From the NCBI GenBank assembly GCA_964187785.1, contig OZ076409.1:20214001-20278000 (forward strand): a stretch of DNA of 64,000 nucleotides, in the 5' to 3' direction. This DNA comes from Amphiscolops sp. MND2022. Lineage: Eukaryota. The position numbers and the translations under genes were made by a program. The notes beneath the pieces were generated by a model. The model was given only the letters and a program-made list of their open reading frames with translations, searched no databases and was not told the origin of the DNA. Of the stretch, positions 1 through 64,000 are shown piece after piece (the first letter of the stretch is position 1; each line of letters starts with the position of its first letter).

Positions 1-840
1 ACCGAGAATAGGGAGGTAAGTTTTGCGACTTACATAGGTACGTTCAGTGAGTTGTCACAAGGCCCAAAAGTGTTCTCGCATATAGCAGATTTGAAACTCG
101 GCTATTAAGGGAGGCACCCGAGATCTATGTTATTTGCGGTAAAAGGTGAGGCTCATTTAACACAGAGGCGAAGCCGTGCTTCGCAAACACTTGCGAACTT
201 TTGAAGAAAACCAAATAAGCAATATCATACGGAAAACCAAGGGTAAAAGGAGATTAAAATTTCATCAATTTTACAGCGCCAAAAAATACCCGAAGGTACG
301 CGTAAGTCTCGAAAACCATTCTTCCCCAACTGAAAACAGCAAAAAAAAACCATTCTTTCTCAACGGAAAACCTTAAACAGAAAATAGAAGAAAAAAATTT
401 CAACATTTTTCGAAAACATTTTTGATGGTCTCCGGTAAGTCGCAAAGCCTTGAGGAGTCCTCTCGCAAAACGTTTCGTTTCTTGTAAAAATTGAGCAGGG
501 GCTTCGGTGAAAACAAATTTTAAAAAAGTCACATAGAAAAAAGATCGGTCTTTAAAAACGGTCTTTTAAAACTAAAAATTGAGAAAAAACTTTCCGAATT
601 TTTTTGAAGTTTCCGCTAAGTCGCATAGTGCCGAAAAATGTGAAAAAGGGACCCTTTAGGATTTTATAACATTCGTTCTGTTGCAAGATATCAAAAAATT
701 GAAAGGAAGACTCTTTGGGGACATTTAAAAAATTTCGAAAAACTCTCACAAAGCCGAAAAAAAGTCTCACAAAGCCGAAAAGTCTCATAGTGCCGAAAAA
801 AGTCAGAACCTTCTGCCTCAGAATACTTGTAAAAAAATAG

Positions 841-913
841 CGCATACCCACGGGTTCGAACACGAAACCTCTGGGTTGAAAAGCAAGCATCTTACCACTA
901 GACCACGAACGCG
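841..913 (-). pseudogene. tRNA-derived (pseudo-tRNA/SINE-like) segment within a repeat
   Basis: Minus strand has A-box TGGTCTAGTGG and B-box GTTCGAACCC at tRNA spacing with a partly paired acceptor stem; anticodon and T stems pair poorly. Confidence 0.55.
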
Positions 914-2178
914 TGAAACGTGCGAGTTGCCGCGTGAAATCAGAGAGTTGTCGCGCGGAAAAAAAAGCACCCGCACTTTCCCATAACACTTGCTTATCGC
1001 AAGTGTAATAAATATATTTATTTAGAGAATTTTTTGTTTCGTCGAAATTTTTAGTGGTCATTTCTGACCTAGAAATTGACACCATTAGACATCAATCAAA
1101 TTGAAATCGGCTATCGGCGCTCAGCTATTTAAAATACAAATTCACAAAACCTCACTACTTCAGATAGTGTTCAGAATTGTTCAACTTTTTTGCAAGAGTG
1201 CAAACGCAGTAAGTTTAACGGAAAGCCAACTTTTGATCTAAAGTGTTTATTACTTGAATTGAGACTATACGTTTTCGCTTCGACACAGGATATCAGTAAG
1301 TTATACTGTGTTCGCTCCTCCAAAGGTAGCTAGAAAGCTCGCAAGGAAGTAGTAGTAAGTCAATAGAAAGCACTTGCTTTTTGCCAAAGTTTTACTTTCA
1401 CTTACTTTAAACCCCGCTATAAACAACCGACGTGGCTTAGATGTTCAGTCACTTTGAGGCTGTTTCTTTTCCGTTGATTGATTCGAAATCCAGCGAGGTT
1501 CGTGAAACTCTTTTTGAAAAGTCAGTTTAACCAAGCGTGCTAGTTATCATTCCATTTCATAATTTGACACCATAAGCAATTTCCAAAAAGAAAATGGCAA
1601 CTCAGATTTGCGAAATAAAACATTTTCTACATTAACATTTGATTAAGTTGGTTATGTTAGTCCGTTACCTCCTTTTTGCGAATTCAACGTTGCAAAGAAA
1701 AGGTTTTCCTAAAAACATTCTGTAACAGGATACGAAAATTCGGCGGTACCAGTGCGCATCTTGTAAAACATCGTCTTAATTCACGGGTTCATAGCGTCTT
1801 CTAGCGGTGGAAAACAAGGAACCATGTGGTAAATTGAAGTAATTCAGTACTTGAGTCGCATCTGACAGGTGGATTACAATTCTGCGTCTATGATCTGTGT
1901 CAAAATTGCACAACGAAGTAAGTATAAGATTCCACAACAATTTAATTCCATTTGAACTGAGACCAACAAATCAGTATTTCATTTTAGATTTATATACTTT
2001 TTAAAACAAATTTGCACATTATTTGCATTCGAGACCTTTCAAATAAATTCGACGTGTTAAGGTTATTTACAAGAAATTTACATATGTATACGTAAGACAT
2101 TGATATTTTTTCATGAATACAGATTGTAAATGACAACATATAGGGGGTAGGGGCCATAAAATTGGGACGGGCTGTCAA

Positions 2179-2380
2179 CTATCGGGCTGTGGTTTGTTGG
2201 GCACTAGTCATGGGTTCCATGTGACACAGGGGACACCACTGGATACCATCCGAGTGTCTGGAATCGGCCTTGTGCTTACATGAAGGACACACCCAGAAAG
2301 ACCAGTTGAATATGGGTCTCCCAGTGGCCACACACACTGGATACCGAGCATTGCACTGATCATTTTCACACTGCTTTGAC
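2179..2380 (-). CDS. WDR35: WDR35 coding exon 24 (terminal)
   Basis: SKQCENDQC...CVATGRPIF...WVCPSCKH...CPLCH...stop. Confidence 0.93.
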
Positions 2381-5300
2381 CTGCAATCCAATTTCCAAAT
2401 GAACATTTTAGTCTTTTTTAGTCAATTTTTAGTCGGCGCCTTTTCATTTACAATTACAGTGACTAGTTTTTTTTCGCCAGACAACAGAATGTATGCGTAG
2501 TGGACATTTTTTACAGAACTACTAAACTACTGGACCGGCAAGCGGAAACGCATCTAAGTGCAAAGGGTCCTCCCTTTGCACGAACTCAATTTTAACGCAA
2601 GATACAAAGCCGGACGGGACTATAGGGCCCCCCATTTAATTTTAATGTCTCCAAAGGGCAATCAATGTTTTTGATACTTTGCAACAAACTGGACTTTCAA
2701 AAAGCCTAAAGGGTCCCGCTTTCACAATTTTAAAAACTTTGCGCTTTTTGAGCCTTAGATATAGCGCCGACTTTATACGTTCCCGTCACTTAGCTAGTTG
2801 GAAATTTTCTTACCATTTATAAAGGCTGGCTTCTCCACAGTTCAAACAGGTATCTCGAGCGAGACTGGCTTTGCTTTTAGGTGGATGCCTGAAAAAATTC
2901 AAAGCAAATCCCTGTAGTACTGATTGAGAAAGCAGAAAGTTGCATGCAAATTTCTCCAGCTAATGTTTCACAAAGCAGCATGTATTTGTTAGCTCAATTT
3001 CAAGAAAGTTTGTTCGTGAATGGACACAAAAGCAATATTTTGAAGCAAATAAAACCTAGAAAGAACACTTTGCATGAAGCGAACGAAAGGGCTTTGTCAC
3101 CTTATAAAAATAGACTCGGCCAACTGTTCAAACTCTTCTTTCTCGTCCTTGGCTGACACTTCCTCCAACTTGACGAACGCTTTGGATGCGATGTCGAAGC
3201 TGCGGCATCTAATGGCACTCAGTGCCAGAAGAGAGTAAATGGCGATCGGGTCCAAGTAGTCTTCGTAATCAACCAACTGCATGCTAGTCCACATTGCCGC
3301 TTCCGATTTTTCTGAATTACATCTCGATAATTTTCACAAATTGAATAAAAAGAATCGATTAAATTAGTCGGTCACACCATTATGACATGACGGATGCCAA
3401 TGACGGTTAGCTTCTAAATTGGGCGAAAAAGCGAATCGAAACTTTGTCATCATTTCCATCTTGGGATTTTCATGGTAATGAAGCGTGGTCAATTCAAATT
3501 GAGCATGCATTGACATAATATTGCCAAGATGAAAATGATACACATTTTCGAATCTTTTTTCACCCAATTTAAAAATTTAACCGTCACTCGTATCCATTGT
3601 TTGATGAATATTCATGATACAAAAATTCCAAAGACATCACAAGATCGGATTTAGAATCCAGCTTATTTCAGTAAGATCACACTGATGTACTTATTCAACC
3701 ATTTTCAACAGTTGTGAGTAAACTGACCTGCGTAGAACTGACGCTGTGCCAGAACGTAGAAGTGGAAAGCCTCGGCGCCTCTCCACGCATTGTCGATTAT
3801 ACGGGAGTCAGTGGCCGAATAGGAGCTGTCGTCGTCGAGAAGACCCGACAAGGCCTGCAACAAAACAGAATCAAGACTATTGATCTCAAAGACGTAGAAA
3901 ACTTTATGTAAGTACAACTTTGATACAGAAACGACCCCGAAAATGGAGAAAAAATTTCTTGCAACACAGGAATCTCAATATACTTTAAATATTTGCTCTA
4001 ATATAAGACATCCTACGAATATAACGCGCACCATTGCTTAATTGCCGAAAACACTGAGTATTGCGAGATAATTAACTAAACGAGCAATGGAAAATCTTAT
4101 CCTATTTTCTGTTTAAGTGAACTCGATAACCTAATATTGAAACATTAAACTCAAACTGTTAGTAGAGTTTTCGACGGATGTCTCTAGCTGTCGAATGCAT
4201 AGACCAAAGAAGAAACGTAAGATAATCTTGTTCACAAGACGTAGGTTGGCACATAGCACACCGCCAATATAAGATGTTTTGAAATCATGAAGAAGGTAGA
4301 CAGTAGTTTGAGTAGTAGCAACAAAATTCTCACATCTTTGTTCTTAGATCGCATGTTAGAGGAGCCGCCCATCGATCGCTCTCGTTGCATTTCCACCAAC
4401 TTGCCCGCCAGCACGTAGATCTTCTTTATTCTCAACGGGTTACTCTTCTTTGTGGTCTCCTCTTTCGCAATCTGAACAATGCTCTCTTTAAAACTTGAAC
4501 TCGTATTTCGCCATTCTTCAGTGAATTAAACCAGAACTTCTCTTTGCGTGAAATATTTCTCGAAAAAATCTTGATTCATTCTGGAATTAAATTATCCATC
4601 TTCACTACTATGTAAATAAGAAGTTATAGGAAAAGTCACCCATAGTCACTCACAGAAAAAAGTCTATGACAAGACAAGTATTGATGGAACAATTTATTTG
4701 ATTTCAGCGATGATTCTATATTGCTTGTATGGTATGTTTTGGCCTCCCTTCTTACGGGGCGCTCCGCCTCGCTCCTGCATTTAGGGCACTAAAGGTACAA
4801 TACTGTAAGGAAAGAATTGAACCTTTAATTGTAATAAATACCTTGGACTGCATGTAAAGAAAGATGGCATATTACATGTGATTTCTTTCAATCTATATTT
4901 GACTCATAAATTTAGGGAAGTGGAAAAACAAATCACATGTTTAAGATAATGGATTAAGTTGTCTCAATTACCAGTTTCTGTTGATAATAAATTTATCGGA
5001 AACAAGTCTAAAACAGAAAACTCAATCCCCAATCTTTGCAAAAAATAGCTGTCTCACGTGTTAAATAGTCAATGCATTGAAATTATCGAAAACCCCTTTT
5101 CAAAAATTTTATAATACCAATTATCTTGATCAGTGTTCGGAAATAATATATTGCAAAAGATTTGATAGTAATAATTACTAACAATATATTATTGGTTTCC
5201 AAATACCTAGACAATAATATATTGCAATAAATATATTATATTGGTTTAATAGTCCTTTAAATACATGCATTCGTTTAGTTTACATCGACTAGAAGCGCAA

Positions 5301-8300
5301 AATTGATAGTTGCATTTCTTTTCAGAAAAATTTGCTCGATGCTTTCGTTCGGTCCGCCCAACTTGTATAAACCTACAAACGCTTGAGAAAACATTATTAT
5401 CATCAAATGTATCAAGTCCATAACATTGAAAAGCAAAAATTATAACTGAAATACAAACAAAACACAGACAAAAAACTGCAACAGAAAGAAGAAAACAAGT
5501 AAGTAGAAATCCAACAAAGTTCCCAATATAGAATTATGGCATTGAACTATTGTTTTTTTCTGGTTATTCACGGGGGATTCTTCCCAGGCCGTGCAATATT
5601 CAGAAAACCGGTGCCTATTCATAGAGCAGAAAATGAAAATTTGGTCCCACACAGCCGAATTCAAAATACTAGCTTTTAGTGCTGTTACAGCCAATATGTT
5701 GGATTTTGATTTACTTGAAAAGGTTTGCATATTTGTTGTATGGCTCGGTCGCTTCGCTCCCTTCGCCAAGTAGCAACATTGAGGCATGGCCATATGGCAC
5801 GTCGCTCCGCTTCGCTTCGCTCCTGCATTCAGGGCACTAGGGGTATGTGAACATAGCTGACTACGTTATAATAATAATTCCGACAAAATCTGACACGCGT
5901 TTTCAGCTTAGTGAATTCAATTCGATTTCAAATTTCAGCCAATCAGATTGCAACAAAGAAATATTCTGCTGTTTGAGACCAATTTTTCATTTTCTGCTGT
6001 TTGGTACTTCGGCTGTTTGGGAATTCCCCGTGGAAACTCTTTGATGAGCTCATCAAATAAAATCCGTGCAGATGCTAGGTCCAAATCTTCTCTTTGAAGT
6101 TTCAACGTAATGGATTCAATTTTTTCTAATGCAGAAAAAAAATCTTTTTCATCTTCATGTTCTCACCCGGGTTGATCATCAAAGGTGCAATGTCCGTATC
6201 AGAAGAATCCAGAAATGGTAAAATCTCGAAATATCTCACCAACATGTGATAAGTCGAGTTCCACCTGGTTATACATCAATAATTGCAACGATATCACATT
6301 TTTCCCGAAGTTTAGCAGCGTTTTTAGTCGGCGCATTTTAGTAGAAAATGTGCCCGACTATCACAGTGGGTATTTTTTTAGACACGTCAGGTCCACTTTT
6401 TTGTTCATTTGTTCAACAACCTCAAACCTCAACAACTTCAAACCTCAACAACTCCAACCTCAGAAGCGCGTCCAAAACGAATAGAAAAAACAAAACAGAC
6501 GTCCACAACGTCGAAAACACACTAAAGAACCCACCTTAGCCCCACTTTTTTCCGGCACTATGCGACTTTTTTTGAAAACTTTTGGATTGCATCAGAGGGT
6601 CCCCCCTTCATTTGTTTCGATATTTTGCAACACAATGGATGTCAAAAAATCGCAAACGGTCCCTCCTTTTACATTTTTCGGCACTGTGACACTGTTCAAA
6701 AATCTCATTTAAAAAATTTTTCGGGAAACATTTTTTAAAAAACATTTTTTCATGTCTCCAAAGAGTCCCCCCTTCAATTTTTTTTAAATTTTTTGCAACC
6801 AGCTGGAGTTTCACAAAGCCCGAAGGGTCCCCCTTTTATATTTTGAGCCTTAGATATGGCGCCGACTTTGGCCGTTCTCGGCTTGTTTAAATTCGTTTTT
6901 AGTCGGCGCTTTTCCATTAAGGGAAAAATGCCCGACCTTTTTTCTTTTCTTCTTCAGACTACAATCCGCACACTGATCGGTCCACTTTTTACAATCCTGA
7001 GCAGAGCACCTGAGGCCAAGTCCGCCCAAGGCAAACTTTACTCCAAAGGGTCCCCCCTTTCATTTTTTATTTTTTCAAGGAAACATACAAACCGGACGTG
7101 CCCAAAGGGTCCCCCCTTTGGATTTTTTTCGGCACTGTGCGACTTTTTTCCGATTTTTTTTGTCTCCAAAGGGTCCCCCCTTTCATTTTTTACTTTTTTA
7201 ACGTAACCTACAAAACCGGACGTGCCTCAAGGGTACCCCCTTTGGATTTTTTTTCGGCATTGTGCGACTTTTTTTCGAAAATTTTCTAATGTCCCCAAAG
7301 GGTCCCCCCTTTGAGTTTTTTGATATTTTGCAACGGAATGTTTGTTATTAAAACCAGAAGGGTCCCCCCTTTTACATTTTTCGGCACTATGCGACTTCTT
7401 TTGAAAGAAAAAATTTTTTCAAAAATTTCAACTTTTTTCCAAAAAAAGTGTTTTACGCTTTTTGAGCCTTAGATATGGCGCCGACTTTAGACGTTCTCGT
7501 CTTGTTTTTCTTCAGACTACAATCCTCACACTGATCGGTCCACTTTTTTTAGAAACAATCCTGAAACCACCTAAGGCGCCAAGTCCGGCAAAGGCAAACT
7601 TAGTGCAAAGGGTCCCCCCTTTCATTTTTTACTTTTTCAAGGTAACCTACAAAGCCGGACGGGACTAAAGAGTCCCCCCTTTCGATTTTTTTTCGGCACT
7701 GTGCGACATTTTTCTCGAAATTTTTTTTGTCTCCAAAGGGTCCCCCCTTTCATTTTTTACTTTTTTAACGTAACCTACAAAACCAGCCGAGGCTAAAGGG
7801 TCCCTCCTTTTGATTTTTTTCGGTACTGTGCGACTTTTTTTCGAAAATTTTTTAATGTCCCCAAAGGTCCCCCCTTCGAGTTTTTTGTTATTTTGCAACA
7901 GAATGCATTTTTGGAAATCAAAAAGGGTCCCATCTTTTACATTTTTCGGCACTGTGCAACATTTTCCGAAAGAATTTTTTTTCGAAAATTTCAAGATTTT
8001 TCCAAAAAATGTTTTGCGCTTTTTGAGCCTTAGATATATATAGCGCCGACTTTAGACGTTCCCGTCTTGTTAGTTTTAGTGTCGCCGTTAGTTTTCTCAC
8101 TTTGTCTTCAACGTCTCCGCTGTCTTCAGTTTCCAGTAGTTTTTTACTGCAATATTTAACCGATGTGAAGCACAGCCGATTAAAGGCACACCGAGAAGGT
8201 CAGACAAGCTTTTGTTCATAGCGCAATTATCTTCTACTAAAAAATTTATTTTGTCAATTTTGCAATGATAAACGTCTTTCAGAATAGTCTTGATGAAATC

Positions 8301-11300
8301 AAAATGGCTTGAAGCTGTTAAATCTTATTCATTAAGCAGAGGCGAAAAGGCTAATAAAGGAGCTGCAGCCTGTTTGGCGTTTGCTGGATACGGATAAACT
8401 GCAAAAAGGCCCACATAATGCGTTTGTCCGTAAGTCCAACCATCAAGGACCAATCCAAATGAACCGGGCAACTCTTTTTGAAGCAGTGTTTCCACTTTTC
8501 GAGTTAACAGTCCGATATATTTGCCAATTGTCTTTGAACAAACTGACTCTAACTTGGAATATTTTTTAACCAGAGTTTTCTCAAAAAATGATAAAGGGTT
8601 GTTGTCCATAACTGTCCATTCTAACCAAGAATATAAATTGGAAGCCTGCTTGGGCACGCACAAAAATTGAGAATGCATTTGAATATTTCTATCAGTACTG
8701 ATTGTGTCCAAAGTTTGTTGCATACGCTGTAAATAACCAGGATGCCTCTCTTTGACATGAGATACCAGATTGGAATACCCTGACAAGATATTTTGAGTTC
8801 TTGTTTTCTTGCATCTGCATTCAAATTTAATCACAGGAGACTTCGAGTCATCCACAAAATGGAAATAAAGTCAGATATTTGCTTGCCGGTAAATTTAGCC
8901 ATTTGATTCTCAGTGGATCAGCTAGTCAGGATCACGTTTACAGTATACACGTTTTGCAAAAGTGAGAGTTTTGTAGTCACAGAGTTTGAAACAACGCGAA
9001 CAAATACTGAAATTTGATTGGTCACGACTTTGTCACAACTGATTTCTCAAAAAGCTTTGCTCGAGAACTGTTTTCAATGCAGTGTCCGCTTAGATGATCA
9101 AAATTTTCCATTTATAGTATTGTTCAATATAATACCCATAATCCAATAAATTGCCAATATTTTTGGTTCTGGAAAAATCTAACAATATATCATTTATTTG
9201 TATTATTGGCAATATATTGCAGTGACAATATATTAATTCCTAACACTGATCTTGGTCAAAAACAGTTGAATGTCTGCAGGAAATTGACAAGTGCGAGCGC
9301 TTCCCCCCAAATAAACAAAAGTTACAAAGTAGTTGCCAAATGCTACAAAATTGTCTAAAATGATGTCCCATATGCCAATTCAAAAGTAAATACAATCAAT
9401 GAAAAATAAAAGTTCCGTCATTATATGCAAACATGCATTCAGAGTGCCCAACAAAACTGTAGAATGTTTCTTTATTCGATTTTCAAATAACCTGAAGACC
9501 AGATTTCAAAGCTGTTTTTGTTGCTGTGAAATTCTTTCTTTACAGATGAAAGTTCAGATTATTTCTTACACTATTGTATGTGACCATGGCTAACTACGTT
9601 AGCGTAATTTTTTCTTAGCGTGAATTCGTTTTGGGCGTGGTTTCCAGACGCCAAATGAGAAATACTGATTGGTAGAAGCAAAACTAATCTATTTAGAGGT
9701 GATCCCACGTTAATTTTCAGGGTGTATGTATTTAATATTCTGGGTAAAATCCCTTGGAGACACGGTTGTCTAGTCAGCGCAGTTAAGGAAACAAGACGAG
9801 AACGTCTAAAGTCGGCGCCCTATCTAAGGCTCAAAAAGCGTAAAACACTTTTTTTGGAAAAAAATTGAAATTTTTGAAAAAAAATTTTCTTTCAAAAGAA
9901 GTCGCATAGTGCCGAAAAATGTAAAAGGGGGGACCCTTCTGGATTTATTAACAAACATTCCGTTGCAAAATATCAAAAAACTCAAAGGGGGGACCCTTTG
10001 GGGACATTAAAAAATTTTCGAGAAAAAGTCGCACAGTGCCGAAAAAAATCCAAAGGGGGGACCCTTGAGGCACGTCCGGTTTTGTAGGTTACGTTAAAAA
10101 AGTAAAAAATGAAAGGGGGACCCTTTGGGAACATTTAAAAATTTTCGAAAAAAATCGCACAGTGCCGAAAAAAATCCAAAGGGGGGACCCTTTGGGCACG
10201 TCCGGTTTTGTATGTTTCCTTGAAAAAGTAAAAAATGAAAGGGGGGACCCTTTGGAGTAAAGTTTGCCTTGGGCGGACTTGGCCTCAGGTGCTCTGCTCA
10301 GGATTGTAAAAAGTGGACCGATCAGTGTGAGGATTGTAGTCTGAAGAAAAAACAAGACGGAAACGTCCCAAGTCGGCGCCATATCTTAGGCTCAAAAATA
10401 TTCAAGGAACAACTATTGGAAAAATTTGGAAAATTTTTTTTCTTCAGAAAAATTATTTTTGAAATTTTTTTTCGGAAAAAGTATTTTTCAAGTCGCACAA
10501 TGCCGAAAAACTCAAAAAGAGGCCATTCAGGCTCATTCAACGTTTTCTACAAACCGAAAACTTCAAAAAATTGCAAGGGGTTACCCTTTGATAGAATCCG
10601 AAAATTTTCAAAAAAAAGTCGCATAGTGCCGAAAAAAACCCAAAGGGGGGACCCTTTGGTCTCACCTGCTGTACTTTTGGAAGCATAAAAATATTATGGT
10701 TTAGTGCGAGAATCGAACCCCCGCTCTCCGGCTTCAGAAATTTAGTCGAAGATGAACAACAGAACAGATGAACAAATTGTAAAAAGTGGACCATTCAGAG
10801 TGAGATTGTAGGCTGAAAAAAAAACTACCCACTGTAATAGTCGGGCTTTTTTCCTTAAGGGAAAAGGCGCCGACTAAAAAGGTCACTGCTATAGTCGGGC
10901 ATTTTTCCCTTAATGGAAAAGCGCCGACTAAAAATGAGCGCAACTATTACAGCGGGAGGTTTTTTTATCAGATAACAGAATGTATGCGTCGTGTACACTT
11001 TTTACAGAACTACTAAACCGGCAAGCGAGACTTTTCCCCAATTTTTTTGTCTCCGAAGAGTTCCCTCCGCCCTTCAATTTTTTGATATTTTGCATCAATT
11101 GGATGTTAAAACTAGAGCCGCATATGCGGTAAAGGAGTCGGCTTAAGTCTTTTTCCTTCTGACTCGCTTTCGTTCGAATCGTATGAACAGTTTGTGAGAC
11201 ATAACGAACCATCGATACAACGAACTCTCGTTGTGAAGCAATTTGATTTCTAAACCAATCAAAACCAAGCAAACACAAAAGTATTTGAAACAACGTACAC

Positions 11301-14300
11301 TCCTTTTAACGTTATCTTTGAAATTTTTCCCAAGAGGTGCGGTAAACCGACGACCGACTGTAAATTGCGTTTCACTTAGGAGGAAGCGGAGGTTCGAAAA
11401 TATTGTGCTTTATCCTACTACAAACCGTTTTGCGAGCATAGAGGACTCCTTTAGAGTTTTCAGCATTATGCGACTTGTCGGAGACAATGTTTGGAAACAA
11501 TTCCAAAAAAATTTACCTCAATTTTTCGTTTTTTGAAATTAGGTTTTCTGAAGAGAAGGCCGAGGTCCCAAAAAAGCGTTCCCACGTGATCCAGCACGCT
11601 GTATCCGCGCTTTTGAAGCGTTTTTCGAGCACGAAAGCCACTCTTTGGGTATTTTGACCATTTTTTGAGTTTTTCATGAAAAAAATCTTGAGCATATTTT
11701 TAAAACTGCGCTTTTTGAGCCTTAAGTGTAGCGCCGACTTTAGACGTTCCCGTCTTGTTCTCATTTGCGCTCAACTAAAAAAACTTTCATCCTTCACTGA
11801 TGTAACCCTACGGAAAAAATTTCCTTATTGATCTATTCGAAGAAAATGGAAAAAGAAATGCCAATTGAGGTTATGGATACCTCGAACAATTTCTTGGCAG
11901 CTTGAATGAAATGTCCAGCTTTTTTGTACAACTCCACTGCAGCAACTATGCGCCCTTTGTCGATGAGTTGCGTGGCATAGCGGGCTAACATGTTGTCAAT
12001 GTCTCTTGAGTTAGACTGCTTGGCTAGTTCAATGCCCGCGTCCCATTGGTTCAGCATAATACAGCAATCAATAGCTTCACTTAGCCGACCACACTGAAAG
12101 ACAGATTGGAACGTTAAGGTGACTAATTGATGCCTCTTTAAGGGGCACCACGGACAGGGCTTTTGATGTTAGGCAATAAATATAGAGGGTCTTCGTCATG
12201 CATTCCATGAAAAAAAAACAATTTACAATCACATACTACTGCAAATCTAGTTTTTGTAATAGTGTTTTTTTGTCGGAGCTTTTTATAACAAAAAGTGCCC
12301 AACCCTTAGTTTTTTTCGACAGACCACAAACCTCACACTGAAAGGTCCACGTTTTACAGATTTTTCACGCCGAAGTTCTAAAGGGTACCCGAAGAGGTCG
12401 AAGGGCACTCATTTGAGTATATTAGTTTTACTAAGGTTTCCTTACTGTTTTTTCGGCACTGTTCGACGTTTTTTTCAAAAAATTATTTCATCGAAATGCA
12501 TTCTTTGATTTTTTCCATTTATTTTTTCGCTTAGAGTGTTTCGAGCGTAAAGGATCCCCCTTCGGGATTTTTGGCGACTTTTTCGAAGGAAATTTTTTTT
12601 CCAAAATTTTGCGTCTTTTGATGTTTCCAATTAAAGAAAAGGCTTTTCCACCCAAAAGGCGCATGGAATTTATAAGAATTTCGTAGAGCCATCCTGAGCC
12701 TATTTTAATGAGACTGAGCTTTTTGAGCCTTAACCGGGCACCGACTTGACTTAAGACGTTCTCGCTTTGTTATAGCATGGCTTGTTTCCGATGAAATCGT
12801 ATTCACAAACTTATCATACCAAAAAATAAACTGTTGAGGGATATTCCCGCAGATTGTAGAAACTCCCCGCTTCCTTATTTGTTGCCTGTGATTCAATCAT
12901 GAATGTATGTCTTCACACGTCATGCTTTGAAGCGAAATAAAAGAATTACCTTTTTGAACGCTTCGACAGCTTCACCAGACATGCCAACAGAAACAAACAT
13001 CTCAGCAATTTTGGGCAGCAACGGATGATTCTCCGAAAGATAGGACGCCATTTTGGTTAGAGCTTCAAAGTCTTCCAAGTTGTAGTAGCACTCGGCTAGT
13101 TTCTCTTGATTTCTGCCCTGATTGTAATAGACAACAGCCTTCGACCTGGAAATGCACCAAGGTGAAAGTTGAACAATTTCTTTACAATAATTTGACCTGC
13201 CGACAGTAAAATGAACAGAAATATTGCAATGTTGAAATATTTGTAATTGCCAACTGTTGTTCATACGTTCCGCTTTCTAGTCGCAATTGAAACCCATTCA
13301 AACGATTTCGGGTTCTTACATGTTGATTAGGTTGAATAAAAAAGTGTTCGGGGTTGGTGGTTTAATGCATAGAGCAAGGTTGGTTAAAAAACGTTCAAAA
13401 GTATTTTTATACCTATAACCCTAAATGGACCATGGTACGATTTCGTACCAGTTAAATTCTGCAAACTTCTAAACGCACAAGCTGACCGTATGGTGAAGAA
13501 AACTCTTGAATAGGATTTTCAGGCGATTTTACAGACCATCGCACGCCATTTCACGAAATAGTGACATGATGTCTCCGAAATCATGAAAATGGGACCAAAA
13601 AATCAGGAAAAAAATTGTGCGCAAATTTTCCGTTTTTCCAGTTTTCGTTTCTGGCCCTTGTATCCCACTGGTACCAAGATTGGGTCAAAGTGATCCTAGC
13701 ATGTGTTGAAACATGCTGAAATGCAATCAGAGACACAACGCGTGCAAAGTTTTGGCGCAAAGTCCGGAGCCAGTGCGGCGAAGCAAAACTTTGCACGCAA
13801 AGGGCCCACGCTAGAGGGCCCCCAGCCCAGCAGTTCAAAAATCAAATTGAAAGACCTGATTGTCTTCTTTCGAACGCGCCATGAATCGTTTGTCGGACTT
13901 GAATAGTTAAGGAGATATTGCGGTTTAAAGTTTGTACACCAGATTTTTGTATGGATCCGGAAATGTCCTGGTCCATTTAGGGTTAAAACGTTTTAAAACT
14001 GAGTTTGAGAGCTGAAAACTCAATTAACTTGATTATCACAAAATTACTCAGAAAATGAAGCTGAATTCAGCAAGCACATACAAAGGGCCAGTTTACGGAC
14101 TTTCTCAGGTTTCAGTCTATTTCGAATTTCACAATGTACGTGACCCACGGATTAAAAGCCCTCTCTAGACCAGCTGAAGACGGTGTGAAAGGAGGTCTGC
14201 GGAAATAAAAAGAAACGATAACTGTTTAAAACACCCCTGGAAAATGGCATTGTTTTAAAACAGTTTTAAATAACATTGTTTTAAAACAAGCCAACTCTGA

Positions 14301-17300
14301 TAGAAAGTAGCAAGGAGAGAACTTGCCAGTGTTGACGATCAGCGTAATAATCTCCGATGGCATTGTAGGCGTATTCCAGTCGCGTGTCGTCTCCTCCGTC
14401 ACTGCCTGCCTTGAGAAGCTGCACCACCCGTACCCAATCGCCCAACTTCTGACGCAGCTCCACCGCCAAATCTCTTCAACATCATTTCATCAATTTACCA
14501 AACGGGTTTCATCAAGCATGCAATTAAATCTCGATTCATCAACATATTCATACATCCTAGTTTTTATCTGCAACCATTGTGATGTTCGTCATGGCTGTAT
14601 TATTTTTGCATGAAGATATTCAGAATGAACGGTATTCTGAAACATGATTGGACAAAAAAGGAAATTCGAAAAAAGGAAAAACCCAACAAAAAAGAGGAAC
14701 ACAATATTCTGAAAAAATACAAAGTGAGAAAATAGAGAAATTGAAAAGATTAAATTGTCTCTTATAATATAGACATTTCATTCATAATACTGCCATTGTG
14801 TGGAATAGAATATAATCAAAGAATTGAATCTAAACGCTTTCGCCTAGAAAACCACTTTGAGCTACTTTAGAACAACCACAACGACAGTTATCTCAAAACT
14901 CGTCATGAAAGTGTCCATTGCGTTCAATCATCAACTATATACATTTTTTTAAACAGTTTTATACATTTCCTAAAAAAAATAGTGATCACAAAAATTTTCA
15001 CACAAAAACTCTGAATCAACACGAATTTTGCACCAACTGTTTCATGAAAGTAATGAGAAGAAAATGCGGTTGAAGTTACTTGCGGTCCATCTCAAAGTAC
15101 AACTTGTCGGCCTGATCGAAGTTGTTCAAATAAGCGGCAATTTCCGCTCTCCGAAGGGTGTCATTCTGCAGCAGCCTGATACGTTTCACAAACTGGATAC
15201 CCGGGTAATCTTTGCATTGCACCATGGCTGTTTCGGCCACATCCAATTCTAGTTGTTCCAGGGCTTTCTCCGCCAGAAGATTCCTGAAATGAAACGAAAG
15301 AACATTCTCAAGACTATTTTTACGCTAAAGACATTGTAGGAAAACTAGAGTCTACGTTGAAATGACTATATTTTTTCTTGGTCCAGTCATTTCAACGTAG
15401 ACTCTATAGTTACACTGGCAACAAATACAATGTAGAGCAATAGTGCTGAAGGTCCAAAGATTCTCAACATAACAACCAGGGTTGGCTTTTGATGGGATTA
15501 AAAATATTATAAATTAGATTAAATAGATTTAAAATCAGATTCCAGAATACTAATTATCCTTCAAAATAAATTCAAAAGGTGATCAGAAACAAGTTTTTTG
15601 ACGTTTTTCAACTCCGAGTTGATTTTTAGTCATCGAATGAACAAAATCTAAAGCGATGAGAACGCATTCCGATTGAACAGTGCTCTGAACGAAAGCCAGA
15701 TAATGCTGTTCGTAGATCAAATAACTCACCCATGTCGAAAATTGGCCTATTTTGACTGATTTCAATCAATGATGATTTAAGATAGTTTTAATCAAGTTGA
15801 TTATAATCTGATTAGAATCAATGAATAAAAAATATGACTATAATCAGCCAACCCTGATAACAACACAAGAAATAATTAATTCCCCCATTGAAAGTAATTC
15901 AATTGAAAGTAACAACACCTGGTCAAGGATGTTCAGTTAGAATTACCTAAGATATGAGATCATGGTTGCACTCCATGACTTTTCCAATTGTACAAATTCG
16001 ACATATTTTGATTCTGATAGCGATGATGAATCGGATTGAATGCAACTTTGTTAACTAACCAGAGTCGAGGATGAGGATTGTCTGGAAAGTCATCAGGGTA
16101 CATATCCACTGATACGCCAATAACATTTCGAAAGAGCAATTTTGAACAAACCTTGGAATAGTCGAACGGGGCACCAACCATTCATTACAAATTTAATGGA
16201 TCCGCGTTTTGGTTATTGGCCAAAATACCAGAACGCCTGAAATTGGCACCCCCGTTTAATGCTCCAAAAGCGCAGTCTTTCAAATATGCTAAAAAGCTGT
16301 TATGAAAAGCAAAAGGGCGAACAGGAAAAAGTCAGGCAGTGCCAAAACAATCAACCGGGGGCCCTTTGGGCTTCGAAAATGGGAGCTTTTTTCGCCTCAA
16401 AATCAATTGTTTCGTCAACTCTTTGATAAAATGCAAAAACCTTAAAAGATTCCCACAAAAAGGCGTCTATGAAGTACCTTGAAAAATTTGAAAGTTCTTG
16501 TGGTGAAACTGGTGAGGACCTTTTTTGTTTTTGAATAGTTTTTCATAGTATGAATAATATATTTAAATGGTCCTATTTAGATTCACTAGCTAAAAACTGA
16601 AATACAGCGATTGATCGAAACTCACTTTGCATAATCAAATGTTTATTACTTAATTTTTTAGAATTCAAAGATACCTTACCCAATAAGAAGGGTATTTTTT
16701 ACACGATTCTAAAATAGAAACTCAAAAAAAACATAGATTCATGTTTGTTAGGAGCTGATACAAGAACTTTGAGTAAGGCGCCAAGAGACGTGATATGTAC
16801 CCTGAATATATTGTTTGGTATCTTCCAGACTTATTTTGCCGACCATTTCCCTGAGATCTCTGAGAGATCTGGCTTCTCGATCCACGATGTTGTCCTTCCT
16901 GCACTGCTCAGGGCTCAGCAAAACTTCGTCAAGAAGGACACTCCGCACTAGCAAGTCTTCAAAACTGCACAAATACCCCGAAGACTGCACTGGCTCCTGA
17001 AAAACACAGATCAAAAAATGTACCTTGGAAGGATCTTGGAATGTAGTTCATATTTCTGCATGATTTCAACCTTAGTGTAAAAGGATTTGTTTGAAGGAAG
17101 TGCTAGAATAGGATAATGGATTCCTGGCAAAACGATTGAAATAAGTTAACATTCGAATTTCTTAGAAAGGATCACGTAAGGAATGCTTGTTCTCAGGGAT
17201 GTCATCACGTTCGACGTTGTTTTTGTGGCGGGAACAGCTGAATATCAGACGTAAAAAGTGTTATATATACAACAGGTTAAAATTGTTACAAGTTACTGAG

Positions 17301-20300
17301 AAAATTTTCTAAAAGTTGATTTTCGCTTAAGCTCAGTGCGTAGTTGTTACTGCTTATTACATATTCTATATTCTGCTTATTACATATTCTACATTCTCTT
17401 CTACAAACTTCTGGCTCGCTGTCCCGGATGATGTACATCCGAGTCTTTTCCATCAGCGCCAGAAGAGTAGGGTTGTCTTTGGACCAACAAACGTCCCAAA
17501 CATCTTTTCGCTCTAGATCCAGTTGCTTGCCAAGAACTTCATTTCCAGCAGCATCCACGCTCGTTGCCTCCTAAATAGCAATCGTAACACACTACAAAAT
17601 TATCGTTTCAACTCATGTTGAAAAGTCAATCGGGGTAATTTTAAACCCTCGTTAATTATGCTGAGTCACAAGCTGAAAATCTTGGTCTGGCAAATACTAA
17701 TTGCACCGATCCAAAAAAAACCCAAATCATCCAATATTGACAAAATTTTTAGTCGGCGCTTCATGAAGTGAAACGCGACTATTATAGTAACTCCTTTTTC
17801 AGTCGGCGCTTCATGAAGTGAAACGCGACTATTATAGTGACTTTTTTCAATCCACACGAACTGATCAAAATAGTTCTTGAAAGTTCTACAAAATATTATT
17901 GCACCAAATTTCACCATTTGCCCTAGCGAACTGAACCAAAAAGGTTTTTACTGTTTCCCCGCGTAACATACCATACCGGGCGAGACCAAAGGGTCCCCCC
18001 TTTCAATTTTTCGGCACTGCGACTCTTTCGGAAATTTTTTTCCCAAAGGGTCCCCCCTTTCAGTTTTTTTCGGCATTGTGAGACTTTTTTTCTAAAATTT
18101 TTTCCTCTCCAAAGGGTCCCCCCTTCAGTTTCTTTGATATTTTACAACAGAATGGGTGTTGAAAATCCCAAAGGGTCCCCCCTTTCAGTTTTTCGGCATT
18201 GAGACTTCGAAAATTTGTTTTTTCTACAAAGGGTCACCCCTTCAACTGCGACAAAAATGTTGACAATTTCGGAAGTGTCCCCCCCCCTTTTAGCGCGTCA
18301 GGGGCTCGCGCTAGAGGGCCCCGGCGCGCCACTCGGTCCATTTTTTTGGTTTTTCGATTTTCGAGTACTGTAAATTGACACTTGGAAGTCTTTTTGCTAT
18401 TTTTGAGCCTTGGATATGGCGCCGACTTGGGCCGGTCCCGGCTTGTTATCAATCCACACGAATTGACCAAAATAGTTCTACGAAATTTTTTTGATGTCAA
18501 ATTGAACCATTTGGTCTAGCGAACTGAACCAAAAAGATTTTTTCCTGTTTTTTTGCGTAACATAGAGTACCGGGCAAGACTAAAGGGTCCTCCCTTTCGT
18601 TTTTTTTCGGCATTGGGAGACTTTTTTCTCGAAAAAAAAAATTTTCCCCAGAAGGTCCCCCTTCATTTTTTTGATGTTTTGCTACAATGGATTTTAAAAA
18701 ATCCGAAAGGGTCACCCCTTTTAGCGTCAATTTGATCCAACTTTTGGGCTTTTCGAGTACTGTAAAAGAATACTGAGAACTTTGAATTCCTTGTGCTATT
18801 TTTGGGCCTTAGATATGTCGCCGGCTTATGCCGTTCCCGGCTTGTTTAAAATGAGGTATAGCAAGGGATGAGTTCATAATTTTAATTTTGCAGCTAAGTA
18901 TTATCAAAATATAGTATACCCTTCTTTGCTGTGTCATGTCAATAGATGTCAGCCACCACTAGGTTTCGCTCTTTCACAGGGGTAAAGATCGCAATTGTAT
19001 CCTAATTCATGAAAATGACTTTTCGCCATTTGAAATGAATTTCAAAAAACGGTCAATAAAATTGCATTCGATGAAAAACCCTGTATGTTGACATGAGCGT
19101 TCACTAATTGTTCGAAAATTTTTACTTTTGGCCTCAATTATCCTATCCCAGAAACACATCCCGCTGAAATTTTAGCTTTTCTACAGCTATTTAGAGTCCG
19201 AACTCTAAATTTACTTTTTCATTCCCTCAAAATGATATACAAAATGAACAATGATTTTCATTCCTGAAACATTTTGATTCATCGAGGCCTTTGTTTAAAG
19301 TATTCCTTGACGAAAAAGTATGCTAGTAACAAATTCAATTGAATTCTTGCTATCAGGCCCACGAAAACATTCCTTGTAGAAAAAGACATTTTTGGCTATT
19401 TTGAGACAATTTCACGACACTTCAAAAAATTACACCTGAACTTCCTTTTCAGTGGAAAATTTTGTAAGATCGATGTCTTGCTCAAACCTTGTTCACAGTA
19501 AAACCAAAAGGGACCTTTGATTGAATAGGAAAATGTTCCGGAAGTCGCACAATGCCGAAAAATCAAAGGGAGACAGTCTTATTCGAAAGTGCTAAAATAT
19601 TAAGATCCTAGTGCGAATAAAACTCCGTCCTCTAACTTCAGAAGCCAACACCTCAACCACTGGGCGAATGCTATGAGAAATTTATCACCATTTTTCGAGT
19701 TTAAACCAGGGAGTATCGTTGAATGGTGGTCTTCAATCATTATGTTCATAAACTTTCGAGCTGGTAACTGTCGGTAACTTTTTACGATATACGAATTAAA
19801 TATACGAAGATACCATATTTAGAGTTGAACAATTGGTTCAGGTAAATTTGACCAAATCTGACTCCGAGAAAATGTTTTGTACTTACGGGGAAACAATTAG
19901 ACCCGTTCCGTCTTGTCATACAACTTCGTAAATACAACCTCGCTATGAAAATGCTGCCAAGGCTATAAGGGTTGCTTTTTATTCACTTCGAAGCGACGAA
20001 AAAGTACCAAAAGAAATCCTGAAAGACCTTAGTTCCAGTTACAATTAAGCTGTACCATATACGAGAGTCCGTTTTTCGACACTGATCTTTATATCACTGA
20101 CAGTTCCCATTTCTTCAGCACGGAACGCTAATGCTACTTCAACCGATAGACAATCACCTTAGTCATTTTACAAACATCTACAATGAAGCCTTTCGATTGT
20201 ATGACTTTTCTAATACAAAACCATGCTCCGTGTACTAATAATTCTTGAAAAGCGGATTAACAAACTTCCGTTATTTCAGCTTAAAACTTGAAGCTAGGCC

Positions 20301-23300
20301 AAATATTCACCTAAAAACTTTCGAGCTTGAGGTATCAATTCGTAGACATTTAAATCTGGTTTATGCTATAGCTGCATTCCGCTATGATTGATCTGTTAAA
20401 ATTAACTAAAAAAACTCGGACCTTTTAAATCTTTACTCGGTACTAACTGTCAAAAAGATGACAATAGTTATCACATTCTTGGTAATTTATAAGACTTGAT
20501 ATATTTATGAGTACTATAAACACAATTTGGTTAAAAGTAAAATTAATCCAATGAAAATGTATGATGGCTCAATTTGCATTTCTCCGTCGATGAATAATTC
20601 CGATCGCTTCTTTCGAACCAAGGAGCCGGCAACAGTGGTCTCAATACATTCAGGGTCATCTTGCGAAGATGCATCTAGACAGTCTTTCTTCTGTTCTGAC
20701 TGATTACCCGTTGAAATGGCTTCGGGGACAATTTGCATAGTCTTCTGATTGTCATGGAAAGTTAATACCTTTCTGGCTGTTCTTTTCTGATGGACATCCA
20801 CAACACAGCAAGAAAAGTCACATAGTTCGTCATAAAAACCATCACCAGGAGTACAGTCACCCTGTCCGGCTTTCAAGGCACAGTCAACGCCCGAATCCTC
20901 GTTGGTCAATCCGTAGCATTCACTGGGTGCGTCAGTCGAAGACGGCCAGAAGTCTGGTTTGTTGCAGAAAAGACAAACAGTTCGTTGACAAAGAATCTCA
21001 CATAGGTTGTCATCATCGCACTGATCGAAGCAATTGATTGTGCAGTACTGATAGCCAGCTTCATCCAGGAATCTTAGACATGGATTGCCGTAAAAAGTGC
21101 CATCCCACAGACAGCAAGTCTTATCACAATCAGAGGTTTCCTCACAATAGCCCATCACAAATGTCTCTACCAAGCAAGTTTCGTACGGCAAGATATCCAC
21201 TTCATCATCGCAGCTTTCGCATATGTCAACTTCAGGCTCTTCGGTGTCTTCTGTATCATGAGCAAAGTTGAACATGCAACAACTGAATTCACACAAGTGC
21301 TGAAACTCCCAAACATTGCAAAGGTTTTCGTTCATTACTGCAACACAAAAATCTGGGCTGGCTTCATCTTCGTGACAAAGGCATTCAATTATTCCTTCTG
21401 AACTCACAGATTCAGTGACAGTGGTAGTTTTTACAGTAGTTGGGGTGGTCGGTTCAGCTGTAGTTGTTTCGAACAGATCCATGCAACACGAGTATTGACA
21501 CTTCACTTCCTCGCTTAGGGGCTCTTTACATCTTCCCTTCTCAACTCGCTTTTCACAGTTCGCTGAAACATCAGTGTACTCGCTGCACAATTGGTACGTA
21601 GTAGTCTCAGTAGTCTTTTCGTCAGTTTGGGTTTGAGTTGTAACCGAAGTAGTTTTGCTTGTTGTTTCCAATTCACCGGCCTCGCAACAACTTCTTTGGC
21701 ACTTTTTAGCCGTTCCAGGTTCAGAACATCTGCCCAAAAGAACTCGCTGATAACAAACTGCCTCTGACAATTTGTCAGAGTATTCAAGGCAAGGAGTTGG
21801 ATCGACCAAACAGCAAGCTAATTCGCATTTAGCTCGGAAGCTGTCCTTTTCGCACTTTTCCTCATCTTCCTGAAGACGATCTCGGCAGAAGTCGTCTCCA
21901 TTTTTGTTTTCGAATCCCTGGTCAAAGCAGAAGCTGTCATAAGACGTAGTGCTAGATTCAGTAGTAGATGTAGAGTGGCTAGTAGAAGGAATGTCGTCAG
22001 TGAAGCCTGATGTAGTTGAACTGGACGAAATGGTCGGTAAAGTGCTTGAAAAAATGTCTCTCCGTTTTCGCGAATTTTGAACTTTATTGCTCAAATGGTA
22101 CTCAATGCAACATGCTAATGGACATTCCTTCTCATGAGCAATTTCACTACATTGATGCTCGGAGAAAGCCTTGTCATAACAGTACTTGGCGCCCTTCTCA
22201 TCTTCCAGGTGACTACAGGGTTTCTGTTTATGCGGGTTCACATGGCCGGATTTCTCTTCGCAGCAAGTCAAGGCGCAATGTTCAGCATGCTCGTAACAAC
22301 TTCCTGATTCCTTGACGACTGAACACGTTTTATGGCCCCACATATCTACTTCATTTGCGCAAGTCTGAGAAGGTTCAGCAATATCCTCTGTCAACTCGCA
22401 GCAATGCTTCTCGCATCCTTTAGATCGTTGGCGGCACTCTTCAATTGTAAACTTCGAGCAATCATCCAATAAATTCTCCAAATTGTCGCAGTTCTGAAAC
22501 AATTTAGAATAGAAGCAAATACATATATACATACAAGTACTTCAATAAGTACAACTAAAATGCAAAAATCGGATTGGCGAATACATGATTCCAAACTTCA
22601 TGAATCGGATGGGTTTGAACTTGTCATTTATTCGACTTGAAATCACAATTTGAACTATGATTTCGAAATAGAATTTCGATATTTTAGCACATTGATGCCT
22701 TACTTACCAACTGAGTTCGTTTCAGAACTTTTCCCTCCAATTTCTTTGGATAAAGACCACAGACAAAAGGTCTTTCGCCGATTCCACACATGGTAGGAAT
22801 GAGCATTGATCCATTGCTTGAAACACTCAAAATAGAGCAGCTGCCTTCGCCTGCTTCCTAGAACAAGATTTAACCAAGAAAATTTTCAGGGAACTACACA
22901 CACGAAACGCTTCACCAGATATCCATGTTTAAAGAGTAATTAGGGATTGCAACTTTGTATCACGCAAGCGACAAAAAAAATTGAAACCATACGATCGATT
23001 TGATATTTCGTCGAAGTGAACTTTGAAGTAAACTAACCATGTCAATAGTTCCAGAGTCGTGAATGAGATTATAGAATTCATCCAAAAACTTGACTGGTCC
23101 AATCCAATAATTTGTATCTGGCGTTGAAATGCTCAATCTGTCAATGTCCATGTGGGGCAAGATTTCGAGTAAAGTGCCATCTTTGGTTGAGTCAGAGAAA
23201 CCACGGCAGAGGTTAAGGGCATCATCATGACTGGCTGGCCATTTTGAATTCAACACCATATAACAGAACTTGTCATCGTAGCTCTCCCAAAAAGCAGGGC

Positions 23301-26300
23301 AATCGAATCCAGCAGAATATTCCAGAATTATTAATAAGGAAATCGGAAGTAGGAAGTTGATTAGATGAAGCCTATGCATTTGTGGTTATTGCTGTGACTG
23401 AATATTACAATAGCTAATGATGGTCAAATAATAATGCAACTAAAAAACAATGATAACGTCTGTCTTTTAAGGTCAGTGTTTATGACTATGTTTCTGATCT
23501 GAATATTAATTAAGTATTCTGTCTGAGCAAGTCATTGTACCAGTTACGGACCAGCCAATGAAAACAAAAAAGCGTAGACAAAACTTACCAAATCCCACAT
23601 TGTTAACACACCAGATATGTCTAGAATGCAGCAACGACTGAAACGAAGAAAAGGTCATATGTTTTGAAACGCCAACTTTTTACTGGGTGAACCGAAAAAC
23701 GGAACGCATAAAAATGTATGAGCTTCCTAACTTCAAATATTTGTCAACAAACGTTTCAAACTGTCATTTTTTTAAAAGCGAAACAGTTTTCACACTATTT
23801 TTCCCTGAACGTTCGAACAATCCCCAGTTGAAAATGGTATTACGTAACGAGAGCTCCGCTTTACATTAACAGAAAAAGGTTTTCAGTGCCTTGTTTACTA
23901 GGTGAACCAAAAAAACGGAACGTACAAAAATTTGCGTCTTCAGAATTGTATTATTTGTAAACAAAAAAATGAAAATCGTTCAATTTTTCTGTCAGTCATT
24001 TAGAATGAAGCTCCTGTTACGTAATCACATCTTCAACTACGGATGGTTCAAACCTTCAGAAAAAGTGTATACGTCTTGACCAGTCATTTCATTCTCACTT
24101 TTATTGTGTGAAGTTCTTTCGCTTCGAAGAAAAGTTGCCAACTTGAATGATTGAGAGCAGCGTTCAAAGATGTTGTGAAACTTTTGTTTTTAAATATTTG
24201 AAGCTTTGAGAGATCGAAAATTTTTGTACGTTCCGTTTTTTTTTTGGTTCACCTAGTACAAAGATTACGACTTTAAAGACGCAAATTTTTATCCGATTCG
24301 TTTTTTATTCACCTAGCAAACTTGTTTGGTGGAAACAACATTCATCGTAGACATTCTATCAATTTTAAGATTAAACTGGTCAGATTTGTTGAAACAATGT
24401 AAATAGTTCAAACCAACACTATGAAAGTGAATGAAAACAGCGTACTACAAATTTTCAAGCTTTTGACGGATTCGTAAAACCACATTTCAATGGTCGTTCC
24501 AGTAATTATCAGTTCGCTTAGCCAACACAATCAATTTCAAAACCTAAAACCCTGACTTTTATCCACAAACACAATTCCTAGAATTAGAAACAATGACAAA
24601 AATGAAATATATACATTTCAGAAAAAAATGGCTCCATTATCTTAACTTCGTTTGCAAGAAAAATATTTGTAATATTGAGAGAAGTTATGGAATATTATGG
24701 AAGTTTAGGAGGAAGTTCGAGCGTGTTGATGCAAAAAGAATCTGCCTGATTTTGCTGTGCATCTCGCAACACTAAAGACACGAAATTTAGCTAAAATACT
24801 TGTAAAAAAAATTGATGTCTTTGTGAACTCTCCGAGTGCAAATGAAGATGATAAATTAAACAAACTAACGTTGAGTTGCAATTGATGTAGAGACTGTAAG
24901 CTCTAATATCAGCTTGTATCTTGTTCTGAAAGACTAGTTTGGGCAGAGAATAGCGTTGAATGATCCCAGATGCACGGCCTATGAGCAGAATCGAGTCAGA
25001 AGCTGCAATAGCACAGATGGGGTCTTGAGATTCTTTATCGGCTTTTGACCACGAATCAAACGTCACCACATTAGCAGCTGATGCTGATGAAGACTGTTTT
25101 GAAGAGGCATCCGTCACTGCATCGATGTGGATTAGCCTGAAACGATTCATATTTCAGCTTTCACAGAGACTTAATTTATACTTATCCTGTGTAATCAAGA
25201 ATATTAAGCTTTTCTTCAATGGTATGATTCAGAAGCACATTCACATTCACACAGACACAATGCCCAATCATGAAGAACACCGATGGTAGAAGTTAAAGCG
25301 GGACTGTTAAAGGCAATGGCATGAACATTACAGAAAAGGTATTCTACCGTCATCTCAGTGATTGGTTAGCCATGATAGGCGTTTTAAAGAGCATATTACC
25401 TGTGGCAGAGCAACTGCCGCCAATATTACGTAACCCCTTTAAAGAATCTCAAGAACTAAGAGGTCGTGTACTAACACAACCGTACTTGAAAAGAATTTGA
25501 AAAGAATCATTGCCACATGGTTAAATTTAAAATACAGTTACTCCAAATTCTATTAGTTGTATCTGAGTATCGAGACAGCTGCAACATTACCATCACACAC
25601 AGGATGGTTCAACACAAGTGTTTGACCCTAAATTAGGGCAATTTTAATTGTCTTTCGGTAGAGATGAACGCACTTGGATATTCAGAAGCGTTATATAACT
25701 GATGCAGAAAAGTTCGCAAGGATTTGATTACCAGAGAACTCAACACAAGAAAACTCAACACAAGAAAACTCAACACAGAAAACTCAACACAGAAAACTCA
25801 ACACATTTCAAGCAGATATCAATCGTGATATATATTATACATGCATACTCCTTGTTCGTTCTGCTCATAATTTATACATTTGACACAATTTTTCTAAAAG
25901 ATTTATGTTTCTGTTTGAACTTTTCCTATCGTTTTGTTTCATGGCTTGGACCAAAATAAACAATGTTTCAATGTAAAAAACAGTTTGATATAAGAAAAAT
26001 AAAATTTCAAGTTGTCGGGGAAATAATTGAATAAAAATGGTAAAAATTTCGGGATTTCATTTTAATGGGGAATTCACTTTACGTATCAATGATGATTTAC
26101 TGAGATACGGACAGATGGTGAATAAAATTGCTAATTAACTAACTTTTCAAATGATCTGGAGCTGGCATTTTAGATATTGCTTCATCTTGTAATTCCATCG
26201 AAAATTTTCCCATTATTTGACCAGGGAATTCACTTGACCTTGATTTGTCATAATCTTTCATTTTTGAATAGGAAATGTGAGCGCTCGCTTCATCAGGATC

Positions 26301-29300
26301 ACAGGAATGATTGTGGATGTATTTTGACTTAAGTATCGCCTTTCGTCTGAATGGTTGCAGGGTATTTTTTTTGAAGTATTCCTTACATTGTCAATCTTGC
26401 TAAGTGTAAAGGAAATTATACAGCTTTATATGTGTTTGAAATGAGTCGCAATTGTGATTAAGTGTAGACGGAAATGAAATTATACGGATTAAACAATTTT
26501 GGGAATTAAACTCAATTGAGGTGTTAACTTAACTGAATTAAATGTGTTGAGTTTCTGTGTTGAGTTTTCTGTTTTTTTTTTTTACTACGTGTTGAGTTTT
26601 CCGTGTTGAGTTTTCATGTGTTGAGTTTTACGTACATCATCAATTTAATCAGATATCAGTTATCCGACCTTCAAATTTGACAAGTTTTGCGTATTTTGAA
26701 AGCATCACGAAATACGCGAAGAAAAACTTTCATTGTTGAATAGTTTGGTTAGCTCTTTAGTTTCATGGTGAAAATCAGGAAACGTCATTGCAATATTCAA
26801 AAAAGTATACGTAAAGCAAACCTTTCTTTCAGTTCTTTTTTGCTGGCCTGCAGATTGATATCGGCGGACATGAGTTTGATTGGATCCGTGAACTGCCACA
26901 CGTAGTAAACATCTTTGTTGGCTGCGATGATTAAACTTGACGTCATGCACAAGAAAGTGGGTTCTAAAAACGACAAAAACGTTGACGATATTAGTGAGGA
27001 TGAGGGCCGGTACAGTCCTGTGATAGAAGAATGGAACCCCTAATTGATATCAATGTTTGGAACACTCAATTTTTCTGCGCATATCTCTCAAAGATCAAGT
27101 CTTAAAGAGAAATGACTGATAAAAATTTATTGGAATTTGATCTAGTTTACATTCGTGTTTTTAGTCGGAGCATTTTAACAAAATGAGCCCGACAATTACA
27201 GTGGCGAGTTTTTTTCTTTTTTTCGTCAGATAACAGAATGTATGCGTGGTGGACACTTTTTACAGAACTAATAAACTACTGGACAGGCAAACGGAAACGC
27301 ATCTAAGTTAGTGCAAAGGGTCACCCTTTCATTTACTCCCTTTTTAACGTAAGGCACAAAACCAGACGAGACTATAGGGTTTGAGTTTTTTCGGCACTGT
27401 GCGACTTTTTTTCGAAATTTTGTTTGTCTCCAAAGGGTCCCCCCTTCAAATTTTTTGATATTTTACAGCAAATTGAAGTTTCAAAAAGCCCAAAGGGTCT
27501 CCCCTTTCAAGTTTTTCGGCACTATGAGACTGGCTCAAAATTTTTATTTTTCGATTTTTTTTAAAAAATCCAAAGGGTCCCCCTTCTACAATTTCAAAAA
27601 GTTTGAGCTTTTTGAGACTTAGATATGGCACCGACTTTAGACGTTCCCGTCTTGTTCAATCTTCCGATTCATCGCTGTCCACTGATTGCACTATCAAACT
27701 TTGAGGCACTTAGTATTTACACGTTTCATTGAAGATATTTATTTTCTTGCCGACAATTAGCTGTTTCATTTTTTCTTTGTCTACGTTAGCGCAATTTTCA
27801 AGATTCTACGTATTCTTAACCCTAAATAGTCTAGCGGTACTTTAAAGCAGCCTTCCTTTTTCAACTTCTGACCCGTACTGCCAGTGGCCCATATTCTCCA
27901 GTACATTTTTAATTCAACTATTTCTTGGTACCCTGTTTGGTCTGAACGGCACAATTATTAGCAATAGTGAATTTTTTTTCAAAGCTGCGAAAAATGGGTT
28001 TCTCTCGCAAAAAAATACTTTTCCAAAATTACTTATGGCAAAATCCAGTTTTCTCAAACGCCCTTAGCCCATGAAAAAAAGCAACCAAATACCTTTCCAC
28101 AACAAGACCCTGTGCAGTAAAACCAAAGGTATGCTGTTGTTACTGCAAGTCCCGCGCAGCGTCGGTACCGGAAAGAGAAACTAAAATTCTAAAGAATGGG
28201 CGCGCGGCGACAGAGGCTCGCTCACATGACCAAAACTAAAGCCCAGTACCTTTCAAACGCGCTATACTTCATTTCTCTGGTATGCGTAGTTGTGGAGATA
28301 TTAATGATTGAAATTTTTTAGCCCGATTTTGTGAAAATTTGTAAAAACGCCCAGGTCAATTAGGGTTAACCCCAATCGACCTGGGCGTTTTTTAAAATTT
28401 TCGAAAAATTTTCCAAAAAAATTTCAATCATCGATATCTCCACAACTACGCGTACCAGAGGAACGAACTATAGCGCGTTTGAAAGGTCTGATATTGGGCT
28501 TTCATTTTGGTCAGGTGAGCCCCTGTCGCCGCGCGCCCCTTCCTTCAGAATTTTAGTCTCTTTTTCCGGTACCGCCGCTTCGCGGCAGTTCCGCACTTCG
28601 TGCGGCCCGCTGCGCGAGGGCTTGTAGTAACAACAGAATATTATAGGGGTTTGTTGCACTAGGACTTGTTGTGGAAGGGTATGTGGTTGGTTTTTTCTAT
28701 TGATCAAAGACTTTTGAGAAAACAGCATTTCGTCAAAATCTGAATTTTGAGAAAATATAAGTCTTTTCTTGTGCAAAAAACCCATTTTTCTCAGCTTTGG
28801 AGATATATTCCCTTTTTCTAATGCTTGTGCCATTCAAACCAATCTAGGTACCAATTACTTGTTGAAAAAAACCGTGCTAGAGAAAATGGGCTACTGGCAA
28901 AAGGAATCAGAATTTGGAAGAAAAGGTAGGCTGCTTTAAAGCATCACTAGGTTCATTGGGGTTAACATCTAGAAATTGAACTGACTATAAACTGTCATAA
29001 ACAGCTGGAATTTATCTTTTCACAGCAGGGGGTGTCGAAAAACTTAGTTTTGACCATATCAAAAGACTTTTGTTTCCAACTTGTTAACCCCAATCGACCT
29101 GGGTGTTTTTAAAAATTTTCGAAAAATTTTCCAAAAAAATTTCAATCATCGATATCTCCACAACTACGCGTACCAGAGGAACGAACTATAGCGCGTTTGA
29201 AAGGTCTGATATTGGGCTTTCATTTTGGTCAGGTGAGCCCCTGTCGCCGCGCGCCCCTTCTTCCTTCAGAATTTTAGTCTCTTTTTCCGGTACCGCCGCT

Positions 29301-32300
29301 TCGCGGCAGTTCCGCACTTCGTGCGGCCCGCTGCGCGGGGGCTTGTTGTAACAACAGAATATTATAGGGGTTTGTTGCACTAGGACTTGTTGTGGAAGGG
29401 TATGTGGTTGGTTTTTTCTATTGATCAAAGACTTTTGAGAAAACAGCATTTCGTCAAAATCTGAATTTTGAGAAAATATAAGTCTTTTCTTGTGCAAAAA
29501 ACCCATTTTTCTCAGCTTTGGAGATATATTCCCTTTTTCTAATGCTTGTGCCATTCAAACCAATCTAGGTACCAATTACTTGTTGAAAAAAACCGTGCTA
29601 GAGAAAATGGGCTACTGGCAAAAGGAATCAGAATTTGGAAGAAAAGGTAGGCTGCTTTAAAGCATCACTAGGTTCATTGGGGTTAAAGAACTCCGATTAT
29701 GGGCTATTTATGCGATTTTAGAGACGCGTACGGAACTACGGTCCCTGATGGTGCCAAGGCTGTCACAATTGGAGGAATGTAAACTAGACAAAAATCCGAG
29801 AAACTGTTTTTATCATATTTTAGAAAATTGACAGTTTTCAAGAAATTCGCAAAACCATTAGGCTATCTAAAATTAATTATCAAACAGTGGTTGGATTCTT
29901 TTATCACAGGACTGTATCTTTCTTCACAGATTAAAATCAAGTACACGGATCAATGAAGCAGGATTAAGCCGCAGTCAACTAGAAGAATGAGCTCAACACT
30001 CTTATAAAATCAACAAGACGAGAACGTCTAAAGTCTGCGCCATATCTAAGGCTCAAAAAGCGCAAAACAATTTTTTGGAAAAAAACTTGATTTTTGAAAA
30101 AATTTCTTCTTTCAAAAAAAGTCGCATAGTGCCGAAAAATGTAAAAGGGGGACCCTTCTGGATTTATTAACATACATTCCGTTGCAAAGTATCAAAAATC
30201 GCGAAGGGGGGACCCTTTGGGGACATTAAAAAATTTTCGAAAAAAAGTCGCACAGTGCCAAAAAAAATCCAAAGGGGGGACCCTTTAGGCACGTCCGGTT
30301 TTGTGGGTTTCCTTGAAAAAGTAAATAAAAAGTAAAAAACCAAAGGGGGACCCTTTGGAATAACATATGCGTTTCCGGGGTATTCGTTTAGTTGAAGATA
30401 CTGAACGTTAGCGTTCGTCGCTTCGAGTCTGTCTTAAATAAAAAAACGAGTGACTGTAATAGTCGGGCTCTTTTCTTAAGAAAAGTGCCGACTAAAAAGG
30501 ATTGAATGAAGTATATCAGAAGCAATGCCCAACAAGTGCAAGAATCAACTGAAAACGCATCTCATCTCAGAAAGTTGAGAAATCGATTTGAAAAAATCCA
30601 GAAACGCTAAAACGAACCAACCGAAGTAGATAAACTTGGATTCCAGTGGAGTTCCGATGGAATTGTACAGAACAAGCATTATGGTGTTGCTCGAAGGAAG
30701 TTGTTTCTTGACAACACAACAGTATTCTCCATGGGCTGCAATCAGCAGCAAAAGTGTTGAGCTGGGCAAGCTCTTCTTGTGCAATTCCATATTTTTCACG
30801 TCCCAAAAGGCAATCTGAGCGATTCCAGCTGCATCCGTGAACTCGTATACTATAGTGTTACTGCAGTAGCCCCACTGAAACATACATCAAAATTATTTAT
30901 TTTCGCTCTCATTTCCATATGGGAAAGCAAAATAACTAACGCGTTTTCAAAATTTTCTAAAATTTGCCATGTTGCAATGTCAACCAAATTGAAGAGGTTC
31001 ACTCATAGACTATGACTCATAGAATTCTACTGGCTTGAACTTAGCTTCGTTCAATATGTATGTGTAGAGATTTTTGGGTTTTTTGGTTGACCCCAAAAAG
31101 ACTCCAAATCGCCATTTTTTAGACTTTTTATGCTATTTTTGTTTCAACCCCAATTAACCTGGCTATGCTTCTAAGCAGCATACCTTTTTTCCACTAAACT
31201 CTTAAAAAATGGGTGTGCGGAGACAAGGGATCACCAAACAAACATGAAAGCCTAGTACCAGATATTTCAAAAGTGTTGATAGTCGGCGTTTTCGAAAAAA
31301 AAGCACGACTCTTACAGTGGCTAGTTTTTTTCGTCAGTTCAACGCGATCGGTCCACTTTTTTTGTTCATTTGTTCAACTTCTTGGCCGAGAGGTTAACCC
31401 GGATTTTCTGGGGTCTGAGAAGCAGGAGAGTGTGGGTTCGAGTCTCGCACTAAACCACAAATTATTTATGCTTCCAAAAGTAGAGGGGAGACCAAAGGGT
31501 TCCCCTATTGCGTTTTTTTCGGCACTATTCGACATTTTTTTCGAAAATTTTTGAATTCTATCAAAGGGTACCCCCTTGAATTTTTTGAAGTTTTCAATTT
31601 GTAAAAAACGTTTAATAAGCCTAAAGGGTATCGTTTTAGGTTTTTCGGCAATGAGACTTTTTTTTACCAAATACGTTTTTTCAAAAAATTTGCAAAAATG
31701 CCCAGGTCAATAAACTGGTTAAACGTCAATCCATTAAAGGTCAAAGGGGACATGACTAAAACGAACACGTCATCGACATTTCCATTTTTCCGAAACTGGT
31801 ATTTGCGAAATTGATTTCATTATGGGATGCAGACAAAACACAAGAACGTTTACGTTTTGATTTGAATTCAATAACCTTGTAATTCGGTCGAATATTTGCA
31901 AAATAGATGTGTGAATCCACAGCCAGTGCAATTCGGAGGCCTCCGCCTTCCCACGAACAACTTTCTATGCTGTTTCCTGGAACTCTCAGACTTCTGAGAT
32001 GCTGAAAAACAAGGGCTACATAAAATGCACACTCAAACACTTTTGGGTTGTGCAAAAAGGTATCATTTTACAAGTTTCAAGACCTTAACAGAAAAATTTG
32101 ATTCATTATCATTCTCACCTAAAAGCAATTACGTCATCGAAATCAAATAGTTTTTTGGTCCAAATACACGACTAACTTATCTTTCCGATACTAAATTTCT
32201 TAGCAGTCAAGAGATATTGATGCTCTATATTTGATTCATCTGAATCTAGGAAATGGCTTACCTCTCCGTTATGGGAAAAGAATTGAATGACGTTGTTTTT

Positions 32301-35300
32301 CTTATCTTCAGCCGACGGAGCTTGTTTGCCGGCAACAGCCAGACAACTGCCATTGTGATTCCACGCAGCACATACTATCGTCATATTTGTGTCAATCAGC
32401 ACTGGTTCTGACAAAGAAAAGGCTACTGAGCAATAGATTATACAAAATTGGATTTTTAAAATGAAAAAAAAACCAAGCCGGTGTCATTTGAAACCATCGA
32501 AAATATATTGTTTTTATAGCTACCTTTTTGGTGAATAGACAATTAGTAAGTCCCAGAAAAAATTTTGAATGTAAAAATTTGGGTTGACAAGAGGACGTCA
32601 AGTTTTGACGCAATAAGGAAGTTTTGAGAGCTTTGAATTGGATGATTAACCTTAACTTGGCCAATGTGCCAAATTTGGCACATTCATTTTCTGCAAATTC
32701 TAAACGCACCAGCTGATTGTATGGTAAAGCAAACTCTTGAATAAGATTTTCAGACAATATTGCATAGCATTCGGCGCCTTTTCACGGAATATTGACGTGA
32801 TGTCTCCGAAATCCAGAAAATAAGACAAGAAATTAAAAAAAATGCAGATTTTCCATTTTCCCAGTTTTCGTTTCTGACCCTTTTAACCCACTGGTATCAA
32901 CATTGGGTCAAAGCGGCCTCAGAATGTTTTGAAACATGTTGAAAAGCAAGCAGAGACACGACGCGTGCAAAGTTTTGGCGCAAAGTCCGGAGCCAGTGCG
33001 GCAAAGCTAGCGGGCCCCCAGCCCAGCAGTTTAAATATTGATTTGAAAGCCCTGGTGCTCCTCTTTCGAACGCTGTATAAATCGTTTTTCGGACTTGAAT
33101 AGTTCAGGAGATATTGCGGTTTAAAGTTGAAGCACCCGATTTTTGGATGGAACAAAAATTTTCCTGGCCAACTTAAGGTTAAGGAGCAAAACCAGTGAGT
33201 GAAGTATACTGACCATCATCCATATAGTGCTTCATGATCTGACACTTTCCGTTTTCATAGCAAATAGCCAATGAGTGGGCGTTTTCCCCAGGACTGCCAC
33301 CTGTGCCATTATACCAGGTCAAAGAGGCCACTTTGCTGAGAGGAGAGAAGAAATCTGTCTGCACTTTGGACTGAAACCAAAGTTTTCTGTTCAGATATAG
33401 AAATGAACCAGGAACACTTTAAATAATTAGAGCAACTAATTCAAAACGTTTTCTAAAAGAGAATAACTTTTTAAATTGACTGCCCGCTTGAATTAGGACC
33501 GAAAGAGTCTGATGGTTATCTTTAAATCCAATTTTAGCCAGCGCTTTTAGTTAAGACCAAACTCATCGAACCATTAGTCACTTCTTTTCTCCTTTAAGGC
33601 AAACACGAATACGACGAAAACGTATAGGGCGGCCCATCTGCCAGTTGGTCTCGAATCCAGCTTGGGTTCAGTTTCTCAAAAATGTTCTTCTGAATGACCA
33701 AACAGCTCCCCTTTGGGTGTTTTCGGCACTGTGTGACGCTTTTCGTAATTTTCTTTAAAGGAGAATGCATAAGACTCGAAAAACCGCTTTTACCCAAGTG
33801 GAACCATAGAAAAACCCATTATTTGATTTTTTTTCGACTATCTTTTCGGAAAAAAATCGCAATGCTGAAAGGAGCTGTCCACTCGCAAAACCACTTTTTT
33901 CAAGCCGAAATCAGTTATGAAAGTGAGGGGGGCTATGCTTAGACTAAATGAAAGTTTTTCGGAAAAAAAAGTAGCACAGACCCGAAAAAACCACGGCACC
34001 ACGACAATTCATACAAACGACATTTCGTACAATAGCCTAAAACCCTACATTTCGTACACGGACAATTGGTACAAAAATGAAACCGGACATTTCGTACAAA
34101 ATTACATTGAACAGATTTGCAAAATAGGTCTCAAACAACAGAATTACTAGCTTTTAGTGCTGTTACAGCCAATATGTATGGAACTTGATTCAAGAGGTTA
34201 GCATATATGTTGTATGGCCGGTCGCTTCGCTCCCTTCGCCAAGTAGCAACATTGAGGCATGGCCAAATGGCACGTCGCTCCGCTTCGCTTCGCTCCTGCA
34301 TTTAGGGCAATAGGGGTATGTGAACATAGCTGACTACGTTATAATAATAAGTTGTATAATATAAATTGCACGAAATGTCGGGTTTCATTTTTGTACGAAA
34401 TGTCTGGTTTCGTTTTTGTACGAAATGTCTGGTTTCGCTTTTGTACGAAATGTCTGGTTTTGGTTTTTGTACGAGATGTTGTGTGTACGAAATGTCGTGT
34501 GTACGAATTGTCGTGCCCCCAAAAACTTCAATCATTATGAAAACTCAACAGTTCCACAGGATCATAACAAGAGGTCACACTCAAGACTCGGAAAACGTAC
34601 GGAAAACATCAAAGACCCAAAATAAGTTCAATTTTTTATACTTCGGTAAGTCTGATGATGCTGAAAGACTGAAAGGGTCATCTATGCTTGCAAAACGCTT
34701 TGTTCCTGCTGAAAATCGAGGGAGGTTTGAAAAAATGTCGCACAGATCCTTTGGTCTCCCCTCTACTTTTGCAACCATTAAAAAATTCGGTTTAGTGCGA
34801 GACTCGAAACCAGATACTTCTGCTCCTCAGACCTCAGGAAATCCTCATTAACATCAACGCCAGGTTGCAGTTAAATGCTACTAATTTACAGCCAAATAGT
34901 TGCTTATACTAATGATCAATGAGAGCTTTTTTGTGGAATGAAAAGTTTCGAAAAGTCTCACAAAGCTAAAAAAAACAATTTTTTGAAGCAAAATGCTTGT
35001 AGTCCGAAGCAAAATGTCAAAATAACCCTAAATGGACGACAGTACGATTTTGTACCAGTTACTTTCTGCAATATTCTGAAGGCGCCCAGTTGACCGTATG
35101 GTAACGAAAACTCTTGAAAAAGATTTTCAGACAATTTTACATAGCATTGCACGCTTTTTCACGGAATATTGACTTGATGTCTCAGAAATCAAGTAACCGG
35201 GACCAAAAAAAAACTGGATACAGATTTTCCGTTTTCGTTTTTGGCCACTTTATCCCAGTGGTATCAAGATTGAGTCAAAGCGGCCTTAGCATGTTTTGAA

Positions 35301-38300
35301 ACATGCTGAAAGGCAGCCAAAGATACGAGGCGTGCAAGGTTTTAGAGCAAAGTCCGGAGCCAGCGTGTTTCTTTCGAACGCGCTATAAATAGTTTGTCGG
35401 ACTCGAATAATTTAGATTGCGGTTTAAAGTTTAAGCACCAGGTTTTTGGATAGATTCGGAAATTTCCTCGTCCATTTGGGATTAAAGAGATGGCCCTCTG
35501 AAAACACTTCAACCCTCGTTAGATCTTGGGCTGAAAGATCTTTTTGTTGATCGTTTATGGTCACTTCGACCGGACTGAAAACAACGGACGAAAAGCAACT
35601 ATAAAAGTCGTGTTTCATTTCATAAAGAAGTAACGTGGCTAAACTTTCGTTTCATTCATAACGACCGCTGAGGGAAGCCCGTTATCACATGCAACAGTTG
35701 AAAACATAAAAGCCATTTTTCTGTTATTTGCCCTAGCGGACAACAAAAGAACAAGACGCCCGCTGAGGAGCGGGATATTTTCCGCCCCGAACTGTTCTAC
35801 AACTACATAAATTTGAGGCTCAAGAATAACTAATGCACTATAAAAACGCTGAGAAGTTCGAAGAAAAGAAAGCTTCGATTCATCTTGTCCATTTTTCTAA
35901 TTCGCGGTGTCTCAAAAAATGGCAAAAATTGCATAAAAATGTTTAAAAATGAGAAATTTGGGAATTTTTGTCATTTTCGGGGCCATTTTGTCATTAAGGG
36001 GTCATTTTGTCATTAAGGGGTCATTTTCGTCATTTTTTAAAAAAACTTCAAAAATCTCTACAAATACATATCGCACGAAGCTAAATTTATGTGGGTTGAA
36101 TTCTATGGGTAACACCCTTAAATTTAAATATAAATAAAATCTTGGCAAATTTTGTAAAAAAAAAAAAACCCGTTTGATTTAAATATTTTCCTTTCCCATA
36201 TGAAATATGGGCGGAAAATAACAAACCATGAAATTCCCAGTTGAATCGTAGATGTGCACTTCGCCACTTCCAAGCGCGAGAAGCAAGTTTTTGCTGTCAG
36301 GTGACCACTGAAACAAATTTAACTTACAGAATTCAATAAATAACAATCAAACAAGTATATATTTCCAAGTACATACCTCCACGTGAGTTAATGTTTGCTT
36401 CAATTCACGTCCCCACACGCGATTACCATCTACAGAACCCACGATTATGCCACCATCTTCGTATACTATGCTGATCAGCTCGCCTGGTTTGTTCCAAGAC
36501 AAGGACTTAACCACTGACTTGTGTCTGTTGTTGATCATTTCTTCAAACCAGGATCCTGAAAAATAAACATGTTTTGAAAAGCGCCGCGATACAAGAAGAA
36601 GGTCATCGATGATTAAACTGAATAATGCAAACCTTTATGTAGCATCCATACTGTGATCAATCCATTAACATCACTAGTCGTGAGTTTCACATTTTTCTCA
36701 TTCCAAGTAACGACTTGCACAGCTCCTGGAAAAATGCAGGAAATTAAAATTCACAAAAGACCGAGGCAATTTTTTTCTGGACAACGGATCGTCAAAATCT
36801 ACGGGAAAGAAGAAACGAAATGCGTGGTCATGAAAAGAACAAGTCGGAAACGACCAAGTCGGCATACGGCTTAGAAATAGCCAAGCTTTCAAAATTGTTA
36901 CGGGCCGTCTGCTGTTAAATAGAATTCTATTCTCAATGTGCAGAAAATAAACAAGCCGGCATTTCATAAAGCGTTTACTAAAAAGGTTGCCCATCTCAAG
37001 TTATTCAAAAGGGAGAGACCCTTTTGTATCTTCTGGTTTCTAAGACGCCTAAAATTAACAGAAAGCTAAAGGGGAACCCTTTGCAAACTCTCAGATATAA
37101 GGTCAGATTAGAGTACATGCTGTAGAAAATGAACCATTAAGTGTGATGAAGTAATTTCATCTAAATCGTTTTCGGGAAGAACATCTCAAGCCACTAAAGC
37201 CATGTCATGCTGATTACTCTATGGTTTCCCGGAGCATTTTTAAACGTTATTTTCGCCTCTACAGTATGAGGTCTGTCGTCTGAGGGAAAAAGTATTATTG
37301 TGCATAATTATCAGACTTTCTGCTAGAACGAGAATCCTGTGTAAAATATCGGTCAAAATTTCGAACAGAATCGACGAATATCTCACCTAGAAAGAGATCT
37401 CGAGACAAACAAAATAAAAAAATGTGCTCTACCAACGATTCAGAATAAGGCTTACCATTATTACAAGAAAGTCGCCATCGGGAGATTGAAAAAAAGGCCG
37501 ATTGACAAAGAACAAAATAGACATTAAAAATCGGCCTTGATTGTTTGCGACAAGTTTTCCGCTCTTCAGAATGAGAAACGTTGTACGTGAAAAATTGATT
37601 CCTACGAGCTTTCCGCACATTAGAGTTCATCAAATTGCTCCATAATGGAGCTCAAAACTCAATGTAAGGTCAAAATAGTCTACCTGAATGTCCTTCGAGT
37701 GTTTGATTCATCGACAAACTGCTTGGAGCAGCTAGTCCTCTGACTTCCCCATCTAAAACGAACAAGTTTGATTGAGAAACGCTCGCTACTCAAAAGATAG
37801 AAGAGATAGTACACCGTTTCCGTGTTCAGTGAAGCATATAAGATGTTAAATGAACAACCAATGGAAATTGATTAGCTTGCTACAGCAAATCTCAACCAAA
37901 GTGAACGAAACAATAGTGCGTGCAGTATTTTCATTGATGCACACAGCCAAATGAATGGGTTCTAGTGTTTCAAGCAGAAAATTGATTTCATTGTTCAATA
38001 AACAGATTTCATCGTTCAAATTGATTACCTGTCAATCGCAACGAAAAATTCAAGAAACAAAATGAATCAAACATAAAACAAAACGAAATATTAAATACGG
38101 AATTCAGAAATTGAATAATGAACAACAAAAAATAAAGAATTGCAAATGGAAATTGATTCAATTTTCTGCAAATTTCGGCCATACTGAGCAATACTGACGG
38201 ACACTGAGACTTCCACTCAAATACGAATTCTTAATCCGGGTGATTCGCTATTGTATTCTCGGTGAAGTTTCTTTTGCGGAGCAGGGTTTCTCCTTGGGAA

Positions 38301-40327
38301 TGTCGCAAAATATTCAGACGACTATTTTTTTGTTTTCTTGAATATTCTTAGTGACTCTTCACAAGTTTGGATTTTTTGTGCCAATTTTTTGTTTCGACAG
38401 CATGTTCCAAATTTCGCAAAAATTAGTTGTTCGGAATGTCACAAGTCTGCCAAAAACATTCCATATCTCTATTCCGAGGGATCCAAAAACGCAAAATTGG
38501 GAAACAGTCCAGAAATTTTTGGACATTTAGGAACAGAAAAATTAAATATTGGCACTCATTCTTGAAAAGTTGGAATTGCGACCGTAGTTCCCATGAAGAC
38601 AAAAAGGCATATTCTGTCGAAAAATTGCTCAACTGTCATGTCGGGGCGGAGGTGAATGGGCGCTCGGATAATTCTTATTTATTTTAGAGACAATCATTTA
38701 TATTGTTGAAAAACGACGGGGAAATTGTGATAAATGTTTAAAATGAAACTTTTAAAATGAACTAAATTAGCGCAAAATTGTCAAGTTGTTGTTGATCAAC
38801 CCTATGTGTGTCAGTAGAAATATTCATACAGCAACGTGATCCACAATCTTTAGTAATGCATCTGTAATATTGAACATCAGCGTGCTTTTAATTTTTTCGA
38901 ACAAAAATCTACCAATCTGCTTCGTCGAGGTAGAAAGAGAATCAGAGAATTGATTTTCCGTCTCATTTGCCGTGGTACCAACCGATTGTCGCACTTTTGG
39001 GCCTGGCGCATTTTGCAACAACCCAATCCTGTCTGGAAGAATGTGTTGATGAAATGAAAATCAAAACATGAACGCTTTGGAAAGTAACACGTGTCGTGTG
39101 CTTTTCTGTTCAGTCTACATTTCGAATGCATTTGAAGCTGCTGAGAGAAAAATCGAATCTTTTCGTAGTATTTGACAGAAGCGAAGAAAGTTGACTGAAA
39201 AGATAACGACAACAAAGTCGGCACAGAAACTCAATTCGAATTGAAGCTTGGAGAAATTTACAAAAACTGTTTATTAATGATTGAAACTTAACAATTTATC
39301 AAAGATATTACAATGAGATATACAAAATATGAAATATTGTTGAATAATTAATTTACGATGTGTCACTTTATGATTACTTGCAAGTTAAAGCCACGTGTTT
39401 TTGCTTTGATGTAACGATGGTCTATTAAATATTTAAGGATTTGAGAATTAGCACGCAATTTGACTGACCACTTTTCTGAAAATGAGACCTGAATTGAGTT
39501 CAACTTTCAACTACAGTGTAGGACGCTGAAAATTTGCAAAACGACATTCAAAATTCACGAACCAATCAGATGAAAGATTAAATTTTCTAAATAGACATTC
39601 AAAGTTCCCAAATCGACATTCAATTTTAGTAATCCCCTAGCAGACTGCTCGCATACCGCTGGTAATTAAGATTGAAAGTTTGCTCGGCTATGCGAAGCAG
39701 AGTTTTCATTCTTTCTACCTCTCTAGTAGCATGATAGTAGGGTACGCTAAATTTGAATGTCTACCTTGTTAAAATTGAATGTCTAATTTTTGGAATTAGC
39801 CAATTGGAATCAAGAATGATAAAACAGACTGATTTTGGAAAACAAAATTGAATGTCGTTTTGCAAATTTTCAACGTCCTACACTGTAATTTCAAACTATC
39901 AAATCGCTTGTTGCTGGTTTCTGGTTATTGAACAATGAATTTAATTTTCTGCGTGCAACGCTTTGTTCAGTAAACGGACACCAAATGAAAGAAATCTTGG
40001 TCACTTTCTATACTTTGCTTTAATTGACAGCTGAAATGGTTCCCATAGCTTGTGATTGTAAAGCGCTTTCAGCTTGGAGGCCTGTGATAGGCTCAAATTT
40101 TGAAACGATAGCCGAGACGGCTCACTTAACATGCGATGCTAACTGAACGCGGAAACGGTGCAACAGACTGGAGAAAAATTCTTACCCGTTTGAGATTCCA
40201 GCTTCAGAACTTTCAAGAGTCCATCATCTCCACCACAGGCGATGTAGCCTTTCTCCTTATTCCAACATATGGACTTGAGAGCCACATTATTGGGAATGGC
40301 AATCTTTTTCGACAAATAGATAAACAT
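2179..40327 (-). CDS. WDR35: WD repeat-containing protein 35 / IFT121 (IFT-A subunit), 24 coding exons, about 1198 aa
   Basis: Starts [14 protein letters not shown]...[15 protein letters not shown]; contains [67 protein letters not shown] and ends CVATGRP...WVCPSCKH...CPLCH. Exons (5'->3'): 40186-40327, 37684-37752, 36633-36725, 36377-36555, 36227-36307, 33214-33370, 32262-32407, 31876-32001, 30622-30874, 26822-26963, 24870-25136, 23589-23637, 17409-17570, 16801-16996, 16060-16081, 15080-15283, 14327-14473, 12950-13145, 11881-12093, 4334-4471, 3728-3854, 3101-3311, 2814-2888, 2179-2380. Total 3597 nt, phases continuous. Confidence 0.96.
2426..2787 (+). mobile_element. Helentron/HINE-like element in WDR35 intron 23
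   Basis: TTTTTAGTCGGCGC start; GAGCCTTAGATATAGCGCCGACTTT end. Confidence 0.62.
2814..2888 (-). CDS. WDR35: WDR35 coding exon 23
   Basis: [26 protein letters not shown]; ttcag acceptor, gtaag donor, phase 2-2. Confidence 0.88.
3101..3311 (-). CDS. WDR35: WDR35 coding exon 22
   Basis: [10 protein letters not shown]...[17 protein letters not shown]...SKAFVKLE...SIFI. Confidence 0.94.
3728..3854 (-). CDS. WDR35: WDR35 coding exon 21
   Basis: ALSGLLDDD...[22 protein letters not shown]. Confidence 0.94.
4334..4471 (-). CDS. WDR35: WDR35 coding exon 20
   Basis: [27 protein letters not shown]...KNKD. Confidence 0.92.
5669..5878 (-). mobile_element. Short dispersed repeat, possibly a non-autonomous Helitron
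   Basis: Close copy at about 34147-34350, partial copies near 4730-4800 and 54545-54587; minus-strand end GCTG-TAA-CAGC hairpin ... CTAG followed by T. Confidence 0.5.
6321..8071 (+). mobile_element. Cluster of Helentron/HINE-like non-autonomous elements inside the hAT element
   Basis: 5' ends TTTTTAGTCGGCGC at 6321 and 6896; 3' ends GCGCCGACTTT + hairpin + TGTT at about 6887, 7506 and 8071; internal AAAGGGTCCCCC and TTTTCGGCACTGTGCGAC repeats. Confidence 0.7.
8072..8902 (-). pseudogene. hAT transposase pseudogene (BED-like finger and catalytic N-terminal half)
   Basis: ECRC...[23 protein letters not shown], then past an in-frame stop at 8325-27 [10 protein letters not shown]...[14 protein letters not shown] (hAT D, D and CxxH motifs); frameshift near the ATG at 8902; cut by a repeat insertion at about 8071. 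Confidence 0.88.
9790..10934 (-). mobile_element. Two nested Helentron/HINE-like elements
   Basis: Two 5' subterminal motifs (about 10934 and 10880) and two 3' hairpin ends (10351 and 9790) on the minus strand. Confidence 0.7.
11881..12093 (-). CDS. WDR35: WDR35 coding exon 19
   Basis: [18 protein letters not shown]...AVELYKKA...KLFE. Confidence 0.94.
12950..13145 (-). CDS. WDR35: WDR35 coding exon 18
   Basis: [21 protein letters not shown]...[13 protein letters not shown]. Confidence 0.94.
13419..13982. mobile_element. piggyBac-like MITE, family P1
   Basis: TIR CCCTAAATGGAC / GTCCATTTAGGG, flanked by ATAA and TTAA; body homologous to 32650-33178, 35026-35481, 41004-41403 and 46246-46733. 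Confidence 0.75.
14327..14473 (-). CDS. WDR35: WDR35 coding exon 17 (GC donor)
   Basis: [20 protein letters not shown]...[13 protein letters not shown]; ends TG|gcaagt. Confidence 0.9.
15080..15283 (-). CDS. WDR35: WDR35 coding exon 16
   Basis: [34 protein letters not shown]...EMDRK. Confidence 0.93.
15347..15405. repeat. Perfect 21-bp inverted repeat with 17-nt loop
   Basis: AGAGTCTACGTTGAAATGACT / AGTCATTTCAACGTAGACTCT. Confidence 0.9.
15477..15856. mobile_element. hAT-type MITE
   Basis: 11-bp TIR CAGGGTTGGCT / AGCCAACCCTG; perfect 8-bp TSD ATAACAAC (15469-76 and 15857-64). Confidence 0.88.
16060..16081 (-). CDS. WDR35: WDR35 coding exon 15 (22-nt microexon)
   Basis: ttccag|ACAATCCTCATCCTCGACTCTG|gttagt encodes DNPHPRLW. 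Confidence 0.92.
16801..16996 (-). CDS. WDR35: WDR35 coding exon 14
   Basis: [15 protein letters not shown]...RSLRD...KQYIQ. Confidence 0.94.
17409..17570 (-). CDS. WDR35: WDR35 coding exon 13
   Basis: EATSVDAAG...[15 protein letters not shown]...[15 protein letters not shown]. Confidence 0.94.
17746..18847 (+). mobile_element. Two nested Helentron/HINE-like elements
   Basis: Tandem 5' motifs AGTCGGCGCTTCATGAAG at 17751 and 17801; 3' ends at about 18447 and 18847. Confidence 0.7.
20514..23379 (-). CDS. Secreted or membrane-anchored C-type-lectin plus Cys-rich (ShK-like) repeat protein, 3 exons, about 823 aa, nested in WDR35 intron 12
   Basis: Exons 23038-23379, 22708-22857 and 20514-22493, all phase 0 with gttagt/gtaagt donors and tag/cag acceptors. 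Hydrophobic signal peptide [28 protein letters not shown]-like CPAFW..CY..A..LC..YWIG..C..C..FVC; about 10 six-Cys repeats ending CxxxCC; S/T-rich linkers; RKRR and RKKR; hydrophobic C-terminus [15 protein letters not shown]. Confidence 0.85.
23589..23637 (-). CDS. WDR35: WDR35 coding exon 12 (49 nt)
   Basis: [17 protein letters not shown]; tttcag acceptor, gtaagt donor; restores phase between exons 11 and 13. Confidence 0.92.
23683..24316. mobile_element. TA-flanked MITE (23898-24256) nested in an older copy of the same family
   Basis: Inner TA|CTAGGTGAACCAAAAAAACGGAACGTACAAAAATTT...GGTTCACCTAG|TA; outer degenerate TIRs CTGGGTGAACC (23683) and ATTCACCTAG (24316). Confidence 0.7.
24870..25136 (-). 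CDS. WDR35: WDR35 coding exon 11
   Basis: LIHIDA...[28 protein letters not shown]...INCNS. Confidence 0.93.
25735..26630. repeat. Foldback-like element with inverted AAAACTCAACAC arrays
   Basis: AACTCAACAC x5 at 25737-25804 and GTGTTGAGTTT x5 at about 26544-26629. Confidence 0.6.
26822..26963 (-). CDS. WDR35: WDR35 coding exon 10
   Basis: [25 protein letters not shown]...KELKER; different frame from the listed ORF. Confidence 0.9.
27158..27656 (+). mobile_element. Helentron/HINE-like element
   Basis: TTTTTAGTCGGAGC...CCCGAC start; GGCACCGACTTTAGACGTTCCCGTCTTGTT end. Confidence 0.65.
27820..28365. mobile_element. piggyBac-like MITE, family P2 (inverted, diverged copy)
   Basis: TTAA|CCCTAA...TTAGGG|TTAA; reverse-complement relative of 28370-28961. 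Confidence 0.75.
28370..28961. mobile_element. piggyBac-like MITE, family P2
   Basis: TTAA|CCCCAATCGACCT...AGGTTCATTGGGG|TTAA. Confidence 0.82.
29088..29682. mobile_element. piggyBac-like MITE, family P2 (near-identical to 28370-28961)
   Basis: Same TIRs, own TTAA flanks; differs by a 3-nt indel and a few substitutions. Confidence 0.82.
30012..30498 (-). mobile_element. Helentron/HINE-like element
   Basis: AACAAGACGAGAACGTCTAAAGTC at left; GCCGACTAAAAA at right. Confidence 0.65.
30622..30874 (-). CDS. WDR35: WDR35 coding exon 9
   Basis: [10 protein letters not shown]...[18 protein letters not shown]. Confidence 0.93.
31876..32001 (-). CDS. WDR35: WDR35 coding exon 8
   Basis: HLRSLRVPG...[26 protein letters not shown]. 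Confidence 0.95.
32262..32407 (-). CDS. WDR35: WDR35 coding exon 7
   Basis: EPVLIDTNM...[12 protein letters not shown]...IQFFSHNGE. Confidence 0.94.
32650..33178. mobile_element. piggyBac-like MITE, family P1
   Basis: TTAA|CCTTAACTTGGCCA...TGGCCAACTTAAGG|TTAA. Confidence 0.8.
33214..33370 (-). CDS. WDR35: WDR35 coding exon 6
   Basis: SKVQTD...WYNGTGG...[19 protein letters not shown]. Confidence 0.92.
33994..34520. repeat. Foldback-like element with inverted arrays of about 23-nt units
   Basis: GACATTTCGTAC units on the left, TTGTACGAAATGTC units on the right; GCAC(C)ACGACAATTC / GAATTGTCGTGCC ends. Confidence 0.6.
34147..34350 (-). mobile_element. Second copy of the putative Helitron-like short repeat
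   Basis: CTAGCTTTTAGTGCTGTTACAGCC...GCTGACTACGTTATAATAATAA shared with 5669-5878. Confidence 0.5.
35026..35481. mobile_element. piggyBac-like MITE, family P1
   Basis: CCCTAAATGGACG...CGTCCATTTGGGA|TTAA; same body as 13419. Confidence 0.7.
36227..36307 (-). CDS. WDR35: WDR35 coding exon 5
   Basis: [27 protein letters not shown]. Confidence 0.93.
36377..36555 (-). CDS. WDR35: WDR35 coding exon 4
   Basis: [16 protein letters not shown]...[12 protein letters not shown]...THVE. Confidence 0.95.
36633..36725 (-). CDS. WDR35: WDR35 coding exon 3
   Basis: [31 protein letters not shown]. Confidence 0.93.
37684..37752 (-). CDS. WDR35: WDR35 coding exon 2
   Basis: [23 protein letters not shown]; ttttag acceptor, gtag donor. 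Confidence 0.93.
39514..39885. mobile_element. Tc1/mariner-type MITE in WDR35 intron 1
   Basis: TA|CAGTGTAGGACGCTGAAAATTTGCAAAACGACATTCAA and its reverse complement|TA; about 38-bp TIR with 1 mismatch. Confidence 0.85.
40186..40327 (-). CDS. WDR35: WDR35 coding exon 1
   Basis: [12 protein letters not shown]...KLESQT, G|gtaag donor. Confidence 0.95.
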
Positions 40328-41003
40328 CTATCTGAAAAAAGTGTACGTCAATAAAAAATCGATTTCGAGTTCATTCAAACCTGAGAGCTCGAAAACTTTA
40401 CAATGGTGATTGCACTTCACAGTACTCTACGCTCCTCCTTTGTCGGGGTTCCCACATAACTTCGGACTGTAAAAACATAGATCTTCCTTCATAATTCTAA
40501 CAATTGCGTCCAGGTGTTCATTCAACGTAATCGTCTTTTTTAAAGCATTTTCAGCACAAATAGCTTCTTAGTCTCTTTGGGTGGTAAGAATGAAAACAGG
40601 TGGGCGGTTCGTATCCTAACCTGGGTGACCTTTCAACTGGAGCTTTTACATTGCAAAAGAACTTGTACACTGACTTGATGGGTAGGAGAATCTTTGCACT
40701 GGAGAACACCAACTGAAGAACCACTTATTCAGTAAACCGGTTTCTATTATTAGTCTTTATCAACTATTGCGCTTATGACTGATGTCATTTCGCTCAAGCG
40801 GCACTTTTCGGAAAACAATCTGGCGCCAAAACTATTTGAATTTTGGATACAATTTGGATAAAACATTACTCCAGCATAACAACTGTTTCGTTCTAACAGT
40901 TTGATGGAAGTGGGCTTTGAATTCTACCTGATGGGACTTTTGTCCACTTGAACGTCCAACATATGAGCCATGATTGCACTTATTCGAATATTCCGTCAGT
41001 TTC

Positions 41004-41403
41004 GCGCTAAATGGACGAGAAAATTTCCAGAGGTATCCAAAAATCTGGTGCTTAAACTTTAAACCGCAATCTAAATTATTCGAGTCCGACAAACTATTTA
41101 TAGCGCTCATCGGCTCCGGGCTTTGCGCCAAAACCTTACATGCCTCGTGTCTCTGACTGCATTTCAGCACCCAATCTTGGCCAAAAACGGAAACTGGAAA
41201 AACCGAAAATCTGCGCTCCATTTTTTTGGTCCCTTTTTTTAAATTTTGGAGACATCAAGTCAATATTCCGTTAAAAGGCGTGCAATGCTGCAATATCGTC
41301 TGAAAATCCTATTCAAGAGTTTTCTTTACCATACGGTCAGCTGGTGCCTTCAGAAGTTTGCAGAAACTAACTGGTACGAAATCGTACCAACGTCCATTTA
41401 GGG
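41004..41403. mobile_element. piggyBac-like MITE, family P1 (inverted copy)
   Basis: CTAAATGGACG...CGTCCATTTAGGG; body is the reverse complement of the 13419 copy. Confidence 0.65.
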
Positions 41404-42436
41404 TTAGGTAACCTAATTAACGGCTCAGAGTGTCCTCCAACCTCGAGGATTGACAGTTCAGCCCAGCAATAAGCCACTTTTTCAATTCGCCTGTTAAGTG
41501 CTGGATAAACCACGGGACTGAAAAGGAATGATGAATTTACTCTTCAGCGAAGGAGTCCGGAATTTTCAAATCCAAATCCAGAAACGCACGTTCTGGTCCG
41601 AGAGCTTGGTTTGGCGTAACCGAAACTGACTTCCCCATTTAAAACCGAAACAAGTTTGAGAAAAACACGGATACTAATACGGAAAGGACAAACTTTCTTA
41701 CCCGTATGGGATTCCTTCATTGACGAAAATCCTAGAAAACTTGAAGGAAGAACAAGTTTTGCAAGCTTGAATAATCTGAACAACTATTTCTAGTCAAAAT
41801 GAAAGGATGATGCTATGGTAGTGAAAATACTCTAACAAATGGTCTAATTTCAATCGAACAATGCTTAGAAAGGTGTAATTCACAATCATTCCACTCTCGC
41901 CTAAGTAAGTCAAGAAACTATCGCGAAAGAAGTTGTAACAGAAAACCCTTCTTGAGTTCAGGGAAAAATTTATTCAACAAAGGGTTGTTATTTGATGAGT
42001 ATATCGTTGATCACGGACGTAACAACTTTTGCTGTATTGTGTTCTTTATTCATCGATTATTCGCGTATAATTGCTTGCTTGCCGACACAGTTCGAAATTA
42101 ACTGAAACCAACCATTTTCTCAAATTAACAATTGCAGGTTTACCAACTCGATTTTTCAAAAAAAATCTCAGAATTCTATAAGTTTCCAAAATCAGCTCTT
42201 GATTGCGTTTTATAAAAAATTCAAAAAATGTATGTCGAATGCAATTTTATGATTGGCATTCAAAACGTTTTCAATTGTAGATTTCTTTTCAGACGTTGAG
42301 CCCAATAAATGAATTTAACTCAATATTATAGGGAAAATTTGCTTAAAATAACTGAAACATGAAAATTCACTGAGGATTTTAACTATTGCGAAGAATTAAT
42401 TCGAAGATATAATAACTATTATGACCACATAAATTG

Positions 42437-43327
42437 TCAAAGTTTTTTGGAATTGCCAGGGTAATCAGTGGAGTTTGGTGAACTATGGCGTTTCCGTGTT
42501 CGAAAGCATGTTTCACATAAATCATGGCTCAGCTTTCCATCACGAGGAATGAAAGGAGATTTGCATATGACGCATTTTTTTTCAGCAAGTTTTTCCGAAT
42601 ATTCTGGGTGATACATACGCATGTGCAGAACACGGGGCCCGTTTTTATCAAAAAGCTGATCACAGAAGAGACATCTCTGAGTGAAACTACTTTCGTCGCC
42701 AGGTTTGTGAGCAACTTCATGGTTTTCTAGAGATCCTTCATCCATGAAGGCTTTCCTGCAAATTCGGCAATTAAAAAGATTATGCTTGTTGTGGGTAAAG
42801 TGCCAGTGTTTTTCGTACTTTGTTTCCGAGGCCAGTACGGCAGGGCAATCCGGACACTGGAATAAAGTTGCACCTTCGAAAGGTTTGCACTCATGTTTGT
42901 TCAGCATGTAGACACTATCAAAAGATCGATCACAGTCTTTGCACACTTGAATGTTCATCATTTCTTCGTGCTTTATTTGCGAATGCAATACATAGGCCCT
43001 GTAACTAGCGAAGTTCTTGCCACATCTCTGACAGAAGTAATTTTCGGTTCTATTGTCTACTTTGGAGAAAGGTATTGATCCGTTTTCATGCGCTTCTTTG
43101 TGTTGAATATAATTCGAATGCTGGGTAAAAACTTTCATACAATACTCGCAAACCCGATGATACTGCTCAAACTTCTCCGGATGTGATTGCATTGCATGTT
43201 GCTCTTTGGAAGCCAGAGTTTTGAACCTTTTGCCACACTCTTCGCATTGGAATGGTTTCCCATACCCATGACTGGATGTACTAGCATATGCGTCATGCTC
43301 TCCGTAGTAATATCCCTCGGACGCCAT
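42437..43327 (-). CDS. C2H2 zinc-finger protein (7 C2H2/C2HC fingers plus a C-terminal CxxC...CxxC), single coding exon visible
   Basis: Fingers such as CEECGKRF..H....H, CEYCMKVF..HKEAH, CRICRKAF..HEVAH. ATG at 43327; an upstream ttttag acceptor at 43345-46 means an additional upstream exon is possible. Confidence 0.88.
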   Translation of the reverse strand: MASEGYYYGEHDAYASTSSHGYGKPFQCEECGKRFKTLASKEQHAMQSHPEKFEQYHRVCEYCMKVFTQHSNYIQHKEAHENGSIPFSKVDNRTENYFCQRCGKNFASYRAYVLHSQIKHEEMMNIQVCKDCDRSFDSVYMLNKHECKPFEGATLFQCPDCPAVLASETKYEKHWHFTHNKHNLFNCRICRKAFMDEGSLENHEVAHKPGDESSFTQRCLFCDQLFDKNGPRVLHMRMYHPEYSEKLAEKKCVICKSPFIPRDGKLSHDLCETCFRTRKRHSSPNSTDYPGNSKKL

Positions 43328-43796
43328 CAAAGTAACATTTGCATCTAAAAACTGTCCAACAGAATGTCAGAGTGTTCTCGTTTGCTTATCCTATCAAAAA
43401 TTGAGCGTAGATGGTTCTATTCGAGAAACTCTTTAAAGCGAATGCGGGACTAAACAGCCGGTTTTCAGGACCAGACGAAAAGGCTGATTTGTAAAACGGG
43501 AAAAACAGTCGATTTGAGACGAAGACAGAAAAATGAAAAGGTGAAAATTACCCTTTGTAGTCAAATTTACAGAAAAAGTTGCCGCTGTTAAGCAAAATTC
43601 AATTGCCTGCGTTTAGAAATATATGTATTAAAGTACCTTGAAGACCAAAGACATGTAACCGAAAGTTGAAATGTCCAATATAAGAAAACTATTCCACTTT
43701 GTGCAATTTAGCTTTGAATACGCATTTGTCAAAAAACAACAGGCTATTTTCTGCTTCCGGGCTCAGCGCTTGTTTTTAGCCGGTGCTTTTGCTAGT

Positions 43797-44347
43797 AACA
43801 AGCCGGGAACGGCCAAAGTCGGCGCTATATCGAAGGCTCAAAATTGTAAAAGGGGGGACCCTTTGGGCTTTGTAAAACTCCAGTTGGTTGTAAAATAGGA
43901 AAAAAATTAAAGGACCATTGGGAAATTTTTAAAAAAATTTCCGAAAAAAAAAATTTAAAATGAGATTTTTGAACATTGTCACAGAGCCAAAAAATGTGAA
44001 AGGGGGACCCTTTGAGATTTTTTGACATCCATTCTGTTGCAAAATATTTTAAAAAAGTTGAAGGGGAGACCCTTTGGTGGAATCCAAAAAGCTTCAAAAA
44101 AAGTCGCATACTGCCGAAAAAAATCCGAGTGAAAAAACGAGGGGGGATCCAATGTTATCGATGTTCTGGACGTCGATGTTTTTGTTGTGGACAAGGTTCT
44201 GACGTTTCGAGTATGCTTTGGACGTCCGTAGTTCAAATTGATGATGTTGAACAAATGAACAGAAAAGTGGACAGATCGCGTTGAACTGACGAAAAATAAC
44301 TAGCCACTGTAAGAGTCGGGATTTTCTTCGAAAACGCCGACTAAAAA
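43797..44347 (-). mobile_element. Helentron/HINE-like element
   Basis: AACAAGCCGGGAACGGCCAAAGTCGGCGC at left; CGCCGACTAAAA at right. Confidence 0.65.
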
Positions 44348-46245
44348 GAGCAAGACACTTACAGTTGTAGTTTCTTTTCGTCAGTCACCCTGAAGCGTCC
44401 ACTTTTAATGAATTTTAGATGTAAGAGGTCCAGCTTTTTGGCCTAGCGGTTAAATCAAATTGGTGACGGGGCCTGAAAAGCAGGAGTACGTGGGTTCGAG
44501 TCCAGCACTAGACCAGATTTTCAAGCTTGCAATGGGTGGAGAAAAGACACTTAGATGTTTTTTCCACACGATGTGACTTCTGAATTTTTTTATCGGAGCA
44601 CCTTTTCCATTTTTAGCATATATATAGCGTTTTGCTAGCATAGGGGCCCTTATCTGCTAAAAATGGAAAAGGTCCGAATGTTTAAGGTATTTGATAGTGG
44701 AATCCAATGCTTTGCAGCGAAATTCGCTGCAGAAAAATCGCCAAAAGAGTGGAATCGACTGCAACGTAATAGCATTTGTTAGTGGATTACGCTGCACGCT
44801 TTCCAAAACTGCCGTCCAGCAAAATCCGCTGCAAAAATTCAAAATACCCACTTTTGGCACTGTAATGTACGGACCTCCAAAACCTCGTCCAAAACAAAAA
44901 CATCCACGTACAGAACCTAGAAAACATAGGATGCCCCCCTTGGTGTTTTTCACTCGATTTTTTCGGCAAAATGCGACTCTTTTTGAAGTTTTTTGGATTC
45001 CACCAAATGGTCTCGCCTTCGTTTGTTTCGATATTTTGCAATACAATGGATGTCAAAAAATCCCAAAGAGTTCCCCCTTTTACATTTTTCCGCACTGTGA
45101 CACAGTTCAAAAATCTCATTTTAAAATTTTTTTCCAGAAATTTTTCAAAATCTCCCAAAAGGCCCCCTTTAATTTTTTTTCATATTTTGCGCGCCAATTT
45201 GGTCCAACTTTAGGGTTTTTCGGGTACTGTAAAAGAATGCTTGACACTTTGAAGTCCTTTTGCCATTTTTAAGCCTTAGTTATCGCGCCCACTTATGCCA
45301 TTCCCGGCTTGTTGAGACAACTTTCGAGTTTTCTAAACAAATTTCTTAGAACAACAACCTTCCGAAACCCTTCTAACTTTTGTTGAATTGAACTTAGCTA
45401 GAATTGTACAACTAAGCTTAGAAATGAACAAGACGAAAACGTCTCAAGTCGGCGCCCGCTGAATGCCCAAAAAAGCAGTGTCATAAAAATAGCCTATTCT
45501 CATAAACCTCAGAGATCCAAAAATACCTTCCAAAAATCTCACTACAGAAAAAGATCCAGGTGGGCACACTTTGGTATCTACTCGTTCAGCAAAAAGAAAT
45601 AGGTTGTCAAGCACGGAATTCGATCCCGCACTCTCTTGGTTCCAAGGAATCACGCCTCCTTCCTCGCACGCTTTCCACTAGACTACGCGGGACAACAAAG
45701 TTAAATATATAATCTCTAAGTTCTAGTGGTCTTCTGAAACTCACTGCGTTTTCTAACGGAAACCCGACAAAAAGCACAAGCCTCTCACAAGTTTCTCCAG
45801 CACATACTGAAAATTTCATTTCGTAGGTTCGTTGCTATTTCATCTCTTCAAACTACTGATTTTTTAACAAGCCGGGGACGCCCCGCTCAAGGTTCAAACA
45901 GAATAAGGTGTTATAACTATGCAAAATTACACTATTTTGATACTTTTTCATCGAACTTACAGTGCCGAAAATACCCGAAAAGATAGTTAGGACTCGAAAA
46001 TCCGCTTTCCCTGACTGGCTCGAACATCAAAAACCCTAAGAGAAATTGTTTCAAAAAAATCGTATGGTGCCGAAAATCTCAAATGGAGACCATTCAACTT
46101 CGCAAAACGGTCAATAAAACATGATCCATTCCAAATTTATAAAAGTGGACGTGTCATGGTGGTTCCAAGAAAAAAAACATGCTAATGTAAGAGTCCTGCA
46201 CTTTTCGTCACAAAGCGCCGACTAAAAATAACGTAAACATTTTAA

Positions 46246-46733
46246 CCTTACCTTTGCCACTGTGCCAAATTTGGCACATTTAGTTTCTGCAAATTCTAAC
46301 TCTTGACAGAAAACTCTTGAATAGGATTTTCAGACGATATTGCATAGCATTTGGCGCCTTTTCACGGAATATTGACATGTCTCCGAAATCCAGAAAATAA
46401 GACAAAAAATTCAAAAAAACTGCAGATTTTCCATTTTCCAAGTTTTCGTTTCTGACCCTTTTAACCCACTGGTATCAACATTGGGTCAAAGCGGCCTCAG
46501 AATGTTTTGAAACATGCTGAAAAGCAATCAGAGACACGACGCGTGCAAAGTTTTGGCGCAAAGTCAGGAGCCAGTGCCAGCAGTTTAAAAATTGATTTGA
46601 AAGCCCTGATGCTCCTCTTTCGAAAGCTCTTAAAATCGTTTGTCGGACTTGAATAGTTTAGGAGATATTGCTGTTTTTAAAGTTTAAGCACCCGATTTTT
46701 GAATGGATCAAACTTTTCCTGGTCAACTTAAGG
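46246..46733. mobile_element. piggyBac-like MITE, family P1
   Basis: TTAA|CCTTA...CTTAAGG|TTAA; very similar to 32650-33178. Confidence 0.78.
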
Positions 46734-47662
46734 TTAAACTAATTCGGATAGAAACGTATGAGTCAGATATATTGTATTTGATTATTGACCTCATGATTTT
46801 GAGTAATTAAATGTAGAGAAAGATAAAGCACATTTTCCTGGCTAACATTCGGTTAAAACGTTTAAACGTTTTTGGCACACAGCCACTTTTTACAAGGAAC
46901 TACTTGACCGAATGGATTACTTTTCGATATTTTTTAATGAAGCAAAACCTGAGCAGAACAATTTTTTTTCTGAAAACACTCATTGATCTCATTTGAACAA
47001 CAAAGTTGGTTCAAAAGTGTTTCAAGATACTTGCAACATAAGATGAAAAAAAGCTGAATTGAAATTACGAGAACAAAAATTTAATCAGAATTCGGAGCCG
47101 AACTCAGCATACAAAAGGTCAATTTCCAATTTTTCTTCAGGTTTAACCTTATTCCGAGTTTCACGATGTGCACGTCCCATGGAAAAACAAGAGAGGAGGG
47201 CCCAATTCGGCGCTCCGCTTTAGGCTAAAAAAGCAAAGTCGGGACAATATGCGACGGGATAAATATTGAGAAAATTCGTATCAATCTTACAGTGCCGAAA
47301 AACACCCGAAGGAGCACCCTTGACACTCGTGGAAACGTCGCATAGTGCCAAAAACCAAAAGAGGGGCTTTAATAATTTAATACAATTAAAAGCCAACCCT
47401 GGCTAAGAGAATAAAGGCTCGCCACTTGACTTTTCAATATTTCAAGTTTAATAGTCTGGAATGGGCATCAACTTTTTCGGTTGATCAGAAATTAATCACT
47501 ATTCCTCAAAAAAACCCAATACATCAACAACAAGGTATTGGAGTCTCTAAAAAAAGATGAGCTTTCCATTCTTAATTCCGGATAATTATAAAATGCAGGA
47601 TCTGTTGTTAAACATAGATCAATTGATTACTTAAAATATTTACAAGGTTAGGAAGAGAGATA

Positions 47663-50600
47663 TCAGCTCAAATTAGCTTCAGCTGGAGAAAAAGGAGGCG
47701 GTTGTCTGTTAATTTCTTCTAATGCAGCAAACATGGGCAGCGAAGACAACCCGGACTTGTTCAAAAACACGAGGAAGCTGACCAACAAATGACGTAACTT
47801 GTCTTTGGCGTTCATCACACATAAACTGTAGCGTAACTTGAGGTACTCTATCAAGTTTCTGTCTTTTGCTACTGTGCATTCTGTCATGATGCGATACCTG
47901 AAACAACATTTCAGCATCACAATTTAAAAATGTCTATTGAAATGCCACATTAGAAACGATTTTAGTTTCGAAATTTATAATGAAGCAATTATTTTTGATC
48001 TTGTATAATTCGATTTTTAAAATTTTGACTCTAGAAACGCAACTGGGAATCCAGGAAGCACTATATCAAAAAATTTCGGGTCGATGAAAATTTCGAATAA
48101 TCAAATTTCGTTCAACTTTCTGATCAAGGTTTCGTCCAATCCTGGTCAACATGGCGCAATGGAGTTTGAAGATGTTGTTCTCAGTCAGCGTTTGGTTCCA
48201 AAAGAAAAGCAAATGATGAGTAAATTTTACCTGTTCACGGTATCGCCATGGGTTTGAACGATTGAGCGAATGGTGTTGAGGTTCCTTATCACCAGCAACA
48301 GAGAAAGAGGTATGGCCCTGAGAACGTTCATCACTCTCGAAAAATGATTCTCCAGGAAGGCATTCATGTGCTGCAAGTCCAGTTCAGTGACACCACCTGA
48401 AATAATAATTTAATTTGAATTTATCTGATATTAAATGACAAGAAGCACAAAACTAATACCAATCATATACCGTCATCAAATAACAGAACAGACTTCCAAA
48501 GGCATATGCCCGCTTAACGGAAGCCTGATAACAAGTAATTCATAACATATCAAAACAAAAATATGAGGAATGTCAATTTTTTTAATGATTTTTTTGATTT
48601 TTTAAAATTATTTTTTTTTGAAAAAAAGTAGGTCAGGAACCGTTTGATACTTTGCATTCAGATGTATTTCTTTACCAACAGATTAAACACACATTCGATA
48701 ATCCAGACTGAAGCAGCGAATTTTCTGATTTATATTCATCACTTTATATTGGAGTCAAACGAAAACTAAGCGCAAAAAGTACACGGTTAGAAAACGTTTA
48801 AAACTTTTCAAACACTGAAACAAGGAAGCAGCAATTTCAAAATCGCAGTTCACTCCTCCGTTGTTTTTACTGACTTCAAAACATGTCACTTTCCTAAAAG
48901 GAAGGGGATCAAACGTTCCAGGTGTCATAACATAGGAATGTATTCGAAAAAAACATCACTGTACTGATGAGCATCTCAAGATTTGGGAAACAACAAAACA
49001 AAACATTTCAATCGGTGCCCCGCTCACGGCTCAAAAAGTCTGTTAAGGACTTGGTGATGAGAAACTCTGAAAAATCCCAAAGTATAGGGAAATTTCGAAG
49101 GGGTCCTTCGGATACCTTTTAGATCTCTGGCATGAAGTCCGTAAAAATTGATCAGTCAGTGTCACGACTGTTGCCTGACAAAACACTTGGAAGGATAAGA
49201 GTCGGGCATTTTTTCTTACGAAAGGCACTGATGTCATTGATATGTCGGGAACATTTTATTACAAAAACAACAGTCTAAGTAAAGTTCAACTTTTTGATGC
49301 GCCGCTTCTGTTTGTCGTACATTTACCGCACAATAACTTACCTTTGAAGTAGGAGGAGAATGGTACGTTTGCATACCAAGGCCTCTGGAGAAGTACACCC
49401 GCCAAAATTGCAGTATCCTGCAAACCGTGAACGCCCAAATCGCTGGCATACTGCAGCATTTTATCCGTGTCGTCCAATATCATTGCCTTCCAAAATTGAC
49501 CCAAATTTCGCTGGAAAAGAACAGAGAAGTGATTTCACATCAGAAGTGATTTCACCAGAGCCTGATTCAGTTAATTAATTCTTGATCGGTTTAATTTTTT
49601 CAGCCAATTGAGGCAAACAGAATCGGAGAATTGTCAATCAAGCCTTACAAATAAACGGAGGACCCTTGAAACCTAAAATACACTATTCCTTAATTGAAAA
49701 GATCACAAAACCCAAAATTGTGAAAATTGTTGAGAATTTTTCGAAAATGCAGGAAAACAGAAACCAAAATGCTTTCTCCTGACTAAAACTATACAAAAGC
49801 TCAACGAGGGGGCCCTTCAAAAAACTCACTGTGTCGAAAAAAATTTTGACGGTCAAAGTTTGACCTAGCGTTTTCATTGAAAAAACAATGAAATTTTAAT
49901 CCTCAAGAGGATTCGAACTCGCGACCTGACGTCTGAGATTCCGCGGTACTAGTCCAGTTCTTTAATAATGAGGACATGAACCTGTCAGTTGTCGTGCTTC
50001 AAAAAAAAGTCAACACTAAAGTTGGGTATCACAGAAAGCGCTGACTAAAACGAACTGGGCAACCAAATACAATGGCCCTTTACAATGGTAACAAGCCGGG
50101 CCCAAGTCGGCGCCATATCTAAGACTCAAAAATAGCAAAATGACTTCAAAAAGTCAAAGTATTGGTGAATTGGGGACCCTTTCGTTTGAAAAGTCTCACA
50201 ATGCCAAAAAAAATTGTCGCAAAACTCAAAAAAATTGAAGGGCGGGACCCCTTTGGGGAATTTTTTTTCGAAAAAAGTCTCACAATGCCGAAAACTCTTT
50301 AGTCTCTCCCGATATTGAATGTTACGCGGAAAACAAGGAAAAAGTTTTTTCGTTCAGTTTCGTGGGCCAACAGGTACAATTTAAAATTTTGTAGAGCGTT
50401 TGGTAGAACTATTTTGGTCATTTCAGGTGTATCAAAAAAAACTGACGAAAAGCCATGACTATAGTCGACTCTTTTCTCAAGAAAAGCGCCGACTAAAAAA
50501 ATTAGCTTCCAAATGCGACTTACTTGAACTTGAGGTTCCACGTACTGATACAAGCCGTGATCGAGAAGCACCAGTTGAATATCATTGTTTGGCATTTTTC

Positions 50601-52143
50601 GCACAAACAGGTTTCCTGGATGCGGATCAGCGTGGACAAAACCTGACTGGAATATCTGGTAGCCGAACACACGACACATTCTCTCGCAGGCCAACCTCAA
50701 GTTGATACCTGCTTTTTTCATGCCTTCCAGATCGTCTACTGTAAAATCAGCACAGTGAATCCAAAAACATTGAATGTACCAGTTTTATAAAGATATATAT
50801 TTACAGTAACTAACAACTGGACGGACCCTGTAAAATAGCTGTCATAAAGCGAGGTTACTATTATGCGATAATACGAAATAGCGATTTTGAAATTAGCGGT
50901 TTAGCGAAAAAAAATAGCGATACCAAAACCTTGCTCTATGTGCATATAATCAACGTAAAAGTTGAATTTCGAAACGATTTATCCAAAAAACAGCTACCGC
51001 AGAAATATTAAGTAAGTATTACAGAATTATCATGGGATCTTACTTTTGAAAGCGTCTATGAATTCGGCTGTTAGAATTCGCTTCGAGCTGTATTCCCAAT
51101 ATACTTTGGGCACGTAGACGTATTTGAAATGTTTCAAATCTTCAGCACATTTTTCGGCATTCCTTCCTTCGTTTATGAAGTTCAGTTCTTGTTCTAGGGT
51201 ATCACATAACTCATTCACAGCCCATTTAAAATTGAAACCAGGAAACACCCATTCAGCTATGTCCATCAATACCTTGATCGTCCAAATATCACCTAAAACA
51301 AGCAACCTCGTTCATGGACTTACTATTACATTCAAAGAACCGAGTTCAAAATGAACGTTAATGGTAGATAATGGAAAAACTCGTAAAAGGTTCTAAAGCG
51401 TGAGAATTCCATAGTACTAACCAAAAAATCTGTCTTGGAGATCGATGTATTGAACTTTGACAGCCACTGGTTGTCCTGATTTTAATTTCGCTTTATACAC
51501 AGTAGCAATGCTGGCAGCGGCGATAGGCTCTTTGCCAAATTCAGAAAAAATAGCGTCACGAGAAGTGGCAAGATCCTCCTGTATTATTTCATTTACGTCA
51601 TCCGAATGAGATGTCAAAGCCATGTCATTTAATCTAGACAATATCTGGACATATGCAGGATGCAGCAAATGATTCATCACCGCTAAACCTTGTCCAAATT
51701 TGATATACAAGCCTCCATTCAGAATAGCTACAACAGAAAGATCAGTGAAACAAAATCAATCCCCAGTCGATACGGATACCGAACAAAATAGGAAGGAACC
51801 TGTATCGAAGAACCGTTGCGCAATCCGTGAGTGACACGCGTCCGCAATTTCTTTGTACCGTGGAGATTCTGGTTCGATATTATACACGCTGAAGAACAAT
51901 GAAACGTTTATAAGGGTTCAAAAATTTTAGGGAAGCTAGGAATACAAGTGACGCCAACCTCCATTTGAAGTCGAAAGTGACGTGAACTCCCAACCCAATC
52001 ATACGAAAAAAGCGGTTAATGCTGTGGAAAGAGGTTCGAACTTTTCTCTTCTGCTGTTTATCTAGTAACAAGTTATAACCCAGTCCAACAGCACTGCCAC
52101 AACCAGAGCTCAATATCACAAATCTAGGCAGTTTAGATCTCAT
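47663..52143 (-). CDS. ADCK5: aarF/UbiB-family atypical kinase, ADCK5-like, 8 coding exons, about 537 aa
   Basis: Exons 51959-52143, 51800-51888, 51422-51727, 51044-51292, 50524-50738, 49342-49510, 48231-48396, 47663-47897 (1614 nt, phases continuous). Motifs NGGLYIKFGQ, PIAAASIA, VAVKVQY, ELNFINEGRN, GFVHADPHPGN, LLDHGLY. LLQRP and RNLNTIRSI favour ADCK5 over ADCK1 (from recall). Confidence 0.88.
50089..50500 (-). mobile_element. Helentron/HINE-like element in an ADCK5 intron
   Basis: AACAAGCCGGGCCCAAGTCGGCGCC at left; AAAGCGCCGACTAAAAAA at right. Confidence 0.62.
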
Positions 52144-52659
52144 TCAATAATCTGAAAGCATATTTCAGTTCACACCTCATGATTTAGGCGATTGCATTTT
52201 GTGTAACAAACGAATAGCATCAGGTGATATGGTCTATTATCAGCTAACGGGCGAAACTATTTATCTAGCCCATTAGTATGTCTTTAGCAACTCTTTAAAC
52301 TCTATTTTAAAAATAGCATTGTCAAACTCTTGAAATTCTATCCCACATAGTACAAGCAGGAATGCAACAAACGAAATTTCAGAGTTTTTGAAACATTCCA
52401 AACCTTCAACGATTAAATAGGAGAAAGCTTTAAGGTTCCAATGAATCGAAACAGGACAACCATCTATTCATGTGCTCGAAAGACTCAGACATCGACAGTT
52501 CAAAAGGAACGAATAACCTTCGACGTATCAAACAAAACGCGACGATCGGCAATAGGATACCATATTTTGAGCTCCTCTGAAAGCAAACTAGAACTAACCT
52601 GTGATAACTAAGTCGACTAACTGCATGATTAAATGAGTTTCGAACTCGAAATGACTAAC

Positions 52660-53399
52660 CAGAAAAGCGATCTTGAAGATCGATAAATTGTATTTTGACA
52701 GCCACTCTTTCTCCTGTGACAAGAACAGCATCAAAGACTTCAGCAATACTAGCAGACGCAATGGGGCAACGATCAAAAGATTGAAATATTTGATTCAAGC
52801 TTTTCCCCAAGTCCTGTTGAATAATCTCGTCTGTTTCTTCTTCTTTTGATTTCAAAGCCATGTCGTTCAACTGAGACATTTTCTGCACATAAATAGGAGG
52901 AAAGGTTTGGTTACACGCTGCTATGGTTTGACCGAGTTTGATATATACCCCTCCAGTCTCAATAGCTAATCAAAAGTAAACTCATTTAGGTATTCACATC
53001 AAGTAATATAAAAATATCAGAATGAGCTAAATACTAACCCGCTTTCAAAATTCTATCAGCAGTTTTTTCATGAAATTTTTCCAATTGATCTTCATATTCG
53101 TGGGTTCCTTCAACGAAGTTCTCCAAACTGTTAACAAAACTAACTAAACTATGCGTTCTCGGAGACACTTGCACGAGACAAGTGAACTTCAAAAATATAT
53201 ACCTTCGAAAATCTTTTCTGATTTGCCATCCCATAACAGCCAACAAAATGGAGCGATCAATTCCTTGTTTCTTCAATCGTAACTTTCGTCTTTGTTGTGA
53301 CGTTAGCCCCAAATAATAGACATTATGGCCGACAAATATCGAAGTCACGAAGACAAAACGGATTTTCGATCCACCGAAAATATGCAAGAGACCACTCAT
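52660..53399 (-). CDS. Second, diverged set of ADCK5 coding exons 1-3 (alternative N-terminal module or partial duplicate)
   Basis: Exons 53203-53399, 53039-53127 (89 nt) and 52660-52965 (306 nt). Exons 2 and 3 have the same lengths and phases as 51800-51888 and 51422-51727. Motifs GGVYIKLGQ, LNDMAL, PIASASIAEV, VAVKIQFIDLQDRF; no stops. Confidence 0.85.
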
Positions 53400-54587
53400 T
53401 TCAAACTAAAAACTACAACCTAGAAAGCAGAGCATTCGTCACAATCCAGCTGCCGGTATTTTCTTAGGTTTCTAACAACTAAACAAACGCTTGGTTTAGG
53501 GGTCGAAACTACTTTTAAAAAACGACAGCGAAAGGAATTTGTGTCTGTTGATACACTCTGCAAACACAAAATTAACTTATAAACCAGCATAGTACACGTG
53601 AGGGCAGGATGCATTAGTAGTGCGGAACGACTTCAATTCACCCCTTGGTGAGTTTTTTGACAGATGAAGATTCAAGACTGCTGAAAAATTCAAATCATTT
53701 TTTATGCCAAAACTATTCCCAAAAAAATGCTAAACCGGACAGAAACATCTTCAAAATGAAATACTTCGTACACACTTTTTCATAATGAAATACAGTTCAT
53801 TTTTAACCAAGAATTTTTCCACTCTCAGATGACACAGATTGACGCTATTGAGTACCGTACTGGTAATCAAACCAAATCTCAATTCAAAAGATAGATCAAG
53901 CAATTATTAGATCATCGAGAACACAGTCAAAGATTCGACAGTAAGAAAATACTACACAGAAGTCGAAGACAGCAAACACCGTGTAGAACCGAATAAGAAA
54001 ATTTCCCTCATGGAAATCATGTTAGGCAGAATGGCTCACAGCCCTGGTGATGATGATGAAACGCTTTCTTAAGACTCGAAGCGTTCAGAAAGAAGTGTTT
54101 TCAGCTCCTATTTGAAAATTTCGGGGATGCAATGCTTCTTAAAATGTCTGGGAGTTAATTGCAGTTAGGTACCAGCGAAAGAAAAACATCGAAGGGCAAA
54201 ACTGTGGATTCCGGACATTTCGGCGACAAAATACCACGGAGGTTTCGACACCCACCATGAATTTGAAAATACGGGGTCATTTAATAAATACGAACTTCTT
54301 GACTTCAAAATCATCAACCAATTGTACGTACAAAACGTTCTCGTAAGTGGTAATGCTTTATCAATAGCATGTTTAGTGTGTTGTCTCGTGTTTCAGTATC
54401 GTGTGTATGGCGGATTCCCAAAGCGTCGAAATTTTGCAAACTATTCATCGCGCCGAAAAATAATTATTGAACGCTTCTGATTGGTTGAAAATTGAAATAG
54501 GAAAGAATTAAATTTGTTGAATTTGTGTGCTACACAGCATCGAACTAATTACGATAACGTAGTCAGCTATGTTCCCATACTCCTAGT

Positions 54588-54787
54588 NNNNNNNNNNNNN
54601 NNNNNNNNNNNNNNNNNNNNNNNNNNNNNNNNNNNNNNNNNNNNNNNNNNNNNNNNNNNNNNNNNNNNNNNNNNNNNNNNNNNNNNNNNNNNNNNNNNNN
54701 NNNNNNNNNNNNNNNNNNNNNNNNNNNNNNNNNNNNNNNNNNNNNNNNNNNNNNNNNNNNNNNNNNNNNNNNNNNNNNNNNNNNNNN
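54588..54787. other. Assembly gap (200 N)
   Basis: Run of n. Confidence 0.99.
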
Positions 54788-57644
54788 TTCATGAAAAAGT
54801 ACAATTCAGTTCACTGTCTGGTAGGTGCCTATCAAGTCTGCTATCCATTTCGACGTCCTTCAATTCATCGGTTTTTCAGTCAGCCGATACACTGGTCGGT
54901 TTTCAACCATCTAAACTTGACCAACACGTCTTAAATGTCAAAAAAGTATCGAAATATGTATTGTGCGGGAAGAACGCCTGAAACATGACATCTAAATACA
55001 AAACGGGAACAACATCTTGAACTGAATCATTTCTAAGGAATATCTTCTAAAGGTTTAGATGTTATTCCGTTTCTAAAAAAAGACATTTTGAAAGCGAGAA
55101 CATCATAAGCTGGGGCATATGCGGTGTATGCACGCTCTCTCTCATCGTTGCATAGATCAACTCACACTACGATCGCTTCGCGATCTCCGTTCACGCTAGG
55201 TATTTGCTCTTGTTCGACCTGCTTTAGCAATATGGGAACATAAGCAGCCTCAAGGGACCGCGGAACACTAGAGGAAATAGGGACATATCCGAGGCACTTT
55301 TTATACGTTTTGTCACTTCACAATTAAATACGATTTAGGAGCTGGCATTCTCTGGACCTTAGTTACAAAAAATGACATTTGGATTCTAGTTCATTATTCT
55401 TAGTTATAGGAGTGGGTTTCGATTTTATTCCCTAGATCGTATTTTCTGCACACTATTTCATAGTCCAATAAAAAAAATTAGAACAGTGGAAGAAAGTTTC
55501 AGCACGAGAAACATTATTTCAAAATCGGGGAATGACATCTAAAAAACAGGAAAAATGTCTGAATCTTTAGACGTTTTTGCTGAAAATGAGAAAACTTTAG
55601 ACATTGTTCCTTTAGACATTATTCCTCAGACGTTATTCCCGCCCCTGAAGGCCGATGAAGTTAATGCAGACTACTAAGGTTTTGAGCGCATTCCTCGTAG
55701 AGGTTGTCACGACCCGCTTCCGGCCGTGATTTTACTTGCTGCTCTGGGGTGAAGGGATTTGGCAGGAGTTGTTGCCATTGATAAAGCAAGTATTTTTAAA
55801 ACTGTTTATAAGACTTAATTCTACTTACAGTACAGCTGAATTATTTGATAATGGTTTTTCCGAACACGAAATCTATCGTAACCGATACGGAACGATTTGA
55901 GAAAGATTTTTTAAATTTGCTAAAACTTCCGGTCTATTGTTTTCACATGCGAAGCTATCTTCTCTTTCCGGTTTTGTTTTCTGAAATTTCCACACTAATC
56001 TAAATACTAAAACAAGAATATTTCCTAATATGGGATCATTTCTTCCTTCCCCACACTAAAATGAAAACATTGAAAATAATATTAAACTCCGGGATCCCAA
56101 CGGAGCTCAAACAATCTAAAATGAAAAAACATATAAAACAGTCCAGTGGAATTATTTTCCAGTATCAAAGTAGTAGTCAGTATTCGCTTAAGTTACAGTC
56201 AAGTAATTCAAGTGAATGTTCACAACGATATGACAACGTCGCTCAACTAGGCGAGCAACTGGTGTTTCTATTTATACGGACCACTAGCGTCTTCTTGCTG
56301 ATTGATCTTAGCTCAAACTAATAAAATCACGCTCGGTGACGCTATTTTAGCAACCTTAGCAACGCTATTTCAACTAAGAGAAAAGAATGAAATTGCCTAC
56401 GCTCTCCGCTTTTTCTCCGGCAGCCACCGCTGCTCAGCTATACCTAATCTTAATACGTACGGAGCAACTACGGAGTGAATTGCAAAATTGTATTCCGCTG
56501 CTTAGTTATAGATAATCTTGATACGTACGGAGTAACTACGGAAAGAATTTTGAAGTTATAACTAGAAGGCAGTGATCCAAACCAGTTTCAAACGAGGCTT
56601 TTCTTGAGTCGACGCATTTAATGTATTTTGGGACTAGGAGTATTACATAAGGAAAGATGTACCGTAAGAAAGGTTGGTGGAAATTGCAGTGGCATTTTTC
56701 ATATTCAGACTTTGTATCACTATGGTAAATCACTGGATTGCGTTGACATTACGTTTTGTTTAAATATGTTTTTAAAGAACAGATGTACGTATTTCATTAT
56801 AATACCTAAGATACCTTATTGATAATCCTAGTACAAGACGTAAAGTCAACGTTAATTTTTCCCGTTTTCAAGCCAGTAGTAATGGCTCCACCTTGCATCA
56901 ACAGCAATTATGCCAAGGACTGAATCACGATTGTGTTTTGACGAATTTTTTGGCTGTTGTGTAAAATGTTGAAGTTGCTTTAAATTTGGTACTGCAAATA
57001 CGTTGTGTTCATATATTTGACAGTATAATTATTGTTGCAATCCGTTAAAGTCCTGTTTGAACTAGTTTTTTGTGTTCAGTATGTATACTTTAGTATACCA
57101 TTAGCAAGAAATTCACATTGAATTTGAACTATCGTTTCCAAAAATTCTTTGCTCCGTTTCATTTCCGTCGCCATTTTTGCAAGTCATACCTTTGCTTCGA
57201 GTCTCAGCTTCCTAAGTTGAGAAGTGATTAAATGATCACGCCGGTGTACCTACGCGGATAGAATTACAAATTTACAAAATGTACTTTTATTTTGCCGCAA
57301 TTTTGAAACGCAAACAGGAAATGGAATTGCCTGAACAAAAATAATTTCAACAAATTATTACGGAAAAACGACGCAACTAGGATTTTCGATATCTGATTTT
57401 ATGACGCGGGACTGAAATAATTTGAATCATTAACGCTTTTTAGTGAAGAAACCCAATTTTTGTGATACCTAGGAAACTGTAGGTGAGGAACAAATGATGC
57501 TGAGAAGGTAGTTATATGTAGAAACATGTAAAACGAGTCAGTTAGTTTTGTAATTGCATTGCTTTTAAATTGTTCCGTTGTATAAACAAAAAACAAAATT
57601 TCCTTCAAAGAAATCACCGCTTTCCGGAGACTCTGATTTTTTAG

Positions 57645-59895
57645 ATGACAACTAGAAGTCAGAAAAGAAAGGCAGTAGCTGAGCTAGTTTCTGGAGAATT
57701 TGAGACCTCTATAGCAGAGAATAGTCTACCTGAAAACCTAGTAGCTGGTCCTAGTAAAACCCTCAGAGTTGAACCTGAAAACTTAGATGACACAAAAACG
57801 TCCTTGAGAAAAGAAATCATGAGTGATTTCGCAAAAATTTTAGCTAAAAACCAAAAAGAAATGCCTAAACTAATAGCACTTTTGAACAAAAAACGATCAG
57901 TTCGTTTGGAAGACCAAAACTTTCTGCAAACTTGGCTGCTCCCAAGCCTACCACTGCCTCCAAATGGCAAATCAAAGGTCTGTTGAATTGCTTGCTTTCA
58001 ATTTCACTAGTAGGACGTTTACTATTCAGAGACTAACCCAAGGACTCAGTTGGGCCCTGTCAGCCTTTTCGAGTTTCATGAGTGAGTACCTTGACTCAGT
58101 CATCAAAGCATGTCGGTGTGCACAGTATGTCGATGACATTGGGATCGCCGCAAATACAACGGAACAGCTCATCAAAAACATCAGAGCAGTTTTCAAGTGC
58201 ATCAGAGAAGCGGGATTCAAGCTGACAATCGAAAAATGTCTTTTTGGAGTAACTCAGATCGAATTCCTTGACAGAACAATAACCCCAGACGGAGTAGCAC
58301 CTCAAGACCAAAAAGTCAAAAATTTCCTGTCCTACGTACATTTTCCGAAATCAAAGAAACAAGTCCAAAAATACATCAGTTTTGTGAACTATTATCGAAA
58401 CTTCATTCCGCGCTTGTCAGAAAAACTCATTGAATTGTATGAACTCCTCCAAGCGGACGCCAAAATTAGAATTTCCGAAGAACTTGTTGTTAATTTCAAA
58501 GAAATCAACGCCAGCCTAGCAGAAGCCTGTGGACTAGCAGTACGACAGCCCAAAGCAGGAAAACAAAACGTCCTCATGACCAATGCGAGCTTCCGTGCAT
58601 CAGGTTATGCGCTCATGATAGAGGAAAACGTTGAATGGAAACTCCTCTCAAAAAAAACTTTCGCCCCAGTAGCGTTCGGATTGCGTGTTTTCTCACCAGC
58701 ACTCTTAAGGATGTCAATATATTGCAAAGATTTTTTGGCTATATACCATGTTTTCCTCGAATATAGCCACATCCTATAGGAAACAACCTTATCGACACTT
58801 GCACTGACGGACAATAGATCAGTGACGAGATTTTTCCAACCCAAGACCATGCCACCAGCATTGGGGAATGCCTGCGACTATGTCCTACAATTTTAATTCC
58901 GTAACAGGCTCCCAGAATACGGCAGCAGATTTCATCTCTAGGCTCAAGTCAACTTCCAAAGAAAAGTTCAGTTGAAATTACGAGACGACGTCCTAACGTC
59001 ACCCATTGAAGTAAACCTTCAATCGACAGGCGTTGTGGATGAAGAACAACTTCTCTTTCAACTAGGCGGAGAAGAAGAATCAGAACAGGATTTTTGTGCC
59101 AGAAAAACACTTGGTAAACAACGTGATATCAACGAACACGAGACTGAACTATCGACAAAAAAGTCCGAAGTCATCAAAAAACCACTCAACTCCGCAGTCT
59201 ACACGTTCGGAGCTATCAAGGAAAACGCCCGCATCCGAAACGAGCAAGATGCGGTTCCTCTCCTCGAAGCGCTCAAACTACGGATACTACATGAAGAGTA
59301 CGACAAACACCTTTTCAAAAAAGAATTGCGAGGAAGAAATTTACTCGGACATGAAGAAAGAATAACCATGAAAGATGGCGTACTCATGCGGAAGTACTAC
59401 GGAGAAGATGGATCAGTCACCCACTATCAGATAATGATACCGAAACACATAGTCCTTGAACTTCTGTCCACGCCGCTTGTGAAAGCAAATAAACATCCAG
59501 GAATAACGAAGATGATACAGGAATGCCGAGCCAAGTATTACTTCCCGGGACTAGCACGAAAACTCAGAGCTTGGGCAATGAGCTGCCCAGACTGCATCGC
59601 TAACAAAAGAATCGACACGAGACAGATACGTCCTAAAATCTAAAGCAACACCGATTTTACAATGGAACCAGAAGACTGTCTGGAAGTCGACATACTTCCA
59701 AACTTACCTTCCTCCAAGTGATATCAACACATCATCACGATGATGGATGTCCTTTCACGCTATCTCTTCGCACACCCAACACAAGACGTGACTGCAAAAG
59801 CAGTAGCGCGTTGCAACATCGACGTAATGACAAAGCACTGCTTTTTACCAACTGTCATATTGACCGATAAAGGATCACAATTCAGATCAGAGGTT
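57645..59895 (+). mobile_element. Decayed Ty3/Gypsy LTR retrotransposon (gag-like start, RT, RNase H, integrase N-terminal part)
   Basis: RT QGLSWALSAF...QYVDDIGI...KLTIEKC; RNase H MTNASFRASG and LTDNRSV; integrase HPGITK...YYFP...CPDC and ILTDKGSQF; order RT-RH-IN; several stops and frameshifts. Confidence 0.9.
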
Positions 59896-62800
59896 GAGTT
59901 AAATCACCATTCGCAAATACATCGTAAAAAGCCATCCACAGTATCAACCCAAAAGTTCGTATCGAAAAAGAATGCTCAGTCTGATTCGGGTACAGCATCC
60001 ACAAGTGATGTGAAACCAAATTGCAATGAGACGCAAAGAAATCAAGCTGCTGAAGGCTTTTGTGCGAAAACCACAAACACCAGCAATGTTCTTTTCTCAA
60101 CAGCGATGGTGAAAATTCAAGATCATTCAGGAAAACATATTCAAATGCGCGCTCTTCTTGATTCTGGATCACAGGCTAGCTTCATCACGTAGTCCAACGC
60201 GAAAGCCTTGATGTTGGATGTTGAAAATAATCCGGACGCAAACGCCAATCAGTCCTCTAGTTGCCGCAAAGGCCCAAAAGACTACCCACTCGACTGAATC
60301 AGACTATTGACACTAGTCTGCACATTATTCCTAAAATTACGAATACATTGCCAGTGAAACATTTCTATATTTTCCAATTGAAATATGGGAACCCTGCCTT
60401 TAGCAGACCCGACTTTCAACGCGCCGGGGAAAATTGACATTCTTTTTGGCGCTGACGTCCTCGAAGACATTTTTTTGGAAAATCGAATCCGAGACAATGG
60501 AGTTGTATTTCGAGAATCACTTTTTGGTTGGATAGTATCTGTTCTCGTCAAAAAAGTGAGCAACCCATTGGACTATGTCATTAGCAGCAATGTGTCTGTC
60601 GTTTCGGAGACCACGGATGATCTTCTATTGAAGTTTTGGGAGTTACAGAATATACCAATGAAGAAACATTTGACTGCAGAAGAAACAGCCTGTGAAAAAC
60701 ACTAATGACACAATTATTCGGAAGCAAGATGGCACGTTCGCCGTCCAACTTCTGTTTCGGTCAAGTGACACTAAACTAGGCCTCAGCAGAGCAAGCGCGT
60801 TGTAGCGTTTCTTTAGTCTCGAGCGCAAGTTGAATGACAATCCTGAATCAGAAAGGAATACATTGCATTCATACAAGAATTCATTGATCTTGGCCATATA
60901 GAACTGGTTCTCAAAAATGAATTAGACAACTCTAAATGTTATTATCTCCCTCATCTCTGTGTGTATAAACCAGACAGCGTAACAAAAACATTGCGAGTTG
61001 TCTTTGACGCCAGCGCAAGGACAACATCTGGTCATTCTCTGAATGACTGTCTCCTCGTAGTTCCGAAGTTACAAGATGACCTCTTCAATAATCTCGTGCG
61101 GTTCAGTTTCTTTAAAACAGCTATGAGCGCAGACATTTCCAAAATGTAGCGACAAGTTGAACTGAATCGACAAGATCGTGACTTCCATAGAATACTGTGG
61201 CGATCAAATTCAATGCAACTATTTCAGACTCTTTGGATGACTAGCGTAACGTACTGTAACGGCGCAGCTTCCTATCATTCCATTCGAGCATTGACAGAGT
61301 GCGCTAATCAGCCAAATGTATGAATTGACGTTCAGGAGCCTATAAAACGTGACTTTTATGTTGACGATATTCTGACGGTTGCTCCGTCTGTTGAACAAGC
61401 AAAGCAACTACAAAAAGGTTTGATCAGCGCGTTGGAGCGAAACATATTCGACCTACGAAAGTGGACTTGTAGTGATCGGTCGCTCACGTTTTCGCTACCG
61501 CCCGAGTATAGAGAAGCTAATGAGTCATATGAGTTCCTAGACACAAATCATAGCATTAAAACTTTAGGCCTTTTCTGGAACCCTTCTCTTTATAACTTCA
61601 GCTTCAAAATTCTGCAGTTAGATCAACAGGTGAACAATGCACAAATGACCAAATGGAAGGTCCTTAGTGACATCGCCAAAATTTTAACTCCTTTGGCTGG
61701 CTATTGCCGGTCACGCTGAAAGTGAAGCATATCATGAAAATTATATGGCAGACCAATGTCGCCTGGAATGATAAATTACCATCTGATGCTTTGGAATCGT
61801 ATATCGAATGGCAATTCAAATTACTGGCGCTTCCCAAGATAAAACCACAACGTTTTGTGTTAAGAACAAAACAAGCAGATACCGTGTTCTTGCAACTCTT
61901 CTGTGATGCTTCCGAGATCGGATACGCTGCTTGCATCTTAATCGTAGCTCAAGATGAGCTAGACATGCGGGGTTCGACTCTATTAACAACAAAAACCAAA
62001 ATTGCACCTCGAAAAGCGCAATCAATACCTCGACAAGAACTTTGCGCAGCCCTTCTGGGATCCCAATTAATTAATTCATTTCACGAAAACCTTATTAAAA
62101 TGAATGTGAAAGTTCAATCACAATACGCTTGGACTGACTCTACTTTTGTTTTAAACTGGTTATCTTCTGAGCCAAGCGTTTGGGCAACCTTTGTAGCCAA
62201 TCGAGTTGCTAAAGTTCAAGAGAACAAAAACCTAATTTTGGAATCATGTGCAAACACACGAGAATCCAGCGAATACAGCCTCCAGAGGTGTGGATCCATC
62301 CAATCTTGAGAATTGGTCAATCTGGTGGGTCGGTCCGGATTGGATCAAAACTCATGAGTCATTCGTTCCATTCAAACCAGAAGGGACGAAAGAAGAAATA
62401 GAAAAGTCTTCTCAAAACATTTCCGTGATGACAGTTTAATTGCCGAACGACACGTTCAGAGATGTTATTGATCTTTCGAAGCACAACTCGCATAATTGCC
62501 TTCATTTTGCGATTCATCGAAAACTACTGTAAGAAACAAAACAGGAAAACAAAAATCCCTAGTTCAGTAGACCTTAAGATCGCTACTGAGGTTCTTGTAA
62601 GTCACGAACAGAGAAAGACATTTTTGGAAGAATTGGATCCCTGAAACGGGGTAATTTAGTGCGAGCAAAAAGCAATATCCTTAAACTGTATTATTTTCTG
62701 CATAATGACGTATTGCATGTTGACGGTCAATGTGCTAAGGCTGAAATGCCTTACGAAGCCATGTACCCTCAGATAGTTCCACAAAAAGTGAATTTGCAAG

Positions 62801-64000
62801 GTTGGTAATTCATGACCCTCATCTAAAAACCATGCATGGTGGAACTATTCAAACAATAGCAGAAATTCGTACCCGATTTTGGATACCAGCATGTCGCAAC
62901 CAAGTACGAAAAGTTATCTTAAACTGTATCACCTGTTGTAGATTTAATTCAAAATTTGAAAAACCCTTCGTGGGGGATTTGCCTAAATCAGGAATAACAG
63001 TTCCCTCCAAGGCGTTCCAACACGCTGGATTGGACTTTGGAGGGCCATTTTCTGCAAAAGTGATAGTAAAGAATTCACGAAAGTATATTTAGCTTTATTT
63101 TTGTGCTTTGCCAGTGAGGCAGTGCATCTGGAGTTCGTCTCTGATCTCATAACCCAAGCATGTATCGCACTGCGGCGCTTTACGTCTAAGAGGGGTTGCC
63201 CTGCAACAAATAATTCAGATAACGGTTCGAACTTTCAAGGCTCCTTTGCAGAGCTCCTCAAACTTAGGAAATTTCCTAATGACACGACAGAAAACTACAT
63301 ACAAGCAGTATCAGCCGGAAAACTTATTGAATGGAAGTTTATTCCCCCATGAGCTCGCCATTTTGATGGTTCGTGGGATGCTGGGATTAAGAGTGCAAAA
63401 AAGCATCTAAAACGAAGAATGGGTAAAAAGATTTTCAGTTTTGAAGAGCTTTCCCCCTTTTTTGTCAAGTAGAAAACGTGCTAATTTCAAGACCCATAGG
63501 ATTAGTCTCAAATGATCCAAAAGACGAAGTCATTTTGGCTCCTGGGCACCTGATAAGTGGATCCCAGGCATCCGAGTTGAAATGCTGCGCTGCAACTGCT
63601 CGCTGGACTCACATCCAAAATGTCTTATGTCATTTCGCTGGAAAAAAAGTAGGTATCCACTTTCCAGGAAAGAACTAAATGGACGAAACAGAGCTCCAAT
63701 CTTAAAGTGGGCGATGTTGTATTTGACATGGACGACAACGCGGCTCCCTGGCAATGGCCCTTGGCGCGAGTGTCGTATGTGTACAGTGGGCCAGACAATA
63801 TTCGTGTTGTGAAGGTCAGAACATCAACTGGCGAACATAATCATCTCGTCAACAAACTCAAAAAACTTCCCCTTTTTGATGACTCACCCGTCAAAAAAAA
63901 CAGTACTCCCAAAAGTTAGACCAATTGCTCTTATTCTAGTTGAAACTCTAATCACTTTGTTTCCTCATGTTGATTCGATACAATCAAAGTGGGCGGTATG
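59896..64000 (+). mobile_element. Decayed BEL/Pao LTR retrotransposon pol (protease, RT, RNase H, integrase), ending at the polypurine tract and first bases of the 3' LTR
   Basis: RALLDSGSQASFI, LADPTF..PGKIDIL.GAD, YYLPH, LRVVFDASA, ADISKM, FYVDD, KTLGLFW, FCDASE.GYAA, IPRQELCAA, WTDST, FVANRV, ENPA..ASRG, GLDFGGP, SDNGSNF, WPLARV; window ends GGGCGGTA-TG. Confidence 0.92.

What the first reader, a model, noticed from the sequence alone, without database searches (positions are those of the whole stretch)
17571..23588. Complete multi-exon gene nested on the same strand in WDR35 intron 12, starting about 210 nt after a host donor
Seen: WDR35 exon 12 (23589-23637) and exon 13 (17409-17570) bracket a 3-exon ORF of about 823 aa on the same strand, ATG at 23379. 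Candidate acceptors just before the ATG (tattcag, tcacag) give an immediate stop in the WDR35 frame, so it is not a WDR35 fusion. Established: nested genes are more often antisense to the host. Inference: host splicing must skip four internal splice sites and a poly(A) site; the nested promoter is tiny or overlaps exon 12, or the mRNA is processed out of the WDR35 pre-mRNA, which would tie it to ciliated cells.
Basis: partly seen in the sequence, partly recalled or inferred. Interest (0 to 1): 0.7.

Follow-up and report, generated by a model that had tools for sequence, protein, structure and literature searches.

The report
Lectin-like gene inside cilia-gene intron
In an acoel worm, an old three-exon gene for a predicted cell-surface lectin-like protein lies inside an intron of the cilia gene WDR35 on the same strand, and it likely uses its own tiny promoter just after the host's splice site, which is an uncommon but known gene layout.

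Summary
A 3-exon, 823-aa ORF lies on the host strand in the 6,018-nt intron 12 of the single WDR35 gene of an acoel worm. It is a real gene: a relative's 2,549-nt contig encodes the joined 805-aa orthologue (69% identical), RefSeq has orthologues in Convolutriloba and Symsagittifera, and two broken copies elsewhere in this genome lack intron 1 exactly. In Convolutriloba, orthologue and WDR35 exon 11 sit on contigs of identical length, twice, so linkage looks old; nesting there was not seen. The protein resembles a C-type lectin plus nine ShKT-like repeats, but no Pfam family is met. The genome has spliced-leader (SL) RNA arrays. The 209 nt before the ATG hold a CCAAT box with an ATCAG 61 nt on, as in this genome's histone promoters, and three acceptor-like AGs. 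Best reading (0.6): its own compact promoter after the host donor, perhaps with SL trimming. Rival (0.17): SL trans-splicing out of WDR35 pre-mRNA. No RNA reads were available. Multi-exon parallel nested genes are a known minority class. The scan has not reported this locus before.

The parts
24870..25136 (-). WDR35 exon 11
   Evidence: tblastn to C. macropyga WDR35; model
23896..24258 (.). Multi-copy palindromic MITE-like insertion in WDR35 intron 11
   Evidence: inverted repeats; dozens of genome copies at 88-95% among 40 scored of 2593 candidates
23589..23637 (-). WDR35 exon 12 (49 nt), donor GTAAGT, phase 0
   Evidence: donor score 8.1 vs host median 6.5
17571..23588 (-). WDR35 intron 12 (6,018 nt) holding the nested gene
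23552..23561 (+). CCAAT box (reads ATTGGCTG on the gene strand, 180 nt before the ATG); predicted promoter element
   Evidence: same orientation and core as 5 of 5 ATTGG sites before histone genes of this genome; NF-Y consensus (recalled) occurs 8 times in the 64-kb window
23494..23498 (-). ATCAG 61 nt after the ATTGG; predicted start region; the AG just before it is also acceptor-like (score 8.1)
   Evidence: histone promoters have ATYAG at +59, +59, +62; acceptor score
23440..23459 (-). Acceptor-like site (first exonic base 23439, 60 nt before ATG); candidate SL or cis acceptor
   Evidence: score 7.8, 98th percentile of 1322 intronic AGs
23396..23417 (-). Acceptor-like site (first exonic base 23397) overlapping TCAGTC, an initiator-like hexamer (consensus recalled)
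   Evidence: score 7.8; TCAGTC at 23401
23038..23379 (-). Nested gene coding exon 1: hydrophobic leader and most of the C-type-lectin-like domain
22708..22857 (-). Nested gene exon 2: end of the lectin-like domain
   Evidence: exon 1-2 junction present without intron in L003 and L005
20514..22493 (-). Nested gene exon 3: nine 6-Cys repeats, Thr/Ser linkers, RKRR and RKKR sites, short hydrophobic tail, stop
19978..19983 (-). Nearest AATAAA, 530 nt after the stop; the true 3' end is unknown
17409..17570 (-). WDR35 exon 13
   Evidence: PF23390 over cut-off; 89% to C. macropyga WDR35

Best explanation
A conserved three-exon gene for a predicted surface-anchored lectin-like protein lies on the same strand inside WDR35 intron 12, and it is likely transcribed from its own compact promoter in the first 100 bases of that intron. 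[quoted passage not shown] Inferred: a CCAAT box at 23552-23561 sets a start near 23495, downstream of the host donor, so the nested pre-mRNA carries no host donor and splices and ends on its own; its 116-nt leader may be trimmed by SL trans-splicing at 23439 or 23397. Inferred: in WDR35 transcripts the two short nested introns, with strong donors, would be removed first, leaving exon 13 as the acceptor for exon 12, and a weak 3'-end signal would be passed.
For: Real gene: joined orthologue on a 2,549-nt Logan contig; RefSeq orthologues of 926 and 974 aa; 69-70 of 73 cysteines kept in each full-length orthologue; two intron-1-less copies in the genome. Separate product: hydrophobic N-terminus in 4 of 4 full-length sequences; every AG before the ATG leads to a stop in the host frame. 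Promoter: ATTGGCTG in the orientation and distance range (-180 vs -118 to -191) of this genome's H3, H2A and H2B genes; background 0.012-0.026 NF-Y consensus sites per 209 nt; ATYAG at +61 vs +59, +59, +62. The only upstream ATG (23535) lies before the predicted start. Sequence upstream of exon 12 is largely a recent repeat. Nested donors score 9.7 and 8.1 vs host median 6.5; no AATAAA or ATTAAA within 530 nt of the stop. Internal promoters that create an outron are described in flatworms and tunicates (PMC12582326, passages).
Against: No transcript 5' end was seen. The promoter motif was spotted after looking at TATA, Inr and DPE first, and only 3 histone promoters (two alike) define it. Genome-wide the spacing is not clearly favoured once arrays are removed: 33 vs 24 distinct sequences in the first 76 Mb of C1, counted by eye. 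The 14 other distinct loci read show no more downstream ORFs than 17 control loci. No TATA box. Three acceptor-like AGs 90-191 nt from a strong host donor (0 of 122 other intron tiles have three) could be used in cis on WDR35 transcripts and are not explained by a promoter alone. WDR35 and the neighbouring zinc-finger gene also lack an early AATAAA, so the weak-3'-end step is thin.
Confidence: 0.6

Rival explanations
1. The nested mRNA is cut out of the WDR35 pre-mRNA by SL trans-splicing at one of the unpaired acceptors, so one promoter yields either WDR35 or the lectin-like mRNA (an operon inside an intron).
For: 1,678 exact copies of the published S. roscoffensis leader in this genome, control 0; 19 of 19 array copies read are followed by GTAA. 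Three acceptor-like AGs in the 209 nt: shuffle P=0.002, 0 of 122 tiles reach the third-best score. One acceptor shown to take SL in this genome scores 9.1 on the same matrix. WDR35's own ATG has an unpaired acceptor 4 nt upstream, score 9.8. Linkage kept in Convolutriloba. Cis and trans use of the same acceptor is common in flatworms (PMC12582326, passages).
Against: A strong donor lies 90-191 nt upstream, which would favour cis-splicing (established for C. elegans; recalled). In flatworm operons cis-splicing at the resolving acceptor is very rare, and internal SL sites are mostly read as noise. No cleavage site separates the genes as in ordinary operons. The best single acceptor is unremarkable (16 of 122 tiles match it), and two of the three overlap initiator-like words. 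The CCAAT box is unexplained.
Confidence: 0.17
2. The nested mRNA starts upstream (WDR35 promoter, intron 11 or exon 12) and uses the exon-12 donor in cis to one of the three acceptors, so exon 12 is a shared exon and the lectin-like ORF is reached after a stop.
For: The resulting introns (90, 149, 191 nt) match this gene's short introns (69-260 nt); donor and acceptors score well; shared-exon loci are known (cholinergic locus, PMC4769160 passages; splicing details recalled).
Against: From the WDR35 promoter this gives a 568-aa truncation plus 3-24 residues ahead of two introns, a likely decay target and a poor template for a second ORF. The 640 nt before exon 12 are mostly repeat-derived. Exon 12 contains an ATG that would open a short upstream ORF (sequence).
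Confidence: 0.15
3. The nested exons act mainly as alternative exons of WDR35, giving in-frame chimeric proteins, or the arrangement is an assembly artefact.
For: Host intron 12 and both nested introns are phase 0; exon 12 to nested exon 3 is open for 659 aa.
Against: Stand-alone full-length orthologues with their own hydrophobic leader; WDR35 single-copy, collinear and gap-free; intron 2 is absent from the Convolutriloba genomic ORF P0056, so the strongest fusion acceptor is not conserved; co-location repeated in Convolutriloba.
Confidence: 0.05

Closest known systems
Parallel (same-strand) nested intronic genes of Drosophila, human and the ctenophore Hormiphora (PMC3814207 and PMC8527503, passages read)
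   Same: A whole gene inside one host intron on the host strand, unrelated in function. In Drosophila 71.27% of nested genes are antisense and 72.53% of same-strand ones have one exon, so multi-exon parallel cases are about 8% of nested genes (my arithmetic). Hormiphora, which also has SL trans-splicing, has many parallel nested genes.
   Different: Only 209 nt separate host donor and ATG; the host is a conserved single-copy cilia gene, whereas Drosophila hosts of intron-bearing parallel genes are less often essential; linkage appears old here.
Cholinergic locus, unc-17/VAChT with cha-1/ChAT (PMC4769160 passages: 'operon-like', conserved; nesting, shared first exon and complementary control elements recalled from Mathews et al. 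2015, not held)
   Same: Same-strand nested gene in an animal with SL trans-splicing; two mRNAs could come from one pre-mRNA.
   Different: Here the nest is a coding intron halfway through the host, not the first intron after a shared non-coding exon; no functional link between products is known; no convincing complementary arms flank the nested gene.
SL-resolved operons and internal-promoter outrons of flatworms and tunicates (PMC12582326 passages; S. roscoffensis SL, 10.1101/2022.08.27.505549 passages)
   Same: Same leader sequence as S. roscoffensis; unpaired acceptors close to the ATG.
   Different: Operon genes follow an upstream 3' end; this gene follows an upstream splice donor.
C-type lectin domain (PF00059) and ShKT domain (PF01549) proteins
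   Same: Language-model neighbours are Lectin_C (0.92) for residues 20-160 and ShK (0.85) for 345-440; six-cysteine repeats with Thr-rich linkers.
   Different: No Pfam match at E up to 10; repeats end C-x3-CC rather than the C-x3-C-x2-C recalled for ShKT; family found only in acoel-like records (5 hits among 1.84 billion).

Membership tests
Parallel nested intronic gene | Whole coding sequence within one host intron | tested here: met
Parallel nested intronic gene | Same strand as host | tested here: met
Parallel nested intronic gene | Nested gene makes its own spliced mRNA | tested here: met
   indirect: joined orthologue on a 2,549-nt contig; intron-1-less copies in this genome; no reads from this species
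Parallel nested intronic gene | Host mRNA joins the flanking exons | tested here: inconclusive
   in-frame and contiguous with C. macropyga RefSeq WDR35; junction reads not available
SL-resolved operon | [quoted passage not shown] | tested here: met
SL-resolved operon | Unpaired acceptor before the downstream ATG | tested here: met
   three sites at the 98th percentile
SL-resolved operon | Downstream mRNA carries SL | not testable with these tools
   no RNA run was listed; the processed copies begin 20 nt after the ATG
SL-resolved operon | No promoter of its own | tested here: inconclusive
   CCAAT box and ATYAG present but motif pair weakly predictive
SL-resolved operon | Upstream gene's 3' end lies just before the trans-splice site | tested here: not met
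   a splice donor, not a 3' end, lies upstream
Cholinergic-type shared-exon locus | Shared non-coding first exon, nest in first intron (recalled) | tested here: not met
   nest is coding intron 12 of 23
Cholinergic-type shared-exon locus | Complementary elements flanking the nested gene (recalled) | tested here: not met
   172 inverted pairs, best spanning pair 30 nt at 73% with one arm in intron 11; chance level
C-type lectin domain PF00059 | Profile score over Pfam cut-off | tested here: not met
   0 families for exon 1, exon 2 and 3 full-length orthologues
C-type lectin domain PF00059 | Fold | tested here: inconclusive
   Atlas features 0.92, 10 of 10 best hits in family, 153 shared features; models pLDDT 39 and 33; Foldseek no match
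ShKT domain PF01549 | Profile score over Pfam cut-off | tested here: not met
ShKT domain PF01549 | Six-cysteine unit of about 35-40 residues | tested here: inconclusive
   9 units per protein (8-9 in orthologues) but ending C-x3-CC; Atlas 0.85, a lead only

The most novel reading that the evidence does not exclude
An operon inside an intron: the acoel makes the lectin-like mRNA by SL trans-splicing onto WDR35 pre-mRNA (or onto the excised intron), so a cis-versus-trans choice just after exon 12 sets the ratio of a ciliary transport protein to a surface-coat protein, and the arrangement has been kept across convolutid acoels.
Probability: 0.17. Interest if true: 0.72.

Novelty: new member of a known kind. 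Interest (0 to 1): 0.35.

Why it matters
On the likely reading it is a tidy example of a known minority layout. It shows how little sequence a promoter may need (about 100 nt directly behind a host donor), and it flags an unstudied acoel-restricted surface protein family. If the SL reading were right, it would be a new way to run two unrelated genes from one transcript, and a natural test of how a nearby donor competes with trans-splicing. One 5'-end experiment separates the two.

Tried and rejected
RNA evidence: no RNA holder listed for 20400-23700; no evidence either way. Relatives' DNA: 17 pattern hits in JGI metagenomes, 0 confirmed. A processed copy with the 5' leader or SL: the two copies begin 20 nt after the ATG and no other copy of 23700-23360 was found. 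Loop-out pairing around the nested gene: nothing above chance. TATA box and DPE: absent by eye (consensus recalled). Genome-wide support for the CCAAT-ATYAG spacing: raw 5,700 vs 555 is driven by histone arrays and one tandem repeat; 37 vs 24 distinct sequences in 76 Mb (33 vs 24 without 3 histone promoters and this locus), counted by eye among the first 100 rows of each list; 15 of 30 and 17 of 30 fetched loci were read after dropping repeats of the same family, with no difference in downstream ORFs. The idea that an integrated SL end is reused as an acceptor: it scores -5.7. Structure: both models low confidence; no PDB sequence match or Foldseek match. That this genome is S. roscoffensis or C. 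macropyga: their orthologues match only this locus at 39% and 45%. Literature: the orthologues' LOC and XP ids, 0 papers; acoel, nested gene, WDR35 and intronic gene gave 15 papers, none on this locus by title or abstract; 'alternative operon' 0; unc-17, cha-1, nested, complementary, splicing 0. Supplements of the S. roscoffensis preprint (SL sites per gene) were not seen and could bear on the SL question.
Full report
Observation. On the minus strand the nested ORF has exons 23379-23038, 22857-22708 and 22493-20514, with GT-AG introns of 180 and 214 nt, and gives 823 aa (one search had exon 2 off by one base). WDR35 runs from 40327 to about 2180 in 24 exons; my model is 960 identical of 1147 aligned residues to C. 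macropyga WDR35, with only the last junction unresolved. Exons 12 and 13 join in frame across a 6,018-nt intron. WDR35 exon 14 has one match in the 1.07-Gb genome, and no N run falls inside the gene.

Organism. The best WDR35 hit is the acoel Convolutriloba macropyga (89% over exon 13; next 57-78%). Orthologues of the nested gene from C. macropyga and Symsagittifera roscoffensis match only this locus, at 45% and 39%, so this is another acoel.

The nested gene is real. P0002, on a 2,549-nt Logan contig, is an 805-aa protein with all three exons joined, 547 of 788 aligned residues identical; a contig that short holding the joined CDS is most simply an mRNA assembly (inference). RefSeq models of 926 and 974 aa exist in the two named acoels. 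69-70 of 73 cysteines are kept in each. Genomic read-through ORFs end at the same place in three species, so intron 1 is conserved; intron 2 is absent in the Convolutriloba ORF P0056. Two broken copies on C6 and C2, 97% alike over 2.2 kb and about 88% like the parent, join exon 1 to exon 2 exactly, which shows past splicing in this lineage. They begin 20 nt after the ATG and so say nothing on the 5' end. A search of 1.84 billion representatives gave 5 hits.

Age of the arrangement. In Convolutriloba the orthologue (P0056; P0062, P0065) and a WDR35 exon-11 ORF (P0071; P0078) lie on ENA contigs of identical length, 267,851 and 710,164 nt, and the two RefSeq proteins on contigs of 62,789,662 nt. 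Equal length is an indirect identifier; even on one chromosome, sharing a 268-kb piece by chance is about 0.4%. Order and strand were not visible, so nesting there is inferred. By hand, the tail of P0070 (another species) reads in a shifted frame as exon 12 followed by GTAA, so the intron position looks shared.

Protein. Hydrophobic N-terminus (no signal-peptide predictor was run), a domain whose language-model neighbours are C-type lectins (0.92), nine units C-x9-13-C-x7-10-C-x5-10-C-x3-CC with Thr/Ser linkers whose neighbours are ShKT domains (0.85, a lead only), two dibasic sites and a short hydrophobic tail. Pfam, PDB sequence search and folding gave nothing usable. A secreted, membrane- or GPI-anchored coat or recognition protein is the inference.

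Spliced leader. The S. roscoffensis preprint reports SL trans-splicing of 30.2% of genes (10.1101/2022.08.27.505549, passages; the journal version PMC9911081 seen as a listing only). Its leader occurs 1,678 times exactly in this genome, control 0. 19 of 19 array copies read continue GTAA, as SL RNA genes do; 403 copies are followed by another base. So a short distance to the host donor is no paradox: the 5' end can be set by a promoter or by SL.

The 209 nt. An acceptor matrix from the 23 WDR35 introns scores three AGs (first exonic bases 23498, 23439, 23397) at 8.1, 7.8 and 7.8, the 98th percentile of 1,322 intronic AGs. Three such sites occur in 0.2% of 2,000 shuffles and 0 of 122 other intron tiles; the cut-off was chosen after seeing the scores, and at lower cut-offs 1-8 of 122 tiles match; the best single site is matched by 16 of 122. 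One acceptor shown to take SL here scores 9.1. H3, H2A and H2B have no TATA box but carry ATTGGCYG (5 of 5 ATTGG sites) 118-191 nt before the ATG, and the proximal one is followed by ATYAG at +62, +59 and +59. The nested gene has ATTGGCTG 180 nt before its ATG and ATCAG at +61. A full CCAAT consensus (recalled) is expected 0.012-0.026 times per 209 nt. Against this, the pair is only weakly enriched genome-wide once arrays are removed (33 vs 24 distinct sequences by eye), and other hits do not visibly precede genes. The 3' half of intron 11 is a recent multi-copy repeat, which makes a promoter just upstream of exon 12 less likely.

How the host copes (inferred). The nested introns are short, with donors at 9.7 and 8.1 against a host median of 6.5, so they would be removed first, taking both internal acceptors with them. 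No AATAAA or ATTAAA lies within 530 nt of the stop, but WDR35 and the zinc-finger gene show gaps of 233 and 386 nt, so this is weak. No flanking complementary arms were found.

Comparison. In Drosophila 71.27% of nested genes are antisense, and 72.53% of same-strand ones are single-exon (PMC3814207, passages). Hormiphora has 2,357 nested genes, many parallel, and SL on at least 56% of reads (PMC8527503, passages). A glass sponge has 2,432 nested genes and a leader (PMC10282587, passages). In flatworms cis and trans share acceptors, internal promoters make outrons, and cis-splicing is rare at operon-resolving sites (PMC12582326, passages). The cholinergic locus is the closest shared-transcript case (PMC4769160, passages; details recalled, paper not held), but it nests in a first intron. 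This locus meets the tests for a parallel nested gene and fails or leaves open those for an operon or a shared-exon locus. I found no paper on it in four searches, in a library that lacks most subscription journals.

Verdict. Real, old, and a new member of a known minority class. Own compact promoter 0.6; SL processing from WDR35 pre-mRNA 0.17; cis use of exon 12 0.15; fusion or artefact 0.05. Interest 0.35.

Noticed in passing
G000, loci L048-L077 (30 of 403 places): 403 exact spliced-leader copies are not followed by the SL-RNA donor. They head several unrelated repeat families; by eye 18 of 30 read begin ORFs with PHD-like cysteine patterns or a motif recalled from LINE ORF1 (not scanned). 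Retroelements here seem to be copied from SL-capped RNA. One paper search found no report of this in acoels.
   Followed up: partly
L067 and L068 vs L048 family: Two copies carry the leader joined 27 nt further in, at an internal TTTTCAG of the L048 family: genomic record of re-trans-splicing of a retroelement RNA.
   Followed up: partly
window 40327-40351 (-): WDR35's ATG has a strong unpaired acceptor 4 nt upstream (score 9.8), so the host is probably SL trans-spliced itself.
   Followed up: no
L003:1450-1847 and L005:1445-1838: Processed, broken 400-nt copies of the nested gene's 5' part, sharing a 49-nt deletion, inside a duplicated unit of at least 2.2 kb; the carrier element was not identified.
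   Followed up: partly
L006 (G000:C6:59679378-59679584): Distant relative of the cysteine-repeat region elsewhere in the genome, similar to P0059.
   Followed up: no
L079-L108 (3.63-kb histone repeat): H3, H2A and H2B promoters lack a TATA box and use paired reverse CCAAT boxes with ATYAG about 60 nt after the proximal one.
   Followed up: partly
window 47666-53405 (-): Two tandem ORF sets resembling ABC1/ADCK kinases (family label recalled from motifs such as HADPHPGN) upstream of a single-exon C2H2 zinc-finger gene at 42440-43366, all on the WDR35 strand.
   Followed up: no
window 28335-29554: Two near-identical ORF-like copies about 720 nt apart inside WDR35 intron 9.
   Followed up: no
window 57645-63916 (+): Decayed LTR-retrotransposon ORFs (gypsy-like, then BEL/Pao-like by recalled motifs).
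   Followed up: no
window 14473 and 2179-2814 (-): WDR35 exon 17 uses a weak AAG acceptor (leave-one-out score -0.8), and the last junction does not fit the C. macropyga model, suggesting a missed small exon.
   Followed up: no

Follow-up and report, generated by a model that had tools for sequence, protein, structure and literature searches.

The acoel Amphiscolops sp. MND2022 has a single ADCK5 gene in which exons 1-3 were duplicated in tandem long ago, and, judging from its structure and conservation, this gene, which codes for a kinase-like mitochondrial enzyme, probably produces two full-length UbiB-type enzymes by starting at either of the two resulting modules. Two enzymes, distinct in the membrane anchor and in a portion of the nucleotide pocket, are likely because two front modules, both old and separately conserved, stand before one back half.

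Two N-terminal modules in front of one back half

The gene occupies positions 47663..53399 on the minus strand of the analysed DNA, a 64,000-nt window of contig OZ076409.1 (Table 1). An earlier interpretation of the window, made without database searches (hereafter, the sequence-only reading), placed a second set of exons 1-3 at 53399-52660, upstream of the gene; the coordinates, the intact splice sites and the absence of stops were all verified, and so were the equal lengths and phases of exons 2 and 3 in the upstream module B and the downstream module A. The internal splice sites are GT/AG throughout, and the phases are 2, 1 and 1 in both modules. Translation across the proposed in-frame join of the phase-1 donor of module B (52659) to exon 4 (51292) yields a protein of 541 aa, versus 537 aa for module A with the shared exons, each with one terminal stop, and the assembly contains no gaps between module B and the stop codon. 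In a genome-wide search, exon 3 matched two places (A and B), and exon 5 and B exon 1 matched one place each; in agreement with the sequence-only reading, there is no second copy of exons 4-8. Because the shared exons are single-copy, module B does not stem from a second gene copy, and its origin as a fragment of such a copy is ruled out.

Table 1. Features of the ADCK5 locus (positions within the 64,000-nt window)
Feature	Position	Strand	Content or basis
Acceptor-like site upstream of B	53419..53441	-	20 nt 5' of B start codon; splice-site model
Module B exon 1	53203..53399	-	ATG, FGGS-x-[IL]RF conserved start, hydrophobic anchor, basic cluster
Module B exon 2 (89 nt)	53039..53127	-	helix ahead of KxGQ motif
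Module B exon 3 (306 nt)	52660..52965	-	KLGQ, Ala-rich loop ASAS then Glu, beta-3 lysine, phase-1 donor
Inter-module spacer (516 nt)	52144..52659	-	strong unused donor 52599 and acceptor-like site 52151
Module A exon 1	51959..52143	-	ATG, in-frame stop immediately 5', hydrophobic anchor, basic cluster
Module A exon 2 (89 nt)	51800..51888	-	sequence comparison with B
Module A exon 3 (306 nt)	51422..51727	-	KFGQ, AAAS loop, beta-3 lysine, phase-1 donor
Shared exon 4	51044..51292	-	N-lobe insert, ExD-type motif (ELN), alpha-C glutamate, beta-4/5
Shared exon 5	50524..50738	-	catalytic loop HADPHPGN and DHG motif
Shared exon 6	49342..49510	-	gene-model translation
Shared exon 7	48231..48396	-	gene-model translation
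Shared exon 8	47663..47897	-	carries stop codon

Exon 3 of each module and shared exons 4 and 5 score well above the 22.9-bit cut-off of Pfam PF03109 (ABC1), with 67.6 bits for exon 3 of B, 70.6 for exon 3 of A, 85.4 for exon 4 and 61.9 for exon 5. In an alignment including COQ8A, we found the KxGQ motif, the Ala-rich loop in the position of the Gly-rich loop, the beta-3 Lys, the alpha-C Glu, the catalytic Asp/Asn and DxG. Like the ABC1 domain and the catalytic loop, these motifs are shared by the locus and the ADCK5/UbiB family; three of the features that the sequence-only reading assigned to exons 1-3 (KxGQ, Ala-rich loop and beta-3 lysine) are present there in both modules. The exons were placed structurally by alignment to COQ8A, following the UbiB motif layout described in PMC4718504; among six structure matches, none was a solved structure of ADCK1 or ADCK5. 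The exon 3/4 junction sits just past the beta-3 lysine, inside the N-lobe, and the alpha-C helix and the ExD motif therefore belong to the shared part, which accordingly comprises the C-lobe, as had been proposed, but also these elements of the N-lobe. The ExD-type motif reads ELN, with Glu kept and Asp replaced by Asn, versus ELD in the relatives Convolutriloba macropyga and Symsagittifera roscoffensis, a single-base difference that may be genuine or may reflect an error in the sequence.

Both modules are old and conserved among acoels

The closest relatives of the locus proteins are those of other acoels. The layout that the sequence-only reading suggested looking for in related species is found in the annotation of C. 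macropyga, where the RefSeq isoforms X1 (XP_075256471.1), of A type, and X4 (XP_075256474.1), of B type, are joined to the same back half: X1, X2 (XP_075256472.1), X3 and X4 all (4/4) have an identical 341-aa C-terminal part, which begins at the same exon 3/4 junction as here. Isoform X3 lacks precisely the equivalent of exon 3, and the exon borders are therefore common to C. macropyga and this genome. When RefSeq lists several isoforms of a gene, RNA-seq is usually the basis. The public C. macropyga annotation thus already contains the A/B isoform pair implicitly. For S. roscoffensis, a 537-aa B form is annotated (XP_063727883.1), and no A-type protein was seen among the 120 of 353 matches listed, another 18 matches or three cluster members, so that this species may have lost module A or may simply lack an annotation of it. 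Amphiscolops sp. is a third, more distant acoel with the same module types, junction and single back half: its shared part is 66-67% identical to those of C. macropyga and S. roscoffensis, which are 78% identical to each other, and its B exon 1 shows 46-51% identity with B exon 1 of the two.

Two further S. roscoffensis RefSeq models (XP_063727519.1 and XP_063727521.1) are B-only proteins of 202 aa, and they terminate at the same place where, in this genome, translation past B exon 3 into the intron immediately meets a stop. Exons 1-3 of B could then encode a separate product of about 198 aa, an anchor with half an N-lobe acting as a decoy or partner, with the full enzyme made from A only. We consider this improbable, given that the annotations of C. 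macropyga and S. roscoffensis each include a full-length B form, that read-through of A exon 3 meets the same kind of stop, that a motif scan of the 516-nt spacer found neither AATAAA nor ATTAAA, and that B keeps the lysines of KxGQ and beta-3, the partners of which lie in exon 4.

In a tree of 33 N-terminal modules, with outgroups from a set of 30 hand-picked among the matches, the A modules form one clade (support 97/82) and the B modules another (100/100), and the acoel A and B modules are united in a joint clade (100/99). The approximately unbiased (AU) test rejects grouping by species (p 2.5e-5 for A with B of this genome and p 3.3e-5 for A with B of C. macropyga), which rules out a recent or species-specific duplication, and B exons 1, 2 and 3 are each nearer to the B exons of other species than to A. 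This grouping by module type rather than by species makes the duplication an old one, after which A and B were both retained; the tree places the tandem duplication of exons 1-3 before the split from Convolutriloba and Symsagittifera. The stem of the B clade is long (1.28, compared with 0.28 for A) and the end branches of this genome are equal (A, 0.85; B, 0.87), a pattern indicating that module A is nearer the ancestral ADCK5 and that B went through a single phase of rapid change, after which it was conserved. In a second tree, with ADCK1 outgroups (39 rows; bootstrap not fully settled), the locus falls inside a 100/100 branch of 31 rows including named ADCK5, the four ADCK1 rows lie outside, and B nests in ADCK5 as the sister of A; derivation of module B from ADCK1 is thereby ruled out. 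Rows lacking the cut motif were left out, P0040 and P0046 from the first tree and P0142 from the second.

Divergence between the modules

Exons 2 and 3 of A and B align without gaps, with 61 of 131 residues identical. As the sequence-only reading had estimated, about half of exon 3 matches (56/102 aa). Exon 2 is the most diverged of the exons (only 5/29). Identity by codon position across both exons is 78/89/54 of 131; similarity between the introns of the two modules was unconvincing. The dN/dS ratio between the modules, proposed earlier as a gauge of function, is 0.09-0.31 by three methods and thus below 1, the value being only indicative because dS is saturated.

Six changes are fixed in B only, relative to 28 outgroups and counted at sites for which the A module of one species or more retains the ancestral state; they include a Ser in the Ala-rich loop and a Glu replacing Gln next to it. 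The Ser is common elsewhere in the family (44 of the 142 motif matches obtained from 149 representatives), and Glu at the loop-adjacent Gln site occurs in one of the 142. The sequence-only reading had this Gln lost from both modules, which is correct for the present genome (AAASIATV in A and ASASIAEV in B); however, C. macropyga A retains Gln, so that only the change in B is a conserved feature and the loss in A is species-specific. The B modules consistently carry Glu instead of a near-invariant Gln adjoining the Ala-rich loop.

This genome's B keeps 45 of 72 family-conserved columns, compared with 50 and 53 in the other B modules and 56 in both A modules, as might be expected if B were a formerly live alternative that recently died in this species and persists as a silent remnant. 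Such a fate is very improbable: the start, frames and splice sites of B are all intact, its end branch equals that of A, and neutral decay breaks such a module quickly, since in only 3.4% of 5000 simulated runs did frame and splice sites both survive 0.1 substitutions per site.

On simple scales, both modules of this genome have 4-6 residues ahead of the first hydrophobic stretch. Seven other animal ADCK5 proteins carry a presequence of 35-66 residues, whereas this acoel has none in either module, and a 25-residue basic presequence is found on module A of C. macropyga only, unlike A of this genome. With a hydrophobic stretch in both modules and a long basic presequence in neither, the idea that the two modules differ in targeting is unsupported in this species. 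A hidden upstream coding exon that would supply A with a presequence was considered and rejected, as none of 25 in-frame candidates in the spacer uses the best donors, 52599 and 52518. Alignment of the basic residues that bind COQ8A to membranes, as given in 10.1101/149823, showed no consistent pattern between A and B.

Probable choice of module at the 5' end

The sequence-only reading described the modules as mutually exclusive. The orthologous isoforms and the tree support two live modules, but selection between them more likely takes place at the 5' end, and classical splicing of mutually exclusive exons is the less likely mechanism. The mRNA of the A form would start inside the 516-nt spacer, the likely site of the A start, from a promoter of its own, and a spliced leader may be added to it at 52151 by trans-splicing; that of the B form would start upstream, with 52660 spliced to 51292 and module A skipped. 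The B exon 3 donor ranks at the 99.9th percentile in a crude splice-site model built from 9-10 sites, this donor being among those used in training. The acceptor-like site upstream of B ranks at the 94.9th percentile among 3362 AG sites (in leave-one-out, the true acceptors reached 66-99) and may be the acceptor of a 5' UTR intron or of a spliced leader. The genome holds arrays of spliced-leader genes, with 2868 matches to the spliced-leader pattern compared with 18 for a control; the unit, comprising the leader, a GTAAGT donor, hairpins and an Sm-like site, lies within a 904-bp repeat together with 5S rRNA. No TATA box was found in the spacer by the motif scan, and RNA pairing that might loop out A did not exceed chance, 32, 37 and 36 of 40 shuffles being equally strong. 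A separate promoter for each module seems the probable arrangement, one promoter with alternative trans-splicing is unlikely, and a shared non-coding leader exon is more unlikely still.

According to a table of possible junctions, joining B onto the exon 1 acceptor of A, or B exon 3 to A exon 2, creates early stops, and most B-into-A mis-joins would thus be cleared by nonsense-mediated decay. The joins B3-A3, B1-A2 and B2-A3 are in frame and hence unfiltered in this manner. Two chimeras, B1-A2-A3 and B1-B2-A3, both in frame and 541 aa long, would combine the B anchor with the A nucleotide pocket, and cross-cassette joins have been reported for chelicerate sDscam (PMC4835542). Still, a combinatorial locus that makes these chimeras besides pure A and pure B is very improbable, as none of the four C. 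macropyga isoforms is chimeric and the proximity of all three B exons to other B exons fits inheritance as a block.

The swap would exchange the membrane anchor, KxGQ extension, Ala-rich loop and beta-3 lysine, and leave alpha-C, ExD and the catalytic C-lobe constant. ADCK5 has as yet no established function (PMC8346625); ATPase activity and membrane activation are known for COQ8 (10.1101/149823), and yeast Cqd2/Mcp2 is a putative counterpart of ADCK1/5 (PMC8346625; PMC6761770). Because B apparently underwent one burst of change and has been conserved since, the B enzyme is predicted to perform the same chemistry as A, that is, nucleotide-dependent handling of lipid or coenzyme Q at the mitochondrial inner membrane, with other membrane docking or tuning of the nucleotide pocket. 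The back half being identical, the block made up of anchor, KxGQ extension and nucleotide loop must account for any difference between the A and B proteins, and its role becomes directly testable.

Relation to known 5' cassettes and the UbiB repertoire

Duplicated 5' cassettes are a known design. In chelicerate sDscam, as in clustered protocadherins, tandem multi-exon 5' cassettes are spliced to constant exons (PMC4835542), and the sDscam cassettes and the ADCK5 modules have in common that they are duplicated 5' multi-exon units, each with a separate ATG closely preceded by an in-frame stop. They differ in that sDscam has dozens of species-specific cassettes, whereas the two of ADCK5 are shared between species; in that the cut falls between Ig domains in sDscam but through one enzyme lobe in ADCK5; and in that separate promoters were shown for sDscam but are inferred for ADCK5. 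In humans, 39-40 of 236 events were N-terminal swaps via alternative promoters, and the exon exchanged between FynT and FynB encodes the beginning of the kinase domain together with the ATP site. The human swaps mostly involve one exon, whereas the acoel swap comprises three exons and about 195 residues, taking anchor and nucleotide loop together, and occurs, unlike the human and Fyn cases, in an organism with spliced-leader genes. Two alternative N-terminal modules were not noticed in the non-acoel matches, the isoforms of which were unscreened. Judging by the titles and abstract openings of the papers listed, we found no published account of acoel ADCK or of ADCK5 isoforms like these, although subscription papers and supplements could hold isoform tables. 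To the known 5' cassettes the locus adds one of three exons whose boundary divides a kinase lobe, found in a spliced-leader lineage with an apparently reduced UbiB set. In this one ADCK5 gene, two N-terminal blocks stand before the same catalytic back half, an arrangement that is conserved among genera of acoels.

Searches with PF03109, TIGR01982 and two ADCK1 protein queries did not find ADCK1 and recovered only a COQ8-like gene and ADCK5. In yeast, Cqd1 and Cqd2, counterparts of ADCK1/ADCK2/ADCK5, move coenzyme Q in opposite directions (PMC8346625). It is conceivable, if doubtful, that ADCK1, and probably ADCK2, was lost, that the B half rebuilt a second inner-membrane UbiB enzyme, and that the position of the spliced leader may determine, at the 5' end, which half is used; the B half, whose N-terminus is short like that of ADCK1 and whose loop has a distinctive signature, would then do the job of a gene that is separate in other animals. 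If so, the locus would represent a natural module swap in which the anchor-KxGQ-loop block alone sets the direction in which a UbiB protein transports coenzyme Q or lipids.

Gene structure and conservation of the two N-terminal modules

The duplicated N-terminal modules of Amphiscolops ADCK5 are real, old and conserved. Two three-exon modules, B and A, precede five shared exons on the minus strand of the window. The sequence-only reading had proposed that the second set of exons 1–3 is intact and in frame with exon 4, and this held when the borders were fixed: translation runs without internal stops by both routes (B plus shared exons, 541 aa; A plus shared exons, 537 aa), and the exon phases are 2,1,1 in both modules. 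Exons 2 and 3 of A and B align without gaps, with 61 of 131 residues identical and codon-position identities of 78, 89 and 54 of 131, lowest at the third position; comparison of the introns of the two modules gave no convincing similarity. Across the assembly, exon 3 has two matches only (A and B) and exon 5 and B exon 1 have one each; the gene body is clear of assembly gaps, the closest being at 54588-54787.

Features of the ADCK5 locus and of the rest of the window (window positions)
Feature	Position	Strand	Remark
Module B exon 1	53399-53203	-	border-refined
Module B exon 2	53127-53039	-	89 nt
Module B exon 3	52965-52660	-	306 nt
Module A exon 1	52143-51959	-	border-refined
Module A exon 2	51888-51800	-	89 nt
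Module A exon 3	51727-51422	-	306 nt
Shared exon 4	51292-51044	-	
Shared exon 5	50738-50524	-	
Shared exon 6	49510-49342	-	
Shared exon 7	48396-48231	-	
Shared exon 8	47897-47663	-	
C2H2 zinc-finger frame	42437-43366	-	309 codons; between ADCK5 and WDR35
WDR35/IFT121 gene	~4200-37000	-	Pfam
Near-identical frames (two)	28468-29554		121-122 codons, 718 nt apart; local tandem duplication inside WDR35 span
Lectin-like frame	22960-23385	-	141 codons; between WDR35 exons; label by eye
Cys-rich open frame	20514-22541	-	675 codons; between WDR35 exons, same strand
Broken LTR retrotransposon remains	57400-63800		reverse transcriptase, integrase zinc finger, Pao peptidase (Pfam)

With B exon 3 as query, two proteins were retrieved among 102 candidates, and these come from the acoels Symsagittifera roscoffensis and Convolutriloba macropyga; A exon 3 retrieved C. 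macropyga X2 first, followed by ADCK5 from many animals (best 120 of 353 matches). The same layout, suggested as a check in related species, is implied by the RefSeq isoform models of C. macropyga, where A-type (X1 and X2) and B-type (X4) isoforms, together with an A-type form lacking the exon-3 equivalent (X3), carry an identical 341-aa C-terminal part in 4/4 cases, beginning at the counterpart of the exon 4 start here. The isoform pair is already implicit in that annotation, and we found no publication on it in the open-access literature, supplements aside. For S. roscoffensis, the annotated proteins are a B form of 537 aa and B-only models of 202 aa that share its N-terminus, with no A form among the matches listed. 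The 202-aa models (XP_063727519.1, XP_063727521.1) may stem from a partial duplication or an uncollapsed haplotype, or be a genuine short product. In the shared part, the Amphiscolops protein has 66-67% identity with either species, against 78% between the two, so the window derives from a third acoel.

Age and selection

A tree built from 33 N-terminal modules (support values given as pairs) grouped the A modules in one clade (97/82), the B modules in another (100/100) and the acoel A and B modules together (100/99), and the AU test rejected grouping A with B within Amphiscolops (p-AU 2.5e-5) or within C. macropyga (p-AU 3.3e-5). With four ADCK1 rows as outgroup, the acoel modules stayed within ADCK5, at rough bootstrap values. 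The long B stem (1.28 vs 0.28 for A), combined with equal Amphiscolops end branches (A 0.85, B 0.87), suggests a burst of change after duplication followed by constraint. The dN/dS between modules, proposed earlier as a sign of function, was indeed well below 1 (0.20 by NG86, 0.31 by LWL85 and 0.09 by ML), with dS saturated. Of 5000 simulations of neutral drift at 0.1 substitutions per site, indels left out, 3.4% retained both frame and splice sites. Counting against constraint on B, its Amphiscolops copy keeps 45/72 family-conserved columns, compared with 50 and 53 in the other B modules and 56 in the A modules. Two live ADCK5 isoforms are probable in Amphiscolops.

What the swap exchanges

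Alignment to COQ8A, with motifs assigned by the UbiB layout (PMC4718504), places the hydrophobic anchor, the KxGQ-bearing N-terminal extension, the Ala-rich loop and the beta-3 lysine in the variable block, and the N-lobe insert, ExD, alpha-C glutamate and catalytic C-lobe in the part common to both forms. Thus, the earlier assignment of KxGQ, loop and lysine to exons 1–3 stands, but not the view that only the C-lobe is shared; the junction falls within the N-lobe, and the two modules would therefore have to retain the same contacts with exon 4. The ExD motif, in exon 4, reads ELN here and ELD in both related acoels.

All three B modules depart from the outgroup consensus at 12 columns, at six of which both A modules also depart, leaving E86, F117, K124, S166, E171 and F189 (B numbering) as B-only. 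Among 142 motif matches from 149 family representatives (seven without a match, a few matches off-motif), Ser is frequent at the S166 site (44/142), and the E171 site carries Gln in 138 and Glu in one. Replacement of this Gln in both modules is correct for Amphiscolops but is not a conserved A trait, since the Thr of its module A is Amphiscolops-specific and C. macropyga A has Gln.

Both Amphiscolops modules have 4-6 residues ahead of the first hydrophobic stretch, so the different targeting once suggested for A and B is not visible there. The corresponding lengths are 13-14 in the other B modules, 25 in C. macropyga A, 35-66 in seven non-acoel ADCK5 and 4-6 in two ADCK1; different targeting is plausible in C. 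macropyga, judging from these sequences.

Choice between modules

An in-frame stop precedes the separate ATG with which each module starts. Acceptor-like sites lie 8 nt upstream of the A start (93rd percentile) and 20 nt upstream of the B start (95th percentile) under a crude splice-site model that gave true acceptors 66-99. Joining any B exon to the A exon-1 acceptor ends the reading frame at 71, 97 or 199 aa, and the B3-A2 join ends it at 229 aa; the B1-A2, B2-A3 and B3-A3 joins are all in frame. RNA pairing that could hide A did not rise above chance.

In S. roscoffensis, 30.2% of genes are reported as trans-spliced (PMC9911081). A 20-mer of its leader has 2868 matches in the Amphiscolops genome vs 18 for a control, part of them in a 904-bp tandem repeat. 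This repeat combines a leader identical to the published one and a GTAAGT donor with hairpins, an Sm-like site and a 5S rRNA gene. Amphiscolops therefore probably has the means for trans-splicing, which may be used at ADCK5; alternative trans-splicing inside C. elegans sma-9 offers a precedent (PMC2904332). The array of spliced-leader RNA and 5S rRNA genes, largely of 904-bp period, spans 16.23-16.41 Mb of contig C1.

Within the 516-nt spacer between the modules, the unused donor at 52599 is very strong and could end a non-coding first exon for A. In nematodes, cis splicing is favoured over trans splicing when a donor lies upstream in the same transcript, and we therefore prefer a second promoter within the spacer, from which the A transcript would start, with or without a spliced leader. 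An ATG lying 37 nt ahead of the A start and out of frame with it (52144-52180) opens a short frame overlapping that start; it may represent a uORF or result from an assembly slip, and the acceptor at 52151, if used, would remove it from the A transcript.

UbiB family and known systems

A PF03109 search of the genome (33 candidates) gave nine matches, comprising an intronless COQ8-like frame, four pieces of the ADCK5 locus and four ordinary kinases (translations read by eye). The COQ8-like frame (568 aa; contig C5 30114114-30114839) was named from motifs against COQ8A. TIGR01982 and two named ADCK1 queries reached only this gene and the ADCK5 locus; since the queries did reach these more distant targets, ADCK1 appears to be absent, the UbiB count being a lower bound because a gene could be masked by short exons, fast evolution or assembly gaps, and ADCK2 having been probed through family profiles only. 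In yeast, Cqd2 (putative counterpart of ADCK1/5) and Cqd1 (of ADCK2) are described as moving coenzyme Q in opposite directions, dependent on their kinase-like domains (PMC8346625); Mcp2/Cqd2, closest to ADCK1, is oriented towards the intermembrane space (PMC6761770), and ADCK5 is mitochondrial, its function described as unclear (PMC12193262). The hypothesis that the B half is an internal rebuild replacing a lost UbiB paralogue seems to us improbable.

The cassette design is already known: sDscam and protocadherins carry duplicated 5' cassettes on constant exons (PMC4835542), and N-terminal events, mainly of single exons, account for 39-40 of 236 tandem-exon substitutions reported in human genes; FYN swaps an exon that covers the ATP site (PMC8373072, PMC9741552).

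Elsewhere in the window, neither the Cys-rich nor the lectin-like frame had a Pfam match. ADCK5, the C2H2 frame and WDR35 are co-oriented, and the LTR remains sit upstream of ADCK5, past the 200-N gap.
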